Positions 1 to 64,000 of a DNA stretch of 64,000 bases are shown in pieces. This DNA is from Thermoplasmata archaeon. GTDB taxonomy: Archaea > Thermoplasmatota > Thermoplasmata > Lutacidiplasmatales > UBA184. The stretch is from positions 108,590 through 172,589 of the forward strand of contig DAHVCH010000001.1 of the NCBI GenBank assembly GCA_027314165.1, in the 5' to 3' direction. Positions within the stretch are counted from its first letter, which is position 1. Each line of letters opens with the position of its first letter. Position numbers and translations under genes: made by a program. The notes under the pieces were generated by a model. It saw only the letters and a program-made list of their open reading frames with translations, made no database searches and was not told where the DNA came from.

Positions 1-408
1 GAACCGGAACAGCCGCAGGCCCGTGTGCTCACCGGCCGTGCCCTCCTCTCCCTGGGGAAGGCGCAGGTCGCGGTCCACCAGGCCGACCTGGCCATCCGCT
101 CGGAGAAGGACAACGCGGGGGCCTGGGCGCTCAAGGGGGAGGCGCTGCTGGAGCTCCAGAAGCCTGCGGACGCCTTGGTATGCTTCGATTGGCTCTTGGA
201 GCACGGGTCGAAGGACCCCGCCGTCCACACGTTCCGGGGTGTCGCGCTGGCGGCCCTGGGCCGCGGGGAAGACGCGGTGAAGGCGTTCGACGACGCGCTC
301 AAGCGCGACCCTCACTTCCGTGAGGCCTGGCACCACAAGGGTGTCGAGCTCGAGAAGCAAGGCCACTACGAGCGTGCGGCCGAGGCCTTCACCAAGGGCT
401 TCAGCTGA
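1..408 (+). CDS. TPR-repeat protein, C-terminal part (gene starts upstream of the window)
   Basis: ORF 25..408 translates to repeated ~34-aa helical TPR-like units (ALLELQKPADALVCFDWLLE..., KRDPHFREAWHHKGVELEKQGHYERAAEAF). No start codon lies inside the window. Confidence 0.45.
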   Translation, partial: EPEQPQARVLTGRALLSLGKAQVAVHQADLAIRSEKDNAGAWALKGEALLELQKPADALVCFDWLLEHGSKDPAVHTFRGVALAALGRGEDAVKAFDDALKRDPHFREAWHHKGVELEKQGHYERAAEAFTKGFS

Positions 409-620
409 GGAACGCGCAGCGGGGGACCCCCGCGGAGCTCCCTCGGCCCATCCCCCCTCGATGCGCGGTCGCTGGCGCTCTTCAGAAGGGGCGGTCCTAG
501 GGCCGAGCCTCCCCCCGTCATCGGAGAAGGACCCCCCCCCAGGCGGTGGCCGCCTTGCGGGCCGGGGCTCCCTCGGGGTGAGAGGGAGGCTTGATGCGAC
601 ATGCCCGCTCGGTACCTCGG

Positions 621-1529
621 ATGAGCGGGTCGCTGGTGCAGCTGGTCCCGGGGTCCAGGCTCCCGCCCTGGATCCGGATGTCGCTCCCTCGCGAGCAGTA
701 CCCGCGCGTGCGGACCCTCCTTCAGGAGCAGAGGCTCTCCACCGTCTGCCGCGAGGCCCGCTGCCCGAACCTCACGGAGTGCTGGTCCGCGGGGACCGCC
801 ACGCTCATGCTCCTGGGAGACACCTGCACGCGCCGCTGCTCGTTCTGTGCGGTCACGACACGGTCCCAGGGCGGACGCTTGGACGAGACCGAACCGGACC
901 GCGTCGCCCGGGCGGTGGACGACTGGGGTCTTTCCTACGTGGTCCTGACCCAGGTCTGCCGAGACGATCTCTCGGACCAGGGCGCGGGGGCGCTCGCCCG
1001 CACGGTCCGAGCGATCCACGAGAGGCGACCGAAGGTCCGGGTCGAGGTCCTCGCCTGCGACCTCGGGGGATCGGAGGACGCCATCGGAACGGTACTGGGC
1101 TCGCAGCCCGAGGTGTTCGCGCACAACCTGGAGACCGTGCGTCGGCTATCCCCCGAGGTCCGGGACCGTCGGGCGGCCTACGACCTCTCTCTCAGGACGC
1201 TCCGGCTTGCGAAGGAGGTCGGGCCCCGCGCGCGCCTGACGAAGTCTTCGCTCATGCTCGGACTAGGTGAGGAGCGCGCCGAGGTCGTTGAGGCGATGTG
1301 GGACCTCCGCGGGACGGGGGTCGACCTCCTGACGCTCGGGCAGTATCTCCGGCCAGGAGGGGAGCGGTTCCGTCCGGTCTCCCGGTACGTTCCTCCGGAG
1401 GAATTCGAGGACCTGGCGGAGGAGGGGCGCCGCATGGGCTTCCTGGGAGTGGCGTCCGGGCCGCTGGTGCGCTCCTCCTATCGCGCCGACGAGCTTTTTG
1501 AGCGCGCGACCTCGGTCAGGGGGGACTGA
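621..1529 (+). CDS. lipA: lipoyl synthase (radical SAM)
   Basis: Carries the N-terminal auxiliary-cluster motif CREARCPNLTECW and the radical-SAM CTRRCSFCAV (Cx3Cx2C). Length and motif order match the LipA family. The ATG at 621 sits just before the conserved N-terminal region; the ORF could also start at 591. Confidence 0.85.
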   Translation: MSGSLVQLVPGSRLPPWIRMSLPREQYPRVRTLLQEQRLSTVCREARCPNLTECWSAGTATLMLLGDTCTRRCSFCAVTTRSQGGRLDETEPDRVARAVDDWGLSYVVLTQVCRDDLSDQGAGALARTVRAIHERRPKVRVEVLACDLGGSEDAIGTVLGSQPEVFAHNLETVRRLSPEVRDRRAAYDLSLRTLRLAKEVGPRARLTKSSLMLGLGEERAEVVEAMWDLRGTGVDLLTLGQYLRPGGERFRPVSRYVPPEEFEDLAEEGRRMGFLGVASGPLVRSSYRADELFERATSVRGD

Positions 1530-1531
1530 AG

Positions 1532-1918
1532 ATGGCGAAGAAGGTCCGTAAGCGCCTGGAAGAGGACCAGAAGGTCAAGGAGTTCCAGTTCCCGCACTTT
1601 GACGCCCGGGGCTTCATCCAGCACGAGCTGGAACAGTCCTACGCGACCGCGGTCTCCCTCACCTTCGCGTTGGTCCTGGCCGTGGTCTCCTGGCAGCTCA
1701 CGGCGGTGGGGCTCGCGAACTCGACGGTGGGCGTCCTGCCCTTCGCGCTCGGTTCGCTGGCCCTGGGCGCCGCGGGGGGGGTCGGGATGTCCCTGGTGAT
1801 CCGACGCTTCCGACCCAAGGCGGAGGAGTACAAGCGGGGAGACTGGGTGGGGCTCATCATGACCTACGTCTTCCTCTGGGCGGGGATCTGGGCCCTCCTC
1901 GTCAACGTCTGGGGCTGA
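1532..1918 (+). CDS. small membrane protein (3 predicted TM helices), unknown function
   Basis: 128-aa ORF with its ATG 3 nt after the lipA stop. It has hydrophobic helices (TFALVLAVVSWQLTAVGL, LIMTYVFLWAGIWALLV) and normal composition. Confidence 0.4.
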   Translation: MAKKVRKRLEEDQKVKEFQFPHFDARGFIQHELEQSYATAVSLTFALVLAVVSWQLTAVGLANSTVGVLPFALGSLALGAAGGVGMSLVIRRFRPKAEEYKRGDWVGLIMTYVFLWAGIWALLVNVWG

Positions 1919-1981
1919 GCTCGACCTGGAAGCCCGCGGCGGGCCGCCGAAGTGGACCGCGTCGCAGGCGAGATCGGGGCG

Positions 1982-3484
1982 CTAGCCCCAGTCGGCCCAG
2001 GGGAAGCCTTTCTCGAAGAGGACCCGCAAGGCCTCGGTCACCGCGGGAGAGGCCCCGGGCTCGGGAAGGAGGGAGAGCTTCCCCTGCCGGACGACGACCT
2101 CCTGCAAGTTCTTTCCGAACCCCATCTGCGGGAGCTCACGCTGCAGCAGCTCCCTCGCGTCGCGAAGCGACCGACGCACGTCGACCTGGAGCTTCCCCTC
2201 GGCCGTGAGGTACGGTCCGGCGATGCGGCTCTCGGAGGCGGAGCCCCACTTCTGCAGGAAGTTCCCCACCTCGTGGGAACCCGCCGGGGGGCCCGGGTGT
2301 CGCGCCAGGGGACCCAAGGTCCTCCGGTCGATCTCGACGAGGATCGCCGCCTCGCCGTCCGACTTCGCGGAGGCCGTGGCCAAGACCTCGAAGCCCCACC
2401 TCTCCAGGGGGCCCGCCAGGGCCCTCTCGCACTTGCGAAGCTGCGGGTAGAGGATGTCGTCGACGAGGTCGGGGGAGGGGAAGGTCAGCGCCACGACCTC
2501 GGTCCCCCGCTTCCGCGCCTCGGAGAGGAGGTCGTCGAACGACGGGACCGGGCGCTTCGGGGGGAGGAAGAACTCCCGACGGGGACGCGCCGTGTACGCC
2601 TCCACCGCCATGAGGAAGAGGGCGAGGTTCTTCTTCGAGAGCGCGGAGGCCACGTTGCGGTGGGGGTCCACCGGGTCGGGGAGCACGAGGGCGACCTCGG
2701 GGACCGTCGCGGGCTCCGGCCCCGGAGGGCAGAGACGCTGCGGTACGTGCCAGCGGGCGGCGTCGGCCATGAGCCCCCCGAAGGAGCCGTAGCGCACGAT
2801 GAGAAGCTCCACCAAGTACCCGGAAAACCCCTCGGTCCGGGTGTCCGCGCCGTAGACCCCCAGCGTCTTCAGGAGGCGTTTCAGCAATCGGACATCGTCG
2901 CGGGTCCTCTCGTTGAGCCGGGGAGAAAGGTAGGCGTGGTGGAAGGGGGTCCGGTCGACGGCGGTCTGGGGCCGGTCCGAACGCTCGACCTGGAAGCCGG
3001 GTACGGCGTCCACCGCGAACCCTTCGAAGGTCCCCCGAAGGTACGGATGCTCGGCGTACCGCTTCTCCGGGGACTGAAGGAACGTCTGCGCGAGCTCGAG
3101 CCCCAGGGAGGCGAGCCGCTCGCGAGGGAGCGAGGGGTCAAAGAGCATGAACAGGTCCATGTCGAGCCGGCCGCCCGCCGCCGGCGGCAGGTAGGTCTCT
3201 CTCGCGGCGCTTCCGGCGACCAGGGCTCGCTTGAGGGGGATCCCCCGGGAGGAGGCCTCCGCCTGGGCGCGGGCGACGATGCTCTCCCGAGCGCGCGCCA
3301 ACCTGGCGAGCTCCTCAGGGTCCGGACGCAGCCGGAGCGCGACCTCCTCTTCGAGCGGGGTCAGGGGCAGCGGCGCCTTGGGGGGGTCCCCTCCCTCGGC
3401 CGGAGGGCTCCTCGACGTCGGGGGACCTCGCGACACCCGTCGGGCATCTCCGTGCCCCCTCTTGAGCCCTCCCCCGTCCTTCAC
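1982..3484 (-). CDS. cca: archaeal class I CCA-adding tRNA nucleotidyltransferase
   Basis: The minus-strand ORF contains the Pol-beta-type NTase signature (GSAARETY...GGRLDMDLFMLFD) and C-terminal regions typical of archaeal CCA enzymes. The conserved N-terminus begins around residue 41 (LEEEVALRL...) with no canonical start codon there, so the upstream ATG at 3484 is used. The start is uncertain. Confidence 0.7.
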   Translation of the reverse strand: MKDGGGLKRGHGDARRVSRGPPTSRSPPAEGGDPPKAPLPLTPLEEEVALRLRPDPEELARLARARESIVARAQAEASSRGIPLKRALVAGSAARETYLPPAAGGRLDMDLFMLFDPSLPRERLASLGLELAQTFLQSPEKRYAEHPYLRGTFEGFAVDAVPGFQVERSDRPQTAVDRTPFHHAYLSPRLNERTRDDVRLLKRLLKTLGVYGADTRTEGFSGYLVELLIVRYGSFGGLMADAARWHVPQRLCPPGPEPATVPEVALVLPDPVDPHRNVASALSKKNLALFLMAVEAYTARPRREFFLPPKRPVPSFDDLLSEARKRGTEVVALTFPSPDLVDDILYPQLRKCERALAGPLERWGFEVLATASAKSDGEAAILVEIDRRTLGPLARHPGPPAGSHEVGNFLQKWGSASESRIAGPYLTAEGKLQVDVRRSLRDARELLQRELPQMGFGKNLQEVVVRQGKLSLLPEPGASPAVTEALRVLFEKGFPWADWG

Positions 3485-3521
3485 CGAGACATTATCCCTC
3501 GCGGGCCGGTCTATCGATGGA

Positions 3522-4604
3522 ATGGCGAGCGGTGCGACGTCCGAAGCGCCCGGGCACGCGGGCCTCCTCTACGAAGCGCTGCCCGGCGGGAAGGTGCGGT
3601 GCACCGCTTGCGCGCGCTACTGCGTGATCCCCCAGGGCTCCCACGGGTTCTGCTTCGTCCGGGCGAACCACGGGGGGAAGCTCGAGCTCCTCACCTACGG
3701 GAGGGTGGCCGCGGTCCAGGTCGACCCGGTCGAGAAGAAACCGCTCTCCCACTATCGGCCCGGCACCCGGGTCTTCGGCATCGGCACCCAGGGTTGCAAC
3801 TGGCGCTGCCAGTACTGCCAGAACTTCGAGATTAGCCAGGACCCTCGCGTGGCGGGACGCGACCTCTCCCCGGAGGAGGCCGCCGCCTGGGCGGTCCGAA
3901 AGGGGTGCCAGGGGATCACGTTCACCTACAACGAGCCTACGATCTTCATCGAGTACGCCTCCGACGTGATCGACGAGGCGCACCGTCGCGGCCTCTACGC
4001 GAACTTCGTCACGAACGGCTACATGACCCCCGAGTCCGTCGGACTTCTCCGGGGAAGGCTCGACGCGGTCTCGGTCGATTTCAAGGGCAGCGGTGAGCCC
4101 TCGTTCATGCGGAAGTACATCCAGGCGAAGGGACCGGATCCGATCTTCGAGTCCCTCGAGGGTCTCGCCAAGAACGGGACCCACGTCGAGGTCACGGACC
4201 TGATCGTCCCTCAGGTGGGGGACGACCCCGACGCGCTCCGCCGGCTGGCCTCCTGGGTCCGCGACCACCTGGGGGCGGAGACCCCGTTCCACCTGCTGCG
4301 CTGGCACCCCGATTACAAGATGAGGGACCTGCCCGAGACGCCGGTCCGGACCCTCGAGCGGCTTCACGCGGTCGCCAAGGCCGAGGGGCTGGACTACGTC
4401 TACCTGGGCAACGTCTGGGGCCACCCCCTGGAGCACACGTACTGCCCGAAGTGCGGAGCGATCGCGGTCGACCGCTACGGGTTCTACATCCGGGCTTGGA
4501 ACCTGGACGAGGAGAACCGTTGCCTGGAGTGCAAGCACCCCATCCCGATCGTCGGCACGCTTCCGAAGGGGTACGAGCCCACCCTCGTCACTCCCCTGAT
4601 GTGA
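3522..4604 (+). CDS. amrS: AmmeMemoRadiSam-system radical SAM enzyme (PFL-activase-like)
   Basis: Has the radical-SAM motif GTQGCNWRCQYCQN plus an upstream cysteine cluster (CTACARYCV...GFCFVR). The C-terminal CPKCG and CLECKHP are characteristic of this subfamily. The ATG at 3522 follows a relatively AT-rich spacer. Confidence 0.7.
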   Translation: MASGATSEAPGHAGLLYEALPGGKVRCTACARYCVIPQGSHGFCFVRANHGGKLELLTYGRVAAVQVDPVEKKPLSHYRPGTRVFGIGTQGCNWRCQYCQNFEISQDPRVAGRDLSPEEAAAWAVRKGCQGITFTYNEPTIFIEYASDVIDEAHRRGLYANFVTNGYMTPESVGLLRGRLDAVSVDFKGSGEPSFMRKYIQAKGPDPIFESLEGLAKNGTHVEVTDLIVPQVGDDPDALRRLASWVRDHLGAETPFHLLRWHPDYKMRDLPETPVRTLERLHAVAKAEGLDYVYLGNVWGHPLEHTYCPKCGAIAVDRYGFYIRAWNLDEENRCLECKHPIPIVGTLPKGYEPTLVTPLM

Positions 4605-4637
4605 CCGGACCCCTGCGAACGGGCTCTCGGGGCGGCC

Positions 4638-5744
4638 CTACTTGGTGCCCCAGACCAGGACATGGATCGGGGCGAGCTCGGAGGAGCTCACCTCGCGCAT
4701 GCCGTTCCGCCGGAGGAAGTTCATGAACTGGACCGAAGGGAGCAGCTGGTCGTCGAGGATCGCCTCGACGTACTGGACCCCGGCCATCACCTTTCCCGCC
4801 GGGGTGCGGAGCTTCTCGATCTCTCCCCACTCCGGGAACGGGAACTCGCTGATGAGGAACGTACCCTTCGGACGAAGGGCCCGGACGACCTGGCGGACCA
4901 CTTCCTCCTTGTCCTGGACCTCGTGGAGGGCGATGTTCATCAGGACGACGTCGGCCGCGGGGACCGGGTCCTTGCCCAGGATGCCGTGCGAGATGGTGAC
5001 CCGGTCGCCCAGGCCCGCCGCCGCGACGGAGGCTTTCGCCGCCTCGACGCTCCCTTCGTCGCCCTCCACCCCATGGACCTTGAGGTTCGGGAAGGCCTTC
5101 GCCAGGCGCACCAGCCCGTCCCCTCGGCCGCAGGCGAGCTCGACCAGGGTGAGCGGGGTCGGGCCGTTCAGCCGTTCGAGCAGGCCGGGGACCTGCGCGA
5201 ACCCCTTGCGCAGGAGCCGGGTGTAGAACGTGCGGGAACTGTCGGCCTGGGAGGCCGGAAGGTCCTTCGAGAACTGGTCCCACCAGGAGCGTTCCCCGTC
5301 GGCCACGTGCTGGTCCAAGAACGTCCAGGCCTCGCGCAGGGCGCCAAGGAACCGGATGGTGCCCGCGAAGTAGACCGGGCTTCCCGGCTCCAGAAGGGGG
5401 GCCTTCAGGCCCTCGGCGAGGAAGAACCGCCCTTCCTTCAATTCCACGAGCTCGGCGCTGTAGGCCGCGTTGCACCACACCGTCACGTAGAGCCGGTCCA
5501 GGTCGAGCTCCCGGGCCAGGAACTCCGCCGACAGCCCCTCCGGGTGTCGCGAGAGGCACTCGAATAGCCCGTGTCGAACCCCCAGGTCCAGGGTCCAGGT
5601 CGCAAAGAACCCGGCCGCGAAGTCTTGGAGGCGGCCGATCTGTCGGCTGGTGGCCTCCTTCTCCTGAGGGGTGGGACCACCGGAAGGGGGTGAGGAGGGT
5701 GGAGGCGCCGCGTCCGGGACTTCGGGAGCGGGTGGGGTGGTCAT
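4638..5744 (-). CDS. class I SAM-dependent O-methyltransferase family protein (N-terminal dimerisation/wHTH domain + MTase)
   Basis: Contains the SAM-binding motif LVELACGRGDGLVRLAKAFPNLKVHGVE, and the overall layout resembles COMT/hydroxyneurosporene OMT-like enzymes. The ATG at 5744 (MTTPPAPEV) is used; the longer upstream extension is low-complexity. Confidence 0.6.
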   Translation of the reverse strand: MTTPPAPEVPDAAPPPSSPPSGGPTPQEKEATSRQIGRLQDFAAGFFATWTLDLGVRHGLFECLSRHPEGLSAEFLARELDLDRLYVTVWCNAAYSAELVELKEGRFFLAEGLKAPLLEPGSPVYFAGTIRFLGALREAWTFLDQHVADGERSWWDQFSKDLPASQADSSRTFYTRLLRKGFAQVPGLLERLNGPTPLTLVELACGRGDGLVRLAKAFPNLKVHGVEGDEGSVEAAKASVAAAGLGDRVTISHGILGKDPVPAADVVLMNIALHEVQDKEEVVRQVVRALRPKGTFLISEFPFPEWGEIEKLRTPAGKVMAGVQYVEAILDDQLLPSVQFMNFLRRNGMREVSSSELAPIHVLVWGTK

Positions 5745-6096
5745 CTCGGGGCCGAGCCGAACGCCCCTATAAGGGGCGCACGAAGGGCGCCCCGGGCCAT
5801 CTGGCCCTCGGTCCTCTCCCGGGTGGGCCTCCTCTCTCCGTCTCTTTCCCCGTAGGCAGCATCCGCGGCCCTCTCGGCTCGGCGGCACGCCGTGAACTGG
5901 GAAACTTGGGACCGTTCTCCCTTCTATATCCCGGACCGACCCCGAACACCCGTCGATCCGGAGAACGCTGGCACCACGACATAGGAACGAGCTTCCCGAC
6001 CTGTCGGGGGAAGAGCCACGAGCTATCCTGTAGCATGGCGGGGGACGCCACCCGGGACCAGACTTATATTGCCGCGGCGACCATAGTCACTTCAGG

Positions 6097-6774
6097 ATGG
6101 GGCAGAAGGTCCCCGCGAGCATTTCGGGTGCTCGTAGGGTCTCCCTGAAAGGTCCGCTACCGCTCGAAAACGTGGGGCTCAAAACGAACGCCAGGTCCAG
6201 GGTTGCCGAGACCCGGGCCGAAGCCCCCCGCCCAAGCGGCAGTTCGGCGGCCGTCGACCTGCCATCGCTCTCGCGGGCGATCCGCCGGGCGGTGGGCCAT
6301 GACGGCATGCGGCGAGAGGACGCGGACGCGATCGCGGGCCATATCCTGAACTTCTTCGGGTTCAACGAACGGATCATCGACAACGTTCTGGAGCCTGACG
6401 ACCGAGACACGTTCTACATGCTCGAGGACTCCGGCATCCTCGAGACCGAGCGCGACGAGACCACGCTCTACGACGGCCGGGAGTGGCGGATCCACTACTG
6501 GATGTTCCGGAAGGACCGGATCCTCCAGCTGGCCAAGGAGGAGGCCGACGCCTCCACCGAAGAGAAGGAGAAGGTGGAGGAGGCTCCGATCGCCCCGCTC
6601 CCCCGCGTCAGCGCCCCTACCCCTCTCGTCGTCCCCTCCGCAGACTCCTCCGTCTACCACCACCTTTCCGACGAGGCGTGGGGGAAGCGGGAGGAGGAGG
6701 GCGAGGAGGCCGAGTCGCCCCAGCTCTCCCTGCCCAACTCTCGATTCACGCGCGCGCCGCTCTCCCCGGGTTAG
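6097..6774 (+). CDS. hypothetical protein with an acidic, Ser/Pro-rich C-terminal tail
   Basis: ORF 6097..6774 has a normal-composition core (AIAGHILNFFGFNERIIDNVLEPDD...WRIHYWMFRKDRILQLAKEE). A TATA-like element CTTATATT at 6063-6070 is centred about 30 nt upstream of the ATG, consistent with a leaderless archaeal transcript. Confidence 0.4.
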   Translation: MGQKVPASISGARRVSLKGPLPLENVGLKTNARSRVAETRAEAPRPSGSSAAVDLPSLSRAIRRAVGHDGMRREDADAIAGHILNFFGFNERIIDNVLEPDDRDTFYMLEDSGILETERDETTLYDGREWRIHYWMFRKDRILQLAKEEADASTEEKEKVEEAPIAPLPRVSAPTPLVVPSADSSVYHHLSDEAWGKREEEGEEAESPQLSLPNSRFTRAPLSPG

Positions 6775-6852
6775 TCCCCGGACCGCCTTCGGGCGGGCAC
6801 CCTCGGTCGGGGTCGCTCGAGCGCTCATGTACTGGACCCCCTAGCCTCCTCC

Positions 6853-7497
6853 GTGCGCAGGTTCCTCCTCCTGGTCCATCGGGTCCCCGTCGACGGGGAG
6901 TTCACCCTCAACGACCTCGCGGGAGCCGGAGGGCGCGTGGACGAGGTGGCCTCCGTGGTGGGCGCGGCGTTCCTCATCTCCAACGCGCTGCGGCGCGACA
7001 CCGAACTGACGCTGCTCTTTGCCCACCCTCCCGAACGGGCCCGCCGGATCCGGATGGTCGGGTCCCGCCTGAAGTTCCTCAATCCGGACGAGCGGTCGAC
7101 CGCGGCCCTGCTCAAGAACGCCCTCGTGCGGAGCTGGACGCGGCCGGACGTGGAGATGGAGACGACCCCCGGGATCCTGGTCGGGCCGGGTCATCCGGAA
7201 GAGGACCTGCGGACGTTCCTGGCGACCCCGTCGACGTACTGGGCCACCGAGGGGGGACGACCCCTCCGCGGTCTCGAGCTACCCGAGAGTTGCGGGTTCG
7301 TGGTCAGCGACCCCTGGGACCCCACCGAGGCCGAGAGGGCGATCCTGACCGGGTCGGGGGTGCCGCAGGTGGCGCTGGGCCCCCTCTCTTTGAGGGCTTC
7401 GCAGTGCGTGATCCTGCTCCAGAACGCCCTCGACCTTCGGGAGAGGTCGGCGCCCTTGAACCCCAGGGACGCCCCGACCGAGGCTGGAAGCCCGTAG
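6853..7497 (+). CDS. trmY: tRNA (pseudouridine54-N1)-methyltransferase (SPOUT, DUF358)
   Basis: Collinear with Methanocaldococcus TrmY: [31 protein letters not shown] matches [44 protein letters not shown] matches SPDERNIAIFIKKAL, and the C-terminal [21 protein letters not shown] matches SLSPLELHANHCITIIHNVLD. Confidence 0.85.
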   Translation: [214 protein letters not shown]

Positions 7498-7528
7498 CGC
7501 GCCGGACGAGCGCCCGCTTGCCCGCCCT

Positions 7529-8563
7529 TCAGGTGGTCAGGGCCTTGTCCAGCGTACGAGGCTCCAGCCCGCCCACCACGGCGGTGAGCCGGACCCGGTC
7601 CCAGCGCTCCGGGTGGGTCCGGAACCCGGGGGTGATCTCCGCAGGGTCGTGCAGCTCGCGTCGGAAGGCCTCCACGATCCGATGGTAGGCCCCGAACGTC
7701 AGGTCGCTTCCTCCCTCGACAAAGAGGATAGCCGGTCCCGCTCGGTCCTTCACCTCGAAATCCAGGAGGCCCTCCCGCAGCGCCTGACGGACCAGCCCGT
7801 CAGGGTCGCTGGGGTGCCCTTCCGCGAAGAGCAGGGTGGAGAGCCCTCCGCCCTCGAGCAGCCGCCGGACGTGGGCCAGGTCGATGTTCATCTCGGAGGG
7901 GTGCCGAACCATGTCGACAAGGCCGGAGACGAGGGCGCGGAGGTAGGAGTTCCGGTAGTGGAACACCTGCTTGATCGGCAGCCGGTCGAACTTGCGGAGC
8001 CGCTCGTTCGCGAAGGCCAGCAGGGCCCCCCCGTGGGCTTGGAGCTCCGACAGGGCCTTCGAGGTGTTCTCCCGGATCCTCGCGCTCGTCGCGAGCTCCG
8101 CGTGGAAGGGAAGGAAGACCACGCTGATCGGCAACGCGCCCACCTCGCGGGTCAGCGAGAGGCAGAGCGGCGCGAGCGCGCTCCCCGTCCCGCCTCCGAG
8201 GCCGGCCATGAGGAAGACGATGTCGAAGTCGCGAAGCCGCGCGAGCAGGTCCTCGCGGAACTCCCCGAGGCTGGTGAGGACCGCCTCGCGGTCCCCGCCG
8301 CTCCCCCGCCCGGAGAGCGTCGCCTGGCCCACGAGGATGCGGCGGTGGGCCCGGGCGTTCAGGAGATGGTGGCCATCGGTGTTCACGGCGAGCGTCTCGA
8401 CCCCGGGCAGCTGCTGGTCGAAGAGGTCCGTGACCGCTTCAGACCCGGCGCCGCCCAGGCCAACGACCAACGCCCGCGGCGCGCGGGCCAGCTCTCCCCA
8501 GGGATATTCTTGAGGGCCGGAAGCGGGAGGCGCTGTCGGCCGGGGGCTCGCCGTCTCTCCCAT
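7529..8563 (-). CDS. ftsZ: FtsZ-family tubulin-like GTPase (short, ~344 aa)
   Basis: Has the N-terminal GTP-binding motif VVGLGGAGSEAV, the T4-loop AVNTDGHHLLNA (FtsZ NTDAQAL-like), and the tubulin signature GLGGGTGSALAPL. It lacks a long C-terminal tail. Confidence 0.75.
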   Translation of the reverse strand: MGETASPRPTAPPASGPQEYPWGELARAPRALVVGLGGAGSEAVTDLFDQQLPGVETLAVNTDGHHLLNARAHRRILVGQATLSGRGSGGDREAVLTSLGEFREDLLARLRDFDIVFLMAGLGGGTGSALAPLCLSLTREVGALPISVVFLPFHAELATSARIRENTSKALSELQAHGGALLAFANERLRKFDRLPIKQVFHYRNSYLRALVSGLVDMVRHPSEMNIDLAHVRRLLEGGGLSTLLFAEGHPSDPDGLVRQALREGLLDFEVKDRAGPAILFVEGGSDLTFGAYHRIVEAFRRELHDPAEITPGFRTHPERWDRVRLTAVVGGLEPRTLDKALTT

Positions 8564-8612
8564 CGTCCCTCCTGGGGCTCCACCCCGCGGCGACCCTCAG
8601 CCAGGACGGAGC

Positions 8613-9023
8613 CTAGCCGCCCTCGGTCACGAGCCCATCCCCTTCTGGAGAGGTGCCTCGGTGCGAGCTGCTGCCGCCGTGCGCCGAGTGACGGCCGATC
8701 TGCTCGAGCTTGCTGCGGACGTACTCCCGCACCGCCGTGCGGATGGCGTCCTCCATGTCGACGTTGACCCCCTCGTCGGCGAGCTCTTTCAGCTGAAGGT
8801 AGTCATGGTGGGGAAGGCTCACGAGGGTCTTGCGCGCACGGGTCGTCGGCAGCTGCACCTGAATGTACTCCTCGAGCGCGGCGCGTATCGTGTCCGAGAT
8901 CGTGGGCTGGCCCAGGTTCTCCTGGATCCGCTTGAGCCCGTCCACCAGTTCTTGGGGGATGCGGACCGTCACGCGCTCCGACGTATCCGGCATGGGCGTC
9001 TGACACTCGTCCGACAGATACAT
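8613..9023 (-). CDS. tandem ribbon-helix-helix (CopG-like) domain protein, putative regulator
   Basis: Has two RHH-like segments (RVTVRIPQELVDGLKRIQENLGQPTISDTIRAALEEYI and TLVSLPHHDYLQLKELADEG...EDAIRTAVREYV). It lies immediately upstream of and co-directional with the FtsZ-like gene. Confidence 0.45.
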   Translation of the reverse strand: MYLSDECQTPMPDTSERVTVRIPQELVDGLKRIQENLGQPTISDTIRAALEEYIQVQLPTTRARKTLVSLPHHDYLQLKELADEGVNVDMEDAIRTAVREYVRSKLEQIGRHSAHGGSSSHRGTSPEGDGLVTEGG

Positions 9024-9230
9024 GCGGCCCAGGGGAGATAAGCGTATCGGAATTTCGTTCCCTGTCGGAAACGGGCCGCTCTCTTCCGCGGGAGAAGGGT
9101 CACCAAGGACGGGGAGGGCTCGCGTTCGTCCTCGGTGGCGCTCCTCTCAAGCCCCCCCCCGCCCCCCCTGCAGGTGGGCCCCCCCGCGTCCTAGGACTGC
9201 CGCTTTGACCTCAGAGAGGTGGGGTGAACT

Positions 9231-9863
9231 GTGCGGCGACACCGGAAGGGGCCAAGGATCGCCCTACCCATCCAGACCCCGCGACTGAGTCTCCGCTTGC
9301 CCACCCTCAAGGACGTTCCGGCGTGGTACGCCACCCTCACCGAGCCCCGGGTCCTGGAACTGATGCTCCCGGACCTACCCTGGACCCGCGACGCCGTTCG
9401 CGAGAAGGTCGCCTCCGCCCGCGAGGGTGCGCGGAACGGGACCTTGTACGAGCTCGCGGTGGAACGGCGATCGGACGGGGCTGTGGTCGGCCGTGTCGCG
9501 CTCAAGGAGGTGCAACTGGGCCCGGAGAGCCGGGCGATCCTGGCCTACTGGATGGACCCCTCGGCCTGGGGTACGGGCCTCGCTTCCGAGGCAACACACT
9601 CCCTGTGTCGTGCGGGCTTTGGCCAGCTTCCCCTCCACCGGATCGACGCGGAGGTTTTCGCCTTCAACGTACGGTCGCAGCGGCTCCTGCGGGGTCTGGG
9701 TTTCCGCAAGGAGGGGGAGGCCCGGGAGGCGGTCCGCTACCGAGGGCGGTGGGTCTCCTCATGGAACTTCGGATTGCTGAGGGGTGAGTTGAGATCGCCG
9801 CCGGCTCTCCGAGGACCGTCGTCGTCACCTGGGGCCCGGGAGAGGCCCGCAAGAAGGCCGTAG
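9231..9863 (+). CDS. GNAT family N-acetyltransferase (RimJ/RimL-like)
   Basis: Has the N-terminal TPRLSLRLPTLKD typical of RimJ/L acetyltransferases and the acetyl-CoA-binding region VGRVAL...GTGLASEA. The last ~40 residues are low-complexity; a GTG start is used. Confidence 0.65.
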   Translation: MRRHRKGPRIALPIQTPRLSLRLPTLKDVPAWYATLTEPRVLELMLPDLPWTRDAVREKVASAREGARNGTLYELAVERRSDGAVVGRVALKEVQLGPESRAILAYWMDPSAWGTGLASEATHSLCRAGFGQLPLHRIDAEVFAFNVRSQRLLRGLGFRKEGEAREAVRYRGRWVSSWNFGLLRGELRSPPALRGPSSSPGARERPARRP

Positions 9864-9877
9864 CGGTCCCCTCCGGC

Positions 9878-10638
9878 TCACGCCGGGATAGGCACGGGGG
9901 CTTGGGCGTGCAGGAGCTTGCTCCCACGCTCCAGAAGCGAGAGGGAGGCCGAAGGGAGCGACCCCGGGTCGAGGGTGACGAGGACCGCCCCCTTCGACTC
10001 GAGGGCGAGGTCGCGTACCAGGTCGATCATCCTGCGAACGTTCCGCACGTTCGTCGACTCCACGATCGTCTCGATGCCGGGAAGGACCACCGCGCGCCCC
10101 TTGCCCTTCGCGAAATGGGTCGCGATCACGTCCGCGATCCGGTCGACGTCGGCGGGGGAGACCGTCCCTTCCCCTTCCAGGCGGCTGACCTTGAAGACCG
10201 TGACCTCGGTCGAGCCCAGCGCGCGGGTCACGTCCTCCCGGCTCCCGTGCGTGAAGGCGAGAAGCGTCCCGGGCTCGATCGGGGTCTTGCGGACCAGGGC
10301 CCAGACGTCCGACTCCTGGTAGGTCTCGAGCGTGGAGAGGGGTTCGGCGAGCGACCATGTCCACGGAGCCCGCACCCGCATGCGCTGGGCCGCGGCAGCG
10401 TTGGGCGTGACCTGACCGCCGTGGGCGGAGGACCGGCGGTCGGCAGAGGAAGGTGCCGCGGAGGGAGCCGTGGCCGGGGACGCCTGGGGTCCGGCTAGCG
10501 GACCGAGCGCCATCCCCAGCCCCGCGAGGAGGCCGGCGACGGCTCCGATGACCGGGGCGAGGAGCAGAGCGACGGGGCTCCGGGTCCCGAGCATCCAGAG
10601 GACCAGCAGGAGGCCGAGGCTCACCACCACGAACGTCA
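9878..10638 (-). CDS. membrane-anchored DUF835-type protein
   Basis: The C-terminal ~180 aa of minus ORF 9878..11776 has normal composition (DVWALVRKTPIEPGTLLAFTHGSREDVTRALG...VVLPGIETIVES...AVLVTLDPGSL) and is preceded by one TM helix (VTFVVVSLGLLLVLWML). The upstream 350 codons are R/P/G-rich junk. The start is placed at an in-frame GTG/ATG (10638 or 10593) and is uncertain. Confidence 0.5.
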
Positions 10639-10785
10639 CCAGCCCGAAAGCCAGCGACGAGCGCGTGCCAGACCGACCTTCCCCCAAGGCGCTCCTAGGG
10701 CCCCGAGGGAAGGGGCGGGAGATAAGCTCGTTGCACACCCGAACCTTCCGGCGCCCCCCGCCGCGGGAAGGTCTCGGGGCAGGGC

Positions 10786-12147
10786 CTAGTCGAGGAACCG
10801 GACGGCGTGGAGCCCGGCGGCCATCTGGGCCTCCACCAGGTCCTTCAGCGCCACACGGTGGCCACGCACGTTGGCCTCCAGTCCCCGCGCCACGTTCTCG
10901 ATCTGGTCCTCGGTCGACCGGAGCAGGCCCTCCCGCGCGAACGTCCCAGGAACGGCCTGTTCGTTGATGAAACGGAAGAGCGTCCCCAGGAGCCGCAGGT
11001 CGGTGAACCGGGCCGCGACCTGGTGCCGGAACACTTCCGAGACCGTGACCGGGCCTTCGGGGGACGGTTGGGGCGCGAGCCCCTCGCGGCGGTTCTGCCA
11101 CTCCATCGAGCTCTCCAAGCACTCCCGGAACGTCCCGGGGCGCAGCACGCCTTCCCGGTGGAGCGTGTGGTACGCGGACCGGAGAAGGTTCACGACGCGT
11201 TCGCGCCGTTGATGACGCTCGGCCTCCAGCGAGGCGCGGTCCACGGGGGCGGCCGTCATGTCCCCGACGCGGGGGTCCGGGAAGAGCGGGACCTCGGCCA
11301 TGAGGCCCAGCACCGACGGGTTCACGCTCTCCGCATACTCGAGGCTCCCTGCGCCGTGGTTCAACACTCGTCGGGGCTCCAGGTTGTGCGCAAGGAGGTA
11401 CTGCACCGCCTCGTGCGTGGAGAGGCGCTTCAGGACGTACGGGGAGAACTGGGTCCCCCAAGGCTCCTCCGGCTCCGCGGGCTCCAGGGGCAGCCCGACG
11501 CGCGCGGGAACGTCGACGAGCGCCTCCTGCAGGCCGTCGACCGTGCGGTTGAGGTAGTAGAAGACCCCGCCCACGCTCGAGTTGTGGAGCGAGTACACGA
11601 GGGAAGGGCGCATCGTGTCGATCAGGTGCGCAAGGGCCCGGGTCTCCGGAGGGGCCATCTCGAAGTCGTAGTCGTCGGAGAAGTAGGGGAAGCCCCACTC
11701 GACCTGACGGCGAGCAGGGGGCCGGTAGTAGTAGTGGGCGAAGCGGGACAGGGAGAAGTTCGGAACGGTCTGCCACCCTTCGTTCAGGCGCAGCCCGTCC
11801 CGGTCGATGGCGGGGATGAGGAAGAACCGGACCCCGATCCTGCGTGTCGCTCCGGGGTTCGCGGCCAGCGCTCGCGCAAGTTGAAGCGCGGTCAGGGTCC
11901 CGAGGGGCTCGTTCGGATGGGGCGCTCCGATGAGCAGGGCGACCTTCTCGCCTTCCCCCACCTCCAGCCCGAGGAGCGCGTCGCCGTGGGCGGTGTGGCC
12001 GATCCGGCGAAGCCGCACCTCTCCGGGGTGTTCCCTTGCGAGGGCGTAGGCGGACTCCTCCAGCTCGCTCGCGGAGAGGAACCTGGGAAGGTCCGGTACG
12101 TTGGAGATGAGCTCCTCGACGACCTCCGAGGGAAGGTCGAGCGCCAT
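10786..12147 (-). CDS. M14-family zinc carboxypeptidase-like protein
   Basis: Has the zinc ligands in an HxxE context (IGAPHPNEPLGTL) and a downstream His (VYSLHNSSVGGVFYY). It is 453 aa with normal composition. Confidence 0.6.
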   Translation of the reverse strand: MALDLPSEVVEELISNVPDLPRFLSASELEESAYALAREHPGEVRLRRIGHTAHGDALLGLEVGEGEKVALLIGAPHPNEPLGTLTALQLARALAANPGATRRIGVRFFLIPAIDRDGLRLNEGWQTVPNFSLSRFAHYYYRPPARRQVEWGFPYFSDDYDFEMAPPETRALAHLIDTMRPSLVYSLHNSSVGGVFYYLNRTVDGLQEALVDVPARVGLPLEPAEPEEPWGTQFSPYVLKRLSTHEAVQYLLAHNLEPRRVLNHGAGSLEYAESVNPSVLGLMAEVPLFPDPRVGDMTAAPVDRASLEAERHQRRERVVNLLRSAYHTLHREGVLRPGTFRECLESSMEWQNRREGLAPQPSPEGPVTVSEVFRHQVAARFTDLRLLGTLFRFINEQAVPGTFAREGLLRSTEDQIENVARGLEANVRGHRVALKDLVEAQMAAGLHAVRFLD

Positions 12148-12177
12148 GAGCGCTGGAGCACTCGAGGGAAGATGTAC

Positions 12178-12909
12178 CTACCGACGGCCCCGACGGTCCT
12201 CTCTCAGGGGATCGTTAACGTGTGCCTCACGGAACCCTTTCTCGCGCAGCCGGCAGGAGTCGCAGCGGCCGCAGGGACGACGACCGCCCGCGTAGCAGCT
12301 CCACGTGAGGGCCCACGGCACGTGCAGCCGCTCGCCCCAGAGGACGATCTCCGTCTTGGTGCGCTTGAGGAGCGGCGCCTCGATGGAGGGAGAGAGGCCC
12401 TCCTCGGTCCCCCGGGCGGTGGCGACCTTCGCCAACCGAGCGAAGGCCCTCAGGAACTCCGGTCGGCAGTCCGGGTATCCGGAGTAGTCGACCGCGTTGA
12501 CGCCCAGGTAGATCGCCTCCGCGCGGCGGGTCTCGGCCACCGCCAGCGCGAGCGAGAGAAGGACCGTGTTCCGGGCGGGCACGTACGTCGAAGGGATCCC
12601 GCCCCGGGCCATGCGGTCCGTGGCGCGGTCCTGGGGCAGCCGGGTGCCGGACCGGGTCAGGGCGGAGGGGGCCAGCGGACCCAAAGGCACGGACACCTCC
12701 AGCCGTTCGACGGCGCCAAAGTGCCGGGCGAGCGCCCGCGCCGAGCGGAGCTCGCGCGCGTGTCGCTGTCCGTACCGCACGGAGAGCGTGATGAGGGGAT
12801 GGCCCCGAGACCGCGCGATGGCGAGGACCGTGGCCGAGTCCATCCCGCCGGAGAGCAGGACCACGGCGGGCCCTCGGCGAGGCGGCACGGTCGGCTTCAG
12901 GGGCCCCAT
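12178..12909 (-). CDS. queC: 7-cyano-7-deazaguanine synthase (PP-loop ATPase)
   Basis: Has the PP-loop VVLLSGGMDSATV and the C-terminal zinc-binding CYAGGRRPCGRCDSCRLR characteristic of QueC. Confidence 0.85.
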   Translation of the reverse strand: MGPLKPTVPPRRGPAVVLLSGGMDSATVLAIARSRGHPLITLSVRYGQRHARELRSARALARHFGAVERLEVSVPLGPLAPSALTRSGTRLPQDRATDRMARGGIPSTYVPARNTVLLSLALAVAETRRAEAIYLGVNAVDYSGYPDCRPEFLRAFARLAKVATARGTEEGLSPSIEAPLLKRTKTEIVLWGERLHVPWALTWSCYAGGRRPCGRCDSCRLREKGFREAHVNDPLREDRRGRR

Positions 12910-13696
12910 AGCAGGTACATCCCGAGAGCGATGAGCGCGGTGAAAAGCATGGCGAGGAAGTTGACCGACCCCTTTCCGAGGTACCCCCGGTTCTCGAGCG
13001 TGGCTCCCAGGAGGCTGTCGATCTGGCAGCCCAGGAACCCGAGGAACGTCCCTCCTGCGAACCAGAGGACGACCGAGGTTGGCAGCTCCACGAGCCCGCC
13101 AAAGGTGTAGAATATCCCGGCCCCCGCGGCGACGGTGACGAGGCTGCCGAGAAGCGCCCAGAGCTCCCCGCCGAAGCTGATGCCCCCGTTCGTGCCCGCC
13201 TTGACAGGCCCGGTCCCCAGGATGCTCACGGCCTTCCCGGAGAGCACGCCGAACTCGCTTGCGAAGGTGTCCGCCGTCCCGCAGGCGAGGGCGGCCACGT
13301 AGACGAACGGGACGAGGTTCTGGGGCAGCGCGCCGAGGAGGGAAAGGGGACCGACCAGGACGAGCCCGAGCGGGACCAGGATGTGCGAAAGGACGTTGCG
13401 CACCCCGCGCTCCCCCGCCTTCCCCTCCGACACCTTTCGCGCTTTCTTCTCCTCCCAGCCGTACCGGGTGGCCAGGCTGCCACCGAGGACGAAGAGGATC
13501 AACATCGCCAGGTAGGAGGGGCCCCCGACGAGCACGATCACGATCCCGAACACGGTGGCGAGGAGGGCGGCGTAGGGGGTCAGGACCTTGGCGTAGGCGG
13601 CGGCGATCCCCAGGGCGAGGGTGACCCCGACCGAGATGGCCAGGGCCCAGCCTCCCAACGAGCCCGCGGCTACGGCCAGGGGCACAGCTAAGCTCA
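12897..13696 (-). CDS. polytopic membrane protein (DUF92/TMEM19-like), 7-8 TM helices
   Basis: The C-terminal 265 aa of minus ORF 12897..14093 are strongly hydrophobic with regular TM spacing. The first ~130 codons of that ORF are GC-rich junk. A likely TTG/GTG start near 13696/13684 sits downstream of a TTTTATA element (minus strand, 13731-13738). Confidence 0.45.
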
Positions 13697-13796
13697 AGGA
13701 CTCCCCCAGTGGCCGCGCTCGTCCTGGCGGTATAAAAGACCCCCGATGAGAGTGACCAAAGCTCAGGTAGGGGGTCCGCCCTCCCCCGCAGTGGTC

Positions 13797-14795
13797 ATGA
13801 GGTCGGGGGAAGGCGTCCGGAGGGGGCGGGCGCCCGTGGGAGTTGGGGGCCCGAGCGGGAAGCACCCTCCCTTCCCTTTCCGCGCCCTCGCTCGCGGGTC
13901 CCTCTTCCACACCCCCCTCGGGGTCTCCCTGGTGGGGGACGCGCTTGGGGTCCTGCGCACGCTCCCGTCCTCCCGCGTCGACCTGGTCGTGACGTCCCCC
14001 CCCTACGATGGGCAACCGAAGTACGGGGATGGAGAGTCGTACGACCGCCGATGGTACGAGGGGTACTTCCTGGAGGTGACCCGGGAGGTCCACCGCCTGC
14101 TCCGACCGCGAGGGAGCTTCGTACTGAACTACCGTTCGAAGCGCTCAGGCCACGAGCGCGGCACGCTCCAGTACGAGCTCGTCCTGGCCCTGCGGGCCCA
14201 GGGGTTCCTCTTCTGCGAGGACTTCGTGTGGGGAAAGCCCTCCCCGCCTCCCGGGAAGTTCCGTCGTTTCCTGAAGGACGCGGTGGAGTACTGCTTCCAG
14301 TTCGCGAAGGGGCCCGACTGGCAGTTCTACCCGGAGCAATGCCTCTCCCCCGCCCGGTGGGACGCGAAGGACCGTGCCCGTCGCAGGGCCCTTCCCCAGA
14401 ACTACCTGCGCGTGGACGAGCCCTCCGGGCAGGGGCGACGACGGGCCCTCGCCGGCCCGGACATGGTCCGCCCTTCCACACTTCTGCTCGTCGAGCCCGA
14501 GTTCTCCCGCAACCCCACGGAACATCCTGCGCGGTTCCCGGTGGACATCCCCGAGTTCTTCCTGCGCCTATTGACCCGGTCCGGGGATGTGGTGCTGGAC
14601 CCGTTCGGCGGCACCGGGACCACCGCGGTCGCCGCAGAACGGCTGGGCCGTCGGTGGGTCGTGGTGGAGAACGAGGCGCGCTACGCCAGGGCGATCGAGC
14701 GAAGGCTCCAGGTGGACGCGCCGCGACCGAAGGGCGGGAAGGGCCCCCGCTCAGGAGCCCGCTCTCGGCGCGGGACCGACCCCCCCGAGCCTTGA
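13797..14795 (+). CDS. site-specific DNA methyltransferase (beta-class N4-cytosine/N6-adenine, ParB/DNA_methylase_N-4_N-6 family), orphan
   Basis: Has the catalytic motif IV DLVVTSPPYDG after the N-terminal GDALGVLRTLPSSRV, and a C-terminal SAM-binding motif I VVLDPFGGTGTTAVAAERLGRRWV (circularly permuted beta-class order). No restriction endonuclease gene is adjacent. Confidence 0.8.
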   Translation: MRSGEGVRRGRAPVGVGGPSGKHPPFPFRALARGSLFHTPLGVSLVGDALGVLRTLPSSRVDLVVTSPPYDGQPKYGDGESYDRRWYEGYFLEVTREVHRLLRPRGSFVLNYRSKRSGHERGTLQYELVLALRAQGFLFCEDFVWGKPSPPPGKFRRFLKDAVEYCFQFAKGPDWQFYPEQCLSPARWDAKDRARRRALPQNYLRVDEPSGQGRRRALAGPDMVRPSTLLLVEPEFSRNPTEHPARFPVDIPEFFLRLLTRSGDVVLDPFGGTGTTAVAAERLGRRWVVVENEARYARAIERRLQVDAPRPKGGKGPRSGARSRRGTDPPEP

Positions 14796-15716
14796 GCTCG
14801 GACCGGCGGGGTCTGGCGCGAAGCGATGCGTGCCGTAGATGGAGAGCAGGACGGCCAGGACCCCGATGGCCTGGGGCACGCCCAGACCTTGGTGCAGCAC
14901 CAGGAAGCCCGCCACCAGGGCGACCACCGGGACGATGAACAGGTAGGCGCTCACGGTGGCCGCGCGGTGAGCTGAGAGCAGCTCGAACCAGAGCCCGTAG
15001 GCGACCGCGGTCCCCAGAATGCCCGTCCAGAGCAGCACGAAGAGGAGCTCGGTGGTCCAGTGCACCGAGGTGAAGGGGGCCTCGAGAAGGGCCAGCGCCA
15101 GCAGCACGGGCGCCGAGCCCAACAACTGCCAGATGTTCGCTTCGAGCATTTCCTGCTGCCGGAAGGTCCGCTTCATGAGCACGGTCGCCACCGCCCAGGA
15201 GACGGCGGCCCCGAGCAGCTCCAGCACCGGCGTCCATCCGGCCGACCAGGAGCTCACGTCGGCGAAACCCACCAGCGCGACGCCCGCCAATCCGACCGCG
15301 GAAGCGCCGATCTGTCCCATCGTCGGGCGGTCCCCCAGGATGGGATAGGCGAGGAGAAGCACCCAGAGCGGGAACGTGTAGATGAGCAGGCTCGCCTGCC
15401 CCGCGGGCACGACGGGAGCGGCGATCATCCACAGGCCGAAGAAGAGGGCCGAATTGGGCAGGCCGAGCAGGAGCGCGTATCCCTTGCCCCGCCACCTGAG
15501 CCGCTCGGACCCGCCCATCCGTCGCTCGAGCAGGGGAAGGACCAGGAGGCTCCCTCCGAGCCCGAAAACGACCCGAAGGAAGCCGAGCCACAGGGGGGGA
15601 GCGTAGCCGAGGCCGAGGACCACCGCGGGGTAGTTGACCCCCCAGAAGAGGGCGACCAGAAGGAAGAGCCAGAGCGTGGCCCCCTGCTGGGTCGTCGACC
15701 CCGACCCCACGGACAC
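14751..15716 (-). CDS. EamA/DMT-superfamily transporter
   Basis: 321 aa with ten hydrophobic helices and two EamA-like halves (LWLFLLVALFWGVNYPAVV...; ...WQLLGSAPVLLALALLEAPF). Confidence 0.6.
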   Translation of the reverse strand: MSVGSGSTTQQGATLWLFLLVALFWGVNYPAVVLGLGYAPPLWLGFLRVVFGLGGSLLVLPLLERRMGGSERLRWRGKGYALLLGLPNSALFFGLWMIAAPVVPAGQASLLIYTFPLWVLLLAYPILGDRPTMGQIGASAVGLAGVALVGFADVSSWSAGWTPVLELLGAAVSWAVATVLMKRTFRQQEMLEANIWQLLGSAPVLLALALLEAPFTSVHWTTELLFVLLWTGILGTAVAYGLWFELLSAHRAATVSAYLFIVPVVALVAGFLVLHQGLGVPQAIGVLAVLLSIYGTHRFAPDPAGPSSRLGGVGPAPRAGS

Positions 15717-15723
15717 GGGCGCC

Positions 15724-16335
15724 CTATCCTCTCTCGATCAGACGGCGGCAGCCGGACAGGAAGCTCGTCGCGACCAGGTTCGCCTCGACCTGGGCCCGCT
15801 GGAACTCCTGCGGATAGCGAGGGTGGGCTCCGGGCTCCGGGACGTAGACGGTGGTCAAGCCGAGCCGCGTCCCCGCCTCCACGTCGAGCATCCGATCCCC
15901 GATGATCGCGGAGGTGCGCAGGTCGATGTGGAGCTCCCGGGCGGCCTGCTCGAAGAGGGCGGTCCCCGGCTTGCGGCAGGCGCAGCCCTCCTGAGGGGCG
16001 TGGGGGCAGTAGTAGAACGCGTCGATACGGGTGCCGGCTTCCGCCATGAGCCTCTGGATCTTCTGGTGGATCGCCTCGACCGCTTCGCGCGTGTAGAACC
16101 CCCGGGAGATCCCGGACTGGTTCGTGACCACGACGACCAGGAAACCGTGGGCCCGCAGGAGGGCGACGCCCTCCCGCACCCCAAGATGGAGCTCCACCTT
16201 CTCCGGGCCTTGGAGATAGTGCGTGTCCACGTTGAGCGTGCCGTCACGGTCCACGAAGACCGCCCGCCGGAGCGGGGGCGTGGCGGAGGAGGGCCGGTGC
16301 CCCGGCCCGTCCTCGCGCTCAGGTGCTGATGACAC
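15724..16335 (-). CDS. gmhB: HAD-IIIA family phosphatase (GmhB / histidinol-phosphatase-like)
   Basis: Has HAD motif I VFVDRDGTLN, motif II VVVVTNQSG and the Zn-binding CxC insert (CPHAPQEGCACRKP) typical of D,D-heptose-1,7-bisphosphate phosphatase-like enzymes. Confidence 0.7.
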   Translation of the reverse strand: MSSAPEREDGPGHRPSSATPPLRRAVFVDRDGTLNVDTHYLQGPEKVELHLGVREGVALLRAHGFLVVVVTNQSGISRGFYTREAVEAIHQKIQRLMAEAGTRIDAFYYCPHAPQEGCACRKPGTALFEQAARELHIDLRTSAIIGDRMLDVEAGTRLGLTTVYVPEPGAHPRYPQEFQRAQVEANLVATSFLSGCRRLIERG

Positions 16336-17053
16336 GGGCGATGCGGAAGTTACCCTTCTCCAGCAGGAGGGAGTAAAGGTTCGACGAGTGGTTGGTCGAA
16401 CGCATCTTGACCACCCGGATGCGGCGCTGGATGGTCTCCTCGTTGACCTTCGCCATCATGAGGTGGACGATGCCGTCCGAGAGGTAGTCCTCCCCGTTCG
16501 GCCCGTAGTTCTCGACGTCCCGCCGCACCTCGGAGATGAGGATGCTCGTGACGCCCAGGTCGCGGATCCACTCGAAGAAGTGGAAGAGGTCGTTCCGGGG
16601 GTTCTGGAAGTCCGACAGCGTCTCGAGGACCGGGAGCGAGTCCAGGATCAGCAGGTCGTATCCCTGGCTGTCCTTCATGTTCCGGGAGTACATCTTCAGG
16701 ACCTCGATCCAGGACTTGTTCCCGAGGACGTTCAGGTTCTTCCGGATGAGCCCGATGTCCACGATCGAGAGCTTGTCGCCCACGGCTTCGAGCTTCATGC
16801 CCACGCTCTCCATGTTCTGGATGAGGCTCTCGCGGGACTGTTCCATCGTGATGTAGAGCCCCTTCTTGCCCTCCTTGAGCGCGTTCTCGTAGGCCATGTG
16901 GAAGGCCACGGTGCTCTTCATCGTGCCTGGCTCACCGGCGAGCAGCACGACGTGACCGGACGGTATGCCCCCCTCCATCTTCTCGTCGAGTCCCTCCACG
17001 TACGTCCGGATGCGCGGGACCTTCGATCCTGCGGTGGGCCCTGGGCTCATGGT
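16319..17053 (-). CDS. KaiC/RecA-superfamily ATPase (FlaH/KaiC-like single domain)
   Basis: Has Walker A LLAGEPGTMKST and Walker B LLILDSLPVLE with a KaiC-like layout. Local GC (~60%) and K/N/I-rich composition differ from the flanking DNA. A TCTTTAAGG TATA-like element lies ~45 nt upstream on the minus strand. Confidence 0.7.
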   Translation of the reverse strand, partial: TMSPGPTAGSKVPRIRTYVEGLDEKMEGGIPSGHVVLLAGEPGTMKSTVAFHMAYENALKEGKKGLYITMEQSRESLIQNMESVGMKLEAVGDKLSIVDIGLIRKNLNVLGNKSWIEVLKMYSRNMKDSQGYDLLILDSLPVLETLSDFQNPRNDLFHFFEWIRDLGVTSILISEVRRDVENYGPNGEDYLSDGIVHLMMAKVNEETIQRRIRVVKMRSTNHSSNLYSLLLEKGNFRIARVIST

Positions 17054-17210
17054 GCTACCTTCCCCCTGTTCTCTGAGGTGAGAAATCCTCGGGCTCCCCA
17101 TTGGGGTTGAACCTTAAAGATGTCGGTGCGGGCGCCCGCCGACCGCACCGGAGCGCCCCCCACTCCCCCCACGGGGGGCCAGCGGCGCGGACCCCCCTGC
17201 CCCCCATGCT

Positions 17211-17810
17211 TCAGCGCGGGGCGGACGGCCGGGGTCGGGGCTTGCCACGACGTCGGGAGCTCGTTCGCCCTCGGCGGGGACCTCCGCGCCCCCTCGCACC
17301 CCCACCCCGCAGGGCCAGGGCCTCCCGCAGGATCCGAGCGTGATCGGCGGCGAAGCGGGGCAGGGCGTCGAGCGGGAACCACTGGGCCTCGGCCGCGTCG
17401 TCCCCTCCCAGTACCTTCCCGCTCACCCGCCGAACGTGAAAGGCGATGGTCACGATGTGGCCACGCGGGTCTCGAGACGGGTCGGAGTAGACCCCCGACA
17501 GGCCTTCCACGACGGTCCGCAGCCCCGTCTCCTCCTCCACCTCGCGGACCACCGCCGACTCGCAGCTCTCGCCGATCTCGACGAAGCCTCCCGGAAGGGC
17601 CCACATGCCCTGCCAGGGAGGACGACCACGTCGGACCAGGAGGACCCTCCCGCGGGCGATGAGCACCCCATCGACCGTGAGAGCGGGCGTTTCGAGGGGC
17701 CGCAGATGGAGGTACGGGGACCCGGGGTACGGACGAAGGTACCCTCGTGGCCCGGTGGGCCCCTTCGCCCGCCGGCGAGCGACCCAGGGCGCGAGGGGGG
17801 TCCTCCCCAC
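17211..17810 (-). CDS. NUDIX hydrolase
   Basis: Has the Nudix box GGFVEIGESCESAVVREVEEETGL (Gx5Ex7REUxEExGU). The upstream part of ORF 17211..18056 is low-complexity, so the start is placed at an in-frame GTG near 17810 and is uncertain. Confidence 0.65.
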   Translation of the reverse strand: MGRTPLAPWVARRRAKGPTGPRGYLRPYPGSPYLHLRPLETPALTVDGVLIARGRVLLVRRGRPPWQGMWALPGGFVEIGESCESAVVREVEEETGLRTVVEGLSGVYSDPSRDPRGHIVTIAFHVRRVSGKVLGGDDAAEAQWFPLDALPRFAADHARILREALALRGGGARGRGGPRRGRTSSRRRGKPRPRPSAPR

Positions 17811-17869
17811 CCTTGGGACCTTTGAGGACCGAGGCGCCCTAGCGGCCCTAGAGCTCTTCCGCTTAGGGG

Positions 17870-18901
17870 GTGATGACAAGCAACCCCCAGGCGACGGAGA
17901 GGACGATGAGCCCGACCACGATCCAAGGGACCCATCTTCCCCAGCCTCCCGCGCCGCGACCCCACGAAGGCGCGCCGGCCGAGCGACCCGCCGGACCCAG
18001 GACCTCCTCGTCCGGCACCTCAGGGACCAAACTTCGCGCCATCGCGGGGGAGGCATCCGCCGCGCCTACTCAAGGTTCTGGGGAGCGTGGCCCGCGGGAG
18101 GGCCGGGCCAGTTCGCGACTCCCGGACGCGCTCCTCGCCGACCTTGGCCAGTGGACGACGGCCTCCCTGGAGCGCGCGGTGGCGGGAGCCTCCAGCGTGT
18201 CCGTGCTCTTCTCCGGAGGGCTCGACTCGGCCTTGCTCGCGCACCTGCTCCGGAAGCTCCCGGCCTTTGAGGGAGGACGGGGCATGGAGCTCGCGACCAT
18301 CGGCTTGGCCGGGTCGGCCGACCTGGCCCAGGCCGCCTCCGCCGCCGAGGCCCTGGGGCTCAAGTTCCACGCCCGCACCATCTCTCCCGAACAGGTCCGG
18401 GCTGCGGCCAGATCGGTCGAGGAGACCGAGCGGACGCAGGCCGCGCAGGGTCAGCCGCTCCCGCCTCCCCCGCAGGGAATGCGTCTCGAGGTCCTGACGG
18501 GCCTGCGGCTGGCGCTCGAGGCTGCTCCCACCACCAGGGTCCTCTGTGGCCAGGGCGCGGACGAGCTTTTCCTCGGATACGCCCACTTCTTGCCGCTGCG
18601 GGGAGAGCGGTTGGAACGGAGGTACCGCGAGGACCTTTCACAATTGCAGGGGACGGACTGGCCGGCCACCCAGCGCATCGCGGCCGCCCTCGCGAAGGAC
18701 CTGCGAGCGCCCTACCTCGACCCGGAGCTGGTCCAGAAGCTCGCGGCCTTCCCGTTGGAGCGCCGCCGTCAGGGAGGGGTGCCGAAGGGGCTCCTCCGAG
18801 AGGTCGCCGCGTCCCTGGGGCTGCCGACGGAGCTCGCCCAACGCCGGAAGAAGGCCCTCCAGTACGGGAGCGGGATCCACTCCGTGCTTTCACGGGCCTG
18901 A
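17870..18901 (+). CDS. asparagine-synthase C-terminal-domain-like PP-loop ATP pyrophosphatase
   Basis: Has the PP-loop SVLFSGGLDSALLAHLL and a C-terminal region (VLCGQGADELFLGY...; YLDPELV) reminiscent of AsnB C-domain / QueC-like amidotransferase partners. The first ~70 codons are low-complexity; the real start is probably near 18090-18130. Confidence 0.5.
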   Translation: MMTSNPQATERTMSPTTIQGTHLPQPPAPRPHEGAPAERPAGPRTSSSGTSGTKLRAIAGEASAAPTQGSGERGPREGRASSRLPDALLADLGQWTTASLERAVAGASSVSVLFSGGLDSALLAHLLRKLPAFEGGRGMELATIGLAGSADLAQAASAAEALGLKFHARTISPEQVRAAARSVEETERTQAAQGQPLPPPPQGMRLEVLTGLRLALEAAPTTRVLCGQGADELFLGYAHFLPLRGERLERRYREDLSQLQGTDWPATQRIAAALAKDLRAPYLDPELVQKLAAFPLERRRQGGVPKGLLREVAASLGLPTELAQRRKKALQYGSGIHSVLSRA

Positions 18902-19035
18902 CCTCTCGCAGGGGGGCCTGGTCGGGTCCTCCGACCGACCCGGTCAGTACGAACAACCCGTACGACGAACACATGACCTGACCCGCATTGGTGCGGCCGG
19001 TTCGCAGCGCGGCTAGGAGACAAGGCAGACCTGGC

Positions 19036-21141
19036 ATGGCCTTCGTGGCACCGTTCGACCTGGTCGGAGGGGCGCTCGTCGTTCTCGCGGCGAGCGGAGG
19101 TGCGGGACTCCTCCCCTCCGCGTCCTCCCGCAGAGCGACCGTGGGTGCGCTCTCGCTCGCACTCCTAGGCTGCCTCCTCCTCGTTTCGGTCGCGCTTGAG
19201 GTCCTGCTCGGAGGGGCGGCGGGGACCGCTACGGTGGCCCTCCCCGGGTTCCAGTCCGCGTCGGAGGCCTTGAGCCTGGCCGTCGTGCTCGGTCCGCTCC
19301 AAGGGCTGTTCCTCCTGCTCGTGGGGGCGGTCGGCGGCGCCATCACGCTCGCCTCCGTCGGCTACGTGCCGGCCTACGTCCACGAGCGGCCGGCGACGCT
19401 GGCGGGGGTCTACGGGCTCTTCGTGGGGTCCATGGCGCTGCTGGTGCTCTCGGGCACCGCCTTCCTCTTCCTCGTGGCCTGGGAGGGGATGACCCTGCTC
19501 TCCTACGTGATGGTGGTGCACGAGCACGGTTCCTGGGACGTCCGACGCGCCGGTCTCACCTACCTCGTGATGAGCCATGCGGCGGCCGCAGCCCTCCTCG
19601 CGGGGTTCGTGGTGCTCTACGTGGGCACCGGCAGCACGAACTTCGGCGCGATGAGCGCGAACGCGCGCGCCCTTCCCGAGCTCACCCGGGATGCGGTGTT
19701 CGTCGCGATGGTCCTCGGTTTCGGGACCAAGGCGGGGGTCGTGCCCCTGCACGTGTGGCTACCGGAGGCGCATCCCGCGGCTCCGAGCAACGTCTCCTCG
19801 ATCATGTCGGGGGTCATGATCAAGATGGGCGTCTTCGGGCTCCTGCTCGTCGTCTTTGAGGTGCTGGGCGGGGGACCGCTGTGGTGGGGGTTCGTGCTGC
19901 TCGTCCTGGGAGCGGCCTCGGCCCTGCTGGGGGTGCTGAACGCCATCGCGCAGCACGACGTGAAACGGCTGCTCGCCTTCCACTCGGTCGAGAACATCGG
20001 CATCATCTTCATGGCGCTGGGAGCGGCGCTGGTCTTCCTCTCGCTCGGATGGCCCGCGCTCGCGGCGGTCGCGCTCCTGGCCGCGATCCTCCACACCTTC
20101 AACCATGCGATGTTCAAGGGGCTCCTCTTCCTCGGGGCCGGAGCTGTCGTGGGCACGACAGGGACCCGCGACATGGAGCAGATGGGAGGCCTCGCCCGGG
20201 GCATGCCCAGGACGGCGATCGCCTTCCTCTTCGGGGCGATGGCCATCTCCGCGCTCCCGCCGCTCAACGGGTTCGTCAGCGAGTGGTTGCTCTTCCAGGC
20301 GTTCTTTGCCTCCTTCGGGACCGGCTCCTTGGCGACCGAGGTCGCCTTTACGGCGGCCGCCGGGACGCTCGCGCTCGCGAGCGGGCTCGCCGCCTACTGC
20401 TTCGTCAAGGCGTTCGGAGTGATCTTCCTCGCCCGCCCGAGGTCCGAGGTCGCTCGGTCGGTGCGTTCGGACGCGCCGGCCGCGATGCAGGTCGGGATGG
20501 TCGCTCTCGCCGGCGCGTGCGTCACGGTCGGGGTCTTCCCCGTCCTTCTCCTCAGCACGTTCGCCGGGACCGTCCGCACGCTCACGGGCGCCTCCTACGC
20601 CACGTCGCCCTGGGCGTGGGGCGCGCCTCTCGCGTTCCCTTCGGTCTCAGGGGCCGCGACACCCAGCGTCCCGCCCCACGGTAGCCTCGCCATCGGCGTG
20701 GTGGCGCTCCTGCTCATGGTCGTGCTCCTGGCCGCCATGGTCCTTCGCCGGGCCACCTCGAACGGCAGCCCCTCGCGCCGGCCGATGTGGGACTGCGGGA
20801 TGGACGCCCCCACCCCGAGGATGGAGTACACGGCGAGCGGCTATGCCCAGCCCATCCTCCGGCTGTTCTCCGTGTTCTACGGGGCGCACCCGGTCTCCGA
20901 GCTAGGGGACCTGGGAGGCGCGAGACCGGGGGTCCTCCAGAAGACCGTCCGGCACGAGTCGGAGGTGGACTATCCGCTGATGGAGCAGGTCTACTCCCCG
21001 ATCGTCCGGCTCCTGCGCGAGCTCGCCCGCCGGGTGAGCCGACTCCAATCCGGAGGGATCCATGCCTACCTCGCCTACATGGTGCTGACCCTGGTGGTCC
21101 TCCTCGTCGCGTCGAGGCTCTTCGGAGGGGTCCTTCCGTGA
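19036..21141 (+). CDS. Ehr/Hyf-type complex antiporter-like subunit (NuoL/HyfB/MnhA family)
   Basis: About 700 aa with ~20 TM helices and the conserved proton-pump motifs (WLPEAHPAAPSNVSS, GTKAGVVPLHVWLP). It is the first gene of a tightly packed six-gene cluster. Confidence 0.8.
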   Translation: MAFVAPFDLVGGALVVLAASGGAGLLPSASSRRATVGALSLALLGCLLLVSVALEVLLGGAAGTATVALPGFQSASEALSLAVVLGPLQGLFLLLVGAVGGAITLASVGYVPAYVHERPATLAGVYGLFVGSMALLVLSGTAFLFLVAWEGMTLLSYVMVVHEHGSWDVRRAGLTYLVMSHAAAAALLAGFVVLYVGTGSTNFGAMSANARALPELTRDAVFVAMVLGFGTKAGVVPLHVWLPEAHPAAPSNVSSIMSGVMIKMGVFGLLLVVFEVLGGGPLWWGFVLLVLGAASALLGVLNAIAQHDVKRLLAFHSVENIGIIFMALGAALVFLSLGWPALAAVALLAAILHTFNHAMFKGLLFLGAGAVVGTTGTRDMEQMGGLARGMPRTAIAFLFGAMAISALPPLNGFVSEWLLFQAFFASFGTGSLATEVAFTAAAGTLALASGLAAYCFVKAFGVIFLARPRSEVARSVRSDAPAAMQVGMVALAGACVTVGVFPVLLLSTFAGTVRTLTGASYATSPWAWGAPLAFPSVSGAATPSVPPHGSLAIGVVALLLMVVLLAAMVLRRATSNGSPSRRPMWDCGMDAPTPRMEYTASGYAQPILRLFSVFYGAHPVSELGDLGGARPGVLQKTVRHESEVDYPLMEQVYSPIVRLLRELARRVSRLQSGGIHAYLAYMVLTLVVLLVASRLFGGVLP

Positions 21142-22106
21142 CCGCCCCCGCTCCCTGGGTGCAGTTCCTCCTGCTCGTCTTCGAGCTCGCGCTCGTGCTC
21201 GGTATCAGTCCAATGCTCGTGGGCATCATGAGGCGCGTGAAGGCCAGGAGCCAACGACGCCTGGGACCCCCGTTGCTGCAGCCCTACCGGGACCTGCGGA
21301 AGCTCTTCAGAAAGGACCGCATCTACGCGGAGAGCGCGAGCACGCTCACCCCCTACGCCCCCTGGGTCTCGTTCGTTGCCCTCGTCTCGGCGGTCCCCTT
21401 CCTCCCGTGGTTCTTCGTGCCCGCTCCCCTCGGGTTCGCGGGCGACCTGATCGTCGTGGTGGGGCTCCTCGCCCTCTCCCGGTTCATGACCGCGCTCGCG
21501 GCGCTGGACGCGGGGAGCACGTTCGGCGGGATGGGTTCGACGCGTGACATGTGGATCGGGGCCCTCGCCGAACCGACCTTCCTCCTCGTCATCTTCGCCT
21601 GGGGGGCCCCCTCGGGCTCGACGCAGGCCTCCGTCATCGTGGAACACGGGCTCTCGCTCGGCCTCGCCCACCTGAGCCCGGCGCTGCTCCTCGCCTCCAC
21701 GGCCTTCGGGGTGCTCCTCCTCGCCGAGACCGGGCGGCTGCCGGTCGACAACCCCGCCACGCACCTCGAGCTCACGATGGTGCACGAGGCGATGGTCCTG
21801 GAGTACACCGGCCAGGACCTGGCCGTCATCGAGTGGGGCAAGGGGATCAAGTTCGTCCTGCTCGCAGGGCTCCTCACGGCCGTCCTGCTCCCCTGGGGCA
21901 TCGCCACCGCGCTCGGGGCCGGGGCCCTGGCCCTTGGCGTGGGGCTCCTTCTGGTGAAGCTCTCGTCGACCGCCTGGCTGGTCGGGCACCTCGAGACGCG
22001 CGTCGCGAAGTGGCGGCTCTTCCGTGTGGCCGACCTCTCGACGCTCGCGGTCGCCTTGGCCCTGGGCTCCATCGCGCTCACCTATCTCGTGGGGGTCGGC
22101 TCGTGA
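21138..22106 (+). CDS. Ehr/Hyf-type complex membrane subunit (NuoH/HycD family)
   Basis: The GTG at 21138 overlaps the preceding stop (GTGA). The N-terminus VQFLLLVFELALVLGISPMLVGIMRRVKARSQRRLGPPLLQPYRDLRKLFRKD carries the NuoH/HycD signature (ARxQxRxGP...QxxxDxxKLxxKE). Confidence 0.75.
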   Translation: MTAPAPWVQFLLLVFELALVLGISPMLVGIMRRVKARSQRRLGPPLLQPYRDLRKLFRKDRIYAESASTLTPYAPWVSFVALVSAVPFLPWFFVPAPLGFAGDLIVVVGLLALSRFMTALAALDAGSTFGGMGSTRDMWIGALAEPTFLLVIFAWGAPSGSTQASVIVEHGLSLGLAHLSPALLLASTAFGVLLLAETGRLPVDNPATHLELTMVHEAMVLEYTGQDLAVIEWGKGIKFVLLAGLLTAVLLPWGIATALGAGALALGVGLLLVKLSSTAWLVGHLETRVAKWRLFRVADLSTLAVALALGSIALTYLVGVGS

Positions 22107-22759
22107 CCTCCGACGGACTGCTGCTGCTCGAGATCGCCGCCTCGGTGGTCCTCGTCACCGCCTGGATCGCGCTCGTCCACCGGCGGCTGGACGCCCAGGT
22201 CCGGCTCTACGCGATCCAGTCGCTCGCTCTGGCGGTCATCTCGGGACTCGTGGCCTACCTCTACTCCGCGCCGCTGCTCTACCTGACGGGCGCCCTCTTC
22301 GCCGCGCTGAACGGCGCGCTCCTGCCCTGGATCCTGCTCACGGTCCGACGGGAGCTCCGCATCCCGCCGGAGGCGAACATGCTCGTCTCCGTCCGGGGGA
22401 GCGCGCTGGCCGGGCTGGGGTGCCTCCTCCTCGCCGTGGCCGTCGTGGGGCCCCTCACCCCGCTTGCCGCGGTCCCCGCGGCCGGCCTCCTCCCGATCTC
22501 CGTCACGGTGGTCTTGGTCGGGCTCTTCGTGACCGTCTCCCGACGCAAGGCCTTCTCCCAGGTGCTCGGGATCCTGGTGATGGAGAACGGGGTCTTTCTC
22601 GCCGGCCTGGCGCTCACCTACGGGCTTGGCATCCTCTTGGAGCTGGGCATCGCCGCGAACCTGCTCGTGCTCGCGATCGTGAGCCGGCTCTTCCTGCACC
22701 GGATGAAGGACTCCTTCGACTCGCTGGACGCGGACGTCCTCCGCTCCCTGGAGGGGTGA
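22103..22759 (+). CDS. Ehr/Hyf-type complex small membrane subunit (HyfE/NuoK-like)
   Basis: The GTG at 22103 overlaps the upstream stop. It is 218 aa with 6 TM helices, and its position and size match HyfE/EhrC-like subunits. Confidence 0.65.
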   Translation: MTSDGLLLLEIAASVVLVTAWIALVHRRLDAQVRLYAIQSLALAVISGLVAYLYSAPLLYLTGALFAALNGALLPWILLTVRRELRIPPEANMLVSVRGSALAGLGCLLLAVAVVGPLTPLAAVPAAGLLPISVTVVLVGLFVTVSRRKAFSQVLGILVMENGVFLAGLALTYGLGILLELGIAANLLVLAIVSRLFLHRMKDSFDSLDADVLRSLEG

Positions 22760-22766
22760 GAGGAAG

Positions 22767-24245
22767 ATGCCGCTGGAATGGACCGTCGTCCTCCTGCTGG
22801 TCCCCGCGGCCTGCGCCGGACTGGTCGAGGTCGTGCCGGGTCGGTCGGCGGTGAACGCGGTCGCGATCGCCGGGGCCCTGGGCTCCCTCATCGCGGTCCT
22901 GGCGATCGTCCAGCAGGTGCTCCTTCAGGGGACTGCGACGACCCCGATGGACGCGCTCTACGTCGACGCGCTCTCGGCGGTGCTCCTCCTCCTCTTGAGC
23001 GTCGTGGGGCTCGCCTCGGTCCTGTACTCGGTGGACTACCTGGGGCGCGAAGGGAGCCCGCACTCGCTGTCGCTCCCGCAGCTCCGGAGGTACCACGCGT
23101 TCGTCCTCCTCTTCCTGTTCACGATGTTCCTGGTGGGCGAGGCGAACAACCTAGGGCTCCTCTGGATCGCCCTGGAGGGAACGACCCTGGTCTCGGCGCT
23201 CCTGGTGGGCTTCTACCACACCCGGAAGTCCATCGAGGCGTCCTGGAAGTACCTCGTCCTCTGCACCGTCGGACTGGTCTTCGCGCTCTTCGGAACGCTC
23301 CTGCTCTACCTCGCCTCGGCCACCGCGAGCGGGAGCGCGGGGGCTTCGCTCGATTGGACGGCCTTGATCCAGATCGCCCCCAAGTTCGACCCAGGGCTGG
23401 TCCGGCTCGCGCTCGTCTTCCTCTTCGTGGGATACGGGACGAAAGCGGGTTTCGCACCGCTGCACACCTGGCTGCCCGATGCCCACTCCGAGGCCCCCAC
23501 ACCGGTCTCGGCGCTGCTCTCCGCCGGCCTCCTCAAGTGCGCCATCTACGCGCTGCTGCGGGTGGACGCGATCACGCTCCGGATGCCCGGGTTCACTTTC
23601 GCGACGTGGCTCTTCCTGGGCTTCGGGGTCGTCTCCGTGCTGCTCGCGGCCCTCTTCATCCTGGTGCAACGGGACCTCAAACGCCTCCTGGCCTACCACT
23701 CGGTCGAGCACATCGGGATCATCTCGATCGGCATCGGGTTCGGGGGGCCGCTCGGGCTCTTCGGAGCGATCTTCCACATGGTCAACCACGCCGCCACCAA
23801 GGCGGCCCTGTTCCTTGCGGGAGGCGACCTGGCCGTGGCCGCGCGGACGAAGGACCTCGACGAGATCTCCGGGGCGCTGACCGCGATCCCCGCCACCGGG
23901 ACGGTCCTGCTGATCGGCGGGCTTGCCCTCGCCGGGGTCCCACCCTTCTCGATCTTCGCGAGCGAGTTCCTGATCGTCTCCTCGGGCTTCCAGGCCGGCG
24001 ACTGGGTCGTGGCCGTGATCCTGCTGGTCGCCCTGGCCATCGTCTTCGGAGGGCTGCTGCTCCACCTGACGAGCGCGCTGTTCGGACCGAAGCCCCGTCA
24101 AGGGTTCCCCGGGATCCGCGCCCGGGTGGTGGGGACCGCGCTCGCCATCGGACTGCTCCTCCCGCTCGTGGTCGGGCTGGGCTTGCTGCTCCCCAACCCC
24201 CTCGCGACGCTCCTCCACGATGCGGTCAGGGTGGTGATGGGATGA
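22767..24245 (+). CDS. Ehr/Hyf-type complex antiporter-like subunit (NuoN/NuoM/HyfF family)
   Basis: 492 aa with 14 TM helices and motifs GTKAGFAPLHTWLPDAHSEAPTPVSALLSA, typical of NuoM/N-type subunits. Confidence 0.8.
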   Translation: MPLEWTVVLLLVPAACAGLVEVVPGRSAVNAVAIAGALGSLIAVLAIVQQVLLQGTATTPMDALYVDALSAVLLLLLSVVGLASVLYSVDYLGREGSPHSLSLPQLRRYHAFVLLFLFTMFLVGEANNLGLLWIALEGTTLVSALLVGFYHTRKSIEASWKYLVLCTVGLVFALFGTLLLYLASATASGSAGASLDWTALIQIAPKFDPGLVRLALVFLFVGYGTKAGFAPLHTWLPDAHSEAPTPVSALLSAGLLKCAIYALLRVDAITLRMPGFTFATWLFLGFGVVSVLLAALFILVQRDLKRLLAYHSVEHIGIISIGIGFGGPLGLFGAIFHMVNHAATKAALFLAGGDLAVAARTKDLDEISGALTAIPATGTVLLIGGLALAGVPPFSIFASEFLIVSSGFQAGDWVVAVILLVALAIVFGGLLLHLTSALFGPKPRQGFPGIRARVVGTALAIGLLLPLVVGLGLLLPNPLATLLHDAVRVVMG

Positions 24246-25915
24246 GCGCGGGCGCACCGGACCACGGGTCGGAGGCCCCCCTCCTGTCTGCGACGCGGTC
24301 CCAGGGCGAGCGCACGGCCCCTCCCCCTCGATCGCAGGTGGAGGTCCCCGGAGCCCGCGACGAGCGAAAGTGGGTCGCCGCGGCACGGGGTGGGCCGACC
24401 CTGGAGGAAGCTGAGGAGGGCCCGTGGGAGGTGGTCGTGGCGTTGGAGCGTTGGCGCCCCTCCGTCCTGTCGCTCGTCCATGCGCTGCGATTCCGCCTGG
24501 CGACGCTCTGGGGCGAGAACGCGCACGGCGGGGACGTCGAGGTCCACGGGATCTTCCTGGGAGGGGCCGAGTGCCGGGGCGTCCACCTCCGCGTCGACCT
24601 GCCGGGAGCGGCGCGAAAGCTGCCCTCGTTGCTGCCGGACCTGCCCACGGCCCTCTACTTCGAGCGGGAGCTCTCGGAGATGTTCGGGGTCACGATCCTC
24701 GCCTCCCCCGACACCCGTCCGCTCCTGCTCCACGAACGTCACACCGCCCCTCCGATGCTGCCCGCAGGCGGCGAACCCACGGGGGTCCGTGCCCCCTTCG
24801 GGTTCCCCCGTACGGAAGGGGAAGGGGTCTACGAGGTCCCGGTCGGGCCGGTGCATGCAGGAGTGATCGAGCCCGGCCACTTCCGCTTCCAGGTGCGAGG
24901 GGAGGAGATCCTCAACCTCGAGGTACGCCTGGGCTACGCCCACAAGGGGACGGAGAGGCTGTTCGAGGGACTCGAGCCATCTCAGGCCACGGTCCTCGCC
25001 GAGTCGATCTCGGGGGACATGTCGGTCGCGGGTGCCACCGCGTATGCGCTCGCGGTGGAGGACGTCCTCGGGGTTCCTGTCCCTCCCGCCGCGCAGACCG
25101 CCCGGGGCCTGCTGCTCGAGCTGGAACGGGCGGCGTTCCTGATGGGGGATGTCGCTGGGATCATCCTGGACGTGGGGTACGCGGCCGGGGCCGCCGAGGC
25201 CAACGTCCTTCGAGAACAAGCCTACGGCACGCTCGAGCTCCTCACCGGTTCCCGGCTCGGGCGAGGGGCCGTGGTTCCCGGAGGGCTCGCTCGGCCGGTC
25301 CCGGCGGAGGCGCGAGTGGACGTGGAGCGGTCGCTGGACGCCGTCCGGCGGGGCCTCGCCGGCCTCGTCGACCACGTCCACGACCAGCCCAGCATCATGG
25401 ACCGGCTCCGAGGAACGGGGGTCATCTCGCTCGAGGTCGCCGAAGCCCTAGGCATGGTCGGACCGGCCGCCCGGGCCAGCGGTCTCGTCAGGGACGTGCG
25501 GCGGGACCGCCCTTACGGTCCCTATGTCCACGAGCGCGTGCGCGTCCGTGTCGCCTCCCGTTCCGAAGGCGACGTGGAGGCACGGTTCGAGGTGAAGGTC
25601 GCAGAGGTCCTCGAGGCCTGCCGACTCGCGCGGCACTTCCTCGGCGAAGGGGGTCCCGCGACGGGACCCCTGATCTCCTCGCGATCGGCCCGGCCCCGCC
25701 ACGGTCTCGGCATCGTCGAGTCCCCCCGCGGGGAGTTCCTGGTGGCCCTCCGTCCTTCGGAACCGGCGAAGAAGGTGCTCGCGAGGGTCCACGTCCGCGA
25801 CCCCTCCTTCCTCAATTGGCCGGCGATCGAGTACGCCGTCCGCGGGAACATCGTCCCGGATTTCCCGCTCTGCAACAAGAGCCTGAACCTCTCGTACTCG
25901 GGGTTCGACCGATGA
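24242..25915 (+). CDS. fused NuoC/NuoD-like (HycE-like) large subunit lacking [NiFe]-binding cysteines
   Basis: The ATG overlaps the upstream stop (ATGA). It has an N-terminal NuoC-like segment (LVHALRFRLATLWGEN...) followed by a large-subunit domain GPVHAGVIEPGHFRF...RLGYAHKGTERL. The position of the hydrogenase L1 motif (ERxCGICGFxHSxAY) reads ESISGDMSVAGATAY, and the C-terminus ends ...DFPLCNKSLNLSYSGFDR instead of DPCxxC. Confidence 0.8.
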   Translation: MSAGAPDHGSEAPLLSATRSQGERTAPPPRSQVEVPGARDERKWVAAARGGPTLEEAEEGPWEVVVALERWRPSVLSLVHALRFRLATLWGENAHGGDVEVHGIFLGGAECRGVHLRVDLPGAARKLPSLLPDLPTALYFERELSEMFGVTILASPDTRPLLLHERHTAPPMLPAGGEPTGVRAPFGFPRTEGEGVYEVPVGPVHAGVIEPGHFRFQVRGEEILNLEVRLGYAHKGTERLFEGLEPSQATVLAESISGDMSVAGATAYALAVEDVLGVPVPPAAQTARGLLLELERAAFLMGDVAGIILDVGYAAGAAEANVLREQAYGTLELLTGSRLGRGAVVPGGLARPVPAEARVDVERSLDAVRRGLAGLVDHVHDQPSIMDRLRGTGVISLEVAEALGMVGPAARASGLVRDVRRDRPYGPYVHERVRVRVASRSEGDVEARFEVKVAEVLEACRLARHFLGEGGPATGPLISSRSARPRHGLGIVESPRGEFLVALRPSEPAKKVLARVHVRDPSFLNWPAIEYAVRGNIVPDFPLCNKSLNLSYSGFDR

Positions 25916-26877
25916 TCGGCGGCGGGTCACCCGGGTCGGCGACGAGCAGGGGCGAGCCGAGCGCGGATCGGGAGGCGGCCCCCTCCTCACCCTCTCGCGC
26001 CCGGTCCACCGCGTCCGCTCCTCCGCGCGAGACGACCTCCGGTATCTTCGGTCCCTGCACGACAAAGGCCTACCCTCAGGGACCCGCGGAGCTGGCGCGG
26101 ATGGGGGCGAGGACCCCGTGGCACGACCCGGGTGTCTGCGAGGGCACAGGAGCGTGCGCGCGCGCCTGTCCCACGGAGGCGATCACGATCGAGGGCACGG
26201 GGCGGGGGGCCCGTCTCCGCCTCGACTACGGGGCGTGCGTCTTCTGTCGCAAGTGCGTGGACGCCTGTCCCACCGGAGCCCTGCGGGCTGTCCGCTTCTT
26301 TGAGCTCGCCGTGCGGTCGAAGGACGACCTCGTCGCTCGGCACGTGGCCGGTGGGACCCTCGGTGCGAACCCGCCCCCGAGCCAGGACAAGGTTTCCCGG
26401 GAAGTGCGCGAGCGCATCTCCCGCCTCTTTTCCGGGTCGCTCGCCGTGCGGGCGGTGGACGCTGGCAGCTGCAACGGTTGCGAGGTGGAGGTCTCCGCGC
26501 TCTCGTGGCCCGCCTACGACGCCGAGCGGCTCGGGATCCATTTCGTGGCGTCGCCACGGCATGCGGATGCGCTGCTCGTCACCGGTCCCGTCAACCGGAA
26601 CATGCGCCTCGCCCTCCAGAAGACCCTCGATGCGACCCCCGACCCGAAGTTCCTGGTCATCGCGGGGGCCTGCGGGATCTCCGGCGGACCGTTCCGCCGC
26701 TCGAAGGAAGTGGAGGGGGGCGTCCCCCCGTCGGACCTGCCCTCGGTCTGGGTCCCCGGTTGCCCTCCGCGCCCGGAAGCTCTCCTCTACGCCTTCTGGC
26801 TCGCGCTCGGCCGGGTGGAGCAGCAGCTGAAGAACGGGGAGCTTCCCCCCAAGGTCGGGGGAAGTTCCTTGAGGTAA
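25912..26877 (+). CDS. fused 2x[4Fe-4S] ferredoxin (NuoI/HycF-like) + NuoB/HycG-like small subunit
   Basis: The ATG overlaps the upstream stop (ATGA). It has two ferredoxin motifs (CEGTGACARACP, CVFCRKCVDACP), then the small-subunit motifs GSCNGCEVE, GACGISGGPF and VPGCPPRPE, i.e. all four Cys for an N2-type cluster. Confidence 0.8.
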   Translation: MIGGGSPGSATSRGEPSADREAAPSSPSRARSTASAPPRETTSGIFGPCTTKAYPQGPAELARMGARTPWHDPGVCEGTGACARACPTEAITIEGTGRGARLRLDYGACVFCRKCVDACPTGALRAVRFFELAVRSKDDLVARHVAGGTLGANPPPSQDKVSREVRERISRLFSGSLAVRAVDAGSCNGCEVEVSALSWPAYDAERLGIHFVASPRHADALLVTGPVNRNMRLALQKTLDATPDPKFLVIAGACGISGGPFRRSKEVEGGVPPSDLPSVWVPGCPPRPEALLYAFWLALGRVEQQLKNGELPPKVGGSSLR

Positions 26878-26883
26878 GGGCTC

Positions 26884-28065
26884 TTGCCGCGTGGCGTGTC
26901 TCGCCGCTCGCCCCCACCCGCGCCTGCTCCTCACCCCGGCGCGTCCCCGCTGGACCCCCATTCCCTCGGGCTCGAGCCCATCCCGCGGGTGATCCAGAGA
27001 TCGGGGGCCTCCACGCTCGTCGTGAGCCTGCCGAAGGAGTGGATCGAGCTCGAGGGGCTCCGCGCGGGCCAGTTCGTCTCCTGGGTCCGAGAGGACGACG
27101 GGGACCTCCGACTCCACCTCCCGGGGAAGCAGGTCCTTCCGACCCAGCCTAGGACCTGCGTCATCCGGACTCCCGGCCTGCGGTCGGTCGACCAGGCCCG
27201 GCGCCTGCTGTTCTCCGCCTACGTTCTGGGCTACGACCGCGTGCGGCTCGAGGACCCCGAGGGTCTGGACGAGGAGGTGCGGGCCGGGGTCGAACGGGTC
27301 AGCCACGAGCTCCTCGGGTTCAGCCTGACGGAGGCCTCCCGGACCACGCTGGTGGCGACCAGCTTCCTCGATCCCGCCGCGCACCCGGTGGCCGAGGTGA
27401 TCTCCCGGATCGGGTACACCCTGGACGTCCTCCTCGAACGCCTCGAGATGTCGCTCGCCGACGGGAACCCCAACGCGCTTCAGAGGGTCCCCGAGGTCCG
27501 CGTCGAGGTCCGGCGGCTCCACGCCCTCGCGCTCCGGCAGCTCAACCTCGCCGCGGCGAACCCACGGCTCGCGCGGCAGCTCGGCGTGAGCCGGCCCAGT
27601 CACCTTCTGGGTACCCGGGTCGTCGCGAAGCTCCTCGACGACATCGCGGACGCGGTGGAAGCCGTGGCGGGAGAGCTCTCCCGAATCGGCCGGGCTCCGC
27701 TCTCCGCGCGTCCGGTGCTGGAACAGATCCGAGGTCGGGTCCAGTCGCTCCGGGAGCGGCTGCGGCTCGCCCTGGGCGCCTTACGCTCCGGGAGCGCCAT
27801 AGAAGCGGAGCATGTCCTGGCCGCGCGCAGGGAAGCTCTCGAACGGTTTCTCGGGACCGAGGCCAAGCTCCGACGGATGACCGGTCCCTCGAGCCTGCGG
27901 CACTCGCTGGCCCTCGCCTCCTGGTGGGTGGGGGTCGCCCGTCAGCACGCCGAGGCGGTCGCCGAGGTCGCCTTCACGCGCGCCCTGGACCGCAACCCTT
28001 CCGTCCTGGACCTTTCCTCTTCCGGAGAGAAGAGGTTCAGCGTAAGTTCCGACCCGTCCGGATAG
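26884..28065 (+). CDS. PhoU-domain regulator with N-terminal SpoVT/AbrB-like swapped-hairpin domain
   Basis: The N-terminus IQRSGASTLVVSLPKEWIELEGLRAGQFVSWVRED is AbrB/MazE-like. The remainder is helical with two PhoU-like repeats. The gene starts 7 nt after the Ehr-cluster stop. Confidence 0.5.
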   Translation: MPRGVSRRSPPPAPAPHPGASPLDPHSLGLEPIPRVIQRSGASTLVVSLPKEWIELEGLRAGQFVSWVREDDGDLRLHLPGKQVLPTQPRTCVIRTPGLRSVDQARRLLFSAYVLGYDRVRLEDPEGLDEEVRAGVERVSHELLGFSLTEASRTTLVATSFLDPAAHPVAEVISRIGYTLDVLLERLEMSLADGNPNALQRVPEVRVEVRRLHALALRQLNLAAANPRLARQLGVSRPSHLLGTRVVAKLLDDIADAVEAVAGELSRIGRAPLSARPVLEQIRGRVQSLRERLRLALGALRSGSAIEAEHVLAARREALERFLGTEAKLRRMTGPSSLRHSLALASWWVGVARQHAEAVAEVAFTRALDRNPSVLDLSSSGEKRFSVSSDPSG

Positions 28066-28194
28066 GATGGCCTCGGGGGGGCGCCGCTCCACGTCCCCGT
28101 CGAGAAGGTCCCCCATACAATCCGGACTATCCGGTGCGCCGTCAGAAAGACCGGTGACGTCCTAGCATGGATAGCAGTCCTGCAGGAGCGTTCG

Positions 28195-28476
28195 ATGGCG
28201 AAAAGGTACCGATGCCGGTTGATGGGATGGAAGTGCGGCTATGTCATGACGGCGCCTACGGTCACCGAGCTGATCCCCCGCGTCGAGGAACACCTCCGGA
28301 GCGCCCACAACCTCGCGGTCGTGCCCCAGGACATCCGTTTGAAGGTCGATTCCGCGGTGCAAGAGTATACGGACCGAAGGGCGACGGGAAGGCCCTCCTC
28401 GGCGGCTCCTGCTCTCTGCGCGGCCCCGTCCCCTGCCGGGCCCGCCACCCCCGCCCCCTCGTCTCCGCCGACCTGA
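28195..28476 (+). CDS. DUF1059-like small metal-binding protein (paralog 1)
   Basis: Small ORF with MAKRYRCRLMGWKCGYVMTAPTVTELIPRVEEHLRSAHNL, showing the Cys pair plus a conserved EHxxxxH arrangement of the DUF1059 family. It is tandem to a paralog. Confidence 0.5.
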   Translation: MAKRYRCRLMGWKCGYVMTAPTVTELIPRVEEHLRSAHNLAVVPQDIRLKVDSAVQEYTDRRATGRPSSAAPALCAAPSPAGPATPAPSSPPT

Positions 28477-28503
28477 GACGTCCGACTCCCGAAGGGAGGG
28501 CCG

Positions 28504-28737
28504 ATGGTCTTCATCTTCCGATGTCCAGGAGTGGACGCCCAATGCCCCTTCACGGCTTCAGGGCTCACGATCAGCGCGATGTGGCCCGAGGTCTTGGAGC
28601 ACTTGCGTACGGCTCACGGGGTCGCCCGGCCGTATCCGTCGCTGCTGAGCCGTGTCGACGGGGGATTCTGGCTTGAGGCCGACAACACGATCGCCACCTC
28701 TCGCGCCCGGGCCGTCGGCTCGGTCCCACCCATCTGA
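28504..28737 (+). CDS. DUF1059-like small metal-binding protein (paralog 2)
   Basis: MVFIFRCPGVDAQCPFTASGLTISAMWPEVLEHLRTAHGV has the same Cys-x6-7-Cys...EHLRxAH architecture as the upstream gene. Confidence 0.5.
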   Translation: MVFIFRCPGVDAQCPFTASGLTISAMWPEVLEHLRTAHGVARPYPSLLSRVDGGFWLEADNTIATSRARAVGSVPPI

Positions 28738-28933
28738 CCCTCCGGTCCCCTGGACCTGGGGCGCCCTCTCCACAGGTCTGTCGTGGGAGCCCGAGGCGGG
28801 TCCTCGGGGCTCGAGGGGCCGCGTCCGGGGCCCGTCACCTCTCCTCGATGGAACCTCTCGGAGGTAACGTCGGGCGCGGCATCCTTCAAATAATGGCCCG
28901 GCTAACATACATGGTGGCCCCGGCCCGAGGGCC

Positions 28934-30595
28934 GTGCGCGCCGAATCGGGGACGTTCCATTGTCCAGCGCAGCACCCGGGGGGAGCTAGCCCGATGGCCG
29001 CCCCGTACCAACCCCCGCCGCCCCCTCCCTCCGATCGACCCCTCTCCGATCAGGGAAGCGCGGGTCCGCAGTCCATGCAGGGCTCCTGGGGTACGACCTC
29101 GGGGCCTACGCAGCGCCCCCGCCACGTCCTGGTGCTCGACATCTCGAAGAGCATGCTCGCTCCCCTTCCGGACCCCAGCGACCCCAGCCGGGTCCGGAGG
29201 AAGATCGAGGTCGCCCGGGCCGCGACCTACCGCATCTTCGAGACGGTCCAGTCCCAGGGAGCGATGTTCGGGCTGGTCATCTTCAACAACGTGGCCCACG
29301 TCGCGATCCCCCTCACCGAGATCCGTCCGGAGATCCGCCCCGCGCTCGACAATCTGGTGGCTCTCCTGCCCCCGAAGGGACGGTCCGCGATCTGGGACGC
29401 GCTCGCCCTGGGCGCGGACCTGCTGCGCGTAGAGGGCGGAGCGACCCACGGGAACCTCGTCCTGGTGACCGACGGGTGGGACAACATGTCGCAACGGTTC
29501 GGGGCCCCCGGCATCGACCTGCCCCCGCCCCCACCCCCGGGGTCCCCTCCGGGAACTTCCCCCCCTCCTCGCGCCGACATCCTCGCCTACCTTCTCACCC
29601 AGGGCAGCAGGCTCGGGCTCCGCATCATCGGGATCGGGAGCGGCGTCGAACGGGACAAGGGGGTCGACTCCCAGAGGATGCGCGCCTTCACGGACGCCTA
29701 CGCCGCCCGGACCCAGGCGTGGAGACTGGGCTGCACCGTCTCCTACGAGGAGGTCACGACGAGCGAGGAGCTCTTCTCCCGCATGGTCCAGGCGTTCGTC
29801 GACATCCCATTCGAGGACGCCATGGCGGTGGAGAACCTCCACCCCGACGAACTGGCAGAGGCGGCAGCCTCGGCCGCCCGGGCGCTGCGCGACTCCGACG
29901 GGAAACGCAGCGTGGTGGGCCACCTGGCTTCCGGCAAAGGTACCGGCGCCGCCGGGAGCCCCGCCCCCGGGACCCCCTCCCAGCCGGGGATGGAGGTCGA
30001 CATCCTGAGCCCGCAGGCCGGTCACTCCGCGGTGAACCTGAGGGACCGTTACGGGCCCCTGGGAGAGGTCGCGGAGGCGTACATGGCCCGCGATTGGGCC
30101 AGGGCCCAGGCCATCCTGTACCAGAAGGGAGGCCTCATCGCCCCCGTCACCCGGTTCTACTGGCAGGCGCGCGTCTACTTCGCGCAAGGAGAGAAGGGGG
30201 AGGCGGGCCGCTACCTAGCGCAAGCCTGGTCGGAGGCCGAGGCGCTACCCGTCGCGGACCGGGGCCGGGTCGTCCGCCGGCTCGCGCTGCTCCAGGCCAA
30301 GGTCACCGGCGACAGGGAGACGGAGAGCCTGGTCAGCTTCTACGACGCGGCCGAGACGAAGGCCCGGTCGCTGGGCAGCGGGCTCGGCGACAAGCTCGAA
30401 CGGATGTTCGACCGCATCCTGGCGCTGAGGGGCACCTACGCGACGGTGAAGGGAGGGGGCGCGGCCGCCCACGAGGAGCTCGTGGAGGAGATCTTCGGAC
30501 TGCTCCAGGACGCCCGCCTCGCCAACACCCAACGCGAGCCCGCCATCGACGCGTTCCTGGACTTCGTGGAGATCGCCCTCGCAGAGATGCGGTAG
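28934..30595 (+). CDS. von Willebrand factor A (vWA) domain protein with Pro-rich linker and C-terminal alpha-helical (TPR-like) domain
   Basis: Has the vWA MIDAS start HVLVLDISKSMLAP (DxSxS) with a downstream T (LVTDGWDN), a PPPPPPGSPPGTSPPPR linker and a ~250-aa helical C-terminal domain. A TATA-like TTCAAATAAT lies at 28886-28898. The start is GTG at 28934 or ATG at 28994. Confidence 0.7.
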   Translation: MRAESGTFHCPAQHPGGASPMAAPYQPPPPPPSDRPLSDQGSAGPQSMQGSWGTTSGPTQRPRHVLVLDISKSMLAPLPDPSDPSRVRRKIEVARAATYRIFETVQSQGAMFGLVIFNNVAHVAIPLTEIRPEIRPALDNLVALLPPKGRSAIWDALALGADLLRVEGGATHGNLVLVTDGWDNMSQRFGAPGIDLPPPPPPGSPPGTSPPPRADILAYLLTQGSRLGLRIIGIGSGVERDKGVDSQRMRAFTDAYAARTQAWRLGCTVSYEEVTTSEELFSRMVQAFVDIPFEDAMAVENLHPDELAEAAASAARALRDSDGKRSVVGHLASGKGTGAAGSPAPGTPSQPGMEVDILSPQAGHSAVNLRDRYGPLGEVAEAYMARDWARAQAILYQKGGLIAPVTRFYWQARVYFAQGEKGEAGRYLAQAWSEAEALPVADRGRVVRRLALLQAKVTGDRETESLVSFYDAAETKARSLGSGLGDKLERMFDRILALRGTYATVKGGGAAAHEELVEEIFGLLQDARLANTQREPAIDAFLDFVEIALAEMR

Positions 30596-30653
30596 GGTCT
30601 CGGGGGCCAAAGCATATCATGAACGTTCACGTGAGAAGAAGGAGCCCTCCAAG

Positions 30654-32033
30654 ATGAGCCCCCCCAACCCCACGAAAGGTGCGAACAAGAAGCGACCCGC
30701 CGACGCGGCCGCGGCTCCGCCGGCGCCTGCTCCCGCGCCGCCTCCCCCTGCGCGCGCGCCCGCCCCCGAGCCTGCACCGGCCCCGACCGCGCCCGGCGAA
30801 GCTCCGGTCGAGCCGGAACCCGCCATCCCGGCGCCCGTGGTCCGCAAGGTCGTCCCAGGGTCCGTTCCACCCCCGGAGAGGAGGGCCCCGCCGCCACCCC
30901 CCATCCGCCCACGAAAGGCCCCGGAGCCGGAACCGCCGGAACCTCCGCCGATCGGGGCCAAGATCGCCGTGGTCGGGATCCCCGCTTCGGGGAAGACCAC
31001 CTACTTCCGCTACCTCTCCGGTCACTTCGGGCTGAACCTGCCTCTGGTCTACGTCCCCAGCCGCTCCGGCTCGGTCATCCCCCTCTTCGGGGACATCGGG
31101 AACGAGGTGGTGATGGAGGAGACCACCTACGAGTCCGACCCCAACAATCCCGCCGCGGCGATGGACACCACGACGCGCCTCTACGTCAATCGGCCGATGG
31201 AGGACCCCACGCGGCTCTTCGTGGAGCTCGCGCAGGGACAGGAGGAGCAGGGGATCCTGACCAAGTATCCCCTTCCGACGAAGTACAACCAGTTCGTCGA
31301 GATGAAGCTCAACTTCCGGTACGGGGTCGCGGGGAACCTCGCCCAGGCGAAGCCGATGGTCCTTAGGACCGTCGACGAGGCCGGGGGGATCATCTCGGAC
31401 TACTTCACCTACGACCGCCTGTGGATCAACGCTCCTACCGAGGAGGTCCCGGTCGAGAAGTGCCGGGTCATCCCGCGCTTCGACACCTGGAAGCCCGACC
31501 GCCAGGAGCTCTGGCGACGCGGGCTCACCCTGATGGGAAGGTTCACCGTCGACGCCGACGGCATCATCCTTCTCCTCACCCCGCAGCTGGGCTCGCTCAG
31601 GGACAGCGCCCAGCAGGTGAACCTCGCGCGGGGGGTCTTCCGGTACGCGCGGCAGCGGGGCATCCCCGTGGTGATCGCGATATCGAAGGCCGACCTGCTG
31701 AAGGAGTTCTACCTCGAGGTGGAACAGGTCCTGACCAATCGCGGGTACCTCTCAGGGTTCGACAGCAACCGGTTCCTCACCGAGCGCGACGGAAGCGGGC
31801 TCGGGAGCATTCTCGCGGCCCAGGAGGGCCGCGGGTTCTCCACGAAGGAGGACGCCTACCTGGTCGCCTCGGCGATCTCCACGGGAGAGGGACGACCTCT
31901 CCTCTACGGGGACACGGCGGACGTCGACCTCAACAACGGTGCGACCGCGGGAGTGCCCGTGATGGTCAACACGACGCTCCCCCTCGCCCGGATCTGCGAG
32001 CGCGTGCTGACCGAGCGCGGCGACCTGAGCTAG
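30654..32033 (+). CDS. TRAFAC-class small-GTPase-like protein with Pro/Ala-rich N-terminal IDR and large inserted domain
   Basis: Has G1 AKIAVVGIPASGKTTY, G3 RFTVDADGII (DxxG) and G4 VVIAISKADL (NKxD-like SKAD). There is a ~110-aa PAPAPAPPPP-type N-terminal region and a ~190-aa insertion between G1 and G3. A TATA-like GCATATCA lies ~38 nt upstream of the ATG. Confidence 0.7.
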   Translation: MSPPNPTKGANKKRPADAAAAPPAPAPAPPPPARAPAPEPAPAPTAPGEAPVEPEPAIPAPVVRKVVPGSVPPPERRAPPPPPIRPRKAPEPEPPEPPPIGAKIAVVGIPASGKTTYFRYLSGHFGLNLPLVYVPSRSGSVIPLFGDIGNEVVMEETTYESDPNNPAAAMDTTTRLYVNRPMEDPTRLFVELAQGQEEQGILTKYPLPTKYNQFVEMKLNFRYGVAGNLAQAKPMVLRTVDEAGGIISDYFTYDRLWINAPTEEVPVEKCRVIPRFDTWKPDRQELWRRGLTLMGRFTVDADGIILLLTPQLGSLRDSAQQVNLARGVFRYARQRGIPVVIAISKADLLKEFYLEVEQVLTNRGYLSGFDSNRFLTERDGSGLGSILAAQEGRGFSTKEDAYLVASAISTGEGRPLLYGDTADVDLNNGATAGVPVMVNTTLPLARICERVLTERGDLS

Positions 32034-32042
32034 GGGCGGGGC

Positions 32043-34640
32043 ATGGACGCGCCCAGGCCCGTGCCCGCTCCAGGGACCCCCGCGGCTCCCTCGAGACCGG
32101 CCGGGGCGGGTCCGTCCGGCGGAAAGGACCGGGGACTGGTCTCCGTCGTCTGGTGCCGCCAAGTGGACAACGAGGCCGAGAGCCCGGGATACACGACGGT
32201 CCCGACGGAGTTCCCGGGCCGGAAGGAGACGCTGGACACCGTCCGGGTCGTCGGGAACCTCGCGATCAACGCGGCCGACACCCACGACTACTGGGACCCG
32301 GACCCCACGAGCAAGCTCGCCTACTACCACAACCTGTTCCTCTATCCCGCGAACGGAGGGCAGTACCTCTGCCTGGGCCGGATGTTCCTCTCCACCGAGG
32401 ACCGACCTCGGCTCGGGATGAAGACGCTCATCCTGGACGCCTCCGCGCTGCTCGAGTCGGAGAACCTCGGGCTCGTCCTGCGGCGATGGTACAGCTCCAT
32501 GGGCAATCCCGGTCGCGGCGCGCAGACGGAGGGGCGGGCCGACCCCGCGATGATGGACGCCCTCTCCGACGCGTTCGTGTTCCTACGGCTGGACCCCGGC
32601 CGGCCGTTGGTGGGTCTGGTCTCGGACAACTTCCACGACGCGGTCGAGGGAGTGCTCACGCTGCTCGAGCGCATGCCCTCCTCCGTTGCCCTTCTCGGAG
32701 GGTGTCTCATCTTCCCGTACTTCCTCCCCGTGGGACGGGTCCAAGTGGCGGAGTTCGCCGAGACCTTCCCGCTGACCCTGGCCCTCGCCCGGATCCCCCG
32801 CAACGAGGCGGGGGGAGACCGCCACGTGAAGCGCGTCTCGGCTTGGGCCTCCCAGGGCGTCCACCTCCTCGACCTGACCCAGGGGCTCCCATCTGAGGTC
32901 CGTTCCCGCCCCGCGGCCGGCCCTCCGATCTCCTGGTGGTGCAAGGGCGACCGGCCGGAACTGATCAACGACCTGCGGAGAGCGGTGGACCGCGTCGAGC
33001 TCCCCCGCCTCCGAGAGTCGGAGCAGAAGGGGAGCCTCCGGAGCGGGTCGGAGCGGCGCCGGGAACTTGCCCGGCTCGCCTCCGCCATGAGCTCGATCTC
33101 GCTCGCGCTGCAGAGGCCTCCCTCGGAGCGGTCGACCCTGGGCGTGGAGGTCCTCCGCACCGTGCAGCCCTACCTCCAAGCGCTCTCCGCAACGGCCGGG
33201 TCTCCCGCAGAAGGGGTACGCACTCCGGGAACCCTTCCCGAAGCCCCATCCACCGGGCCTGCCGCGCCTTCCGTGGTCCCGGTGGGCGGCATCGTCGTGA
33301 CCCCGCCCTTGGGGATGCCCCCGAAGAGTTCGAGCTCGCAGGAGGAGCCCCCCTGGCGCAGGGCTCCTCGGCTCCGTCCGGAGCGGTCGGAGGTGGTGCC
33401 CGTCCCTCGGGGGGCCCCCGGGGGCGAGGGGCCCCCCGGGGACGAACGGGTGGGCGCCGGGTCGGCGGCCGCTCCTCCCGTGCCACCGGGCGTCGACCGA
33501 AACCCTCCGTACGGCGACCTCGCCGGGGCGTCGCCGCCCCCCGCCGCGGTACCCGGCCTGCCGCCCGCGCTCCTCGAGGAGCTCCGGTCGTACATCGACT
33601 CCCGGATCGGAGAGTCCCGCGTGCGCGTCGGCGACCTCGACCCCGACGTGGTCGGCGGGCTCGAGCGTGATCTGGAACGGCGACTGGAAGCGCGCGCGCG
33701 GCTCCTCGTTTCCCCAGAGGCGCTGGAGGCGCGGGTCGTGGAGATCCTGGCCCGAAGGCCCCCCCCACCCGCACCGGACCCCCAGGACCTCCTGAACGAC
33801 GCGACCAGGGGCGCCCTGGCCGAGGTCGTGGACGCCCTCGTTGCCGAACGAATGGCGGACGCGACCGCAGGCGGCAACGCGGGAGCCTCCTCGTCGGCCG
33901 AGGACGACCTCTCGAGGTTGGACGACCGCGTGGTGGCGCTCCTTTCGAAGGACCCGGACGACCGGCGCGTCGCGGCCTTGCTCGACCAGCGCATCCAGGA
34001 CTACGTCGCCTCCTCCGCGCAGGCGGACCGAAAGGCGACGGACGACCGTCTCGACCTCATCCTGAAGGAGCTCCAGTTGCGGGCGAAGTCCCAGACGGAG
34101 CTCGAGGCGACCATCCGGTCCGAGGTCCGGTTCCTGGACGAGAAGCTCCAGACGCTGATGGGTCGGATGATCCCGCTGCTGAAGCGGACCTGGCTCAAGA
34201 TCGACGAGCTCGAGAAGCGCCCCGCCGGCGCGGGGGGCGCCTCCGATCAGAAGATGAAGCGCCTGCGCGACGAGCTCTGGAGGGAGATGAAGCGCATGGA
34301 GATCGACCTCTCGGAGCGCACGCGCCTCATCCTCGACCGGGTCGAAGGGAACATCCAGAACCAGGGGAAGCTCTGGCTGACGCTGGTGGGCCAGCTGTCC
34401 TCGCTCGCCGAGCAGCGGCGCGAACTGGAGAAGATCGTGCACGAGTCGAAAGAGGACTTCGAGGTTCCCGCGGAGGACGGCCCCCTGCAGGTCCCAGAGG
34501 AGACCTCGGAGGAAGACCGGGCGGACGAGGCCCCGAAGCCGACGACCACCGCGGCGCAAACAGGGAAGGCGACCGCGCAGAGGAACAGGGGGACCGAGAA
34601 GGACCCTGCTCCTTCGAACCGGACCGCGCGGGCCAAGTAA
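32043..34640 (+). CDS. large coiled-coil protein: N-terminal ~290-aa globular domain, Pro-rich linker, ~400-aa coiled coil
   Basis: The ATG lies 9 nt after the GTPase stop (operonic). The N-terminal domain (VVWCRQVDNEAESPGYTTVP...LILDASALLESENLGLVLRRWY) has no family I can name. The centre is Pro-rich (PPLGMPPKSS...PPVPPGVDRNPPY). The C-terminus has heptad-rich E/R/L/K repeats (DRLDLILKELQLRAKSQTELEATIRSEVRFLDEKLQTLMGRM...). Confidence 0.55.
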   Translation: MDAPRPVPAPGTPAAPSRPAGAGPSGGKDRGLVSVVWCRQVDNEAESPGYTTVPTEFPGRKETLDTVRVVGNLAINAADTHDYWDPDPTSKLAYYHNLFLYPANGGQYLCLGRMFLSTEDRPRLGMKTLILDASALLESENLGLVLRRWYSSMGNPGRGAQTEGRADPAMMDALSDAFVFLRLDPGRPLVGLVSDNFHDAVEGVLTLLERMPSSVALLGGCLIFPYFLPVGRVQVAEFAETFPLTLALARIPRNEAGGDRHVKRVSAWASQGVHLLDLTQGLPSEVRSRPAAGPPISWWCKGDRPELINDLRRAVDRVELPRLRESEQKGSLRSGSERRRELARLASAMSSISLALQRPPSERSTLGVEVLRTVQPYLQALSATAGSPAEGVRTPGTLPEAPSTGPAAPSVVPVGGIVVTPPLGMPPKSSSSQEEPPWRRAPRLRPERSEVVPVPRGAPGGEGPPGDERVGAGSAAAPPVPPGVDRNPPYGDLAGASPPPAAVPGLPPALLEELRSYIDSRIGESRVRVGDLDPDVVGGLERDLERRLEARARLLVSPEALEARVVEILARRPPPPAPDPQDLLNDATRGALAEVVDALVAERMADATAGGNAGASSSAEDDLSRLDDRVVALLSKDPDDRRVAALLDQRIQDYVASSAQADRKATDDRLDLILKELQLRAKSQTELEATIRSEVRFLDEKLQTLMGRMIPLLKRTWLKIDELEKRPAGAGGASDQKMKRLRDELWREMKRMEIDLSERTRLILDRVEGNIQNQGKLWLTLVGQLSSLAEQRRELEKIVHESKEDFEVPAEDGPLQVPEETSEEDRADEAPKPTTTAAQTGKATAQRNRGTEKDPAPSNRTARAK

Positions 34641-34732
34641 CCGCCCCCCGCAGCCCGTGAAAGGGGACCCTGGCGAGCGACGGGAGCGCGGACGCGCGCT
34701 CCGCTGGGCGGATTCGGGCCCCGACAATCAAC

Positions 34733-35665
34733 ATGGGCATGAGCGGCCTCGACCACGGAATGGCGCGGACCCTCCTGCCCCCCATCGCCCCGAGGCTCAA
34801 CGAGGTCGGCCCCAGGGAGCGCACGGAGCTGGCGGGCTGGATCGAGGACAGTCCTCGCGTGGCCCTTGCCCTGGGGAGCCTGATCGGCGGTCTATCCCGC
34901 GCGTATGTCGTGGGGGACGCCTCGTGTCCCAGGGCCGCGGTGATCCATATCGCGGAGGCCACCGCCGAGCCTGAGGTCCTTGGAGGCGATCCTGCGGCGG
35001 CGTGGTCCATCCTCTCCCGGCTGCCGGGATGGCAACGGCCCCATCTGCTGTCCGACGGGCTGGCGGACCCTCTCTGCCACCTCATGGAGAGCGAACTCAA
35101 GGTGCCCGTGCGGCGAGAGAAGGACCTGCAATACGTCCTCAAGACCGACCCCCTGGACCACCGGGACGCTCGCGTTCGGCGGATCACGACCGCGGACCTG
35201 GAGGTCGTCGAGCGATCGGACCGCTTGACCCAGCCTCGCGGGCATGGCGATGTCCGCACCACTCTCTCTCGGGGGGTGGTGGGCGGGGCCGTAGTGGGAG
35301 ACCGCCTGGTCTCCTCGGTGATGTCCTGCGCCTGGGGAGGTGTCCACGTGAACCTCGGAGCGGCCACGGCCAAGGACTGGAGAGGTCAGGGACTGGCTTC
35401 GGCGGAGACCGTCCTGGTCTGCCGGGCGCTCCAAGAGCGCGGGCTGCGGCCCTGCTGGTGCACGGGCCCGCAGAACATGGCGTCCCAACGCGTCGCCGAG
35501 AAGGTGGGGTTCGAGCTCGTGCAAGGGGGAGAGTACCTCATCCCGGAGGGACCGCCTGGTCAGGCCCTCGGTCCGCGCGCCCCCGAGACGAAAGGACCCC
35601 ACCGCGGTGCGCAGCCGACACGAAAGGATATCTCCCGATACCGCCCGCCAAGAATCGGTCCATGA
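34733..35665 (+). CDS. GNAT-fold acetyltransferase-like protein (C-terminal FR47-like domain)
   Basis: The C-terminal segment VMSCAWGGVHVNLGAATAKDWRGQGLASAETVLVCRALQERGLRPCWCTGPQNMASQRVAEKVGFELV has GNAT motif A/B character. The N-terminal half is of unknown fold. Confidence 0.45.
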   Translation: MGMSGLDHGMARTLLPPIAPRLNEVGPRERTELAGWIEDSPRVALALGSLIGGLSRAYVVGDASCPRAAVIHIAEATAEPEVLGGDPAAAWSILSRLPGWQRPHLLSDGLADPLCHLMESELKVPVRREKDLQYVLKTDPLDHRDARVRRITTADLEVVERSDRLTQPRGHGDVRTTLSRGVVGGAVVGDRLVSSVMSCAWGGVHVNLGAATAKDWRGQGLASAETVLVCRALQERGLRPCWCTGPQNMASQRVAEKVGFELVQGGEYLIPEGPPGQALGPRAPETKGPHRGAQPTRKDISRYRPPRIGP

Positions 35666-36580
35666 GCCCCCGAAGGAAACCCCCGCGGGCGCGCCTCCTC
35701 GACGAGCGGGTGCGGCGATACTACCTCGGATACGACGAGGAGGGACGTCTCGCGAAGGACCCGTTCCATCGCCTGGAGTTCGACACGACGCTGCGGTACC
35801 TGGAGCGCGTCCTCCCCCCCCCGCGGCCACATCTTGGACGCAGGGAGCGGACCGGGGCGATACGCGGTGGCACTCGCCCGACGGGGGCACACCGTGTCCC
35901 TGATCGACCTCATGCCGGAACACGTGGAGGCCGCGCGGCGTGCAGCCGCACGAGCTGGGGTCGCGCCCGATCTCCTCGACTTGCGGTCGGGTTCGTTGGA
36001 CGACCTGTCTTTCTTCCCCGATTCGGGGTTCGCAGGGGTTCTGTGCCTCGGGTCGGCGCTCGGCCACCTTGTGGACCCGGTCCGTCGGGCCCGCGCCTTG
36101 CGTGAGCTCTTTCGCGTCGCACGCCCGGGAGCCCCGGTCTTCGTCTCGGTCATCGGCCGGCTCTGTCTGCTCGGCTCCAGCATGCTCGCCAACCCCGGAG
36201 AGTGGCAGGTGGACCCGGCGATGTACCGCCGCATCGAGCGAACAGGGGACTACGACGGCCATCGGGGGTTCGCGCCCTGCCACTTCTTCCTGGTCGAAGA
36301 GCTTCAGGAAGAGATGCGAAAGGCCGGCCTCACGATCGAGACCACCGTCGGGCTCCAGGGGCTCGTCCCACCCTACCCCAAGCAGATCTCCTCTGCCGCC
36401 CGAAGATACCCCAAGGCGTTCCGGGCCTGGTTGGAACTCCTCTACAGGTCCTGCGAAGACCCCGCGGTCGTGCCCTTCAGCCAGCACTTTCTCGTGATAG
36501 GGCGGAGGCCCGGGAGTCTCCCGGTCGGTCCGGAGGGACGTGGGGGACGGTCCCGCCGCGATTCGCGGACCTCCGGATGA
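35662..36580 (+). CDS. class I SAM-dependent methyltransferase (Methyltransf_11/12-like), reading frame interrupted at a poly-C tract
   Basis: The N-terminus MSPRRKPPRARLLDERVRRYYLGYDEEGRL...RYLERVLPPP (frame 1) continues as RGHILDAGSGPGRYAVALARRGHTVSLIDLMPEHV (motif I, frame 2) after a 9-C run at 35814-35822. One missing or extra C restores a single ORF. Confidence 0.6.
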
Positions 36581-36707
36581 TGGATGGGCGGTCCGGAGCA
36601 GGACCGGGAACCCCTCGCCGGCTTTCGACCGAGAAGCAAGGAGAGAGCGTGAGCGGCGACAATTCACGCGTACATTCCTTAATATCAATGGGACCGGTCG
36701 TGAACTC

Positions 36708-39701
36708 GTGCCCTGGCGAGGAGAGACTTCCCCGCAACCCCGGCGCCGCCTTCCACTCCGCGTCCGGTCGATCCTCGCTTGCGCGGTCCTGATCCTCCTG
36801 CTGACCGTGCTTCAGGGGCAGTTGGGTGGGTGGGCCTCGGCGCGAGCTCCGGCCCTGTCCATGCCTCATGCGGGGCCCTCCGGTTCGGCCGGTGTCCCCT
36901 CCGCCTCTCATGCCGCCACCGTGGTGAGCCGACCTGCGACGGCCACGGGTTCTCCGACCAGCGGTGGGTTCATGGGGGCTCTCACCGGCTTCCTTTCCGC
37001 GATCTCGCACCGCCCCTCGGCGGGTCCTCCCCTTCCGAACATCACCGGGGGGAACATCACCGGGTTCTCGCTGGCGATGGTCGGGGTGGGGCTCACCGGC
37101 AATTCGGGATTGCAGTTCTCCTCGGCCATCGGGGAGATGCCCAGCGGTGCGAACTCCTCGACCTACCTCTTCTCGCTCCTCGGGGAGACGGTGAGCACCA
37201 ACTCCACGGCCTTCGTAGGGTACATCGAAGGGTCGCTCGGCGGGATCACGGGCGCGCTTCCGCTCTATCTCGTGCTCAACGGGACCACCCTCGGCGCCTG
37301 CGGGTTCGGAAGCTTCACCAGCGTCATGCTCCCGGGGCCGACCGTCCATCAGTTCTCGATGGTGCAGGACCACGGGTACTGGTGGAACTTCCTCTTGGAC
37401 GGCTCGATCATCTCCGGCGGCTCCGGCCTGGGGGGCACCGGGAGCTTCTGTGCCGGGTCCGGCAACGGCACGGTCGACCTGTATGCGTCGGCCACTGCGC
37501 TCCTGTTCATACCGCTGTACGCCTGGATCCTCTCCGCGAACGTTTCGGGGTTCGTCGGCTCCACCGTTCAGACCGTCTCGGAGTACCGGACCGGGACCAC
37601 GTGGACCCAGTCCATCTCGGGCATTGTGGTCACCGACACCTCCGTCGGGCTCGCGGGGTACGACCAGGACAGCACGATACCCCCGGACCAGGTCCAGGTG
37701 GGGCCCCCGCGCACGGTGCTGAACAGCACCACTGCCGTCTGGAGCACCGGACCGCTGCCTTCCTTGACGCTCGACGAGCAGGGCGTACCCTCGACCATGT
37801 ATGCTGGGCAGACGGTCGACCTCACGGCGTGGGTCAATGACAGCTCGACCAAGGTCGGAGTGGGTACGGCGACCCTCTCCCCGACGTCCAGCTCGGGCGG
37901 CAGCTTCCTGATGACCGGGTCCGGTCCGTCCGCGGGAGAGTTCCACCTTTCGTATGCGGCACCGCTCCCCGCGAAGCAGGACAATCTGACCCTTCTCGCC
38001 ACGGGTCCCGGGTACGTCGGGGTCCGGCACACCTACGTCCTCACGATCGCCCCCGTCCACCTGGTCTTCTCGGCCCATCCCCCGTCCGGGCCGCTCTTCT
38101 CCGGCGCCACCCGGAGCGTCCCCTTCACGATCAACGCCAGCTACGGCGTGCCGTTCTCCCCTGCCCAGGTGTCGGTCTCCGTCCGGGGCGGAGGCACCGC
38201 GACGGTGCTGTCCATTCCGGCGTCCTCGGTCGGGTCCTATGTCGTCGAGCTGACCGCGCCGATGTTCAACGAGCCCTCGATCTCCGCCGTGACCATCACG
38301 GGGTCGGGTCCTGGCGTGGTCACCCAGTCGACCACCTTCAGCGTGCGGATCGAGCCGCGACCCCTGGCGGTCCTCGGACCGACCGGAGGGTTGGTGTGGG
38401 CTGGGGCCCGACTGTCCTTCAACCTCTCCCTATCGACCCCGTCGGGCGCGCTTCCGAGCGTGACGTCCACCTGGTGGAACGCGACGGTCAGGAACGCGAG
38501 CGGGACCGACCTCCTGACAGTGGGTGGCGGGGCCTCGATCACCCCGCACGACGGATGGGCTTCCCTCCAGGTGGCACTTCCCGCACACTACGTGGGCCCG
38601 CTGTGGTTCTGGGTCAACGTCTCCGCTCCCGGGTTCAACCAGACCGTCTCCAGCTGGTGGGAGAACGCGACGGGCAACCTCTCGTTGGAGCTCCAGGGCC
38701 TTCCCGCCGTCATGTCCGGCGGCGACCATGCGACGCTGACCTTGCGAGTCCTGGGCCTCGGAGGCGTCCCGATCTATGGGGCACCGGTGGTGTGGTCCGC
38801 GAACTTCGGTGGGTTCGGTTCTGCCGACCTCCCGACCGTCACGGGATACACCGATGTGAACGGAGCGACGTCGGTCAGTTTTGTCGCCCCTAGCGTGGCC
38901 AACACGACCGACATCGATGTCTCCGCGGCCGTCCTATACCCCTACTACACGGCGGGTCACGCGGTGAGCTCGGGCACGGCCGCGCCCTCGGCAGGGGGCC
39001 AGCTCGGGAGCGGGATCGACAACGGGATGGCCATCATCGACCTCCTGCTGGCGCTTGTCGTGCTGGCGCTCATCCTGGCCATCTTCGCGGAGTCGCGAAG
39101 CCGCCACGAGCGCGAAGCCCGAAGTGCGGCAGCGACCGGGGCTGTCGCCATGCGGCCATGGGCCTCGTCCGATCCCAGCGAGGAGCTCGGGTCGGAAGGG
39201 AAGGCTCCGTGGCCCGGCGGGACCAGCGCGAAGTACGTGGAGGAGGAGCTTGGAGCGTCCGACCACCCTCCCGAGCCCGCCGCTCCCAAGGCCGACCCAT
39301 CCCCGAAGGGAGCGAACGGTTCTCCCGGACAGGAGCCTAAGGCGAGCACGAGCGCCCGATCGCCCGCCGAGACCTCGGAGGAGCTCGGGTCGGAGGGGAA
39401 CTTCCACGGGACCTCTGGAGACCCCGCGGGCGGGGACTCGGGGGACGCAGCTCCGGGAGGGTCCCCCGCGGTGGGCGGACCCTCGACCCAGTCCAGTTCC
39501 CCGTCCCCCACCCCCGAGGCTCCTTCGGCTCCATCGGCTTCTTCGGCGCAGTCCGCCGGCGGGGAGGAGAAGGTTCCGGTTTCCGAGGAACCCACGAGCG
39601 CGGAGTCCACGACCTCCGGGAAAGCGATGGCCGGGTCCTCCTCCTCGAAGCCGGTAAAGGCGAAGAGGACGCCCAAGACCCGCTCCGGCCCTTCGGATTA
39701 G
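36708..39701 (+). CDS. archaeal cell-surface glycoprotein (S-layer-like): signal peptide, Ser/Thr/Gly-rich ectodomain with many N-x-S/T sequons, C-terminal TM anchor and acidic tail
   Basis: An N-terminal RRR + hydrophobic stretch (SILACAVLILLLTVL) follows a GTG at 36708, and a TATA-like TTAATATCA at 36679-36687 is ~27 nt upstream (leaderless). There are more than 20 sequons (NITGGNITG, NSST, NGTT, NVSG, NLTL, NASY...). The C-terminal TM is IIDLLLALVVLALILAIF, followed by a charged S/E/P-rich tail. Confidence 0.65.
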   Translation: MPWRGETSPQPRRRLPLRVRSILACAVLILLLTVLQGQLGGWASARAPALSMPHAGPSGSAGVPSASHAATVVSRPATATGSPTSGGFMGALTGFLSAISHRPSAGPPLPNITGGNITGFSLAMVGVGLTGNSGLQFSSAIGEMPSGANSSTYLFSLLGETVSTNSTAFVGYIEGSLGGITGALPLYLVLNGTTLGACGFGSFTSVMLPGPTVHQFSMVQDHGYWWNFLLDGSIISGGSGLGGTGSFCAGSGNGTVDLYASATALLFIPLYAWILSANVSGFVGSTVQTVSEYRTGTTWTQSISGIVVTDTSVGLAGYDQDSTIPPDQVQVGPPRTVLNSTTAVWSTGPLPSLTLDEQGVPSTMYAGQTVDLTAWVNDSSTKVGVGTATLSPTSSSGGSFLMTGSGPSAGEFHLSYAAPLPAKQDNLTLLATGPGYVGVRHTYVLTIAPVHLVFSAHPPSGPLFSGATRSVPFTINASYGVPFSPAQVSVSVRGGGTATVLSIPASSVGSYVVELTAPMFNEPSISAVTITGSGPGVVTQSTTFSVRIEPRPLAVLGPTGGLVWAGARLSFNLSLSTPSGALPSVTSTWWNATVRNASGTDLLTVGGGASITPHDGWASLQVALPAHYVGPLWFWVNVSAPGFNQTVSSWWENATGNLSLELQGLPAVMSGGDHATLTLRVLGLGGVPIYGAPVVWSANFGGFGSADLPTVTGYTDVNGATSVSFVAPSVANTTDIDVSAAVLYPYYTAGHAVSSGTAAPSAGGQLGSGIDNGMAIIDLLLALVVLALILAIFAESRSRHEREARSAAATGAVAMRPWASSDPSEELGSEGKAPWPGGTSAKYVEEELGASDHPPEPAAPKADPSPKGANGSPGQEPKASTSARSPAETSEELGSEGNFHGTSGDPAGGDSGDAAPGGSPAVGGPSTQSSSPSPTPEAPSAPSASSAQSAGGEEKVPVSEEPTSAESTTSGKAMAGSSSSKPVKAKRTPKTRSGPSD

Positions 39702-39705
39702 CGCC

Positions 39706-40554
39706 TCAAGGGCACGGCGGCGACCACGCGCCGCGGTCGGTCCAGACCTGGCCGATCCAACGCCAAGGAGTCTCATCGAACAAGAGGGACCGCGTTCTCC
39801 CCCTCCGAGGGCGATAGGGCAGGACCCTCGAGGATGGTACCAGGGCGACGAAGTCGACCCCGCGACGGTGCGCCATGCGAGCCACGCGTCGCGTGCCGAC
39901 CTTGTGCACCAGGGTACCGTCCGCATAGAGCGTATCGGCGCCGACCAGGACCACAGCCGAGGGTCCGAGGGCCACTTCCAGGTCGTCGTCCTCGACCATG
40001 CGGGCGTTCAGACCGTGGGCCTTCAGTTCCCGGGCCATGTCGGCCCCTTCCCCACCCGGCAGGCTGCGGAGCACGACGACCTCCGTAGGTCGACGACGGC
40101 GCGGCAGTCGACGCAGGACCTCCGAGACCGTGCTAGAACGGCTGAGTGTGACCACGACCGCCCGGACGGGGAAGCGGCGTGCCGCGAAACGCACCAGCCT
40201 CCCGATCTCGCGTGAGAGCTCTCGTTCCTTTCTTGAGAGGAGGACGCGCAAGCCGCGTCGGGACGGCTCGGGCCCCGCTTCCTGAACCCAGGAACTGACC
40301 TCCTCCGCGAGCCGCACGAGCCCTCCCATCGAGGGTTGAGCGGCGCGCATGCCCCGGCACCACCGGAGGAGCCAGGCGACCTCGACCTCTCTCAACTTCG
40401 GGGGCCCCTCGCGAGCCAGGGGGCGGAGCGAAACGAGCGCCCTGCGCTGAAGCTCGGAGGCGCCATGCGTTCGGTCCGTGGCGAGGGTGTCCCAGGGCGC
40501 CGCGGCCCGCCGCGCGCGTCCGCGATGGCGGGTCCGGCTCCCGGATGCGCTCAC
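39706..40554 (-). CDS. eIF-2B alpha/beta/delta family protein (ribose-1,5-bisphosphate isomerase-like, e2b2)
   Basis: Has the family core GADTLYADGTLVHKVGT and an upstream Rossmann-like region VVVTLSRSSTVSEVL. It is 282 aa. Confidence 0.7.
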   Translation of the reverse strand: MSASGSRTRHRGRARRAAAPWDTLATDRTHGASELQRRALVSLRPLAREGPPKLREVEVAWLLRWCRGMRAAQPSMGGLVRLAEEVSSWVQEAGPEPSRRGLRVLLSRKERELSREIGRLVRFAARRFPVRAVVVTLSRSSTVSEVLRRLPRRRRPTEVVVLRSLPGGEGADMARELKAHGLNARMVEDDDLEVALGPSAVVLVGADTLYADGTLVHKVGTRRVARMAHRRGVDFVALVPSSRVLPYRPRRGRTRSLLFDETPWRWIGQVWTDRGAWSPPCP

Positions 40555-40994
40555 GCTCTGTCGCTCTCCTCACGAACCTTCAATTGCGTTCATGGCTCGA
40601 CGGGATGGGGCCCCGTGACCGGATCCAGCGCGCCCCGGCGGACGGCCTGGATCGTGGCTCCGCCCAGCCTCTGCACCTTGTGCAAGGGCCCGCTGACCTC
40701 CGAGGCGGAGACCAGCGCGTGGAACGGCCAGCCCGCGCATCGGGACTGCGTTCGCATCCATCTCCTGCAACGCGATCCGGCCTTCCGGGACTGGGGGGGC
40801 GAACCTCCTGCCGAAGATGCCCCGGATGAGGGCATGTCGGACCTCGGGAACCGGGAGGACGACGAGGATGGCCCGGAGTAGACATCGTCCTCTCCCGGAG
40901 CCGCGGAACGGGGCTCTCCGATAAGGGAGAACGCTCTTCGACGTAGGATATTTAAGGCACAACCGGTCCTGTACGGTTCAACGGAGGCTACGCC

Positions 40995-42593
40995 ATGCCG
41001 GAAGTGGTCATCACCTGCGATTGGACGATGATGAGCAACCACCACGGGAAGGAATTCCTGGGTTTTGGGACCACGACCCCGTCGTTCCTGCTGCCCGAGC
41101 GTGTGTTCAAGACCCTGTTCTTCCCGACCATGAAGTGCGACGAGGAGGGCCACCCGGAGCAGGCCCCCTACGGGATGCGGAAGGTCGAGGCCTCCCTCCT
41201 GGACGCCGGCATCGACGCCCGCATCATCCACCCGAGCTACCTGGAGCGGTACATGCCCGGGAAGGCGAAGGTGCTGATGATCAGCGGGCACGACTACCTC
41301 GGTCTGAACCCGCCGTCGACCACCTTCAGCGGGATCATGAAGGGCCGGCCCCCGCTTAACCGTGTGAATTTCATGCGGATGCTCCGGATGCCGCACGTCC
41401 TCGAGGCCCGACGCCAGGGGATGAAGCTCATCGCCGGGGGTCCGTGCGCCTGGCAGCTCTCCCCGGCGACGCAGGTCAAGGTGCCCTGGATCGGGGACTT
41501 CGTGAAGGAGATCGGGGGCGTCGACGCCATCGTGGAGGGCGAGGCCGACATCTTCGTGCGGGACATCGTGAAGATGGCCCTGAAGGGCGAGCCGCTGCCT
41601 CCGCACACGTTCCTCCCTCCCAAGGTCGCCCCGAAGATCGAGGAGATCTCCACGATCCGCTATCCGTCGGTCAACGGGCTCGTCGAGATCGGACGGGGAT
41701 GCTGTCGCGGGTGCACGTTCTGCTCGGTCACGACCCGCCCGACGCGCTGGTACCCCTACGAGAAGATCGAAGAGGAGCTCAAGATCAACGCCGCGATCGG
41801 GATCAAGAAGGGCCTTCTGCACTCCGACGACGTCTACTTCTACGGCTCCCCGAACATCATGCCGAAGGAGGAGAAGCTGGTCAAGCTCATGCAGCTGGCC
41901 AAGCGGTACTACTCCCACGTGGGCTGGAGCCATGTCGCCGTCGCCTCGCTCATGACCAAGCCTCGGCTGCTCCCGAAGCTCCGCGACGTCCTGCTCACCG
42001 GTGACCAGACCTGGTGGGGGGTCGAGATCGGCGTCGAGACGGGAAGCCCGCGGATGATCACCTCGACGATGCCGGGCAAGGTCGCCCCGTTCAAGGCGTC
42101 CCAGTGGCCCGAGCTCGTCGTGCAGGCGGCCGGGCTCATGAACGACAACTCGGTCTTCCCCGCCTGCACGTTCATCGTCGGACTGCCCCAGGAAACGGAG
42201 GACGACGTCATCAAGACCATCGACCTCATCGATGACCTCTGGGACTTCCGGGCCATCCTGGTCCCGATGTTCTTCGTGCCTCTGGGCCATCTGAACAAGA
42301 CGAACTGGTTCACCCGCGATCGCATCACCGCCCGCCAGAAGGAGCTCCTCACCCGCGCTCTGACCCACGGGCTCCGGCAGTCGACGAGCATGCTCCGGGA
42401 CTTTTTCGAGGAGAAGGACGCCTACCGCGGGGGATACATCGCCGCCTACCGGGGGTTCATCACCTTCCTGCTCGCCCTCGCGAAGATGAAGGGCCTCTAC
42501 AATCCCCCCAAAGCCTCCGAGGTCCCGGCGCTGGAGAGCCCGCTCAACCACCCCGAGCGCCTCCCGTTGCCCACGATCCCGGTCCGGGACTAG
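40995..42593 (+). CDS. radical SAM enzyme with N-terminal B12-binding-like/Rossmann domain (uncharacterised subfamily)
   Basis: Has the radical-SAM motif GRGCCRGCTFCSV (Cx3Cx2C) ~230 aa from the N-terminus. It is 532 aa. A TATA-like GATATTTAAGG lies at 40947-40957 and a GGAGG 6 nt before the ATG. Confidence 0.7.
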   Translation: MPEVVITCDWTMMSNHHGKEFLGFGTTTPSFLLPERVFKTLFFPTMKCDEEGHPEQAPYGMRKVEASLLDAGIDARIIHPSYLERYMPGKAKVLMISGHDYLGLNPPSTTFSGIMKGRPPLNRVNFMRMLRMPHVLEARRQGMKLIAGGPCAWQLSPATQVKVPWIGDFVKEIGGVDAIVEGEADIFVRDIVKMALKGEPLPPHTFLPPKVAPKIEEISTIRYPSVNGLVEIGRGCCRGCTFCSVTTRPTRWYPYEKIEEELKINAAIGIKKGLLHSDDVYFYGSPNIMPKEEKLVKLMQLAKRYYSHVGWSHVAVASLMTKPRLLPKLRDVLLTGDQTWWGVEIGVETGSPRMITSTMPGKVAPFKASQWPELVVQAAGLMNDNSVFPACTFIVGLPQETEDDVIKTIDLIDDLWDFRAILVPMFFVPLGHLNKTNWFTRDRITARQKELLTRALTHGLRQSTSMLRDFFEEKDAYRGGYIAAYRGFITFLLALAKMKGLYNPPKASEVPALESPLNHPERLPLPTIPVRD

Positions 42594-42626
42594 CGCGGGA
42601 GAAAAGGACCGTCGGGGGCCTTCTTC

Positions 42627-43994
42627 GTGGACCGAGAATCTTCTCCCTCCGTGCCGCACCCTGTCCGGTCGCTGCCACCCTCGGGGCTCCGTGCGCTGCG
42701 TTGCGTCCCCCTGAAGAACTTCCTCACGGCAGACCCCCAAGTACGGACGATCGACCGACCCGTCGACCTCCGCTTCGAGGTCGCGCGCGAGCTGCTGAGA
42801 CCCCCCGAGCCTCCGGTCTGGTTCCGGGGACAGAAAGAGGGCGGGCTGGTCGGGAACCTCTGGACGAGCCGGGACCGGGTCGCCCGGTACTTCGGGGTGG
42901 AGCCGCGGGCCCTTCCTGACCTCCTGCTGGAGGCCCTCGAGCACCCGATCCCTCCCGAGGTCGTCCCCGCCTCCCAGGCCACCTGGTCCGCGCGGGAGGG
43001 CCCCGCCGACCTGACGCACCTTCCGATCCCGTTCTTCTATCCCGAGGATGCCGGACCCTACCTGAGCGCGGCGGTCTTCTCGGCCGCGTGGAAAGGGAAG
43101 AGGAACCTCTCCTTCCACCGCATTTGGGCCCGGGGTCCGACCGGAGGGCCCGTGCGTCTCGTGCCGCGCCACCTGGACCGCATGGTCCGGGAGGCCCGAA
43201 AGGAGAACACCGAGCTCCCCGTCTCGATCGTCCTGGGCGGCCCCCTCGAGTTCCTGCTGGCGGCCGCGGTCTCCACGGACTACGCCACCGACGAGATGGA
43301 GATCGCCTCCGCCCTCTGCCGAAAGCGGCTCGGACGACCGCTCAGGGTGGTCGAACTGGACAACGGGACCCGCGTCCCCGCCGAGGCGGAGATCGTGTTC
43401 GAGGGACGGTTCACCCGGCAGGACGAGCAGGAAGGTCCCTTCCTCGACATCCTCGGCACCTACGACGCGGTGCGCGAGGGGCCGGTCCTCGAGCTCACCA
43501 AACGGCGCTCCGTGGAGGACCCGATACTACCGGTTATCGTCGGAGGCGCCCAGGAGCACTTCCTCCTCATGGGACTCCCCCGGGAGCCGATGATCCTGCG
43601 GGCCGTGCGCGCGGTCGTGCCCGGGACCAAGGCCGTCCGCCTGACCGAGGGGGGGGCCGCGTGGCTGCACGGTGTCGTCTCGATCGAGAAGCGCCGGGAC
43701 GGCGACGGGCGGAACGCCATCATGGCCGCCCTTTCCGGTCACGCCTCGATGAAGAGGGTCATCGTCGTGGACCACGACATCGACATCTTCGACGACCGGG
43801 AGGTCGAGTGGGCGCTCGCGACCCGGTTCCAGGCCGACAAGGGCCTGCTCACGGTCCCGCACGCCGTCGGCTCCTCGCTCGACCCGAGCGCGAGCACCGA
43901 CGGGCTCACGTGCAAGTGGGGTCTGGACGCGACACTCCCGATGAAGACCGACCGGCGGCCCTTCACGAAGGGCCGCCTGCCACCCCCCGACTGA
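42627..43994 (+). CDS. UbiD-family (prFMN-dependent) decarboxylase
   Basis: Has the UbiD-family motifs EQEGPFLDILGTY, the metal/prFMN-binding region, and the C-terminal RFQADKGLLTVPHAVGSSLDPSAS. It is ~430-455 aa and lies 34 nt downstream of the radical SAM gene on the same strand. Confidence 0.8.
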   Translation: MDRESSPSVPHPVRSLPPSGLRALRCVPLKNFLTADPQVRTIDRPVDLRFEVARELLRPPEPPVWFRGQKEGGLVGNLWTSRDRVARYFGVEPRALPDLLLEALEHPIPPEVVPASQATWSAREGPADLTHLPIPFFYPEDAGPYLSAAVFSAAWKGKRNLSFHRIWARGPTGGPVRLVPRHLDRMVREARKENTELPVSIVLGGPLEFLLAAAVSTDYATDEMEIASALCRKRLGRPLRVVELDNGTRVPAEAEIVFEGRFTRQDEQEGPFLDILGTYDAVREGPVLELTKRRSVEDPILPVIVGGAQEHFLLMGLPREPMILRAVRAVVPGTKAVRLTEGGAAWLHGVVSIEKRRDGDGRNAIMAALSGHASMKRVIVVDHDIDIFDDREVEWALATRFQADKGLLTVPHAVGSSLDPSASTDGLTCKWGLDATLPMKTDRRPFTKGRLPPPD

Positions 43995-44030
43995 CCGGTT
44001 GGCCAGCCGGGGGGGGGGCCGTCGTCCGAC

Positions 44031-44534
44031 CTACGCGCTCCCCTTGATCGGGTCTGCGGGCGGGGTCGAAGTGACCTCCGACCCGCAGAACTTGCACCGC
44101 GTGGCCTGGAGCGGGATCTCCGAGACGCAGTAGGGGCAGTTCCAGGTGGTGACCGGCGCCTTGGCCTTTTTCGCGTCTTGACGTTCTTTCATCGTAGCCA
44201 TAGGCTTGACGATGAGCAGGAACACGACTAACGCGATCATGACGAAGGACACGAGAGCATTGATGAAAGCGCCGATCGCGAAGTGGATCTGCTTGGGGGC
44301 GCCTGTGGCGTTGTGGCCGTAGGTCACGTTATCGTACCAAGCGCCGAAGTTCGCCGCCCCGGTCGCGGGGGCGATCATGGGGGTCACGATGTCGGCGACC
44401 ATGCCGTTCACGACGGCGCCGAACGCGAGACCGATGACGATACCGACGGCCATGTCGATAACGTTCCCCTTCATGATGAAGTCGCGGAACTCAGTGACGA
44501 GCTTGACTTTCGGGCGTTTGAACTTCTGCGGCAT
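44031..44534 (-). CDS. mscL: large-conductance mechanosensitive channel MscL with C-terminal zinc-ribbon extension
   Basis: The N-terminus EFRDFIMKGNVIDMAVGIVIGLAFGAVVNGMVADIVTPMI is canonical MscL (TM1). The C-terminus carries WNCPYCVSEIPLQATRCKFCGSEV (CxxC...CxxC). Confidence 0.8.
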   Translation of the reverse strand: MPQKFKRPKVKLVTEFRDFIMKGNVIDMAVGIVIGLAFGAVVNGMVADIVTPMIAPATGAANFGAWYDNVTYGHNATGAPKQIHFAIGAFINALVSFVMIALVVFLLIVKPMATMKERQDAKKAKAPVTTWNCPYCVSEIPLQATRCKFCGSEVTSTPPADPIKGSA

Positions 44535-44608
44535 AGGCAGACCTCAGTCGTCTGAAATCTTCTGCCTCAAATAATCATCGGGGTCGAGCCGGGTGGGCCG
44601 CCGGGCGC

Positions 44609-45094
44609 CTAAGACCCTGGACCGCGGTGCACGGGGCGGCGGGGGGTGCCGCGGGTGGAGGGGAGATCGTCCGGCCGTTCCCAGGCGTCCTCGATAACGC
44701 CCAGGCGGACCTCCTCCCCACGACCGTTGTAGGCCCTCCAGGACCCCTTGGTGAAGGGGTTGCCCAGGATCAGATGGCGGAGCCCCCAGTGATGGAAGAG
44801 CTGCAGGTCTGCATCCGAGGGGTGCAGGGCCCCCGAGGGGTGGGAATGCACCGTCCCGATGACCGTGAAGTCGGCCGGAAGCATCCAGAGCTGCAGGTTC
44901 GCGTGCTTGTGACCGGCGGTGGTCCCGGGGAGCAAGAGGAGCTCCGTGATGACCCCCGGCTCGTCCGACCGAAGCATGCCTCCGAACTCGTTGGGCAGCG
45001 CGGAGGCGCCGCAGGCGAGCGCGCTGTCCAGCACGCTGCGCCGGATCGAGTCCAGCGGCACCTTGGCGAGGGTTCCGGAGGTCCCCCGCTTCAT
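44609..45094 (-). CDS. JAMM/MPN+ metalloprotease (archaeal SAMP/ubiquitin-like deconjugase-type)
   Basis: Has the JAMM motif E...HSHPSGALHPSDADL (HxHx7Sx2D) with an upstream conserved Glu (PNEFGGML). The start is placed at the internal ATG (MKRG...). Confidence 0.7.
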   Translation of the reverse strand: MKRGTSGTLAKVPLDSIRRSVLDSALACGASALPNEFGGMLRSDEPGVITELLLLPGTTAGHKHANLQLWMLPADFTVIGTVHSHPSGALHPSDADLQLFHHWGLRHLILGNPFTKGSWRAYNGRGEEVRLGVIEDAWERPDDLPSTRGTPRRPVHRGPGS

Positions 45095-45098
45095 GCCC

Positions 45099-45959
45099 TT
45101 ACGTCTGGGGCGGAAGATCGGCACGGTTCCCCGTCAGCGACCAAGGGATGAGGGCCTTGGCCTGAAGCCGCTGGAAGAAGTGCGAGCTGAAGCGGATGAG
45201 CCGCGCTCGCCGTGCGGAGCGGTAGCAACGGACGTCGGTCCCCCGGGGTAGGCGCTCCTCGCGATGGCCGTCGACGACGACCACGGTCTCCCGGTCCTCT
45301 TCCACGGGGCGCACGGTGACCTCCCGGAGGGGGGAGACCACCAGAGGGCGGGAGAAGGAGGAGTACGGTGCGATGGCCGTGATGATGATCGCGTCCACGG
45401 AGGGGTCGACGATGGGGCCCCCGGTGCTGAGCGCGTAGGACGTCGAACCCGTCGGGGTGGCGAGGATCACGCCGTCCGCCCGGAGGCGTCCGAGCGGCTT
45501 CCCGTCGATCGCGATCTCGAAGGTCCGCATCCTCGCGACCTGTCCGGTGTGCACGACGACCTCGTTGACCGAGTCGGGGAGGTTGCGGTCGCCGACCCGC
45601 GTGGCGAGCTTCATCCGGTCCTCGCACATGTACGCGCCCCGGACCACGCGCTCGAGCGCACCGTCCAACGTGTCGTACTCCGGGTCGACCTCCGTCAGGA
45701 AGCCCACGGTGCCGGTGTTGATCCCGAGGACCGGGCACTCGGTCCGGTGGAGGACGTACAGGAGGCTGCCGTCGCCCCCGAGCGCCAGGAGGACGTCGAC
45801 CCGGAGCTCCTCGATGGGCTCCCCGGGGAGCCCCAGGGCGCTCGCGGTGTCGAGGGCCACGGTGAGCTCCACCCGGTCCTTCAGGCGGTCGTAGATGATC
45901 CTCGCGAAATTGAGCGCCCGTTCGTTGAACGGGTTCGCGGTGATGCCGACGGAGATCAC
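45099..45959 (-). CDS. ppnK: NAD+ kinase
   Basis: Has the GGDGT/S-type motif LALGGDGSLLYV and the NE/D short motif, with conserved C-terminal TPTGSTSYALS AGGP. It is 286 aa. Confidence 0.85.
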   Translation of the reverse strand: MISVGITANPFNERALNFARIIYDRLKDRVELTVALDTASALGLPGEPIEELRVDVLLALGGDGSLLYVLHRTECPVLGINTGTVGFLTEVDPEYDTLDGALERVVRGAYMCEDRMKLATRVGDRNLPDSVNEVVVHTGQVARMRTFEIAIDGKPLGRLRADGVILATPTGSTSYALSTGGPIVDPSVDAIIITAIAPYSSFSRPLVVSPLREVTVRPVEEDRETVVVVDGHREERLPRGTDVRCYRSARRARLIRFSSHFFQRLQAKALIPWSLTGNRADLPPQT

Positions 45960-46771
45960 CAGTACCCCTCCCGGTGGCCCTCTTGGAGCAATCGCCGGTC
46001 ACCCCAGGCCAGCAGGGAGGTCCGGTTCTCAAGGTTGAGCAACATGTCGAGCGGTCGGCCGTGGGAGTCCGCGACGCCTCCTCCGGCCTCCTTCAGGACC
46101 AGGACGGCCGCCGCGATGTCCGTGACCCGCAGGTTCAGGGAGGCCGGGGAGCTGTCCGAGAAGTAGCCGTCCGCCCCCCCCTGGGCCACCATGGAGATCT
46201 CGAAGGAGGCGCATCCCAGCGAGCGCACCCTGCGGCTCTTCTGGGCCAGGGAATGGGCCCGCCCGGAGGCGTTCGCCCCAAGGTTGACGAAGAAGAGCTC
46301 CTCGTGGGGCACCCAGGGACGGGAAGAGAGCCGACGACCGTCCTGCCACGCGCCTCCCCCCTGGGTGGCCCAGAAGGTGATGCCCGTGTCGATGTCGTGG
46401 ACGACCCCGACCCGGATGTCGGAGAGCTGCGCCTTCCCAAGGGCGAGAGAGACCGTCGCGAACGGGAGCCCCCGCAGGGCGTTGTGGCTGCCGTCGACCG
46501 GGTCGACCACCAGGAGGTCGTGTCCCCCGCGGTCGATGAACCCCAGCTCCTCCGAAAGGACGTTCCACGGGATCCGCTCCTGCTCGAGGAAGGAGAGGAC
46601 CTGCGCCTCCGCCACCCGGTCGAGCTGCGCGGTCGGCGAGCCGCTCGCGCCCATCGCCACTTCGCGCCCCTTGTGAGGGGAGGAAAGGACCTGACGGACG
46701 GCGTTGTGCACAGCGTACGAGAGGCGGACCAAGGTCTCCAGGTCCGAGGCGTTGTCCACGGGGGCCGGCAC
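45956..46771 (-). CDS. suhB: inositol-monophosphatase/fructose-1,6-bisphosphatase family phosphatase
   Basis: Has the IMPase motifs VVDPVDGSHN (DPIDGT-like), an upstream metal-binding EE (SEELGF), and the C-terminal WDIAAAVLVLKEAGG-like region (TDIAAAVLVLKEAGGGV). It overlaps the stop of ppnK. The start is placed at the GTG at 46771; the long upstream extension of the ORF is junk. Confidence 0.75.
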   Translation of the reverse strand: MPAPVDNASDLETLVRLSYAVHNAVRQVLSSPHKGREVAMGASGSPTAQLDRVAEAQVLSFLEQERIPWNVLSEELGFIDRGGHDLLVVDPVDGSHNALRGLPFATVSLALGKAQLSDIRVGVVHDIDTGITFWATQGGGAWQDGRRLSSRPWVPHEELFFVNLGANASGRAHSLAQKSRRVRSLGCASFEISMVAQGGADGYFSDSSPASLNLRVTDIAAAVLVLKEAGGGVADSHGRPLDMLLNLENRTSLLAWGDRRLLQEGHREGYW

Positions 46772-46927
46772 GCGCCCCCAGAGCCCTCCCCCTTCCGATA
46801 ACCCTTGCCCGTGCCCCCTCCGACGGGGCCCTCGCCGGGCTCCGGCCCACGTTCTAGGGCGCCTCCCGGGGGGCGAAGCCGTCCAAGCAGCACCTGAGGC
46901 GAGGAGCGACCTTAAGTTGGAGGGACC

Positions 46928-48172
46928 GTGGTCCTCCTCGTGGAGCTCCAATTCCTGGGCGGTGCCGAGCAGGTCGGCTCCCTCGGGATGGTCCTGAAGG
47001 ATGGCACCCACAAGGTGCTCTTCGATTACGGGATGACCCCGTCGGACCCCCCCGAGTACCCGATGCCCATCCCTCCGGGGGTCGAGTACTGCTTCCTGTC
47101 GCACTGCCACCTGGACCATTCCGGGATGGCCCCCGTCACCACTCGGGGTCCCCACACACAAATGGTCACGACGGAGCTCACCCGCGTCATCGCCGAGCTG
47201 CTCCTGATGGACTCGCTCAAGATCGCGCGGGCCGAGCGCTATCCCGAGCCCTTCACCTACAAGGAGCTCAAGAACTGGATGACCCGGACCGTCGGGATGC
47301 GCCGGGAGGAGACCTTCCGCCTCAAGGGGGTGGAGGTGGACCTGACCTCCGCCGGCCACGTCCCCGGGGCCGCCATGTACCGCTGGCGTGGGTCGAAGGA
47401 CCTGCTCTTCACGGGCGACGTCCACACGCGTCCGACCCACCTCGTGGGCGGCGCGACGCCGCTGGAAGCCGAGATCCTGGTCATGGAGAGCACCTACGCC
47501 GGGCGCGAGCACCCGGACCGGGCGGAGGAGGACGAGCGGTTCCGCAAGGAGGTCGAGAGCGTCGTCGGCCAGGGAGGGCAGGTGATCGTCCCGGCCTTCG
47601 CGGTCGGGCGGACCCAGGAGATCCTGATGACGCTCGCGGAGTGCAACTACGACATCTGGGTCGACGGGATGGGTCGCGCGGTCAACGAGATGTACCTCGA
47701 CAACCCGTCGCACATCCGGGACCCCAAGGCGCTGCGCAAGGCGATCGATGCGGCCTACATCGTCGAGGAGCCCTACGACCGGGAGGTGGCGCTCTCCGAG
47801 GCCGAGGTCATCGTCACCACGGGCGGCATGCTCGACGGGGGCCCCGTCCTGCACTACCTGAAGGCCTTGCACAAGAACCCCAAGAACGCCATGTTCATCG
47901 TCGGGTTCCAGGTCGAGGGGTCGAACGGCCGCCAGCTCCTGGATTCCGGGGCGATCACGTTCGACGACCGGACCCTGCGGCCAAAGCTCCAGATCAAGAC
48001 GTTCGACTTCTCCTCCCACGCGGGACACTCCGACCTGGTGAGCCTGGCCCGGGCGGTCCGACCGAAGACGGTGGTGCTGATGCACGGGGACAACCGTGAG
48101 GCCCTTGCCAGCGAGCTTCGCAAGGAGTTCGACGTCAAGATCCCGCTGAACGGAGAGACGTTCTCGCTCTGA
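46928..48172 (+). CDS. beta-CASP metallo-beta-lactamase ribonuclease (aCPSF2-like, no KH domains)
   Basis: Has the MBL motif 2 LSHCHLDHSGMAP (HxHxDH), downstream beta-CASP motifs and a C-terminal HGD. It is 414 aa. Confidence 0.8.
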   Translation: MVLLVELQFLGGAEQVGSLGMVLKDGTHKVLFDYGMTPSDPPEYPMPIPPGVEYCFLSHCHLDHSGMAPVTTRGPHTQMVTTELTRVIAELLLMDSLKIARAERYPEPFTYKELKNWMTRTVGMRREETFRLKGVEVDLTSAGHVPGAAMYRWRGSKDLLFTGDVHTRPTHLVGGATPLEAEILVMESTYAGREHPDRAEEDERFRKEVESVVGQGGQVIVPAFAVGRTQEILMTLAECNYDIWVDGMGRAVNEMYLDNPSHIRDPKALRKAIDAAYIVEEPYDREVALSEAEVIVTTGGMLDGGPVLHYLKALHKNPKNAMFIVGFQVEGSNGRQLLDSGAITFDDRTLRPKLQIKTFDFSSHAGHSDLVSLARAVRPKTVVLMHGDNREALASELRKEFDVKIPLNGETFSL

Positions 48173-48210
48173 GGGCTGAGGGCTGAGGGCTGAGGGCTGA
48201 GGGCTGAGAG
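48170..48210. repeat. heptanucleotide tandem repeat (TGAGGGC)x5 plus partial unit
   Basis: Direct inspection shows tgagggc repeated five times starting at the stop codon of the RNase gene, then tgagag. It gives TGA in all three plus-strand frames. It lies between convergent genes (46928..48172 + and 48270..49406 -). Confidence 0.9.
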
Positions 48211-48269
48211 CCTCGGTGCCAGGTCCTCGCCACGGCGAGGGCTGGGGCAAGAGCCCCAGGGTTCGACCA

Positions 48270-49406
48270 CTAGGTGTGGCCGAAATCTTCCGGAGGGAAC
48301 TCCTCGTCGCGGATGGGGGGCAGGGGCGGGAGGCTTCCCGAGCGGTCCCGAAGGAGCTCGCCGATGCGCTCCTGGAGCTGTTCGATGCCTTCCCCGGTCG
48401 TGCAGGAGATCTTCAGGCGCGGGCTCGAGGACCGCGCGAGGTCCGACTTGTTCTCGACCTCCACGAAGACCCGGTCGGGGAACGCCTGCCTCAACCGGGC
48501 CAGGAGGGCCTCCTGCTCGCCAATGGGCCAGCCGCAGCTCCCGGACGGGTCGAGCAAGAACACGATCACCGGCCCTCCTTCCCGGACCGCAAGGAACGCC
48601 TCCCGTTCCACGGGGTTCCTCTTCGATTCGTCCCGCTCGAGCATTCCCGGGGTGTCCACGAGCTGGGCGCGTCCTAGCGGTCCGATCGGGGCGTGACCGA
48701 CCGCCACGGCGACGGTGGTGAACGGATAGGCGGCGATCTTCGGTCGGGCCCGGGTCAAGCGGGCGAGGAGGGAGGACTTCCCGACGTTCGGGTAGCCCGC
48801 GACGACCACCGTGGTCGCCCTCCCTTCGAGCGACGGCCGGTCCCGGAGCAACCGCTCCCCCTCATGGAGGCGGATCAGGTCCCCCGCGATCTCCCGCAAA
48901 AGGCTCGCCGAGCGACCGTAGTACCTGCGGACGGCCTGAGCGATGTCGTAGCGCTCGTCCAGGCGGGGGACCTTGCGCTCCTCCTCCGTCCGCAGACGGA
49001 TGAGGCGCTCCTGGGCCCGCCGGATCCGGAGCAGGCTTCGCTCCATCCCACCCTTTCCCCAACGTTCGTCGAGGAGGGCCTTGCGGAACGGCCCCAACGC
49101 GGCCTCCTTCGAGAACGGGCGGGCCCGGATCCTCAGCTGACGGAGGAGGTTGCCGGACGCGCGGCCGATCTTCCGAAGGGCCAGGCGCCGCTGGCGGTCG
49201 AGCGTGGTGTCGCCCGAGACCGAGACCTTCGCCGCGCGGTGGAAGGCGAGCTCGAGCATCTCCTGGACCAGGCGTTCCCGCGGGTCCGCGATGGTCTCGG
49301 TGGGAACGATCTTACGAGGGACCTTCCCCGTTCTCGCGGGAACCACGCGACGACCGCGCTTGGAGGAGGGGGAGGACGGCCCGTGACGGGCCCGGGAAGA
49401 AGGCAT
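48270..49406 (-). CDS. NOG1-family (Obg-like) GTP-binding protein
   Basis: Has G1 VVVAGYPNVGKSSL, G2 FTT, G3 VDTPGML and G4 at the expected spacing. The N-terminal helical domain and overall length are typical of archaeal Nog1. Confidence 0.75.
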   Translation of the reverse strand: MPSSRARHGPSSPSSKRGRRVVPARTGKVPRKIVPTETIADPRERLVQEMLELAFHRAAKVSVSGDTTLDRQRRLALRKIGRASGNLLRQLRIRARPFSKEAALGPFRKALLDERWGKGGMERSLLRIRRAQERLIRLRTEEERKVPRLDERYDIAQAVRRYYGRSASLLREIAGDLIRLHEGERLLRDRPSLEGRATTVVVAGYPNVGKSSLLARLTRARPKIAAYPFTTVAVAVGHAPIGPLGRAQLVDTPGMLERDESKRNPVEREAFLAVREGGPVIVFLLDPSGSCGWPIGEQEALLARLRQAFPDRVFVEVENKSDLARSSSPRLKISCTTGEGIEQLQERIGELLRDRSGSLPPLPPIRDEEFPPEDFGHT

Positions 49407-49486
49407 GGACGAAGGTCGTGAGGCGGTCGACCGTTAAAGCTCGCCCCGACGGCAGCCCGACCCCGTCGTCCCTCCAGAGGGGGGTG

Positions 49487-50296
49487 TCAGGGGAGCTTGG
49501 TCTGGTTCCCGGGCGCTGGCGCGTAGTCGACCGGGGGGAGGTCCATGGTGCGCCGGAAGAGGTTCACCGAGTCGGGAGCGAACCCGGCAAAATGGTTGTT
49601 GAAGAACACGAAGGCCCTCTCCACCTCCTGCGCCTTGGCCCGGAGCCGGTCGGCCCAAAGCCGGACCTCGGCGGTCCGGTCCACCCGCACCTCCCCGTGC
49701 GTCTCGGCGGGGATGGTCGAGTGGTCGCCGATGAAGCGGAGATAGAGGAGGTCCGTGGTCACCTCCGGAGGGATGTCCACGTAGGTCAGGTAGGACCACG
49801 TGAGGGCGATGCGCCGGGAGGAGAGCTCCCGAAGGAGCCACTCCCGCGTCTCGCCCTGGAACCACCCCGCGTCCCGCAGCTCGAGAGCGTAGCGGAGGGA
49901 GGGGTCGAGGGCATCCAGGAGCTCGACGAGAAAGGCGTTCGCCTTGCCGGGCTTCACCCAGGGAGCGAACTGCAGGAGGACGGGCCCCAGCTTCTCCCCC
50001 AGGGCCTTGGCATGGTCCAGGAAGGCCCCGAGCTGCTCCCGGTCGACCGGCGTCTTCGGGTCGAGAAGGTCCCGTGTGAGCTTCAAGGCAAAGAGGAAGC
50101 CCTCGGGGGTCCTCGCCCGCCACCCCGCCGCCATCCCCCGGGAGGGGGGGCGGAAGTACGTCGATTCCACCTCGACCGTGTTGAACCTCTGGGCATACCA
50201 GGGAAGCCGCTCCCCGTCCGTGAGGGTCCGCGGGTAGACCCGGTCCCACCAGGCCTCGGAGGTCCAGGAGGAGCACCCGATCCGCAGGTCGACCAT
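49487..50296 (-). CDS. DUF72 (UPF0759) family protein
   Basis: MVDLRIGCSSWTSEAWWDRVYP...LPWYAQRFNTVEVESTYF is the hallmark N-terminus of the DUF72 TIM-barrel family. Confidence 0.75.
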   Translation of the reverse strand: MVDLRIGCSSWTSEAWWDRVYPRTLTDGERLPWYAQRFNTVEVESTYFRPPSRGMAAGWRARTPEGFLFALKLTRDLLDPKTPVDREQLGAFLDHAKALGEKLGPVLLQFAPWVKPGKANAFLVELLDALDPSLRYALELRDAGWFQGETREWLLRELSSRRIALTWSYLTYVDIPPEVTTDLLYLRFIGDHSTIPAETHGEVRVDRTAEVRLWADRLRAKAQEVERAFVFFNNHFAGFAPDSVNLFRRTMDLPPVDYAPAPGNQTKLP

Positions 50297-50407
50297 CCTA
50301 TCCAGGAACGCCTAGGGACGACCTTCAGGCTTCCGAGGCCCGCGCACCTCTCAGGAGGGGGTCGGGGGCACCCCTACCTTCATATCGAGTCCCGCATGGC
50401 GGGGGTC

Positions 50408-50698
50408 ATGCCTGGGATCGGCTCGCTCCGTGCCAACGCAAACGCCAACCTCGAAGCTACCATTACCGCGATCTCGCCAGCCCGGCACGTGGTGACCTCA
50501 CGTGGCCCATCCGACGTGGCCGACGCCACGCTCCAGGATGAGACCGGGAGCATCACCTTCACCCTCTGGGGCGCCGACGTGAGCAAGTACAAGGTCGGCC
50601 AGAAGGTCAAGATCTCCGACGGCTGGGTCAAGGAATACAAAGGGAAGCTCCAGCTCTCGCTGGGCCGAAGCGGCTCCGTGACCATCCTCGGACCGTAA
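50408..50698 (+). CDS. small OB-fold nucleic-acid-binding protein (RPA/SSB-like single OB domain)
   Basis: ...VADATLQDETGSITFTLWGADVSKYKVGQKVKISDGWVKEYKGKLQLSL... matches the RPA-type OB-fold pattern (DETG.I..TLW ... G..V.I.N..V.EY.G...L). The ATG at 50408 (or 50396) follows the TATA-like TTCATATC at 50379-50386. Confidence 0.55.
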   Translation: MPGIGSLRANANANLEATITAISPARHVVTSRGPSDVADATLQDETGSITFTLWGADVSKYKVGQKVKISDGWVKEYKGKLQLSLGRSGSVTILGP

Positions 50699-50756
50699 TC
50701 GGGCACGATCCTAGCCCGGGTCCTTGGACCCCCCGCTGCCGCGGTCCCGGTGCGTG

Positions 50757-50781
50757 GCGTAGCCTAGCCTAGCCTAGCCTT
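50757..50781. repeat. pentanucleotide tandem repeat (AGCCT)x4
   Basis: Direct inspection shows gcgt agcct agcct agcct agcct tgcc in the intergenic region upstream of gcvPA. The CTAG/TAG motif recurs in shifting frames. Confidence 0.85.
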
Positions 50782-50840
50782 GCCGGTTCACCGTAGACGC
50801 TATACCTTCGGACAAATCGAGCCAGGACCGGGGCGCGAAC

Positions 50841-52229
50841 GTGGTCCGGTGGATCCCCGGTAACGGCGAGGAAGAGAAGGCGCTGCTCGACGCGCTCGGC
50901 CTGAGCTCGGTGGAGGAGCTCTTCCGAGACATCCCACCCTCCGCCCGCATGAAGCGGATGGGACTGGGCGCCCCCCTCGAGGAGCGCCAGGTCGTCGAGC
51001 ACGTCGACCGACTGCTGGAGAAGAACCAGACCCAGGGTTCCCTCGACTCCTTCCTGGGCTGCGGGCTCTACGACCGCTACACCCCGGCCGTCGTCGACGG
51101 GATCCTGCAACGGTCGGAGTTCTACACCTCCTACACCCCCTACCAGCCGGAGGCCAGCCAGGGGGTCCTCCAGACCCTTTTCGAGTTCCAGTCGCTCTGG
51201 GTGGAGCTTTCCGACATGGACGTGGCCAACGCTTCGCTCTACGACGGGGCGACGGCGATGGGCGAGGCGATGCTCATGGCCCGCCGGCTCGCACCCGGCC
51301 ACCGTTTCCTCGTCCCTTCGACGCTCTTCTGGGAGCGACGCAGCGTCCTGGAGAACTACGCCCCCAGGAAGGACATGGAGTTCGTCGAGGTCCCGTGCGA
51401 CCCCCGGACGGGCCGGCTGGACCTGGGGTTCCTCGAGCGGGAGGCCAAGCACGACTGCTTCGGCGTGCTCTTCGAGTACCCGGACACGCTGGGGACCCTC
51501 CAGGTGGACCTCCCGAAGGTCAAGGGGGCGATCAAGGACGTCCCGCTCATCGTCTCGGCAGACCCCCTCGCTTTGACCCTGCTCGAGCCCCCCGGAGCGT
51601 GGGGAGCGGACATCGTCGTGGGAGAGGGCCAGGGGTTCGGCGTGCCCGTCTCCTACGGGGGCCCCCTCCTGGGACTCATCTCCACGCGCAAGGAGCACGT
51701 CCGGATGCTCCCCGGCCGCATCGCGGGAGCGACGGTGGACCACGAGGGGCGACGCGCGTTCACCCTGACGCTCCAGGCGCGGGAGCAGCACATCCGTCGC
51801 TCGCGCGCGACCTCGAACATCTGCACGAACCAGACCCTGGTCTCCTTGGCCTTCCTGGCCTACGCCTGCGCGGTGGGTCCGAGCGGGCTCACGCGCCTGG
51901 CCTCCCGCCTCTCGGAGGAGGGGCACCGGCTCGCCAAGGCTCTCAAGGAGGTGCCGGGGCTGCGCGCTCCGCTCGTCGACGCGCCGTTCCTCTGGGAGTT
52001 CCCGGTCGGGGTCGAGGGCCTCTCCATCCCCGAGTTCCTGGACGGCATGTACGATGAGGGCGTGCTCGCCGGGGTCCCGCTCCAGGACCCGCGTCCCGGT
52101 GCGAAGGGCCACCCCCACCCGGGGTTCCTGACCTCCGCGGGGGAGCGCACCGACGCGAAGAGCGTCGAACGTTACGCGAGAGCCGCCCGGAAGGTCCTCT
52201 CGGCCCCGAAGAAGGAGGGTTCGCCATGA
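50841..52229 (+). CDS. gcvPA: glycine dehydrogenase (decarboxylating) subunit 1
   Basis: The N-terminus ...LGLSSVEELFRDIPPSARMKR... and the length match the GcvPA family. It overlaps the start of gcvPB by 4 nt. Confidence 0.9.
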   Translation: MVRWIPGNGEEEKALLDALGLSSVEELFRDIPPSARMKRMGLGAPLEERQVVEHVDRLLEKNQTQGSLDSFLGCGLYDRYTPAVVDGILQRSEFYTSYTPYQPEASQGVLQTLFEFQSLWVELSDMDVANASLYDGATAMGEAMLMARRLAPGHRFLVPSTLFWERRSVLENYAPRKDMEFVEVPCDPRTGRLDLGFLEREAKHDCFGVLFEYPDTLGTLQVDLPKVKGAIKDVPLIVSADPLALTLLEPPGAWGADIVVGEGQGFGVPVSYGGPLLGLISTRKEHVRMLPGRIAGATVDHEGRRAFTLTLQAREQHIRRSRATSNICTNQTLVSLAFLAYACAVGPSGLTRLASRLSEEGHRLAKALKEVPGLRAPLVDAPFLWEFPVGVEGLSIPEFLDGMYDEGVLAGVPLQDPRPGAKGHPHPGFLTSAGERTDAKSVERYARAARKVLSAPKKEGSP

Positions 52230-53770
52230 CCTTCCGACAGGCACGCTGGGAGGAGCCTCTCCTTTGGGAGATCCGCCCGCCGGCGGATGGGGGGGTGGAC
52301 CCCGCCCAGGCTCCTGAGGTCCCTCCCGAGCTTCGGCGCCGGAAGGCCCTGCGGCTGCCCGAGCTCTCCGAGCTCGAGGTCGCGCGGCATTTCACACGCC
52401 TCTCCCAGATGAACTTCGGGATCGAGACGTCGTTCTACCCTCTCGGCTCGTGCACCATGAAGTACAATCCCCGGGTGAGCGAGGTGCTTGCCCGGCGCGC
52501 GGGGGTCGCGGACGTCCACCCCTACCAGCCCGAGTCGAGCACCCAGGGGCTCCTGGCCATGCTCTGGGAGATGGAGCAGGCCCTGGGAAAGATCACGGGT
52601 CTCCCTCACACCACCCTCCAGGTCGCGGCGGGTGCCCACGGGGAGTACGTCGCCCTGCGGATGACCGCCGCCTACCACCGAGACCGGGGGGACACGAAGA
52701 GGACCGAGGTCCTTCTCCCGGACACGGCGCACGGGACGAACCCCGCTTCCGCCGCCATGGCGGGCTTCACGACGCGCGAGATCCCCTCGAAGAACGGCTG
52801 CGTGGACCTTCGTGCGCTGGAGGGGGCGCTGAGCGAGAACACGGCCGCGTTCATGCTGACGAACCCCAACACCGCGGGGCTGTTCGAGGAGCAGATCCTC
52901 GAGATCTCCGACCGGGTGCACAGCGCCGGGGCGATCCTGTACTACGACGGCGCGAACCTCAACGCCATCCTGGGCAAGACCGGACCGGGGAAGATGGGGT
53001 TCGACGTCGCCCACCTGAACCTCCACAAGACCTTCGCGACACCGCACGGGGGCGGAGGGCCGGGCGACGGTGCGCTGTGCGTGGGAGAGCGGCTGAAGGA
53101 TTACCTGCCCGTCCCCCGGATCGTGAAGGAGGGACGGAAGTTCCACATCTCCTACGACTTCCCCAGGTCCATCGGGAAGGTGAAGACCGCCTACGGGAAC
53201 GTGGGCCTGGTGCTTCGGGCCTACGTCTTCCTCCGGGCCCACGGCGAGGAAGGGTTGCGCCGGGTCTCCGAGCGCGCGGTCCTCAACTCGAACTATCTCG
53301 GGATGCGCCTGGGCGAGCACCTGCCCCGCCCGTTCAAGCCGCTCGTCAAGCACGAGTTCGTGCTCTCGGGGGCCCCGCTCAAGGCCCGAGGGGTCCGCAC
53401 GTTGGACCTCGCGAAGCGGCTCCTGGACGAGGGGGTCCACGCACCGACCGTCTACTTCCCCACGCTCGTGGAGGAGTCGCTCATGATCGAGCCTCCGGAG
53501 ACCGAGTCGAAGCGGGACCTGGACGAGTTCGTCGCGGCCTTCCTCCGGGCCTTGAACGACACCCCGGAGCGCCTGCACGCCTCGCCCATGAACCTCGCGG
53601 TGGGTCGGGTGGACGAGGTTCGCGCGGCGCGCGACCTGATCCTTTCGTGGCGGGACATGGAGAAGGCGGCGCCAGGGGCGGGGCGGTCCCACGCGACCGC
53701 CGCATCACCCCCAGGGGTGGCGTCCGCGGCCCCCTCGGACATCCCGAACCCCTCGGTCGGCGCGAAGTAG
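52226..53770 (+). CDS. gcvPB: glycine dehydrogenase (decarboxylating) subunit 2 (PLP-binding)
   Basis: ...NLHKTFATPHGGGGPG... contains the PLP-lysine region. It is 514 aa and collinear with GcvPB. Confidence 0.9.
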   Translation: MTFRQARWEEPLLWEIRPPADGGVDPAQAPEVPPELRRRKALRLPELSELEVARHFTRLSQMNFGIETSFYPLGSCTMKYNPRVSEVLARRAGVADVHPYQPESSTQGLLAMLWEMEQALGKITGLPHTTLQVAAGAHGEYVALRMTAAYHRDRGDTKRTEVLLPDTAHGTNPASAAMAGFTTREIPSKNGCVDLRALEGALSENTAAFMLTNPNTAGLFEEQILEISDRVHSAGAILYYDGANLNAILGKTGPGKMGFDVAHLNLHKTFATPHGGGGPGDGALCVGERLKDYLPVPRIVKEGRKFHISYDFPRSIGKVKTAYGNVGLVLRAYVFLRAHGEEGLRRVSERAVLNSNYLGMRLGEHLPRPFKPLVKHEFVLSGAPLKARGVRTLDLAKRLLDEGVHAPTVYFPTLVEESLMIEPPETESKRDLDEFVAAFLRALNDTPERLHASPMNLAVGRVDEVRAARDLILSWRDMEKAAPGAGRSHATAASPPGVASAAPSDIPNPSVGAK

Positions 53771-53851
53771 GCGGTCGCCGCCCCTCCCGCCGCCGGCGCA
53801 GATCTCGTCAGGACCCAAACCTTAAGCCGAGGCCCCCACCTCGGGGAGCCC

Positions 53852-54949
53852 ATGCGTGACCGCGTCAAGAAGATCTTCGCGAAGGCCCAGAAAGAGCTCG
53901 ACGCCTTGGTCTTTGTCAACTCGGTGGAGCCCCACCTGGACCAGACGTTCTTCTACGTCACGGACGTGGCGAGCGGGCTCTTCGAAGGGTGCGCCTCCGT
54001 CGCCTTTCCCGATGGCAAGGTGGAAGTGTTCACGAGCGAGCTCGAGGCCGAGAGCGCCCGCACGGCCCCGGACGTGAAGGTCAACGTCTTCACCACGCGC
54101 GACGACGAGACCAGCCAGCTCAAGCGGCTCCTCGGGAACTCCAAGAGGATCGGGCTGAACTTCCACGAGATCACCTACGAGAGCTTCCTTTCCATCAAGA
54201 AGGGGTTCCCCTCGACCGAGTGGGAGGACGTCACCGAAGCGGTGCGGAAGACCCGGTCGATCAAGGACGCGAAGGAGATCGAGCGGCTCCGCATCGCCGG
54301 CCGCATCGGGACGAAGGTCGCCGAGGAGATTCCCTCCATGCTCAAGACCGGCATGACCGAGCTCGAGCTCGCCGCCGAGATGGAGTACCGGATGAACATT
54401 CACGGAGCGGCCGGTCGCTCGTTCGGGACGATCGTCGCCTTCGGGGCCCACGGCGCAGAGCCCCACTTCACGCCCACCGGCACGAAGCTCGAGAAGGGAA
54501 CGACCATGGTGTGCGACTTCGGCGCGCTCTACCAGCGCTACTGCTCGGACATCACCCGCTCCTACGCCTTCGGCAAGCCGTCCGCGGAGGCCAAGGCCAT
54601 CCACGATAAGGTGGAGGAGGCCCAGCAGGCCGCCCTCGCGACCATCGGCGCGGGGGTCGCCGCGAAGGAGCCCCACCTGGCCGCCCAGAAGGTCATCGAT
54701 GCCTCTCCCTGGAAGGGCCGCTTCATCCACGGGCTCGGCCACTCGATCGGCCTCGCCGTCCACGACGGGTTCTCGCTGAACGGCCGGAACGAGGAGCTCC
54801 TGGAGGAGGGCATGTGCGTCACCGTGGAACCGGGGATCTACGTGCCCGGCCTGGGCGGGGTCCGGATCGAGGACGACATCCTGGTCACCAAGAAGGGCTA
54901 CGAGTTCCTGACCACCGCCCCCCGAGGATACCTCGAGGTGGGTCGGTGA
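53852..54949 (+). CDS. M24-family Xaa-Pro aminopeptidase/dipeptidase
   Basis: Has the pita-bread metal ligands (DFGALYQRYCSDITR, HGLGHSIGLAVHDG, VTVEPGIYVPGLGGVRIED). A weak TATA-like element sits ~27 nt upstream of the ATG. Confidence 0.8.
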   Translation: MRDRVKKIFAKAQKELDALVFVNSVEPHLDQTFFYVTDVASGLFEGCASVAFPDGKVEVFTSELEAESARTAPDVKVNVFTTRDDETSQLKRLLGNSKRIGLNFHEITYESFLSIKKGFPSTEWEDVTEAVRKTRSIKDAKEIERLRIAGRIGTKVAEEIPSMLKTGMTELELAAEMEYRMNIHGAAGRSFGTIVAFGAHGAEPHFTPTGTKLEKGTTMVCDFGALYQRYCSDITRSYAFGKPSAEAKAIHDKVEEAQQAALATIGAGVAAKEPHLAAQKVIDASPWKGRFIHGLGHSIGLAVHDGFSLNGRNEELLEEGMCVTVEPGIYVPGLGGVRIEDDILVTKKGYEFLTTAPRGYLEVGR

Positions 54950-55971
54950 AGATCGGGGTCCTGACCGGCGGGGGCGACTGTCCAGGGCTGAACGCCGCCG
55001 TTCGCGGCGTGGTCTACCGCGCCACCCGGCAGGGCCACACCGTCGTGGGCTTCCTGGACGGTTGGAAGGGCCTCCTGGATGGCCGCACGATGGAGCTCGA
55101 GCGCTCCCGCTTGCAGACGCTGATCGGCAAGGGGGGAACGCTCCTCGGAAGCTCGCGCACGAACCCGTTCAAGACCGAGGAGGGGGCGCAGCAGGTGCTC
55201 ACCACCTTCCGAGAGAAGGGCCTCGACGCGCTCGTCGCGATCGGCGGGGACGACACGCTCACCGCCGGGAGGGAGCTTCACCGGCGCGGAGGACGCGTCG
55301 TGGGCGTCCCGAAGACCATGGACAACGACGTCAACGCCACGGACTGGACCTTCGGTTTCGACTCCGCCAGCAGCGTTGCCGTCGAGGCGCTGGAGCGCCT
55401 GCGGGACACCGCGGACAGCCACCACCGGGTCATCGTGCTGGAGGTCATGGGGAGGCACGCCGGCTGGGTGGCCCTCGCGACCGGGATCGCCGGAGGGGCG
55501 GACTACACGCTGCTTCCGGAGGAACCCTTCCAGGAGGAGGACCTCCTGCTCTCCGTCAAGAGGGCCGTTCAACAGAAGGGCTACGCGCTGGTCGTGGCGT
55601 CGGAGGGGGCCCAGGTCTCCCCGAAGCTGAAGGCCGGCGAGGCCGCGAAGGACGACTTCGGGCACGAGATCCTCCGCGAGAAGGGCGTCGCCCCCTTCCT
55701 AGCGGACCTGCTGGAGAAGAAGGCCGGGGTGGAGTGCCGTAGCGCCGTCATCGGGCACATCCAGCGCGGCGGACCGCCCACGCTCTTCGACCGGCTTCTC
55801 GCCACCCGCTTGGGCGCCAAGGCGGCGGACCTCGTGGCGGCGGGGGACTTCGGCAAGGTGGCCGTGCTCCGGGGAGACCGGGTGGTCGGCGTGTCGTTCG
55901 ATGAGGCCATCGGGGCCCCCAAGCTGGTCTCCCAGCCTTGGCTGGACCTCCTCCACACCTTCGACAGCTAG
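54946..55971 (+). CDS. pfk: 6-phosphofructokinase (PfkA family)
   Basis: [30 protein letters not shown] and PKTMDNDV are canonical PFK motifs. The GTG start overlaps the stop of the preceding gene. Confidence 0.85.
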   Translation: [341 protein letters not shown]

Positions 55972-56003
55972 ATGCCCTCGGAACGCCGTCGCTCTCGAGT
56001 ATC

Positions 56004-57182
56004 ATGTCCGTCCCGGGGAGAAGGAAAGGACCGACGGAACGCACGGCGGCGAGCCGCCCGTCGCGCCCTTCGCTCCCGACCTCCTCATCCCCCCGCGGGT
56101 CCGAGACGGACGGGAAGGGGGACAGGGTCCGCGCGCTCTGGTGGGAGCAAGGGGCCCTCCGCGCGATCGACCAGCGTCACCTTCCGCGTCGCGTGAAGGT
56201 CCTCCGCCTGACCGACGTCCAGGGGGTCGCGGAGGCCATCCGCACCCTGGCGATACGCGGGGCTCCGTGCATCGGTGTCGGGGCCGCCTACGGCATGGTC
56301 CTCGCGCAGAGGAGTGGCCATCTCGGCTCGGAGGAGGCGGCCCGGCTTCTCGGGGGAACCCGTCCCACCGCCCACGACCTGTTCGTTGGGGTCGAGGTCG
56401 TGCAACGGGCCTGGGAGGACCACGAGGACGTCCTGGAGGCCGCCGACCGGTACCGAGGCTCCGTGGTCCAGGAGTGCCGACTCATCGGTGAGGCCGGAGC
56501 TCCCCTCGTGTCCCGGGGCGCACGGGTCCTGACCCACTGCAATGCCGGCGCGCTCGCCACCGTGGAGTGGGGGACCGCTCTCGCCCCGATCCGCTTCGCC
56601 TTCCGGGAGGGTCGAGACCCCTTCGTCTGGGTCGACGAGACCCGCCCGCTGCTCCAGGGGGCGCGCCTCACCGCCTGGGAGCTCGGACAGGAAGGGATCC
56701 GCCATGCCGTCATCGCCGACAATGCCGCCGGACACTTCCTCTACCGAAAGGAGGTCGACCTCGTCGTCGTCGGCGCGGACCGCATCACGCGGTCGGGCGA
56801 CTTCGCGAACAAGGTGGGGACCTACGAAAAGGCGGTGCTGGCGAAGGAGAACGGGGTGCCGTTCTACGTCGCCGCGCCCTGGAGCACCTTCGACCCGCGC
56901 CTGACCTCGGGCGACGAGATCCCGGTGGAGGAGCGCGCGGGGGAGGAAGTGACGAGCTGGGGGAACGTGCCGACCACCCCCGTGGGGACTCCCGCGCGGA
57001 ACCCGGCCTTTGACGTCACCCCGGCCAAGTACGTGACCGCGTTCATCACCCCCGCCGGGGTCGTGGCCCCGAGGGAGCTCTCGACACTGCTCCGGCAGCG
57101 GCGTCCCTCGGCCCTCTCCGTACGGACACGACCGGAAGGGTCCACGTCCGCCGTTCCCGGCGCCTCCGGCCTGTCCCGGTGA
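56004..57182 (+). CDS. e2b2/MtnA-family isomerase (ribose-1,5-bisphosphate isomerase or methylthioribose-1-phosphate isomerase)
   Basis: ALWWEQGALRAIDQRHLP, GAPCIGVGAAYG and GADRITRSGDFANKVGTY are family hallmarks. The ATG at 56004 follows the pfk stop. Confidence 0.75.
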   Translation: MSVPGRRKGPTERTAASRPSRPSLPTSSSPRGSETDGKGDRVRALWWEQGALRAIDQRHLPRRVKVLRLTDVQGVAEAIRTLAIRGAPCIGVGAAYGMVLAQRSGHLGSEEAARLLGGTRPTAHDLFVGVEVVQRAWEDHEDVLEAADRYRGSVVQECRLIGEAGAPLVSRGARVLTHCNAGALATVEWGTALAPIRFAFREGRDPFVWVDETRPLLQGARLTAWELGQEGIRHAVIADNAAGHFLYRKEVDLVVVGADRITRSGDFANKVGTYEKAVLAKENGVPFYVAAPWSTFDPRLTSGDEIPVEERAGEEVTSWGNVPTTPVGTPARNPAFDVTPAKYVTAFITPAGVVAPRELSTLLRQRRPSALSVRTRPEGSTSAVPGASGLSR

Positions 57183-57212
57183 CCATCTGCAAGGGGACCA
57201 ACCTCGAGGCCG

Positions 57213-57941
57213 GTGCGAACGATGCCGTTCGAGTCTGAGGACGACCAGGGGAGAGGCCTGGAGGGAACGAGCTCAGATTCCTCCACGCAGTCGCGATCCA
57301 TCCTGGAGGGGGTGGTCGACTACTACTCGCCCCGCCACGAGGGCGATCTTCCGTGGGAGCGCGGCGACGCCTACCTTCTTGGCCAGTTGGGGCGGGCCGC
57401 TGTGGTCGTCGCGGGGTCCCTCGGCGCGCTGTACTTCCTCTCCCCGTTCGCGATCACCGGGACCGGTGGGCTCCTGCGCGTGGGTACCAGCGTGTGGGGG
57501 ACGGCCATCTTCGGTCTCATCGCGGTCTTCTCGGCGATCCTGCTCGTCGGCACCGCGCTCTTCGTAGCGCCCGCGCGCCGCATGCTTCCCCACACGATGG
57601 TGCTTCAGACCGACGTGCCCTGGAAAGAGATGGTCCCGGAGATCGGCCGTCGCCTCAAGGCCCTGGGCGTGGTCTCCAAACGCCGTCGGATCGTGTCCGG
57701 GGGCCTCTTCGAGGGATACGATTTCCCGGTTCGTTCCGAGTACGCCCCGCTCAAGATCCTGGGCTCCTCTCTAGTATTTGTCACATGGGGGGGAGCGCGA
57801 AGCCTGGTCGTGGTCCCCCTCCCGCTGTTCCGCCACGCCCGCTGGGGCCAGGACATCGACCGGCTCGTGCGGGATGTCCTCGTTTGGGAGCGGCCGGGGA
57901 AGGTCACGACACCCGACGCCCGCTCCCTCGACGAGGAATGA
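57213..57941 (+). CDS. hypothetical membrane protein (2-3 TM helices)
   Basis: 242-aa ORF with normal composition and hydrophobic segments (AVVVAGSLGALYFLSPFAI, AIFGLIAVFSAILLVGTALFVA). Confidence 0.4.
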   Translation: MRTMPFESEDDQGRGLEGTSSDSSTQSRSILEGVVDYYSPRHEGDLPWERGDAYLLGQLGRAAVVVAGSLGALYFLSPFAITGTGGLLRVGTSVWGTAIFGLIAVFSAILLVGTALFVAPARRMLPHTMVLQTDVPWKEMVPEIGRRLKALGVVSKRRRIVSGGLFEGYDFPVRSEYAPLKILGSSLVFVTWGGARSLVVVPLPLFRHARWGQDIDRLVRDVLVWERPGKVTTPDARSLDEE

Positions 57942-58179
57942 GCCGCTCGCGTCCACACTCCCTGGTCACCTGTGACAGAAGGGGCCAGACCGTGGGCCCA
58001 TCGAAAAGCGGGTGAACGCCCCGATCGGGAGTCTCCGAAGGCGGCCGTCCAGCCGCCTTCTTTTGAACCCGAGCCCACGGCTCGACAGACCGTGATCCTA
58101 GACCACTAGACTATCGGGGCGCGAGGGCGCGAGCGACCCTGACGGTAATAAAAGCTGCGCAAACGGCCCGCGCTATCGA

Positions 58180-58700
58180 CGCGTGTGGCGCCGCCCGCCG
58201 GGGCGGGAGGAGCGCTCGGAGGGCCGGCCACCCCACCAGGGTCCCGAGGGCCTCGCTCCTCGTTCACCGACCTTCCCGCAGTCCCTACCGTGCCTCTCCC
58301 GGATACCGGTTCTCTCCGAGATCGAACCGGGGAGCTACCACGGCACCGATCCCCATCCCCCCGCCTCGGCGGGGTGGGACGGTCCTACTGGCCTTGCCCC
58401 TCGAGGAGGCTTCGGCGCCCCTTATTGTCCTGCCTCACGAGCAGGGTCTCACGGGGCCCGCCGAGCGGTGGAGGGTCGAGGGGCCCGGAAAGGGGGGATC
58501 GGCGGAGCCGACGGTCGTCCGACAGTTCCCGCGGAACTGCGAACGAGGGAGCGTTTCACCCCCCGGGGATCGCCCCCCCTCCCCTCCCCCATACCCCTAC
58601 CCTTTCTCCCGACCGTAGCCGAGCGTGGTCGCGGGCAGGTCGGCGACCCGCCCTGCGAATGATCGCCCTGGTTTAAACAACCCCCGAGCGCCTGATAGGA
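58180..58700 (+). ncRNA. candidate structured non-coding RNA (type unresolved; SRP RNA / RNase P RNA should be tested)
   Basis: This ~600-bp stretch has no ORF of plausible composition. A TATA-like GGTAATAAAAG at 58146-58156 is followed ~27 nt later by a GC-rich segment whose start (GGCGCC at ~58188) and a downstream GGCGCC at ~58416 can pair. It has multiple perfect 6-7 bp hairpins and a CCCGGAAAGGGG element. The strand is not certain. Confidence 0.2.
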
Positions 58701-58783
58701 CTCAAGGCCGAAGTCGAAAGAACTCGGACGAACGAACCAACAAAGGAACACGAGAAACGAAACCAGGAGGAAAGAGACACACT

Positions 58784-58930
58784 ATGAGCGCCATGTTGAA
58801 CGCGGTTGGACTGATGACCCTGATGGCGATGAGCGCGGTGCTGCTGAACGGCGCGGGATTCCCGCTGACCCCGCTCATCCACGCCTGCGCTGGCTACATC
58901 CTAGGATACCTTCCTTTCCAGCTCCCCTGA
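58784..58930 (+). CDS. small hydrophobic peptide (48 aa, one TM helix)
   Basis: MSAMLNAVGLMTLMAMSAVLLNGAGFPLTPLIHACAGYILGYLPFQLP is preceded by AGGAGG ~13 nt upstream and an unusually A-rich ~100-nt leader (58680-58783). Confidence 0.3.
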   Translation: MSAMLNAVGLMTLMAMSAVLLNGAGFPLTPLIHACAGYILGYLPFQLP

Positions 58931-59010
58931 AGGCGAGCATCTCGGAGCGAGGCGGCCTCCCCCGACCTTCCGGCCAGATGGCCGGCGAGAGCTCCGGCGG
59001 CGCCCGGAAC

Positions 59011-59397
59011 TCACGACGATCTCAGGGACCGCACGAACTCCTCCAGCGCACGGGAAGAGCTCCCGCAGAACGCGTCGTTGCGGCCGATGGCCAGGACCAA
59101 GGGGCGAGTCACGAACGTGGGTTCCGATAGCATGAGGTCGAGCATCTCGCTCTCGCTCAGTTCCCTCCGGTCCAGGCCTCGCGCCCGATACTGGACAGCC
59201 CGACGAGAGAAGAGCCGAGCGGCACCCCCCACCCGCTGGGCCATCGCCTCGAGCTCGGACCTCTTCAGGGGGTCCTCGCGCAGGTCGCGGAACTGCCGGA
59301 CCTCGATCCCTTCCCCCACGAGCGACTGCACGACCCGTCGGCAGGTCGAGCAGCGGTGGAGCCCTAGGACGTCGACCTTCCGGTCGGGACCCGTCAC
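59011..59397 (-). CDS. ArsC/Spx-family (glutaredoxin-fold) protein
   Basis: KVDVLGLHRCSTCRRVVQSLVGEGIEV...VTRPLVL matches the ArsC/Spx/YffB N-terminal CxxC-like motif and fold pattern. A GTG start at 59397 overlaps the upstream gene's stop. Confidence 0.55.
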   Translation of the reverse strand: MTGPDRKVDVLGLHRCSTCRRVVQSLVGEGIEVRQFRDLREDPLKRSELEAMAQRVGGAARLFSRRAVQYRARGLDRRELSESEMLDLMLSEPTFVTRPLVLAIGRNDAFCGSSSRALEEFVRSLRSS

Positions 59398-59693
59398 CCG
59401 GTCCCCGAGGGGGGCGACGCCCCGGGCTTCGGAGCGCCGCGCAACGCGGGGTGTTCCTTGGGGGGCGACCCTGGGGGCATCCCCTTGGCCCCTTCGACGA
59501 TGTCGAGGTCCTGCCAGCTCACCCCCACCGTCACCGCGTGGAATCGGACCTTGAGGGTGTAGTTGGCGAGCATCCCGACGACAAGCCCCTCGATACCCTC
59601 GACCAGCGCAGGGTTCATGACCGAGAGGTCCTTGGTCAGGCGTACGCGCGTCTCTCCATGCTTGATGCGAGCGAGCTCGCTCCTGTCCTTCAT
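59394..59693 (-). CDS. hypothetical protein (~100 aa)
   Basis: MKDRSELARIKHGETRVRLTKDLSVMNPALVEGIEGLVVGMLANYTLKVRFHAVTVGVSWQDLDIVEG has normal composition and is followed by a short Pro-rich tail. It is translationally coupled to the ArsC-like gene. Confidence 0.3.
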   Translation of the reverse strand: MKDRSELARIKHGETRVRLTKDLSVMNPALVEGIEGLVVGMLANYTLKVRFHAVTVGVSWQDLDIVEGAKGMPPGSPPKEHPALRGAPKPGASPPSGTG

Positions 59694-59812
59694 GGGCCAT
59701 CCGGGGGGAGCCTTTCGGGGCTTAACGCTTGGCGCGGGCCCCCGTCCAAAGGCGCCCCGGCCGGGCGCAAGGGCTTTTATCAACCCCCACTTCGTTCCAG
59801 GGGAAGCATCGC

Positions 59813-60011
59813 TATGACGGAGGCGGTCCGCAGGACCGACAAGACGGTCCACCTCCGGATCGACCCCCATGACGAAACTACTACCCTCGAAGACGTCCTC
59901 TCCAAGATCACCGAGCTCCAACGAAAGCATCCCGACCGTGAGGTCTTCTTCGACGGCGACGAGTACGCCATCTGCTCCCGTCCGAAACGGCTCAAGCGCC
60001 CCGCCCGCTGA
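59813..60011 (+). CDS. small conserved-looking protein (65 aa), unknown function
   Basis: MTEAVRRTDKTVHLRIDPHDETTTLEDVLSKITELQRKHPDREVFFDGDEYAICSRPKRLKRPAR has normal composition. A TATA-like CTTTTATCA at 59775-59783 is ~27 nt upstream of the ATG (near-leaderless). Confidence 0.4.
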
Positions 60012-60708
60012 TCCGAGCGCTCCGCTCGGGACCCCCCTTCTCCTGCTGAACCTGAAGGCCTACCCCGGCTGCCTGGGTCCGGGCGCCCTGAAGCTCGGAA
60101 GGACGCTGGAGAAGCTGGGGAACGAATCCGGGGTGCACGTCGCCATCGCCCCTGCGGCCCCCGACCTGGGGCTGCTCGCGGACGCGCTCTCCATACCGGT
60201 CCTCGCCCAGCACGTGGACAACCGACCCGTCGGTCCGAGCACCGGCTGGCTGGTCCCGGAGGCGCTCCTCGCGTCCGGGGGGCGGGGCAGTCTCGTGAAC
60301 CACTCGGAGCACCCTCTCGCCCCCATTGAGATGGCGCTGACCGTCGAGCGCCTGACGGAGGTCGGGCTCTGCTCGGTCGTTTGCGCCCGGGAGGAGCAGG
60401 AGGCGACGCTCTTCTCGCAGACCGCGCGCCCCGCCTATCTCGCCGTCGAACCTCCGGAGCTCATCGGGGGAAAGGTGTCCGTCTCCCGGGCCCGACCGGA
60501 GGTGATCAGCCACTCGGTGCTGGCGGTCCGGCGCGGGTCGCCCGCCACTCACGTGCTCTGCGGAGCGGGCGTTCAAGATGCCGAGGATGTGAGGAAGGCC
60601 CTCGAGCTCGGGGCCGAGGGCATCCTGGTGGCCAGCGCCGTCACCAAGGCCTCGGACCCCGAGAAGGCCCTCCGGGGGCTTCTCTCAGGGTTCGTCCCGG
60701 CGCGCTGA
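59869..60708 (+). CDS. tpiA: triosephosphate isomerase (archaeal type)
   Basis: PLLLLNLKAYPG (archaeal TIM N-terminus, NxKxY), VAIAPAA, the catalytic NHSEHP, and the C-terminal GAGVQDAEDVRKALELGAEGILVASAV. The conserved domain begins near 60020, with no ATG/GTG/TTG within 15 codons upstream. The ORF's ATG at 59869 gives an S/T/P-rich extension overlapping the small gene above. The start is uncertain. Confidence 0.75.
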   Translation: MTKLLPSKTSSPRSPSSNESIPTVRSSSTATSTPSAPVRNGSSAPPADPSAPLGTPLLLLNLKAYPGCLGPGALKLGRTLEKLGNESGVHVAIAPAAPDLGLLADALSIPVLAQHVDNRPVGPSTGWLVPEALLASGGRGSLVNHSEHPLAPIEMALTVERLTEVGLCSVVCAREEQEATLFSQTARPAYLAVEPPELIGGKVSVSRARPEVISHSVLAVRRGSPATHVLCGAGVQDAEDVRKALELGAEGILVASAVTKASDPEKALRGLLSGFVPAR

Positions 60709-60729
60709 CCGCGCGTCCTGCCGCCCGTT

Positions 60730-61689
60730 CTACGCGGGGTCGGCGATGACCACGGTGCCCGCCTGCCCCTTCAGGGCCATCGGGAAGTGGTCCGAGTCGG
60801 TGATGATCGCACGTTTTCCCCCATCCTTCAGGAAGGCCAGGGCGGCCTCGACCTTGGGGCGCATGCTCCCTTCACCGAACTCGCCCTGGAGGAGGTGCTC
60901 CCTCATCTCGGAGGCCCTCACGCGCCCGAGCCGCTTCTCCCGCGCGGTCCGGAACCCGAGGCACACTTGGGGGACGTCGGTCAGGATCGCGAGGTCCTCC
61001 GCCCCCACGGTGCTCCCGAGCAGCGCGGCGGTACGGTCCTTGTCGATGACTGACTCGACCCCCTCGAGGGTGCCGCGGTGTCGGGACACCACCGGGACCC
61101 CTCCACCGCCCGCCAGGAGCGGCAGCATCCGGCGTCCGAACCCCCTCTCGAAGAGCTCTCGCAGCACGGGACCTTCGACGATGCGCTGCGGGATCGGGGA
61201 AGGGACCACCCTCCGCCATCCGCCCCGCGCCATGTCGTGCACCATGGTCCACCCGCGCTGCTTGATGCAGAGGCGAGCCTCGTTGTCCTCGTAGAACCGA
61301 CCGATGGGCTTGGTCGGATGCTGGAAGGCGGGGTCCTTCGGGGAGACCTCGACGCGGGTCACGATCGGAATGACGAACCTGTCGACATGGGCGCGGTGAA
61401 GCGCCGACGTCAGTTCCTGCTGCAGGAGGTAGCCTATCCAACCCGCCGTGGCGGCGCCCACCGCGTCGAGGGGGAGGGGCTCCACCTCCCGGGTGGCCTC
61501 CTGCTGGAGCAGGAGGTTGCCCACCTGCGGGCCGTTACCGTGGGTGAGGACGATCTCGGCCCCCCGGGCCGCGAGCCGGACCACAGGGCCGACCACGCTG
61601 CGCGCGTTCTGACGCGCCTCCTCCCAGGTCCCCTTCTCCCCGGCCCGGGAGATGGCGTTCCCCCCGAGAGCGATCACGACACGGCCCAT
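60730..61689 (-). CDS. arcC: carbamate kinase
   Basis: The N-terminus MGRVVIALGGNAI, the motif VLTHGNGPQVG, and the overall 319-aa length match the carbamate kinase family. Confidence 0.8.
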   Translation of the reverse strand: MGRVVIALGGNAISRAGEKGTWEEARQNARSVVGPVVRLAARGAEIVLTHGNGPQVGNLLLQQEATREVEPLPLDAVGAATAGWIGYLLQQELTSALHRAHVDRFVIPIVTRVEVSPKDPAFQHPTKPIGRFYEDNEARLCIKQRGWTMVHDMARGGWRRVVPSPIPQRIVEGPVLRELFERGFGRRMLPLLAGGGGVPVVSRHRGTLEGVESVIDKDRTAALLGSTVGAEDLAILTDVPQVCLGFRTAREKRLGRVRASEMREHLLQGEFGEGSMRPKVEAALAFLKDGGKRAIITDSDHFPMALKGQAGTVVIADPA

Positions 61690-61733
61690 GCGAGCTCTCC
61701 GAGAGCGAGAGCGACCATCGGGGGGATTAATAA

Positions 61734-63137
61734 ATGGGACGAGTTGCCCGCGGCGTGAAGGGTACCCCGGAAGAGGACCTCGTCTGTCCCTTGGAGTTCC
61801 GCTACGGACCTGCGAAGGTGCGAGCGATCTTCACCCGGCGCGCCCGGCTCGGCCGATGGCTGCGGGTGGAGGCGGCACTCGCCCAGGCGCTCGCCGAGGA
61901 GAAGGTCATCCCGGAGGCCGCCGCGAAGGCCATCGCCAAGGCCGCCCGTCCGGAGGTCGTCAAGCTCGAGCGTGTCGACGAGCTCGAGCGCGAGACCCGT
62001 CACGATGTGATGGCGCTCTCCCGCGCGCTCGCGGAGCAGAGCGGTGAGGGGGGCCGGTGGGTCCACTTCGGCGCCACCTCCAACGATATCCTGGACACCG
62101 CGCTCGGACTGGAACTGCACGAGACGACGACGGTCCTCGAGGGTTACCTCGCCGCGCTCGTCGAGGCCCTGCTCCGCCAGGCGGATGCGCACCGGGGGAC
62201 CGCGATGGTCGCAAGGACGCACGGGCAGCATGCGGTCCCGTTCACGCTCGGGTACAAGCTCGTCGGCTTCGCCGCAGAGTTCGTCCGCCACCGTGTCCGG
62301 CTCCAGGAGATGGCGCCCCGTCTCGCGGTGGGGAAGATGTCGGGGGCCGTGGGCACCGGTGCGAGCTTCGGGGAGCTCGCGCCCGCGATCGAGGAAAGGA
62401 CCCTCGGCCGGTTGGGACTGACCCCGGAGACCGCGCCGACGCAGATCGTCTGCCGCGACCGGATGGCGGAGCTCACGAACTGGATGGCGCTCGTCGCCTC
62501 GAGCGCCGACCGTCTTGCCACGGAGGTCCGCAACCTTCAACGCTCGGAGTTGGGCGAGCTGGGCGAACCGTTCGACGAGGCCACCCAGGTGGGCTCCTCG
62601 ACCATGGCCCAGAAGAGGAACCCCACCAACGCCGAGAACGTCTCCTCGCTCGCACGCCTGGTCCGCGCGCTCGCCGGACCTCCCCTGGAGAACATGGTCC
62701 AGTGGCACGAACGCGACCTTGCGAACAGCGCCAACGAGCGGATCGTGCTCCCGCACGACGTCCTGCTGCTCTCCGAGATGCTGGAGCGGCTCACCCGTAT
62801 CGTCGAAGGGCTGCGCGTGGACGTCGGACGGATGCGGGAGAACCTGGAGTCCTCCGGGGGGGCCGTCATGGCCGAAGCGCTGCTCCTCGCCCTCACGGAC
62901 CGCGGCGTCGCCCGCGCCGAGTCGCACGAGATGGTCCGACAGCTCACGCGCGCGCTGCCGCACGGTGACTCCCGTGCGCTGCTCGTACGTGCACGAGGCT
63001 CGCCCGAGGTCTCCTCCCGTTTCTCGATGGAGGAACTGGAGCGGCTGCTCGACCCTGAGGCCTACGTCCGGGCCTCCGAGAGGAAGACCACGCGCGTCCT
63101 GGCGCAGATCCGGAAGGACCTTGGGCGACCCAAGTGA
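61734..63137 (+). CDS. purB: adenylosuccinate lyase
   Basis: Has the fumarate-lyase superfamily signature GSSTMAQKRNP, the N-terminal PLEFRYG and GATSNDILDTAL. It is 467 aa. Confidence 0.85.
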   Translation: MGRVARGVKGTPEEDLVCPLEFRYGPAKVRAIFTRRARLGRWLRVEAALAQALAEEKVIPEAAAKAIAKAARPEVVKLERVDELERETRHDVMALSRALAEQSGEGGRWVHFGATSNDILDTALGLELHETTTVLEGYLAALVEALLRQADAHRGTAMVARTHGQHAVPFTLGYKLVGFAAEFVRHRVRLQEMAPRLAVGKMSGAVGTGASFGELAPAIEERTLGRLGLTPETAPTQIVCRDRMAELTNWMALVASSADRLATEVRNLQRSELGELGEPFDEATQVGSSTMAQKRNPTNAENVSSLARLVRALAGPPLENMVQWHERDLANSANERIVLPHDVLLLSEMLERLTRIVEGLRVDVGRMRENLESSGGAVMAEALLLALTDRGVARAESHEMVRQLTRALPHGDSRALLVRARGSPEVSSRFSMEELERLLDPEAYVRASERKTTRVLAQIRKDLGRPK

Positions 63138-63606
63138 GGAGCGGCCCGCGCAGCGCCCCGCGGCCCCTGCCACCGGCCGTGCGGCGGACCGCGACGTAGC
63201 CCCCCTTTCCGCCGAGGTGGTCCTGGGCCCCCTGCCGGCCCCGCTGGCCGACCGCCTGGTCGCGGCCCTCGAGCCGGAGTCGGACGGCGGCGTTCCCCGG
63301 ACCTCAGTATCGATCCATCACCGGGGGGACGGCAAGGTCGTCCTGAAGCTCGGGGCCCCGACGACCGCCGCGCTCCGGGCGGCGTTGAACGCCCACCTGC
63401 GATGGGTCGGGCTGGCCCTTCGCGTCAACGACCTTTCGACCCGAGGCCACCCCCAGCGGGAGAAGTAGCGTCGGGGACGCGGTCCGGCACTCCCGGCGGA
63501 GCGGGAAGACCCTCCCCTGGCTCGACCACGGGTCCTCGGGCGGGCGGCGAAGCTCCCCCTCCCCCGACCTTGGAGGCACCCCCTAGGGCTTTGTCCTGTC
63601 CGTGCT

Positions 63607-64000
63607 GGGTCGGGAACGTGCCGGACGCAGGGGCTCAACGGGTCTCGCTCCACAAGCGCTCCGCGTTCATCGACCGCGAGGGAGAGACCCGTTCCGTCCA
63701 GGCGGCCCTGGACCGTGCCCTCTCGGGGGAGGGCTCCGCCCTGCTCATCGAAGGCACGGAAGGCATCGGCAAGACCCGGCTGGCCCGTTGGGCGGAAGAG
63801 AAGGCGCGCACCCTCGGGTTCGAGGTCCGTTGGGGACACGGTGTGCGCGACGGGCTCGTGCCCTTCATGCCGATCGAGCTCCTGTTCCGGACCGATCGCC
63901 GGCGCCCCCGGTCGGCGGGAGCCTCGACCGATGGACCGCAGGGCGAAGGGGCCCGGACCCGCCCGCCCATGCTCCTCGTCGAGGAGCCGCGCCCCCGCAC
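63607..64000 (+). CDS. AAA/archaeal-ATPase-domain protein, N-terminal part (gene continues beyond the window)
   Basis: FIDREGETRSVQAALDRALSGEGSALLIEGTEGIGKTRLARWAEEKAR has a Walker A GxxGxGKT in the context typical of the archaeal-ATPase/STAND N-terminal domain. It is truncated at the window end. Confidence 0.4.

Follow-up and report, generated by a model that had tools for sequence, protein, structure and literature searches.

Six genes that run in one direction and are coupled in translation encode a member of the Ehr family; they lie at 19036-26877 on the forward strand of the window (the whole 64 000-nt stretch of DNA analysed, with 70% G+C, from an archaeon that is probably one of the Thermoplasmata). 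Judged from its sequences, the complex is distinct both from canonical hydrogenases and from complex I. Ehr is a widespread family that already has its name; examples are the ehr cluster of Geobacter sulfurreducens (Coppi 2005; Marreiros et al. 2013, as cited in PMC6147122 and PMC6349859), Rv0082-Rv0087 of M. tuberculosis (PMC6728331) and clusters of comammox Nitrospira and AOA (PMC10284858, PMC10432482). By sequence comparison, the family derives from energy-converting hydrogenases of Hyf/group-4f architecture; the [NiFe] site is gone and all else is kept. As the most likely function of the Ehr-type complex, we consider it probable that it pumps ions in a redox-driven way, fed with electrons by way of three Fe-S clusters. 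The genes of the locus are as follows:

g1, 19036-21141, + strand, 701 aa: HyfB/HycC/NuoL-type antiporter-like membrane subunit with a C-terminal extension
g2, 21138-22106, + strand, 322 aa: NuoH/HycD/HyfC-like membrane subunit
g3, 22103-22759, + strand, 218 aa: HyfE-like small membrane subunit, C-terminal half NuoK-like
g4, 22767-24245, + strand, 492 aa: HyfF/NuoM/N-type antiporter-like membrane subunit
g5, 24242-25915, + strand, 557 aa: NuoC-NuoD fusion (HycE/HyfG-type) large subunit without [NiFe] ligands
g6, 25912-26877, + strand, 321 aa: HycF/NuoI-like ferredoxin domain fused to a HycG/MbhJ/NuoB-like small subunit
g7, 26884-28065, + strand, 393 aa with a TTG start: putative clade-specific regulator, AbrB/MazE-type N-terminal domain and PhoU-fold C-terminal bundle

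The coordinates given for six genes in the earlier note are exact, and the start/stop overlaps lie as it described them: GTGA at g1/g2 (the g2 start over the g1 stop) and at g2/g3, ATGA at g4/g5 and at g5/g6. A 7-nt gap, preceded by a GGAGGGGTGAGAGGAAG stretch, separates g3 from g4; g7 starts 6 nt past g6. The six-gene unit of the earlier note holds for the structural genes; what it missed is the seventh gene linked to them in the clade. All seven genes are intact, and dN/dS values of 0.04-0.23 indicate purifying selection (0.12 for g1 in comparison with locus L085, 0.07 for g2, 0.04 for g3, 0.08 for g4 as well as for g7).

The profile matches that assign the six structural genes to families are far stronger than chance would produce. 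Four subunits make up the membrane arm: a NuoH-like one, a HyfE-like one and a pair that is antiporter-like. The product of g1 matched PF00361 and the NCBIfam model of hydrogenase-4 subunit B (632 bits, E = 1e-189, slightly below the curated cutoff of 667 bits); its closest solved relative is HycC (7Z0S_C). PF00361 was also matched by g4, along with the NCBIfam HyfF model (E = 1e-138). Both antiporter-like subunits have the full Glu/Lys set of the complex I proton channels: E150 in TM5, K232 in TM7, K263 in TM8, K361 in TM11 and E416 in TM12 of g1; E137, K226, K257, K345 and E400 of g4. The g2 product matched PF00146 (E = 1e-33); in alignment with HycD, HyfC and NuoH, the Ehr-type proteins of this kind show a 3-residue insertion in the conserved loop P(F/V)D..E.EL...EY(S/T)G. 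The match of g3 to the NCBIfam HyfE model had E = 1e-21 (that to PF00420 was weak), and its membrane glutamates line up with those of HyfE; NuoH-like as well as NuoK-like acidic residues were found in the membrane arm by alignment.

In the large subunit, PF00329 and PF00346 are joined, as the earlier note had it in calling g5 a NuoC-NuoD-like fusion. The best match is E. coli HycE (7Z0S_E) both in sequence (192 bits, versus 111 bits for Nqo4 and 87 bits for MbsL) and in its confidently predicted fold (TM 0.82/0.86). Aligned to this solved structure, g5 has all four [NiFe] cysteines replaced: C241→S257, C244→M260, C531→S551 and C534→G554. Its motifs read ESISGDMSVAG (L1) and NLSYSGFDR (L2); the positions of Tyr87 and His38, quinone residues of complex I, are occupied by Gly258 and Ile209. 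The loss is not peculiar to this locus: all four cysteines are absent in each of the 120 best database homologues of g5 and in 78 of 80 related genome loci, while the pocket residues SGD, NKS and SYSG are invariant across phyla. A rough neighbor-joining tree placed g5 in a Thermoplasmata clade, with conservation down to 46% identity, inside the radiation of which these 78 of 80 are Cys-less; E. coli HycE/HyfG, Ech and NuoCD fell outside it. Two true CxxC hydrogenases, L060 and L068, nest among the Cys-less sequences. Gene order is identical in bacteria and archaea and colinear with hyfB-C-E-F-G-H-I.

The g6 product matched Fer4 families (ferredoxin domain, about residues 50-142) as well as PF01058 (NuoB-like part, about residues 157-316); its solved relatives are MbhJ (124 bits), HycG (123 bits) and HycF (57 bits). 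The NuoB-type 4-Cys ligand set is complete (GSCNGC, GACG, GCPP). The ferredoxin domain has 7 cysteines: in motif 1, CEGTGACARACP (C76-x2-T-x2-C-x3-C-P), the second Cys is changed to Thr; motif 2, CVFCRKCVDACP, reads C109-x2-C-x2-C-x3-C-P. Therefore, of the fused 2x[4Fe-4S] ferredoxin and NuoB described earlier, the fusion stands and the full pair of motifs, with 8 cysteines, does not; the three sites are one NuoB-type 4-Cys, one ferredoxin-type 4-Cys and one ferredoxin-type 3-Cys site. The last is conserved within the clade; we infer that it is the distal (entry) cluster, resembling a [3Fe-4S] site. The ferredoxin cluster kept across lineages is that of Cys1-3 of motif 2 and Cys4 of motif 1, which is what a relay to the NuoB cluster would call for. 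Neither subunit fusion is unique to this locus: ferredoxin-NuoB fusions also occur in Acidobacteria, Thaumarchaeota, Firmicutes and others, and in HycE/HyfG/Ehr the NuoC and NuoD parts are as a rule fused.

No homologues of NuoE/F/G, HycB/HyfA, HypA-E, HycI or HdrD were found in the window by tblastn (E≤0.01), and no Fdh or FpoF-type module was detected in 36 other ORFs of the window (most, not all, of those called) scanned with Pfam or NCBIfam models. Neither here nor in the 86 loci compared was a dedicated input module found next to the cluster, in keeping with donors and acceptors drawn from pools; these loci had no conserved partner enzyme, and their commonest cluster neighbours were regulators and Usp genes. 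Aerobe and nitrifier loci of the family include those of Nitrospira, Methylobacter, Burkholderiaceae and Streptomyces. The Ehr assignment is based on a group-4/NuoD-homologous large subunit without CxxC pairs, retained NuoB ligands, a NuoH-like and two antiporter-like subunits and the lack of NuoEFG. In these respects the earlier note was right: its Ehr-type reading is upheld by subunit matches, missing CxxC pairs and tree position, its list of modules (NuoL-, NuoH/HycD-, HyfE- and NuoN/M-like, NuoCD, ferredoxin-NuoB) by profile matches, and its lack of hydrogenase ligands in the large subunit by the four replacements; the large-subunit phylogeny that it proposed set g5 apart from HycE/HyfG, Ech and NuoCD, and the NuoEFG, formate and Fpo F420 input modules that it reported as absent from the window were not found by our tblastn searches and scans of most ORFs either.

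The seventh gene is linked to the Ehr cluster throughout the clade: its homologues lie downstream on the same strand in L081, L082 and L085, and upstream in divergent orientation in L083. An AbrB/MazE-type N-terminal domain (PF04014, E = 2e-6) is followed by a small alpha/beta domain and a C-terminal helical bundle; in the AF2 model (pLDDT 76.5) this bundle matched PhoU structures (1t72) with TMt 0.78-0.82 and prob 1.0. Homologues formed only 14 clusters among 5.8e9 proteins; for several of these clusters the longest contig has the same length as that of a large-subunit match, which points to shared contigs. This AbrB-PhoU-fold protein may be a dedicated transcriptional regulator of the complex.

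As an ion pump, the complex would take electrons from a cytoplasmic donor, most plausibly ferredoxin reduced by 2-oxoacid oxidoreductases. They would enter at the surface-exposed 3-Cys cluster of g6 and pass through the second ferredoxin cluster and the NuoB-type cluster to an acceptor in the former [NiFe] pocket, at the interface of the large, small and NuoH-like subunits. The pocket would be lined by the family-invariant residues S-G-D and N-K-S...S-Y-S-G (the g5 model has low confidence at its would-be loops, residues 200-211 and 553-557); the acceptor would be neither protons at a NiFe centre nor quinone bound in the manner of complex I. The resulting charge change would then move H+ (or Na+) across the membrane by way of g1-g4, much as FHL, MBH and complex I do. 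The ferredoxin domain is entirely absent in most bacterial Ehr clusters, so ferredoxin entry cannot be family-wide; also, a raised potential of the 3-Cys distal site could suit a low-potential ferredoxin donor poorly. The statement of the earlier note that Ehr complexes are known only from comparative genomics was too strong, given the Hyq genetics discussed below, the detection of Geobacter Ehr in the proteome (PMC7894505) and transcriptomics of a Methylocystis relative (bioRxiv 10.1101/2025.08.29.672306), where 16-20x induction at pH 5 is consistent with a proton-handling role.

One could speculate that the same machine runs in reverse, pmf driving electrons from a donor of higher potential, quinol or another pool carrier, uphill to ferredoxin and so providing low-potential reductant. 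Machines of the group-4 and complex I kind can in principle work in both directions, the channel residues of the antiporter-like subunits are intact, and many members of the family belong to aerobes and nitrifiers, which require reduced ferredoxin without having obvious sources. However, this reading, which we hold to be unlikely, is pure inference; no ferredoxin-demanding pathway is indicated within the window, the quinone-site residues are absent in g5, and many family members have no ferredoxin domain. It is quite unlikely that net redox catalysis was given up altogether, leaving an Mrp-like cation/proton antiporter with the Fe-S arm as redox sensor or gate: loss of the metal site, absence of a conserved partner enzyme among the 86 loci, the regulator and Usp neighbours and the acid induction of the Methylocystis relative would agree with it, but purifying selection maintains the three-cluster electron wire, and the invariance of SGD, NKS and SYSG points to a specific ligand or substrate and not to decay.

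The only genetics on a colinear relative counts against the ion-pump reading. In Azorhizobium, hyqBCEFGI is colinear with g1-g6, minus the ferredoxin domain; hyq deletion abolished endogenous H2 recycling, the reported activity was bidirectional and H2:quinone activity was assigned (PMC2650096, PMC3357923). The present complex could likewise be an 'endo-hydrogenase', oxidising or evolving H2 at a non-canonical site and exchanging electrons with membrane quinone; the nested CxxC hydrogenases and the presence in the same Cys-less radiation of alphaproteobacterial loci L042, L053, L055, L065, L072, L074, L077 and L078 (labelled Hyq-type by taxonomy and gene order, the A. caulinodans sequence not being among them) speak for it. 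We find this improbable in view of the Ser/Met/Ser/Gly replacements, the absence of hyp and hycI genes in the window and the missing Tyr/His quinone ligands; the Hyq authors themselves term the catalytic site speculative, and work on M. tuberculosis and on CPR bacteria makes the case that proteins of this kind are unable to handle H2 (PMC6728331, PMC7304191). Ligand loss in the Cys-less radiation makes the Hyq assignment itself doubtful. That the locus stands for a normal complex I or Fpo-like complex with its input module elsewhere, or a decaying operon remnant, is very improbable. Pfam and NCBIfam do label the soluble subunits by Nuo families, and our view is confined to 64 kb of the genome; still, there are six structural genes only, without NuoA, NuoJ or a separate NuoK or NuoI, the Hyf models gave the best scores for membrane subunits, the large subunit is nearest to HycE by sequence and fold, and it lacks the quinone Tyr/His. 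Decay is excluded because of the intact ORFs, the dN/dS values and the within-clade conservation given above.

With known Ehr complexes the locus shares the NuoL-, NuoH-, HyfE- and NuoN/M-like subunits, the CxxC-less large subunit and the NuoB-like small subunit; both are without NuoEFG. It differs in forming a Thermoplasmata clade of its own (identity to other lineages about 48% at most), in the L1 motif (ES(I/V)SGD...AG versus ER(I/V)SGD...AH), in a hydrogenase-like C-terminal DR of the large subunit, in the 7-Cys ferredoxin domain fused to the small subunit and in the linked AbrB-PhoU gene. E. coli Hyf (hydrogenase-4, group 4a) has in hyfB-C-E-F-G-H-I the order of g1-g6, and HycE, HycC, HycG and HycF of FHL-1 (Hyc; 7Z0S) are the best solved relatives; the NuoC-NuoD fusion is common to both, with TM 0.82-0.86 for the predicted large-subunit fold. 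In contrast to Hyf/Hyc, the locus lacks the [NiFe] cysteines, HyfA/HycB, HyfD, the C-terminal maturation peptide and nearby hyp/hycI, and the counterparts of HyfH and HyfI form a single protein.

Group 4f [NiFe]-hydrogenases (Ehf; for example L060 of Thermincola and L068 of Gemmatimonadales) share the gene order, the NKS motif, the C-terminal DR and the fused ferredoxin-NuoB small subunit; unlike the locus, they have intact CxxC pairs, ERICG(A/V)C and (E)LCYSC. Hyq of Azorhizobium caulinodans (hyqRBCEFGI), the sole relative with genetic and physiological data (PMC2650096, PMC3357923), resembles the locus in its colinear six-subunit core, NuoC-NuoD fused large subunit and NuoB-type 4-Cys small subunit, and its operon likewise includes a dedicated regulator gene; however, HyqI is without a ferredoxin domain, the type of regulator is another one and the host is an aerobic bacterium. 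Thermococcales MBS/MBX (6U8Y) and complex I/Fpo-like complexes are, as the locus is, modular and hydrogenase-derived or related, with a NuoB-type cluster feeding a non-NiFe site and antiporter-like subunits coupled to it. They are far more distant from g5 by the bit scores of MbsL and Nqo4 relative to HycE, and the Tyr/His quinone ligands of complex I are absent at the locus. In MBS, the membrane arm is of the Mrp type with 13 subunits; the core subunits of complex I number at least 11.

The earlier note had placed a cluster of the energy-converting hydrogenase-related (Ehr) type at 19036–26877 as six co-directional genes; these coordinates proved exact, the gene junctions were confirmed and profile searches assigned the products to families. 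The genes, together with a linked seventh one, are:

19036–26877 (+): six-gene cluster, in the order g1 to g6
g1: hydrogenase-4 subunit B / NuoL type (profile search, E = 1e-189)
g2: NuoH/HycD (profile search, E = 1e-33)
g3: HyfE (profile search, E = 1e-21)
g4: HyfF / NuoM-N type (profile search, E = 1e-138)
g5, large subunit: NuoC+NuoD fusion (PF00346 + PF00329)
g6, small subunit: ferredoxin domain, then NuoB domain (profile search)
26884–28065 (+): g7, putative AbrB-PhoU regulator

The junctions from g1 to g6 are, in order, GTGA, GTGA, a 7-nt spacer, ATGA and ATGA; g1–g4 are strongly hydrophobic, while g5–g7 are soluble. The window has a G+C content of 67–73% and carries archaeal housekeeping genes (an archaeal CCA-adding enzyme, a NOG1-type GTPase, an IF-2B family protein, KaiC/ArlH-like ATPases and FtsZ).

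Alignment with E. coli NuoL/M/N, HycC and HyfB/D/F demonstrated that the TM5 Glu, TM7 Lys, TM8 Lys, TM11 Lys and TM12 Glu are kept in both g1 and g4; g2 retains the NuoH/HycD acidic loop motif but carries an insertion of three residues that is specific to the family. The HyfE/NuoK-type membrane glutamates are retained in g3. Purifying selection was observed across all genes (dN/dS 0.04–0.23 in comparison with a 92–98% identical relative). The complex is thus being maintained rather than surviving as a relic; pseudogene decay was considered and rejected.

The protein of solved structure closest to g5 is HycE of E. coli formate hydrogenlyase (7Z0S_E, 192 bits), and the confident AlphaFold model of g5 (pLDDT 82.9, pTM 0.87) has its best fold match in HycE as well (TM 0.82/0.86), with NuoCD behind. 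The loss of the Ni-Fe ligands was borne out: in the alignment to 7Z0S_E both CxxC pairs are gone, the HycE ligands C241, C244, C531 and C534 being replaced by S257, M260, S551 and G554, and the cysteines are missing in all 120 of the 120 best database homologues of g5. Where hydrogenases have RxCGxCxxxH (motif L1) and DPCxxCxxR/H (motif L2), g5 has ESISGDMSVAG and NLSYSGFDR; the protein terminates at this last SGFDR, without a maturation peptide. The residues that bind the quinone head group in complex I, Tyr87 and His38 in T. thermophilus Nqo4 numbering, are replaced too, by G258 and I209 in an ungapped phmmer alignment with 2FUG_4. As both the Ni-Fe cysteines and the quinone ligands are replaced, the chemistry of the site resembles that of neither a hydrogenase nor complex I. 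Conservation of the site is strong all the same: residues S257-G258-D259 and N545-K546-S547...S551-Y552-x-G554-x-D556 were invariant in an alignment of 35 sequences, from several archaeal orders and including two bacterial sequences.

Among the matches listed for species-representative genomes, the cysteines were missing in 78 of 80 related loci; the two exceptions among these matches are found in Thermincola ferriacetica (locus L060, large subunit at 10001–11506) and in a member of Gemmatimonadales (locus L068, 10001–11368). Both loci have a fused ferredoxin-NuoB subunit; since their gene order is that of g1–g6 and their ERICGxC and LCYSC motifs are intact, they are true group-4f-type hydrogenases.

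A rough neighbor-joining tree, built from distances, carrying no support values and not relied on for its internal branching, places the query within a monophyletic Thermoplasmata clade (46–92% identity). This clade adjoins an acidobacterial clade inside a Cys-less radiation, with HycE/HyfG, an Ech large subunit and NuoCD falling outside. The two CxxC hydrogenases nest among Cys-less sequences, a pattern suggesting that the Ni-Fe site was lost more than once and constraining models of electron entry. An exact-sequence look-up with g5 gave no contig, and in the GTDB scan no close Thermoplasmata relative was seen among the matches listed (best 45%); the clade context therefore comes from four contigs found via homologues. 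A 143-kb ENA contig, k141_182002 of ERZ27233565, is 92–98% identical.

In g6 the C-terminal half can be aligned with MbhJ and HycG, and all four proximal-cluster cysteines are retained there (GSC187NGC190, GAC254G and GC284PP); the N-terminal half is HycF/NuoI-like. Its ferredoxin motif 2, CVFCRKCVDACP, is canonical, while motif 1, CEGTGACARACP, has Thr in place of the second cysteine (CxxTxxCxxxCP, residues 76–87, window 26137–26172). Thus, the fusion of ferredoxin and NuoB described in the earlier note stood, but its two full four-cysteine sites did not. The replacement is not peculiar to this gene: Thr, Ser, Gly, Ala, Asp or Gln occupies the position in nearly all clade small subunits (about 35 of 37), with Cys in one. 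Because of this substitution, here and nearly throughout the clade, one ferredoxin site is predicted to have three cysteine ligands, the other being complete. Such a ligand set classically marks a cluster of the [3Fe-4S] or labile-iron type, and the site as predicted implies a [3Fe-4S]-like cluster.

In other lineages the ferredoxin module is reduced stepwise, with the NuoB-adjacent cluster kept, a pattern that any electron-entry model has to accommodate. In Acidobacteria and Thaumarchaeota the sole ferredoxin cluster kept is formed by Cys1–3 of motif 2 plus the Cys-Pro of motif 1; in Methanomassiliicoccales the ferredoxin is encoded by a separate gene, and most proteobacterial and Nitrospira clusters have no ferredoxin module. 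From the NuoI cross-ligation in the T. thermophilus structure, we take the universally retained cluster to be N6b, adjacent to the NuoB cluster; by this analogy the three-cysteine site would be the distal one, a surface entry point, and the site facing the NuoB cluster is predicted to be the four-cysteine one formed by C109, C112, C115 and C86.

Gene g7 directly follows the cluster, and its family always has an Ehr cluster adjacent to it in the Thermoplasmata clade: in three relatives the homologue follows the cluster on its strand, and in a fourth it lies upstream in divergent orientation. The N-terminus of g7 is an AbrB/MazE DNA-binding domain, and its C-terminal six-helix bundle matches PhoU structures. 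The family is tiny and lineage-specific, with only 14 sequence clusters among 5.8 billion proteins; for several of these clusters the longest contig has the same length as that of a large-subunit match, which suggests that the two share contigs. We read g7 as a putative dedicated regulator of the Ehr cluster.

The earlier note saw no NADH module in the window, and tblastn with NuoE/F/G gave no homologue in the 64 kb. The same search with E. coli NuoE/F/G/I/A/J, HycB, HyfA, HycH/I and HypA-E and with Methanomassiliicoccus HdrD returned only the expected g1, g4, g5 and g6 matches, and neither Hyp maturation machinery nor an endopeptidase was found within the 64-kb window. Pfam and NCBIfam scans of 36 other ORFs of the window, most of those called, revealed housekeeping genes only and no redox enzyme. 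Clustering of the flanking ORFs of 86 loci, in which some of the top clusters were Ehr subunits missed by span detection, yielded no redox partner conserved across the family; the recurrent flanking genes were only regulators (OmpR, ArsR, XRE), genes for universal stress proteins (Usp) and for an ABC ATPase, and Ehr paralogues. Alignment of upstream regions for a shared operator or promoter showed nothing conserved beyond the 92%-identical relative.

Several neighbouring genes are worth recording. A KaiC-family ATPase and a NUDIX hydrolase adjoin the cluster (16319–18056, −), likewise in the relative L083 (12969–18146), whose large subunit is 51% identical; the pair is absent beside the cluster in the relatives L081 and L082. 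This adjacency may reflect residual synteny or a functional link. Downstream (28934–34640, +) are three large genes, for a VWA-domain protein (553 aa), a 459-aa protein with a weak P-loop match only and an 868-aa protein with no Pfam or NCBIfam match; in another relative, L085, the first two and a contig-truncated third follow the cluster in the same order. A 909-aa ORF (36972–39701, +), in a region of weaker coding signal, has a sub-threshold Big_1 Ig-like domain as its sole Pfam match and may encode a surface protein. A radical-SAM protein (529 aa) followed immediately by a UbiD-family decarboxylase (447 aa; 41004–43994, +) could form a pair that tailors a cofactor, a quinone or an isoprenoid. 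Elsewhere, on a Methanomassiliicoccus sp. contig (2675–17958), an Ehr cluster in which ferredoxin and NuoB are encoded by separate genes immediately adjoins a genuine Ech hydrogenase operon (DPCICCTDR); a divergently transcribed HdrD-like gene and one for rubrerythrin are also present, with a Usp gene between. In Nitrospirota (L040 and L051), two Ehr-type clusters share a contig in tandem, and a second Cys-less large subunit is located in L051 at 11699–13300.

The best-supported reading is a redox-driven ion pump, in which a three-cluster wire would lead to an acceptor bound where the Ni-Fe site used to be. That the complex is a hydrogenase is possible at lower probability: deletion of hyqRBCEFGI in Azorhizobium removed an 'endo-hydrogenase' activity, with the catalytic site called speculative by the authors (PMC2650096, PMC3357923), but the L1 and L2 cysteine pairs of group 4 [NiFe]-hydrogenases (4a Hyf/Hyc, 4f Ehf) are lacking in g5. 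Readings of the complex as a device for reverse electron flow or as a sensor-antiporter are likewise possible and less probable than the redox-driven pump. One could go further and speculate, though we consider it unlikely, that the former [NiFe] pocket, whose Ser-Gly-Asp and Asn-Lys-Ser...Ser-Tyr-Ser-Gly residues are invariant across phyla, is a new, live catalytic site fed by an unusual wire of the three-cysteine, [4Fe-4S] and NuoB clusters, with ion pumping coupled to a chemistry new for the superfamily. The reaction could be the reduction of an acceptor that is neither a quinone nor a proton; turnover of H2 without a metal, or with a different one, would also be conceivable and is hinted at by the Hyq genetics.

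Ehr complexes are intermediate between energy-converting hydrogenases and complex I and occur in genomes of hundreds of bacterial and archaeal species, among them nitrifiers, methanotrophs, M. tuberculosis, CPR bacteria, methanogens and ANME archaea. To a type first noticed more than 20 years ago the locus adds a well-defined archaeal clade. The handles it offers, which go beyond the earlier finding, are the retained three-cluster wire with a conserved three-cysteine distal site, the hydrogenase-like C-terminus and the linked AbrB-PhoU gene; the signal sensed by this putative regulator could show when the complex is needed.

Ech- or energy-converting hydrogenase-related complexes came to notice in Geobacter and were subsequently presented as linking group-4 hydrogenases to complex I (cited in PMC6147122, PMC6349859, PMC4758237). 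Reviews up to 2023–2025 still call their function unknown (PMC10432482, PMC10284858, PMC12342949). Ehr subunits are abundant in Geobacter on formate (PMC7894505), M. tuberculosis Rv0081-87 is regulated as a unit and was judged non-hydrogenase (PMC6728331), and Methylocystis 'group 4f' genes rise 16–20-fold at pH 5 (bioRxiv 10.1101/2025.08.29.672306); the published Methylocystis AARVS motif matches the L1 region of Cys-less alphaproteobacterial loci (e.g. LAARVSGD in L065). An Ehr cluster was noted in one Methanomassiliicoccales genome (PMC6147122), and our literature search found no description of a non-methanogenic Thermoplasmata Ehr clade.

Assignment of the locus to the already named Ehr kind, in a distinct archaeal clade, was essentially right. 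The four features tested are all present: a large subunit homologous to that of group-4 [NiFe]-hydrogenases and NuoD, absence of both its CxxC motifs, a NuoB-like small subunit with four proximal [4Fe-4S] cysteines, and clustered NuoH-like and Mrp/NuoL-type antiporter-like subunits with no NADH module in the 64-kb window. Respiratory complex I and Fpo-like complexes were rejected, as the quinone Tyr and His are absent and there are only six structural genes: complex I has eleven core subunits, including NuoA, NuoJ, separate NuoK and NuoI and three antiporter-like subunits, whereas here two antiporter-like subunits are present and NuoA and NuoJ had no tblastn match in the window. MBS/MBX membership was also considered and rejected. 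E. coli hyfB-C-(D)-E-F-G-H-I is colinear with g1–g6, except that hyfA and hyfD are missing here and hyfH and hyfI are fused; this hyf-type order and subunit set is kinship by descent, not function. The Azorhizobium operon, with six structural genes (hyqBCEFGI) and a regulator (PMC2650096, PMC3357923), is matched in gene order, though the regulator here belongs to a different family, AbrB-PhoU.

Follow-up and report, generated by a model that had tools for sequence, protein, structure and literature searches.

The gene at 24242-25915 encodes an EhrL-type large subunit of an Ehr complex in a Thermoplasmata-type archaeon of high GC content. The protein adopts the HycE fold but has lost all four [NiFe] ligands, and it can neither bind Ni-Fe nor turn over H2. 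Ehr (energy-converting, or Ech-hydrogenase-related) is an already known, widespread and named family related to membrane-bound hydrogenases and respiratory complex I, and the loss of cysteines is not new. These complexes are described as cysteine-less group 4 relatives of unknown function (PMC7894505, PMC10284858, PMC6349859, PMC7304191, PMC10432482, PMC6147122, PMC4758237, PMC6728331), and the literature through 2026 reports no biochemical function for any of them (PMC10284858, PMC13194489). Taken as one explanation, an Ehr large subunit serving a ferredoxin-fed redox mechanism with ion translocation is the account that we favour, with moderate confidence. The genes of its operon, and the AbrB/SpoVT-type gene that adjoins it, are as follows (the window is the whole 64-kb stretch of DNA analysed):

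19036-21141, + strand: HyfB/NuoL-like antiporter-type membrane subunit (EhrA-like), 701 amino acids with a C-terminal extension; Pfam Proton_antipo_M, 8.5e-51
21138-22106, + strand: HycD/NuoH(ND1)-like membrane anchor (EhrB-like), 322 amino acids; Pfam NADHdh, 1.1e-33, and a 322-amino-acid orthologue in locus L001
22103-22759, + strand: HyfE-like small membrane subunit (EhrC-like), 218 amino acids; weak Pfam Oxidored_q2 match, 0.0019
22767-24245, + strand: HyfF/NuoN-like antiporter-type membrane subunit (EhrD-like), 492 amino acids; Pfam Proton_antipo_M, 1.1e-56
24242-25915, + strand: large subunit (EhrL-like), 557 amino acids; Pfam Complex1_30kDa and Complex1_49kDa, HycE (7z0s_E) match
25912-26877, + strand: fused electron-transfer subunit, 321 amino acids; Pfam Fer4 families and Oxidored_q6
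26884-28065, + strand: AbrB/SpoVT-type (MazE_antitoxin fold) protein, 393 amino acids; Pfam PF04014, 2.3e-06

The six complex genes are translationally coupled, with overlapping start and stop codons, and their order is collinear with hyfB-C-E-F-G-H-I of Escherichia coli hydrogenase-4/FHL-2 (hyfABCDEFGHI), except that HyfH and HyfI, which are separate in E. coli, are fused here (hyfB-C-E-F-G-(H+I)). The window and the related loci showed no hyfA, no hyfD and no formate dehydrogenase partner. The EhrA-like and EhrD-like subunits match the NCBIfam models 'hydrogenase 4 subunit B' (632 bits, full length) and 'hydrogenase 4 subunit F' (463 bits), respectively; the start of the former was placed by its 701-amino-acid orthologue in L001. 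The EhrB-like gene begins with a GTG that overlaps the stop before it (dN/dS 0.067), and the EhrC-like subunit (dN/dS 0.037) has a counterpart of equal length at the same place in every related operon. The large-subunit ATG shares an ATGA with the stop of the preceding gene. A 1,045-amino-acid open reading frame at 22778-25915 was rejected as the extent of this gene: the same frame is merely open upstream, and the real start, which matches that of P0001, a homologue with 92% identity, is at 24242. Compared with L001, a 92%-identical locus, all seven genes have dN/dS values of 0.04-0.23 and so evolve under purifying selection. The AbrB/SpoVT-type gene (dN/dS 0.084) adjoins the operon throughout the subclade, namely in L001, L002-4, L089 (50% identity) and L088 (34% identity, divergent orientation); its product is probably a regulator and the gene an associated one rather than a subunit of the complex.

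This gene set is that of Ehr: NuoL-, NuoH-, HyfE- and NuoN-like subunits with a large and a small subunit, group 4/NuoD homology, both CxxC motifs absent, and a sequence signature common with the lineages from which Ehr has been reported by name. The subunit set of Geobacter sulfurreducens Ehr is listed in PMC7894505; the founding examples, EhrA-D/L/S of G. sulfurreducens (GSU0739-45) and Rv0082-87 of Mycobacterium tuberculosis (including Rv0087), are likened to the present complex by description, not sequence.

Loss of the [NiFe] ligands from a HycE-type fold

The large subunit joins a NuoC/30-kDa domain (residues ~60-175) to a NuoD/HycE 49-kDa domain (residues 196-557), the same NuoC-NuoD fusion as in HycE of E. 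coli hydrogenase-3/FHL-1 (7Z0S). HycE is also its closest solved relative (7z0s_E, E=1.9e-55 by phmmer, 29% identity), ahead of MbhL (3e-32), Nqo4 (6e-31) and MbsL (6u8y_L, E=1.4e-23). A single-chain AF2 model (pLDDT 86.5, pTM 0.90) returned 7z0s_E as its top Foldseek match, with TM scores of 0.84/0.88. The β1-β2 loop GPxH...EPGHFR of HycE is retained, and the two blocks that a sequence-only reading had quoted as diagnostic of HycE/NuoD are present in the translation, GPVHAGVIEPGHFRF at residues 202-216 and RLGYAHKGTERL at 229-240. The sites of note in this subunit are the following:

24869-24871, + strand: codon of E210; this glutamate of the β1-β2 loop corresponds to HycE E193 and does not vary among 61 aligned sequences
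25001-25045, + strand: remnant of the N-terminal ligand motif L1, ESISGDMSVAGATAY (residues 254-268), by alignment to HycE
25880-25912, + strand: remnant of the C-terminal ligand motif L2, SLNLSYSGFDR (residues 547-557), by alignment to HycE

With ligand positions numbered as in native HycE (PMC9474812), the phmmer alignment replaces all four [NiFe] ligands: C241 by S257, C244 by M260, C531 by S551 and C534 by G554. The same reading had proposed collinear changes of Cys to Ser, Cys to Met and His to Gly at L1, and a C terminus without DPCxxCxxR; both hold. HycE DRVCGICGFAHSTAY pairs without gaps with the L1 remnant, in which the conserved histidine H248 has become G264, and SLDPCYSCTDR of HycE pairs gap-free with SLNLSYSGFDR, the protein ending in VPDFPLCNKSLNLSYSGFDR and a stop. 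The HycE alignment is gap-free across both motifs, and the segment does lie at the L1 position. D259 of the L1 remnant is a new aspartate typical of the whole family, and N549 of the L2 remnant stands in place of the canopy Asp529. The four-cysteine ligation of group 4 (L1 RxCGxCxxxH, L2 DPCxxCxxH/R) is absent, and the only cysteines in the protein are C111, which falls in the NuoC-like domain, C460 and C544, none at a ligand position. HycE carries both the [NiFe] cysteines and a C-terminal maturation peptide, whereas the large subunit here has neither: its last residues, ...DR, coincide with the HycE cleavage point (R537), and no C-terminal extension follows. Hyp-family maturation genes had no match among the ~45 open reading frames scanned in the window. 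Since no [NiFe] centre can be held by this HycE/NuoD-fold subunit, H2 chemistry is excluded, which bears out the earlier suggestion of a non-H2 reaction.

The charged network that joins the pocket to the membrane arm in hydrogenases and complex I is kept. It comprises E210, R411, E455, R496 and D556 (HycE E193, R395, E437, R478 and D536), and the loop glutamate is the proton-donating residue of hydrogenases (PMC9474812).

Conservation and spread of the replacement pattern

In the 61-sequence alignment, S257, G258, D259, S551, Y552, G554 and D556 are invariant, and the pattern S/A-G-D-x … N-L-S-Y-S/A-G is common to 117 of 150 representatives of 50%-identity clusters. Among these 117 cysteine-less representatives, the C241 site holds Ser in 73, Ala in 28 and Cys in 14; I243 is replaced by Asp in 104, C531 by Ser in 106 and C534 by Gly in 111, and H248 by Gly in only 5. 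The conserved pocket replacements are oxygen donors (Ser, Asp, Ser/Thr, Ser and Glu in our site table). The loop glutamate is present in 109 of the 117 and in all 24 representatives that retain the cysteine quartet. A genome scan found NKS[LF][NS]LSY[SA]G in at least 600 species genomes, with the signature in Nitrospira, Nitrososphaeraceae, Nitrosotenuis, Nitrosopumilaceae, Daviesbacteria, Saccharibacteria and Methanomassiliicoccales, and recovered the Nitrospira MAG QZM_B4_2_Bin429, from a hot-spring study that reports Ehr. The large subunit thus shares S/A-G-D-x ... N-L-S-Y-S/A-G with the Ehr of comammox Nitrospira, ammonia-oxidising archaea, CPR bacteria and Methanomassiliicoccales; Methanomassiliicoccus luminyensis and Methanoperedens have the same operon at 40-48% identity. 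Because the replacements are invariant or recurrent across relatives, the cysteine loss is, on this comparative evidence, not chance decay.

The 24 cysteine-quartet representatives (of 150) are 35-42% identical to the query, with the same length, NuoC-NuoD fusion and motif flanks. They keep ERxCGxC...H and LCYxCxDR where the query family has S-G-D-x and L-S-Y-S-G, and they share the C terminus ...PDFPLINKSF-ELCYxCxDR. As a study of Nitrospira places Ehr phylogenetically close to group 4f (PMC10284858), we infer that these relatives are bona fide group 4 [NiFe] hydrogenases near group 4f. In a neighbour-joining tree with the motifs masked, which is not reliable, cysteine-less and cysteine-quartet clades interleave.

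These data also bear on whether the complex could be a true hydrogenase that binds its metals through unusual ligands, or alternatively a pseudo-operon in decay and devoid of function, an idea that we find barely credible. The hydrogenase fold, loop Glu and canopy Arg are retained, and the G. sulfurreducens Ehr is regarded as non-functional in a recent paper (PMC13194489). However, none of the protein's three cysteines could serve as a ligand by position, the replacements are not random but conserved in hundreds of species, and low dN/dS values accompany intact translational coupling. The G. sulfurreducens proteome, moreover, contains all Ehr subunits, which are more abundant with formate than in hydrogen-containing conditions (PMC7894505).

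Within Ehr, the Thermoplasmata subclade stands apart. It changes the otherwise conserved R255, H264, Y298, N299 and H300 to S, G, A, F and L, so that the equivalents of HycE H248 and H284 and the canopy Asn become Gly, Leu and Phe, and the large subunit ends in ...DR here compared with ...DL in other Ehr.

Iron-sulfur wire and comparison with complex I and MBS

The fused subunit begins with a HycF/HyfH/NuoI-like 2x[4Fe-4S] ferredoxin domain (Cys 76/82/86 and 109/112/115/119) and ends with a HycG/NuoB-like small subunit (Cys 187/190/254/284); its PDB matches are MbhJ (5e-35), HycG (1e-34) and HycF (1.7e-14). As had been claimed for the partner small subunit, all four cluster cysteines are kept: C187, C190, C254 and C284 align to those of MbhJ and HycG. 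The small subunit is of group 4 type: a CxxC...C...CPP scaffold carries the proximal [4Fe-4S], and the loop glutamate E210 accompanies it in the large subunit. The iron-sulfur wire predicted from these motifs, two ferredoxin-type sites and the proximal [4Fe-4S], is intact. Most bacterial Ehr have no ferredoxin domain, whereas its fusion to the small subunit is conserved in the Thermoplasmata subclade. There the first ferredoxin motif is in most cases missing its second Cys, and the subclade has a three-Cys cluster motif.

One alternative is a complex I-like ferredoxin:quinone oxidoreductase, in which the emptied pocket would bind menaquinone or thermoplasmaquinone, as in the evolution of NuoD. 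Fold and subunit set match the Q- and P-modules of complex I: E. coli NuoCD has the same fold (Foldseek TM 0.75-0.81), and the Q-module likewise lacks a Ni-Fe site and has an N2-equivalent proximal [4Fe-4S] and ND1-like and antiporter-like partners. Gly fills the last ligand position, a feature shared with NuoD (M. smegmatis ...VMGGVDR; ...SYSGFDR here), polar pocket residues have become small or hydrophobic in the subclade (H264G, Y298A, N299F and H300L), and a UbiD-family decarboxylase, by a generic family match only, is encoded elsewhere in the window. The residues that bind quinone are nevertheless missing. Tyr87 of Thermus thermophilus Nqo4 aligns without gaps to Gly258, and the complex I loop His (Nqo4 H38 / NDUFS2 H95) is the hydrogenase-type Glu210. 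The F and L substitutions are also unlike complex I, where N185/H186 are kept (PMC9474812). The NuoB part reads GSCNGCEVE, with CxxC as in MbhJ and HycG instead of the tandem CC for N2, a difference that separates hydrogenase-type from complex I small subunits (PMC9474812). Complex I, furthermore, has the NuoA, NuoJ and NuoK set, and the six-gene operon here does not. The wider family also occurs in quinone-less organisms; CPR bacteria and Acetobacterium, both with family members, are not known to contain quinones. Riflemargulisbacteria, which carry the same family, are reported to be without them (PMC6349859). The Tyr/His quinone site suggested earlier by analogy with NuoD thus did not stand up: judged by the aligned residues, a NuoD-style site is not present, and we consider the quinone-reducing reading unlikely.

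The mbs operon is Mrp-type, with an Mrp-rich membrane arm. Pyrococcus MBS (formerly Mbx), in which the proximal Fe-S cluster itself reduces the substrate in a Ni-free pocket, suggests another model, a reductase of sulfane sulfur or polysulfide. In its favour, MBS is the only Ni-free complex of the superfamily with a characterised structure (6u8y_L), and the literature classes Mbx with hydrogenase-related complexes (PMC6349859). Against this, the MbsL pocket (...RICVPEPDVP) keeps Cys at the first ligand position, compared with ...ESISGDMSVAG here; identity to MbsL is below that to HycE, MbhL and Nqo4, and MbsL ranks last among the top five PDB relatives; and the operon is hyf-type, not Mrp-rich mbs type. 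No sulfur-metabolism genes were seen in the window. The complex has neither an MbsL-type pocket nor an Mrp-rich operon, and membership of the MBS/Mbx group is highly improbable.

Proposed working of the complex

The family as a whole offers a further reading, that of an ion translocator or antiporter resembling Mrp, with no catalysis at the former active site. The hydrophilic module would then be structural or would sense redox state or ions, and water or a cation would occupy the S/D/S/E pocket, which is rich in oxygen. Consistent with this, the conserved replacements are O-donors, a ferredoxin-type input subunit is absent from most bacterial Ehr operons, and across 85 loci only the six complex gene families are conserved, with no partner dehydrogenase nearby and no donor or acceptor gene beside the operon. 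Small subunits of Methanosarcina, Dehalococcoidia and Moduliflexus read GSDNSxE...PGNPP and have lost the proximal-cluster ligands too, with the whole operon retained; the core function of the family may therefore not need electron transfer. In the present complex, however, all four proximal-cluster cysteines are retained, and the extra fused ferredoxin-type input domain has been kept across the subclade by purifying selection, which is hard to explain without electron transfer. We give the purely translocating reading a small share of the probability.

The complex here is most likely a ferredoxin-fed ion translocator, to judge from its motifs and gene content. MBS of P. furiosus (6U8Y), which is Ni-free and still couples redox chemistry to ion translocation, sets a precedent for a proximal cluster acting as the catalytic site. 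Proton-coupled chemistry in the pocket is made less likely by the replacement of the histidines and the canopy Asn in the Thermoplasmata subclade. A low-potential donor, most likely reduced ferredoxin, would load the HyfH-like domain, from which electrons would pass to the proximal cluster at the interface of the large, small and ND1-like subunits. There, at or beside the remodelled pocket, an acceptor other than protons would be reduced, and this redox step would drive H+ or Na+ through the ND1-like and antiporter-like subunits; the complex may also run in reverse.

The former [NiFe] site of the large subunit

The gene for the large subunit (557 amino acids) runs from an ATG at 24242, which shares bases with the TGA stop of the gene before it (ATGA), to 25915, and all peptides quoted in the sequence-only reading were found at their places in its translation. 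Because GC content is about 70% across the whole window, spurious long frames are common, and three overlapping ORFs were rejected as genes. Antisense shadow ORFs also group across loci in an all-versus-all BLAST.

22778-25915, forward strand: 1,045-amino-acid ORF, the frame of the large-subunit gene staying open ahead of its start, a 70%-GC artefact
24098-25381, reverse strand: 427-amino-acid antisense ORF, a 70%-GC artefact
24424-26877, forward strand: 817-amino-acid ORF, a 70%-GC artefact in an alternative frame

The protein carries NuoC-type 30-kDa and NuoD-type 49-kDa domains (Pfam). Its best solved relative in a PDB sequence search was HycE, the large subunit of Escherichia coli hydrogenase-3 (7z0s_E, E=1.9e-55), followed by P. 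furiosus MbhL, T. thermophilus Nqo4, M. smegmatis NuoD and P. furiosus MbsL. We built an AlphaFold2 model from a 61-sequence alignment (pLDDT 86.5, pTM 0.90), which is confident except in its first 29 residues and at positions 203-208 of the β1-β2 loop. A Foldseek search of the PDB with this model placed HycE first (TM 0.84/0.88, rmsd 3.1 Å over 532 columns) and E. coli NuoCD next.

Our statements on the pocket are based on alignment to the HycE residues named in PMC9474812, in the native numbering of that study (PDB chain offset +12). The HMMER alignment with HycE runs without gaps over both ligand motifs, and the whole protein has three cysteines (C111, C460 and C544), so that a four-thiolate Ni-Fe site is impossible. 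This confirms the initial claim that every [NiFe]-ligand cysteine has been replaced, and the missing ligands equally bear out the non-H2 chemistry that had been proposed. The last residue of the protein is the Arg that matches the point of maturation cleavage in HycE, and a C-terminal peptide is absent.

Residues at HycE pocket positions in the window protein and in 117 Cys-less representatives of 50%-identity clusters
HycE C241 (Ni-Fe ligand): S257; representatives S 73, A 28, C 14
HycE I243: representatives D 104
HycE C244 (Ni-Fe ligand): M260; representatives S, T, E or N
HycE H248 (conserved His after the N-terminal motif): G264
HycE D529 (canopy Asp): N549
HycE C531 (Ni-Fe ligand): S551; representatives S 106
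HycE C534 (Ni-Fe ligand): G554; representatives G 111

An exact-sequence lookup found no match to the protein, and a 92%-identical homologue (P0001) was taken instead. The ligand cysteines are absent from all 120 best matches in a collection of 5.8 billion proteins. The near clade (P0001-P0028, 46-92% identity), from metagenome-assembled genomes (MAGs) labelled Thermoplasmata or Euryarchaeota archaeon, reads ES[IV]SGD[MHS]SVAG ... NKSLNLSYSG[FY]DR, and a wider set at about 40-48% identity, from Methanomassiliicoccus (including M. luminyensis), Methanoperedens, ANME-2 and Omnitrophica, reads ER[IV]SGDNSxAH ... NKS[FL][NS]LSY[SA]GNDL. S257, G258, D259, S551, Y552, G554 and D556 are invariant across the 61-sequence alignment. 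When we took the 150 best representatives of 50%-identity clusters, 117 lacked the cysteine quartet and 24 had it (ERxCGxC...H, ...NKSFELCYxCxDR) within the same flanking sequence as the query family; these 24 are probably real hydrogenases. The Cys-less representatives retain H188, E193, H284, R395, E437, R478 and D536 (HycE numbers), which serve as proton-delivery and 'canopy' residues in HycE (PMC9474812).

Scanning a single genome for each species, we found the family signature in at least 600 species. The matches listed include the bacteria Nitrospira (among them MAG QZM_B4_2_Bin429), Daviesbacteria, Saccharibacteria, Acidobacteria, Rokubacteria, Methylobacter, Burkholderiaceae, Streptomyces, Thermincola and Acetobacterium, and the archaea Nitrososphaeraceae, Nitrosotenuis, Nitrosopumilaceae and Methanosarcinales. 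Between the window and locus L001 (92% identity), dN/dS was 0.04-0.23 for all seven genes. The pattern is a conserved state, not decay. A neighbour-joining tree with the motif columns masked failed to resolve the Cys-less sequences as distinct from the Cys-quartet ones; we take this tree as uninformative rather than as a sign of repeated ligand loss.

The operon and its assignment to Ehr

Six window genes are collinear with E. coli hyfB-C-E-F-G-H-I and translationally coupled:

19036-21141: HyfB/NuoL-like
21138-22106: HycD/NuoH-like
22103-22759: HyfE-like
22767-24245: HyfF/NuoN-like
24242-25915, forward strand: large subunit
25912-26877: HycF/HyfH-like ferredoxin domain fused to a HycG/NuoB-like small subunit

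The small-subunit part matches MbhJ (5e-35) and HycG (1e-34) and keeps C187, C190, C254 and C284 in the hydrogenase-type arrangement GSCNGCE...GACG...GCPP. Related contigs carry the same operon. So do M. luminyensis and Methanoperedens, in which the ferredoxin and the small subunit are encoded separately.

This gene content is that of the complexes called 'Ech-hydrogenase-related' or 'energy-converting hydrogenase-related' (Ehr), which are group-4-like complexes without CxxC motifs, phylogenetically close to group 4f/4a, with NuoL-like, HyfE-like, large and small subunits and no known function in the literature; the earliest record is from Geobacter sulfurreducens (Coppi 2005), and Marreiros et al. 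2013 analysed them as possibly linked with complex I (PMC7894505, PMC10284858, PMC6349859, PMC7304191, PMC10432482, PMC4758237, PMC6728331). Ehr has also been reported in a Methanomassiliicoccales genome (PMC6147122), and the hot-spring study that contains QZM_B4_2_Bin429 reports it in 7 of its 11 MAGs. The window complex is very probably an Ehr complex.

We clustered all ORFs of the 85 compared loci and found only the six operon gene families, along with antisense shadow ORFs, to be conserved. As no partner enzyme (formate dehydrogenase, NuoEF or Hdr) is conserved in these loci, the pairing of Ehr with formate dehydrogenase suggested in PMC6349859 finds no support in this clade.

In 11 of the 85 loci, L040 (3413-3808) and ten more from bacteria, a same-strand gene of about 120 amino acids lies ahead of the Ehr operon, at a distance of about 6 kb from the large-subunit gene; judged by eye, it looks like an ArsR/SmtB-type helix-turn-helix regulator. 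This echoes M. tuberculosis, in which Rv0081 precedes Rv0082-87 (PMC6728331). The M. luminyensis operon (L005, CAJE01000023.1, 4858-12377) lies directly upstream of a six-gene Ech-type operon (13195-18348), a bona fide hydrogenase whose large subunit matches NiFeSe_Hases, and is divergent from a gene for an HdrD-like Fer4+CCG protein (1942-3231). A Usp gene lies 3' of the Ehr operon in M. luminyensis, Methanoperedens (L007) and L008. Within the window, a same-strand gene run (28868-39701, forward) starts with a VWA-domain protein; this gene and the two that follow it show synteny with L001 (14757-18732). The CCA-adding enzyme, FtsZ and KaiC/RecA-like ATPase listed below support an origin of the window in the archaea, in agreement with the Thermoplasmata labels on its closest homologues; the 64 kb yielded no tRNA genes. 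Window genes from this run and elsewhere are:

28868-30595, forward strand: VWA-domain protein
30450-32033, forward strand: 527 amino acids, no Pfam match
32034-34640, forward strand: 868 amino acids, no Pfam match; GNAT-type and methyltransferase-type ORFs follow
36501-39701, forward strand: 1,066 amino acids, no Pfam match
1985-3568, reverse strand: archaeal-type CCA-adding enzyme
7532-8596, reverse strand: FtsZ
16319-17101, reverse strand: KaiC/RecA-like ATPase

Proposed electron transfer, acceptor and ion translocation

The complex has the HycE fold, an intact three-site Fe-S wire, a retained charged network (E210, R411, E455, R496 and D556) and membrane subunits of antiporter-like (two) and ND1-like (one) type, and its genes are under purifying selection. 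In the mechanism that we propose, the HyfH-like domain would be loaded by reduced ferredoxin or a similar donor, electrons would then arrive at the proximal cluster, and a non-proton acceptor would be reduced at or near the remodelled pocket; this reduction would drive ion translocation, and the reverse reaction may also be possible. We lean slightly towards a complex that is both redox-driven and ion-translocating.

A serious rival is that the complex is a non-catalytic, Mrp-like ion translocator, and it draws on relatives in Methanosarcina, Dehalococcoidia and Moduliflexus whose small subunits (GSDNSxE...PGNPP) have also lost the ligands of the proximal cluster. Six Ehr operons encode, immediately behind the Cys-less large subunit, a small subunit of the form GSDNS[TPA]EIE ... 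GDDACDGG ... PGNPP and are without a ferredoxin gene; they are apparently complex-I-like modules without any redox cofactor. The window is set apart from them by its fused and conserved ferredoxin-type input domain, which argues that its branch at least still transfers electrons.

Small subunits without proximal-cluster ligands
L011, 10385-10897: Methanosarcina
L032, 10521-11036: Methanosarcina
L012, 10335-10844
L013, 3771-4301: Dehalococcoidia
L036, 10419-10949: Dehalococcoidia
L075, 10371-10925: Moduliflexus

For a redox-driven complex the acceptor has to be considered. The sequence-only reading had suggested a quinone site like that of NuoD, and the comparison with complex I speaks against it. 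Tyr87 of Nqo4 aligns with Gly258, the Gly between the two cysteines of HycE; the β1-β2 loop has the hydrogenase-type Glu (E210) where complex I has His; and the small subunit has CxxC rather than the tandem CC of complex I. One trait is NuoD-like, a Gly at the last ligand position (...SYSGFDR versus ...VMGGVDR). The family signature is found in Acetobacterium and CPR genomes, which are not known to have quinones. The family also occurs in organisms reported to be without quinone biosynthesis (PMC6349859). We consider a quinone acceptor unlikely.

When about 45 window ORFs were searched against Pfam and NCBIfam for hyp, fdh, nuo and quinone-biosynthesis genes, the sole relevant match was a decarboxylase of the UbiD family, generic in kind (TIGR00148 above cutoff; the menaquinone-decarboxylase model scored weakly, with 98 bits where its cutoff is 496). 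It adjoins a radical-SAM protein with best NCBIfam matches to B12-binding/radical-SAM families, the two lying within 40956-43994 on the forward strand, and the decarboxylase may hint at prenylated-aromatic or quinone chemistry in this organism.

A Thermoplasmata variant of Ehr

We compared 29 near-clade sequences with the wider archaeal group and found seven consistent changes in the subclade that contains the window: R255S, H264G, Y298A, N299F, H300L, K517H and I544C. N299F turns the canopy Asn at the position of HycE S283 into Phe, and H300L affects the position of HycE H284, a proton-path His conserved even in complex I. Both His residues otherwise conserved from hydrogenases to complex I (HycE H248 and H284) are thus lost, to G264 and L300; Gly and Leu occupy these positions in 5 and 6, respectively, of the 117 Cys-less representatives.

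The fusion of ferredoxin and small subunit is kept in all six subclade loci compared, and a few lineages of bacteria have it independently. Five of the six loci have lost the second Cys of the first ferredoxin motif to T, G or V (CxxT/G/VxxCxxxCP): the window (CxxTxxCxxxCP, T79 codon at 26146-26148) and the fused genes of L001 (11671-12639), L002 (11632-12525), L089 (8228-9094) and L090 (9650-10537). L088 has Cys at this position, as do the stand-alone ferredoxins of M. luminyensis and Methanoperedens. A non-Cys second position is a pattern associated with [3Fe-4S] or labile clusters, which suggests a three-Cys cluster of one of these types at the electron-entry end of the fused subunit. A gene beside the operon (26884-28065, forward strand) encodes a 393-amino-acid protein with an N-terminal AbrB/SpoVT (MazE_antitoxin) domain and no NCBIfam match; it is present in five of the six subclade loci (the window, L001, L002-4, L089 and L088, where the homologue is divergently oriented and has a faint PhoU match) and is likely to be a dedicated regulator.

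These traits make the subclade a recognisable variant, and none puts it outside Ehr. The His losses, canopy Phe, Y298A, gain of C544, ferredoxin fusion and three-Cys site could be read together as a functionally distinct Ehr, in which the old Ni-Fe pocket was independently made hydrophobic and now takes a lipophilic acceptor. We regard this as quite improbable; if true, ferredoxin:quinone-type energy-converting complexes would have been reached by a second route, separate from that of NuoD.

Ehr stands between membrane-bound hydrogenases and complex I, and hundreds of species of bacteria and archaea encode it, among them nitrifiers, CPR bacteria, mycobacteria and methane-cycling archaea. It has been without an assigned substrate for about 20 years, and the window locus does not solve that. 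The apparently cofactor-less modules bear on what the common function of the family can be, and the contrast between the window and its proximal-cluster-less relatives provides a handle on whether that function is redox-driven or purely ion-translocating. The locus adds a clean archaeal example whose operon is complete and under selection, a ferredoxin-type input domain, and a residue-level map of how the Ni-Fe site was replaced, with conserved Ser-Gly-Asp and Ser-Tyr-x-Gly and the Glu/Arg/Asp proton network kept.

Follow-up and report, generated by a model that had tools for sequence, protein, structure and literature searches.

Introduction

Prokaryotes have few switch GTPases that come with a dedicated regulator, and those few are relevant to how eukaryotic GTPase networks arose. 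In the bacterial MglA–MglB pair, a Ras-like small GTPase (MglA, about 195 amino acids) is joined by a GAP of the roadblock/longin type that has just one roadblock domain (MglB). In eukaryotes, regulators of the longin/DENN class include C9orf72–SMCR8, FLCN–FNIP, GATOR1 and DENND1B, and the DENN module itself consists of a longin/uDENN part followed by cDENN and dDENN parts. To date, reports of DENN modules come solely from eukaryotes and Asgard archaea, and in the latter a gene order of GTPase and then DENN protein has been described (bioRxiv 10.1101/2020.10.19.343400). The Asgard operon encodes a LAMTOR1-like roadblock protein, a Rab-like GTPase and a DENN protein.

Here, we describe a GTPase gene from a Thermoplasmata archaeon, located in a 64,000-nucleotide stretch of DNA (the window), together with its two neighbors. 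As in the Asgard operon, the GTPase gene is followed by a gene for a protein with a head predicted to consist of longin, alpha/beta and helical parts, and the locus would follow the same principle as MglA–MglB, in which the switch GTPase of a prokaryote and its roadblock/longin-class regulator are encoded together. However, the host is a member of the Thermoplasmata, the GTPase does not resemble Rab, Arf or Rag and has a G domain of ~355 amino acids with DEAGG as its G3 motif, the third gene encodes a vWA protein with a MIDAS site rather than a roadblock protein, and the DENN-like head is part of a protein with a long coiled coil. Compared with MglA–MglB as generally known, the G domain is twice the size, the putative regulator has ~1000 amino acids and there is a vWA protein in addition. 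The explanation that we favor, with about an even chance of being correct, is that the gene product is the GTPase component of a housekeeping module of three proteins, which is lineage-specific to Lutacidiplasmatales-type Thermoplasmata and has its own longin-type regulator. No description of this GTPase family or operon was found in literature searches.

The GTPase and its five G motifs

The GTPase gene occupies positions 30654..32033 of the window and encodes 459 amino acids; like all other features given below, it is on the + strand. This program-listed open reading frame, which a previous reading of the sequence alone (the sequence-only reading) had delimited exactly, is confirmed as a real gene: a homologue search with the GTPase yielded an identical protein recorded in a Thermoplasmata MAG and 349 homologues of 60–87% identity. 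When conservation was scored over the best 120 matches, all five G motifs were found to be present in the correct order and invariant, the invariant blocks being G108–T116, T203, T209, D241–G245, S344, K345, D347, S406 and A407. In the AlphaFold model, the motifs fall right after beta1, beta3, beta5 and beta6. G1, the P-loop GIPASGKT (30975..30998, residues 108–115), follows beta1 (strand 103–108); the Walker A motif had rightly been read within VVGIPASGKTT. The candidate for switch I and G2 is GILTKYPLPTKYN (31251..31289, residues 200–212), in which nearly all positions are invariant; it forms a loop ahead of beta2 and has a low pLDDT, as expected of a nucleotide-dependent loop, and either T203 or T209 in it would be the Mg2+-binding Thr. 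G3, the Walker B motif DEAGG (31374..31388, residues 241–245), lies at the end of a long beta2–beta3 hairpin, with Asp followed by Glu and with Gly at the position of the catalytic Gln of Ras. The guanine-specificity motif G4, SKAD (31683..31694, residues 344–347), comes directly after beta5 and has Ser in place of the Asn/Thr of [NT]KxD; this is the motif previously noticed as an NKxD-like ISKAD (residues 343–347). G5, SAI (31869..31877, residues 406–408), follows beta6. Two other G3 candidates were rejected: DADG at 300, of which D300 is unconserved and the motif is on beta4, and DGSG at 379, which comes after G4.

The beta2–beta3 hairpin is antiparallel in the predicted model (model strands 118–130 and 133–147), which is the signature of the TRAFAC class. 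The sequence-only reading had named the product a GTPase, and had taken a P-loop ATPase of the KAP or AAA type as the case that would overturn this. The five invariant motifs in the expected structural places, the TRAFAC hairpin and fold matches to GTPases bear the name out. The Pfam models AAA_18 and AAA_22 do match below threshold, but the matches cover the P-loop and adjacent residues with scores far under the gathering scores. An ATPase would leave unaccounted for the invariant SKAD after beta5 and SA after beta6, the DxxG that ends an antiparallel hairpin, and the fold matches to GTPases; this alternative is extremely improbable. The gene product is a probable GTP-binding switch protein without an assigned family. 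Since G1 to G5 are intact within an enlarged G domain of the predicted TRAFAC class, GTP binding and hydrolysis are its most likely activities.

Insertions and N-terminal tail

The G domain differs from that of small GTPases in its spacing. G1 and G4 are separated by 236 residues, compared with 102–106 in H-Ras and Arf1, and the true G3, DEAG at residue 241, lies 133 residues from G1. The sequence-only reading had given these distances as ~300 and ~250 residues: a spacing wider than that of small GTPases was correctly perceived in kind, but the figures were mis-measured because G3 had been wrongly assigned. It had also proposed a single large insertion between G1 and G3, whereas comparison with H-Ras and Arf1 reveals three insertions, the excess being about +86 amino acids between G1 and G3, +44 between G3 and G4 and +30–33 between G4 and G5. 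Insertion 1 (31035..31250, about residues 128–199) separates helix alpha1 from switch I, at the position where G-alpha has its helical domain. DSSP assigns to it four predicted beta-strands (model positions 49–51, 57–65, 76–83 and 92–94) with moderate confidence (pLDDT 72–82), and it carries the invariant motifs EETTYE and TxRxYV; none of the fold or sequence matches gives it an identity. Insertion 2 (31413..31550, about residues 254–299) is in the switch II/alpha2 region, ahead of beta4 (DGIILLL), and includes the invariant residues W257, C270, W279, R283, W287 and R288. Insertion 3 (residues 348–400) consists of short helices and precedes G5. A built-in regulatory or effector domain had been suspected in this gene; the regulatory signal is stronger in the two fixed partner genes, outside the coordinates that the sequence-only reading covered.

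Residues 1–101 (30654..30956) form a disordered tail that is rich in Pro and Ala, as judged by composition. The N-terminus had been described as almost pure Pro/Ala/Glu, and it is indeed of low complexity, but residues 1–100 contain 40% Pro, 20% Ala and 8% Glu, 68% in sum, and therefore "almost pure" is too strong. Pro/Ala-rich tails of 100–120 amino acids are found only in the subclade of the window and are absent from most homologues, the family-wide median being a tail of 29 amino acids with ~30% Lys/Arg. The tail in the window is a lineage-specific expansion of this short basic tail. The DNA encoding it has weak tandem repeats only, with units of 21 and 9 nt.

Relation to known GTPases

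Scans of the GTPase with Pfam, NCBIfam and PADLOC gave no model at threshold, and a Pfam scan of 120 homologues gave sub-threshold matches only, chiefly to the P-loop. The sole one extending beyond the P-loop is GTP_EFTU, which covers beta4–alpha3–G4 and the profile positions 93–151 of which align at G4, below threshold, in 104 of the 120 members. TIGR00231 aligns the P-loop alone (17 bits against a cut-off of 42.5). Pfam models for Ras, Arf, Roc, Gtr1_RagA and SRPRB have no match at E<=1 in the protein of the window, and none of them recurs among the 120 members; neither the family profile nor the compact G domain (~170–200 amino acids) of Ras-superfamily small GTPases is found. In hhalign, the family profile aligned with H-Ras and Arf1 over the P-loop and nothing more. 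In sequence searches of PDB, whether with the single sequence or the family profile, the only matches were to FeoB and Der, at the level of the P-loop, and a search of 1.84 billion representatives with the family profile gave one full-length cluster and no relative outside the family. Three homologues are named "SAR1" or "SR-beta" by JGI, and no profile backs either name. An analogy to Sec23/24 (with its vWA trunk) and Sar1, prompted by these "SAR1" names, was rejected because the GTPase matches no Arf/Sar profile and the Pfam matches of the locus's vWA protein are to vWA models alone, no other Sec23/24 domain being detected.

The best fold matches of the GTPase model in PDB (Foldseek) are GTPases, namely YcjX (E 3.7e-6), septin (1.3e-4), EF-Tu (about 1e-3), GPN-loop GTPases and GBP, with low TM-scores of at most 0.34 on the query. 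YcjX (DUF463; PDB 6nz4/6nz5/6nz6) is matched with probability 1.0, TM 0.27–0.34, an rmsd of about 15 Å and an identity of 12–13%. It likewise has an enlarged G domain with insertions, but it is a bacterial, stress-induced GTPase whereas the present one is archaeal, and Pfam YcjX has no match in any of the 120 members.

The fold matches to septins and the dynamin/GBP class (E 1e-4 to 5e-3) raise another explanation, in which the protein is a self-assembling GTPase that forms dimers or polymers across the nucleotide site and serves with the coiled-coil protein as a cytoskeletal or membrane-shaping scaffold, so that assembly, and not a separate GAP, would trigger hydrolysis. A septin is the sixth-best fold match, with a best TM on the target of 0.41, and GBP2 and Irgb6 are among the Foldseek matches. 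Septins and dynamin/GBP proteins have enlarged G domains with insertions, G4 motifs of the xKxD type (AKAD in septins) and coiled-coil associations, as seen here, and the ~355-residue G domain with its three insertions would suit the dynamin/GBP class. The lack of a catalytic Gln in DEAGG is shared with many dimerization-activated GTPases, and the exceptional conservation of the GTPase, extending over the whole protein and its surface, is typical of filament formers and fits a polymer equally well. The partner protein, a long coiled coil of variable length that has apolipoprotein-like amphipathic repeats in many homologues, also suits a scaffold. On the other hand, the Pfam models for septin, dynamin and GBP are unmatched even at E<=1, neither the septin-unique element nor the middle/GED domains of dynamin were identified, the TM-scores of the fold matches are low, and the longin-like head of the partner is left unexplained. 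We consider this explanation unlikely, though it deserves to be kept in mind.

The downstream coiled-coil protein

The gene downstream of the GTPase gene (32043..34640) encodes a protein of 865 amino acids, the homologues of which elsewhere have 560–1300. At the N-terminus is a conserved globular domain (the head), which a Pro-rich linker containing a PPW motif joins to a coiled coil that varies in length. The C-terminal part is a conserved helical module (TWLKIxELEK ... NQGxxWL), followed in most homologues by a basic tail. Scans of this protein with Pfam, NCBIfam and PADLOC gave nothing significant. A Pfam scan of 24 homologues gave coiled-coil noise, a PDB search with the profile gave matches of the apolipoprotein-repeat type, and neither offered support for DENN or longin; hhalign of the profile against C9orf72 gave no supporting alignment.

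It is the predicted structure that points to a regulator. The AlphaFold model of the head (pLDDT 92, pTM 0.92) comprises, in this order, a longin-like subdomain (32136..32579, residues 32–179; beta-beta-alpha-beta-beta-beta-alpha-alpha), a Rossmann-like alpha/beta subdomain of four beta-alpha units (residues 189–279) and a helical bundle (residues 284–382), the last two being encoded by 32607..33188. This predicted order resembles the tripartite order of secondary structures in the DENN module, and the head as modeled resembles a DENN/longin-type domain. The top full-length Foldseek match of the head is 7mge_C, a chain of the C9orf72–SMCR8–WDR41 complex, which is not significant (E 0.011, TM about 0.19). 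Five of the 20 best matches are longin-containing structures of GTPase regulators, all weak and none significant: 7mge_C, Lst4, two chains of a Lokiarchaeal roadblock-longin protein and GATOR1. The longin-like subdomain has two invariant loops, WCRQVDNEAESPGY between beta1 and beta2 (32151–32192) and STEDRPRLG between beta4 and beta5 (32391–32417). The loop before beta2 is the most invariant part of the head, and in longin GAPs the catalytic motifs (WD/GP) reside in the loop before beta2 (PMC12290439).

The upstream vWA protein

The gene upstream of the GTPase gene (28994..30595) encodes a cytoplasmic protein of 533 amino acids with an N-terminal vWA domain (Pfam VWA_2, E 3.8e-8, 34.4 bits against a cut-off of 27; VWA, 7.3e-5), in which no transmembrane segment is predicted. 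Its MIDAS site is intact, with the DxSxS motif D49-I-S-K-S53 (29138..29152) and the companion motif TDGWD (29468–29482, residues 159–163), and conservation in the MIDAS columns reaches 95% or more over 60 homologues. The C-terminal half, of ~200 amino acids, is conserved and mostly helical and ends in LAEMR.

The closest PDB sequence match of this protein is a BatA-like vWA protein (4rck, E 2.7e-4), and proteins of the BatA type usually pair with MoxR ATPases (PMC7159879). The pairing of a P-loop NTPase gene with a neighboring gene for a MIDAS-vWA protein that has a helical C-terminal half is common to this locus and the MoxR–vWA systems (BatA/BatB, CoxD–CoxE). It is thus conceivable that the locus encodes a maturation or chaperone pair comparable to MoxR–vWA, CoxD–CoxE or Rea1–MIDAS, in which the MIDAS site holds a client and the GTPase powers its insertion, release or remodelling; to judge from the usual neighborhood, the client could be related to the ribosome or eIF6. 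In about 60 of 85 loci the three genes directly follow S19e-PDCD5-L39e-L31e-eIF6-(S17e). Yet S17e, on the opposite strand, separates eIF6 from them, and the three genes stay whole away from the ribosomal genes, as in the subclade of the window, where they have moved intact to a different neighborhood. The NTPase, moreover, is a TRAFAC GTPase, of a different fold class from the AAA+ MoxR, and no client can be identified. Such a pair is rather improbable.

Operon, distribution and conservation

Of 82 loci from different species, 81 have the genes for MIDAS-vWA protein, GTPase and coiled-coil protein intact and in this order. In the window the coiled-coil gene starts 9 nt past the stop codon of the GTPase gene, and at other loci the two overlap or abut; the GTPase is probably co-translated with the coiled-coil and vWA proteins. 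Scans for promoters and terminators, with bacterial-type models that do not cover archaeal promoters, found nothing. All relatives are from uncultured Thermoplasmata of soil and hot springs, including Ca. Lutacidiplasmatales. Over 50 species, the median identity is 76% for the GTPase, 75% for S17e, 66% for eIF6, 66% for the head of the coiled-coil protein, 64% for S19e and 62% for the vWA protein. The GTPase is thus better conserved across species than eIF6 or S19e, and the constraint on all three proteins is comparable to that on ribosomal proteins.

This fixed context bears on whether the locus might be a divergent anti-phage or conflict system, akin to the DO-GTPase–GAP1 or vWA ternary systems. 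DO-GTPases belong to the TRAFAC class, have Glu in Walker B and are followed by a three-domain GAP1 protein, and vWA domains recur in related systems (PMC7159879); DEAGG and the downstream protein with a three-subdomain head recall them, and 45 of 120 members have sub-threshold matches to DO-GTPase2. These matches, however, span 14 residues of the P-loop with 11.8–14 bits against a cut-off of 27, a similarity at the level of the P-loop only, and neither the Pfam models for GAP1 nor PADLOC give a match. There are no GAP1 domains, and no variable effector gene accompanies the three genes, the context being fixed and housekeeping; conservation equal to or exceeding that of ribosomal proteins is the opposite of what conflict systems display. 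This very improbable idea is already largely refuted.

A possible mechanism

From gene order alone, we infer that the three proteins interact physically. In the module with its own longin-type regulator, which is our preferred explanation, the GTPase would act as a nucleotide-dependent switch, and the longin-like head of the coiled-coil protein would control GTP hydrolysis, nucleotide exchange or both. The invariant loops WCRQVDNEAESPGY and STEDRPRLG are the likely contact surfaces on the head, and R121 or R123 may be an arginine finger. The basic tails and the coiled coil, which is long and varies in length, may position or space the complex on a membrane or nucleic acid surface, and the MIDAS site of the vWA protein may clamp a partner or client protein by an acidic residue.

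Significance

A protein family without detectable sequence relatives in 1.84 billion representatives, under constraint at the level of ribosomal proteins and with two locked partner genes, has a profile that fits a core, undescribed cellular system, and its hosts are abundant uncultured archaea of soil and hot springs. The three genes provide three concrete proteins for expression, assay and co-modeling. If the DENN-like reading holds, the locus would be a new data point on the spread of longin-type GTPase regulation. It is possible, though we remain doubtful, that a non-Asgard lineage has an essential-looking machine consisting of an unknown large-GTPase family, a true longin-DENN regulator on a coiled coil and a MIDAS-vWA adaptor. 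If so, the logic of eukaryotic membrane-traffic GTPases and their DENN/longin regulators would also exist outside the Asgard–eukaryote lineage, through ancient inheritance or transfer, and the machine would control a structural process in these archaea, such as the organization of the membrane, division or the envelope.

The GTPase Gene and its Hosts

The window has a G + C content of about 70%, and long spurious ORFs are therefore common in it. The plus-strand ORF at 30654–32033 (459 aa), which is preceded by an SD-like AAGGAG ahead of its ATG, is a real gene: an identical protein is on record in a Thermoplasmata metagenome-assembled genome (MAG), and at least 349 homologues share 60–87% identity with it. 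It is the middle gene of a fixed same-strand trio, between a gene for a vWA protein and one for a large Pfam-less protein (here called the partner).

When one genome of each GTDB species was scanned, relatives of the GTPase turned up in 150 species. All 80 retrieved loci belong to uncultured Thermoplasmata, including Ca. Lutacidiplasmatales and Ca. Lutacidiplasma silvani, except for one record titled ‘bacterium isolate clean3188’ (L079, DAIDCO010000028.1), which carries a complete trio at 66% identity and is probably a mislabelled Thermoplasmata MAG. In MAG YP2.bin30 two copies of the GTPase, which share 99 and 70% identity with the window protein, lie on different contigs (loci L005 and L008); most likely the bin is mixed and the two are not true paralogues, and in other genomes the gene seems to occur once. 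Source annotations of the homologues all read ‘hypothetical protein’ save three automatic JGI names (‘SAR1 family’, ‘SR-beta’), which are backed by no profile. The terms GTPase and FtsZ and their like are absent from the paper describing Ca. Lutacidiplasmatales, and no description of the GTPase family or of the trio was found in the literature.

Motifs and Insertions of the G Domain

The motifs named in the sequence-only reading are present, GIPASGKT (G1) at 108–115 and SKAD (G4) at 344–347, but they are separated by 236 residues and not by the 300 or so then estimated. Where is G3? DxxG occurs three times, at 241, 300, and 379. DEAG at 241–244 is the sole one that is invariant with its flanks (TxDEAGGIISDYFTY) in the homologue alignment, and it closes the β2–β3 hairpin in the structural model. 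DADG at 300 was rejected because D300 is not conserved and the motif lies on strand β4, and DGSG at 379 because it is past G4. Since DEAG is the one that fits, G3 follows G1 by 133 residues and not by the 250 or so claimed earlier. Compared with H-Ras and Arf1, the G1–G3 interval is about 86 aa longer, G3–G4 is 44 aa longer and G4–G5 is 30–33 aa longer; the protein thus has three insertions where the earlier reading saw a single large one between G1 and G3.

The residue directly after DxxG is an invariant Gly, not Gln (DEAGG), and the Walker-B Asp is followed by an invariant Glu. This pattern suggests that catalysis may need the Walker-B Glu, a residue supplied by a partner, or dimerisation.

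Predicted Fold and Family Assignment

In an AlphaFold2 model of residues 96–459 (120 sequences, mean pLDDT 80.8, pTM 0.86), β1 (103–108) leads into G1 and α1 (114–127), and insertion 1 forms four short strands at 144–189. The low-confidence loop at 193–209 (GxLTKYPLPTKxNQF), the best-conserved segment of the protein, contains the invariant T203 and T209 and is taken as switch I. A long antiparallel β2–β3 hairpin (213–242) terminates in DEAGG and is followed by helices with insertion 2, β4 (303–308) with α3, β5 (339–343) running into SKAD, the short helices of insertion 3, and β6 (401–403), after which come SA and the C-terminal helix. TRAFAC GTPases are recognised by a motif of the NKxD type, a Thr in switch I and a β2 strand that runs antiparallel beside β3. 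The G motifs, the TRAFAC-type hairpin and the fold matches agree on the GTPase identity first proposed from the motifs, and an ATPase of the AAA or KAP type, which is at odds with the fold and with motifs G4 and G5, has a negligible probability.

Foldseek against the PDB matched the model to YcjX (E 3.7e-6), septin (E 1.3e-4), EF-Tu (E about 1e-3), GPN-loop Npa3, GBP2 and Irgb6, and with low probability to kinesin motors; every TM-score on the query is ≤0.34. The septin and GBP matches, together with the large G domain, the Gln missing after DxxG and the conservation spread over the whole surface, are consistent with a self-assembling, septin- or dynamin-like GTPase, which we consider possible but rather unlikely.

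Pfam, NCBIfam, and PADLOC scans gave no model at threshold. Across 120 members, AAA_18, ATP_bind_1, and DO-GTPase2 recur as sub-threshold matches anchored on the P-loop, GTP_EFTU being the exception in that it covers β4–α3–G4, and hhalign against H-Ras and Arf1 aligned the P-loop alone. A search of 1.84 billion representative proteins with the family profile found 13 proteins, one full-length cluster and fragments from the same family, which therefore forms one tight cluster without detectable sequence relatives.

The Pro/Ala-Rich Tail

Pro makes up 40% of residues 1–100 of the GTPase, Ala 20% and Glu 8%. This 100-residue tail is confined to the window’s own subclade; in 74 homologues the tail has a median of 29 aa and is about 30% Lys/Arg. 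Pro-rich low-complexity stretches absent from the homologues also occur in the window’s vWA protein (29507–29575, residues about 172–194) and partner (32043–32130 and 33189–33720). Because homologous tails are short and basic and the homologues of both neighbors lack such stretches, the run looks like a low-complexity expansion peculiar to this lineage, in a genome of high GC content, and like one instance of a trend across the genome or lineage, rather than a family feature.

Genomic Context and Constraint

By tblastn, all three genes stand in the same order in 81 of 82 loci, exceptions being genes truncated at contig ends. The partner starts 9 nt past the GTPase stop in the window, and the two genes overlap or abut elsewhere. 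In about 60 of 85 loci (including L002 and L083–L085) the trio is flanked by two conserved blocks, S19e-PDCD5-L39e-L31e-eIF6-(S17e, opposite strand) upstream and DUF2116-CTP_transf_like-77-aa protein-(DUF5611)-peptidase M50 downstream. In the window’s subclade (region compared, about 20650–30600) it has been relocated as a whole and now follows complex-I-type (NADH-dehydrogenase/Mbh-type) genes, an AbrB-PhoU gene and a pair of DUF1059 genes. Since the trio stays intact at the new site, the linkage is among the three genes themselves.

At this site, the plus-strand gene at 26884–28065, with the complex-I-type genes on one side and the DUF1059 pair on the other, fuses an AbrB/MazE-type (SpoVT) DNA-binding domain to a weak PhoU-like region. 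The DUF1059 tandem pair directly 5′ of the trio (28195–28476, 93 aa, Pfam E 2e-12, and 28504–28737, 77 aa, Pfam E 4.5e-5; both on the plus strand) is upstream of the trio only in this subclade (L001, L003). A few kb downstream of the trio, beyond genes for a GNAT protein and a methyltransferase, another large Pfam-less protein (906 aa as called) is encoded at about 36540–39701 on the plus strand (16319–19039 in L001).

Among 50 species, each compared with one reference genome, the median identity is 76% for the GTPase, 62% for the vWA protein, and 66% for the partner head domain (43% for the full-length partner), against 82% for L31e, 81% for L39e, 75% for S17e, 66% for eIF6, and 64% for S19e. 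The trio is under constraint at the housekeeping level. A conflict system of the DO-GTPase–GAP1 kind is very improbable, as both constraint and neighborhood are of housekeeping character, PADLOC gave no match, the Pfam scan of the partner homologues hit no GAP1 model and the DO-GTPase2 match is anchored on the P-loop.

The vWA Protein and the Coiled-Coil Partner

The upstream protein (28994–30595, 533 aa; VWA_2 E 3.8e-8) has an intact and conserved MIDAS (DISKS 49–53, TDGWD 159–163) and a helical, conserved C-terminal half; among PDB sequences, a BatA-like vWA protein comes closest to it. The BatA-type domain and the usual ribosomal/eIF6 neighborhood would suit an NTPase–vWA maturation pair, possibly ribosome- or eIF6-linked, but the trio remains intact once moved from those genes, and we hold this to be improbable. 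No transmembrane segment was found in any of the three proteins.

The partner (32043–34640, 865 aa; 560–1300 aa elsewhere) has at its N-terminus a strongly conserved domain of about 350 aa, which a Pro-rich linker bearing a PPW motif connects to a coiled coil whose length varies greatly; a helical C-terminal module, also conserved, and a basic tail, usually RRRxRR, complete it. Most partner homologues (P0131–P0240) have 200–450 additional residues of repeated amphipathic helices, most of which the window’s partner (central region 33189–34442) and its close relatives lack. These repeats weakly match apolipoprotein A-I/E (in Pfam for 4 of 24 members, with a best E of 8.5e-4, and in the PDB profile search at E 1.3e-4), which could reflect lipid binding or mere coiled-coil composition.

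The predicted head (residues 30–385, pLDDT 92.1, pTM 0.92) runs β-β-α-β-β-β-β-α-α-α, then four β-α units, then a helical bundle, the extra element of the longin-like part being a 3-residue strand. The tripartite DENN module is ordered longin, α/β core, helical part (PMC3521125), and the order of elements in the modeled head is the same. Foldseek gave no significant match for the head: the top whole-length match was 7mge_C, a chain of the C9orf72–SMCR8–WDR41 complex (E 0.011, not significant), and four further chains among the 20 best, likewise not significant, come from longin-containing GTPase-regulator structures (Lst4, Lokiarchaeal roadblock-longin in two chains, GATOR1). Pfam, a PDB profile search and hhalign give the DENN/longin reading no support. 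The most invariant stretch of the partner, WCRQVDNEAESPGY, forms the β1–β2 loop of the longin-like part. The GAP longins C9orf72, SMCR8, FLCN, and NPRL2 carry catalytic-pocket WD and GP motifs in that loop (PMC12290439), a resemblance of position and not a test of homology.

Possible Function and Significance

How might the three proteins act together? The reading that we favor, to which we give about an even chance, is that the GTPase acts as a housekeeping switch whose cycle would be controlled by the longin-type head of the probably co-translated partner, as GAP or GEF, while the MIDAS-vWA protein would join by protein–protein interaction as third subunit or adaptor. The coiled coil and the basic tails may place the complex on a surface. 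In Asgard archaea, a Rab-like GTPase shares an operon with a roadblock protein and a DENN protein; according to the study that describes it, DENN was previously known from eukaryotes only (bioRxiv 10.1101/2020.10.19.343400).

Neither the GTPase superclass nor the concept of longin control over a GTPase is new. The novelty lies in the family, which no model matches and which is without detectable relatives, in its three-insertion pattern, in DEAGG as its Walker B motif, and in the fixed vWA–GTPase–coiled-coil trio. The GTPase itself is a solid and unusual finding; the most exciting part, as yet unproven, would be a DENN-like regulator outside the Asgard–eukaryote lineage.
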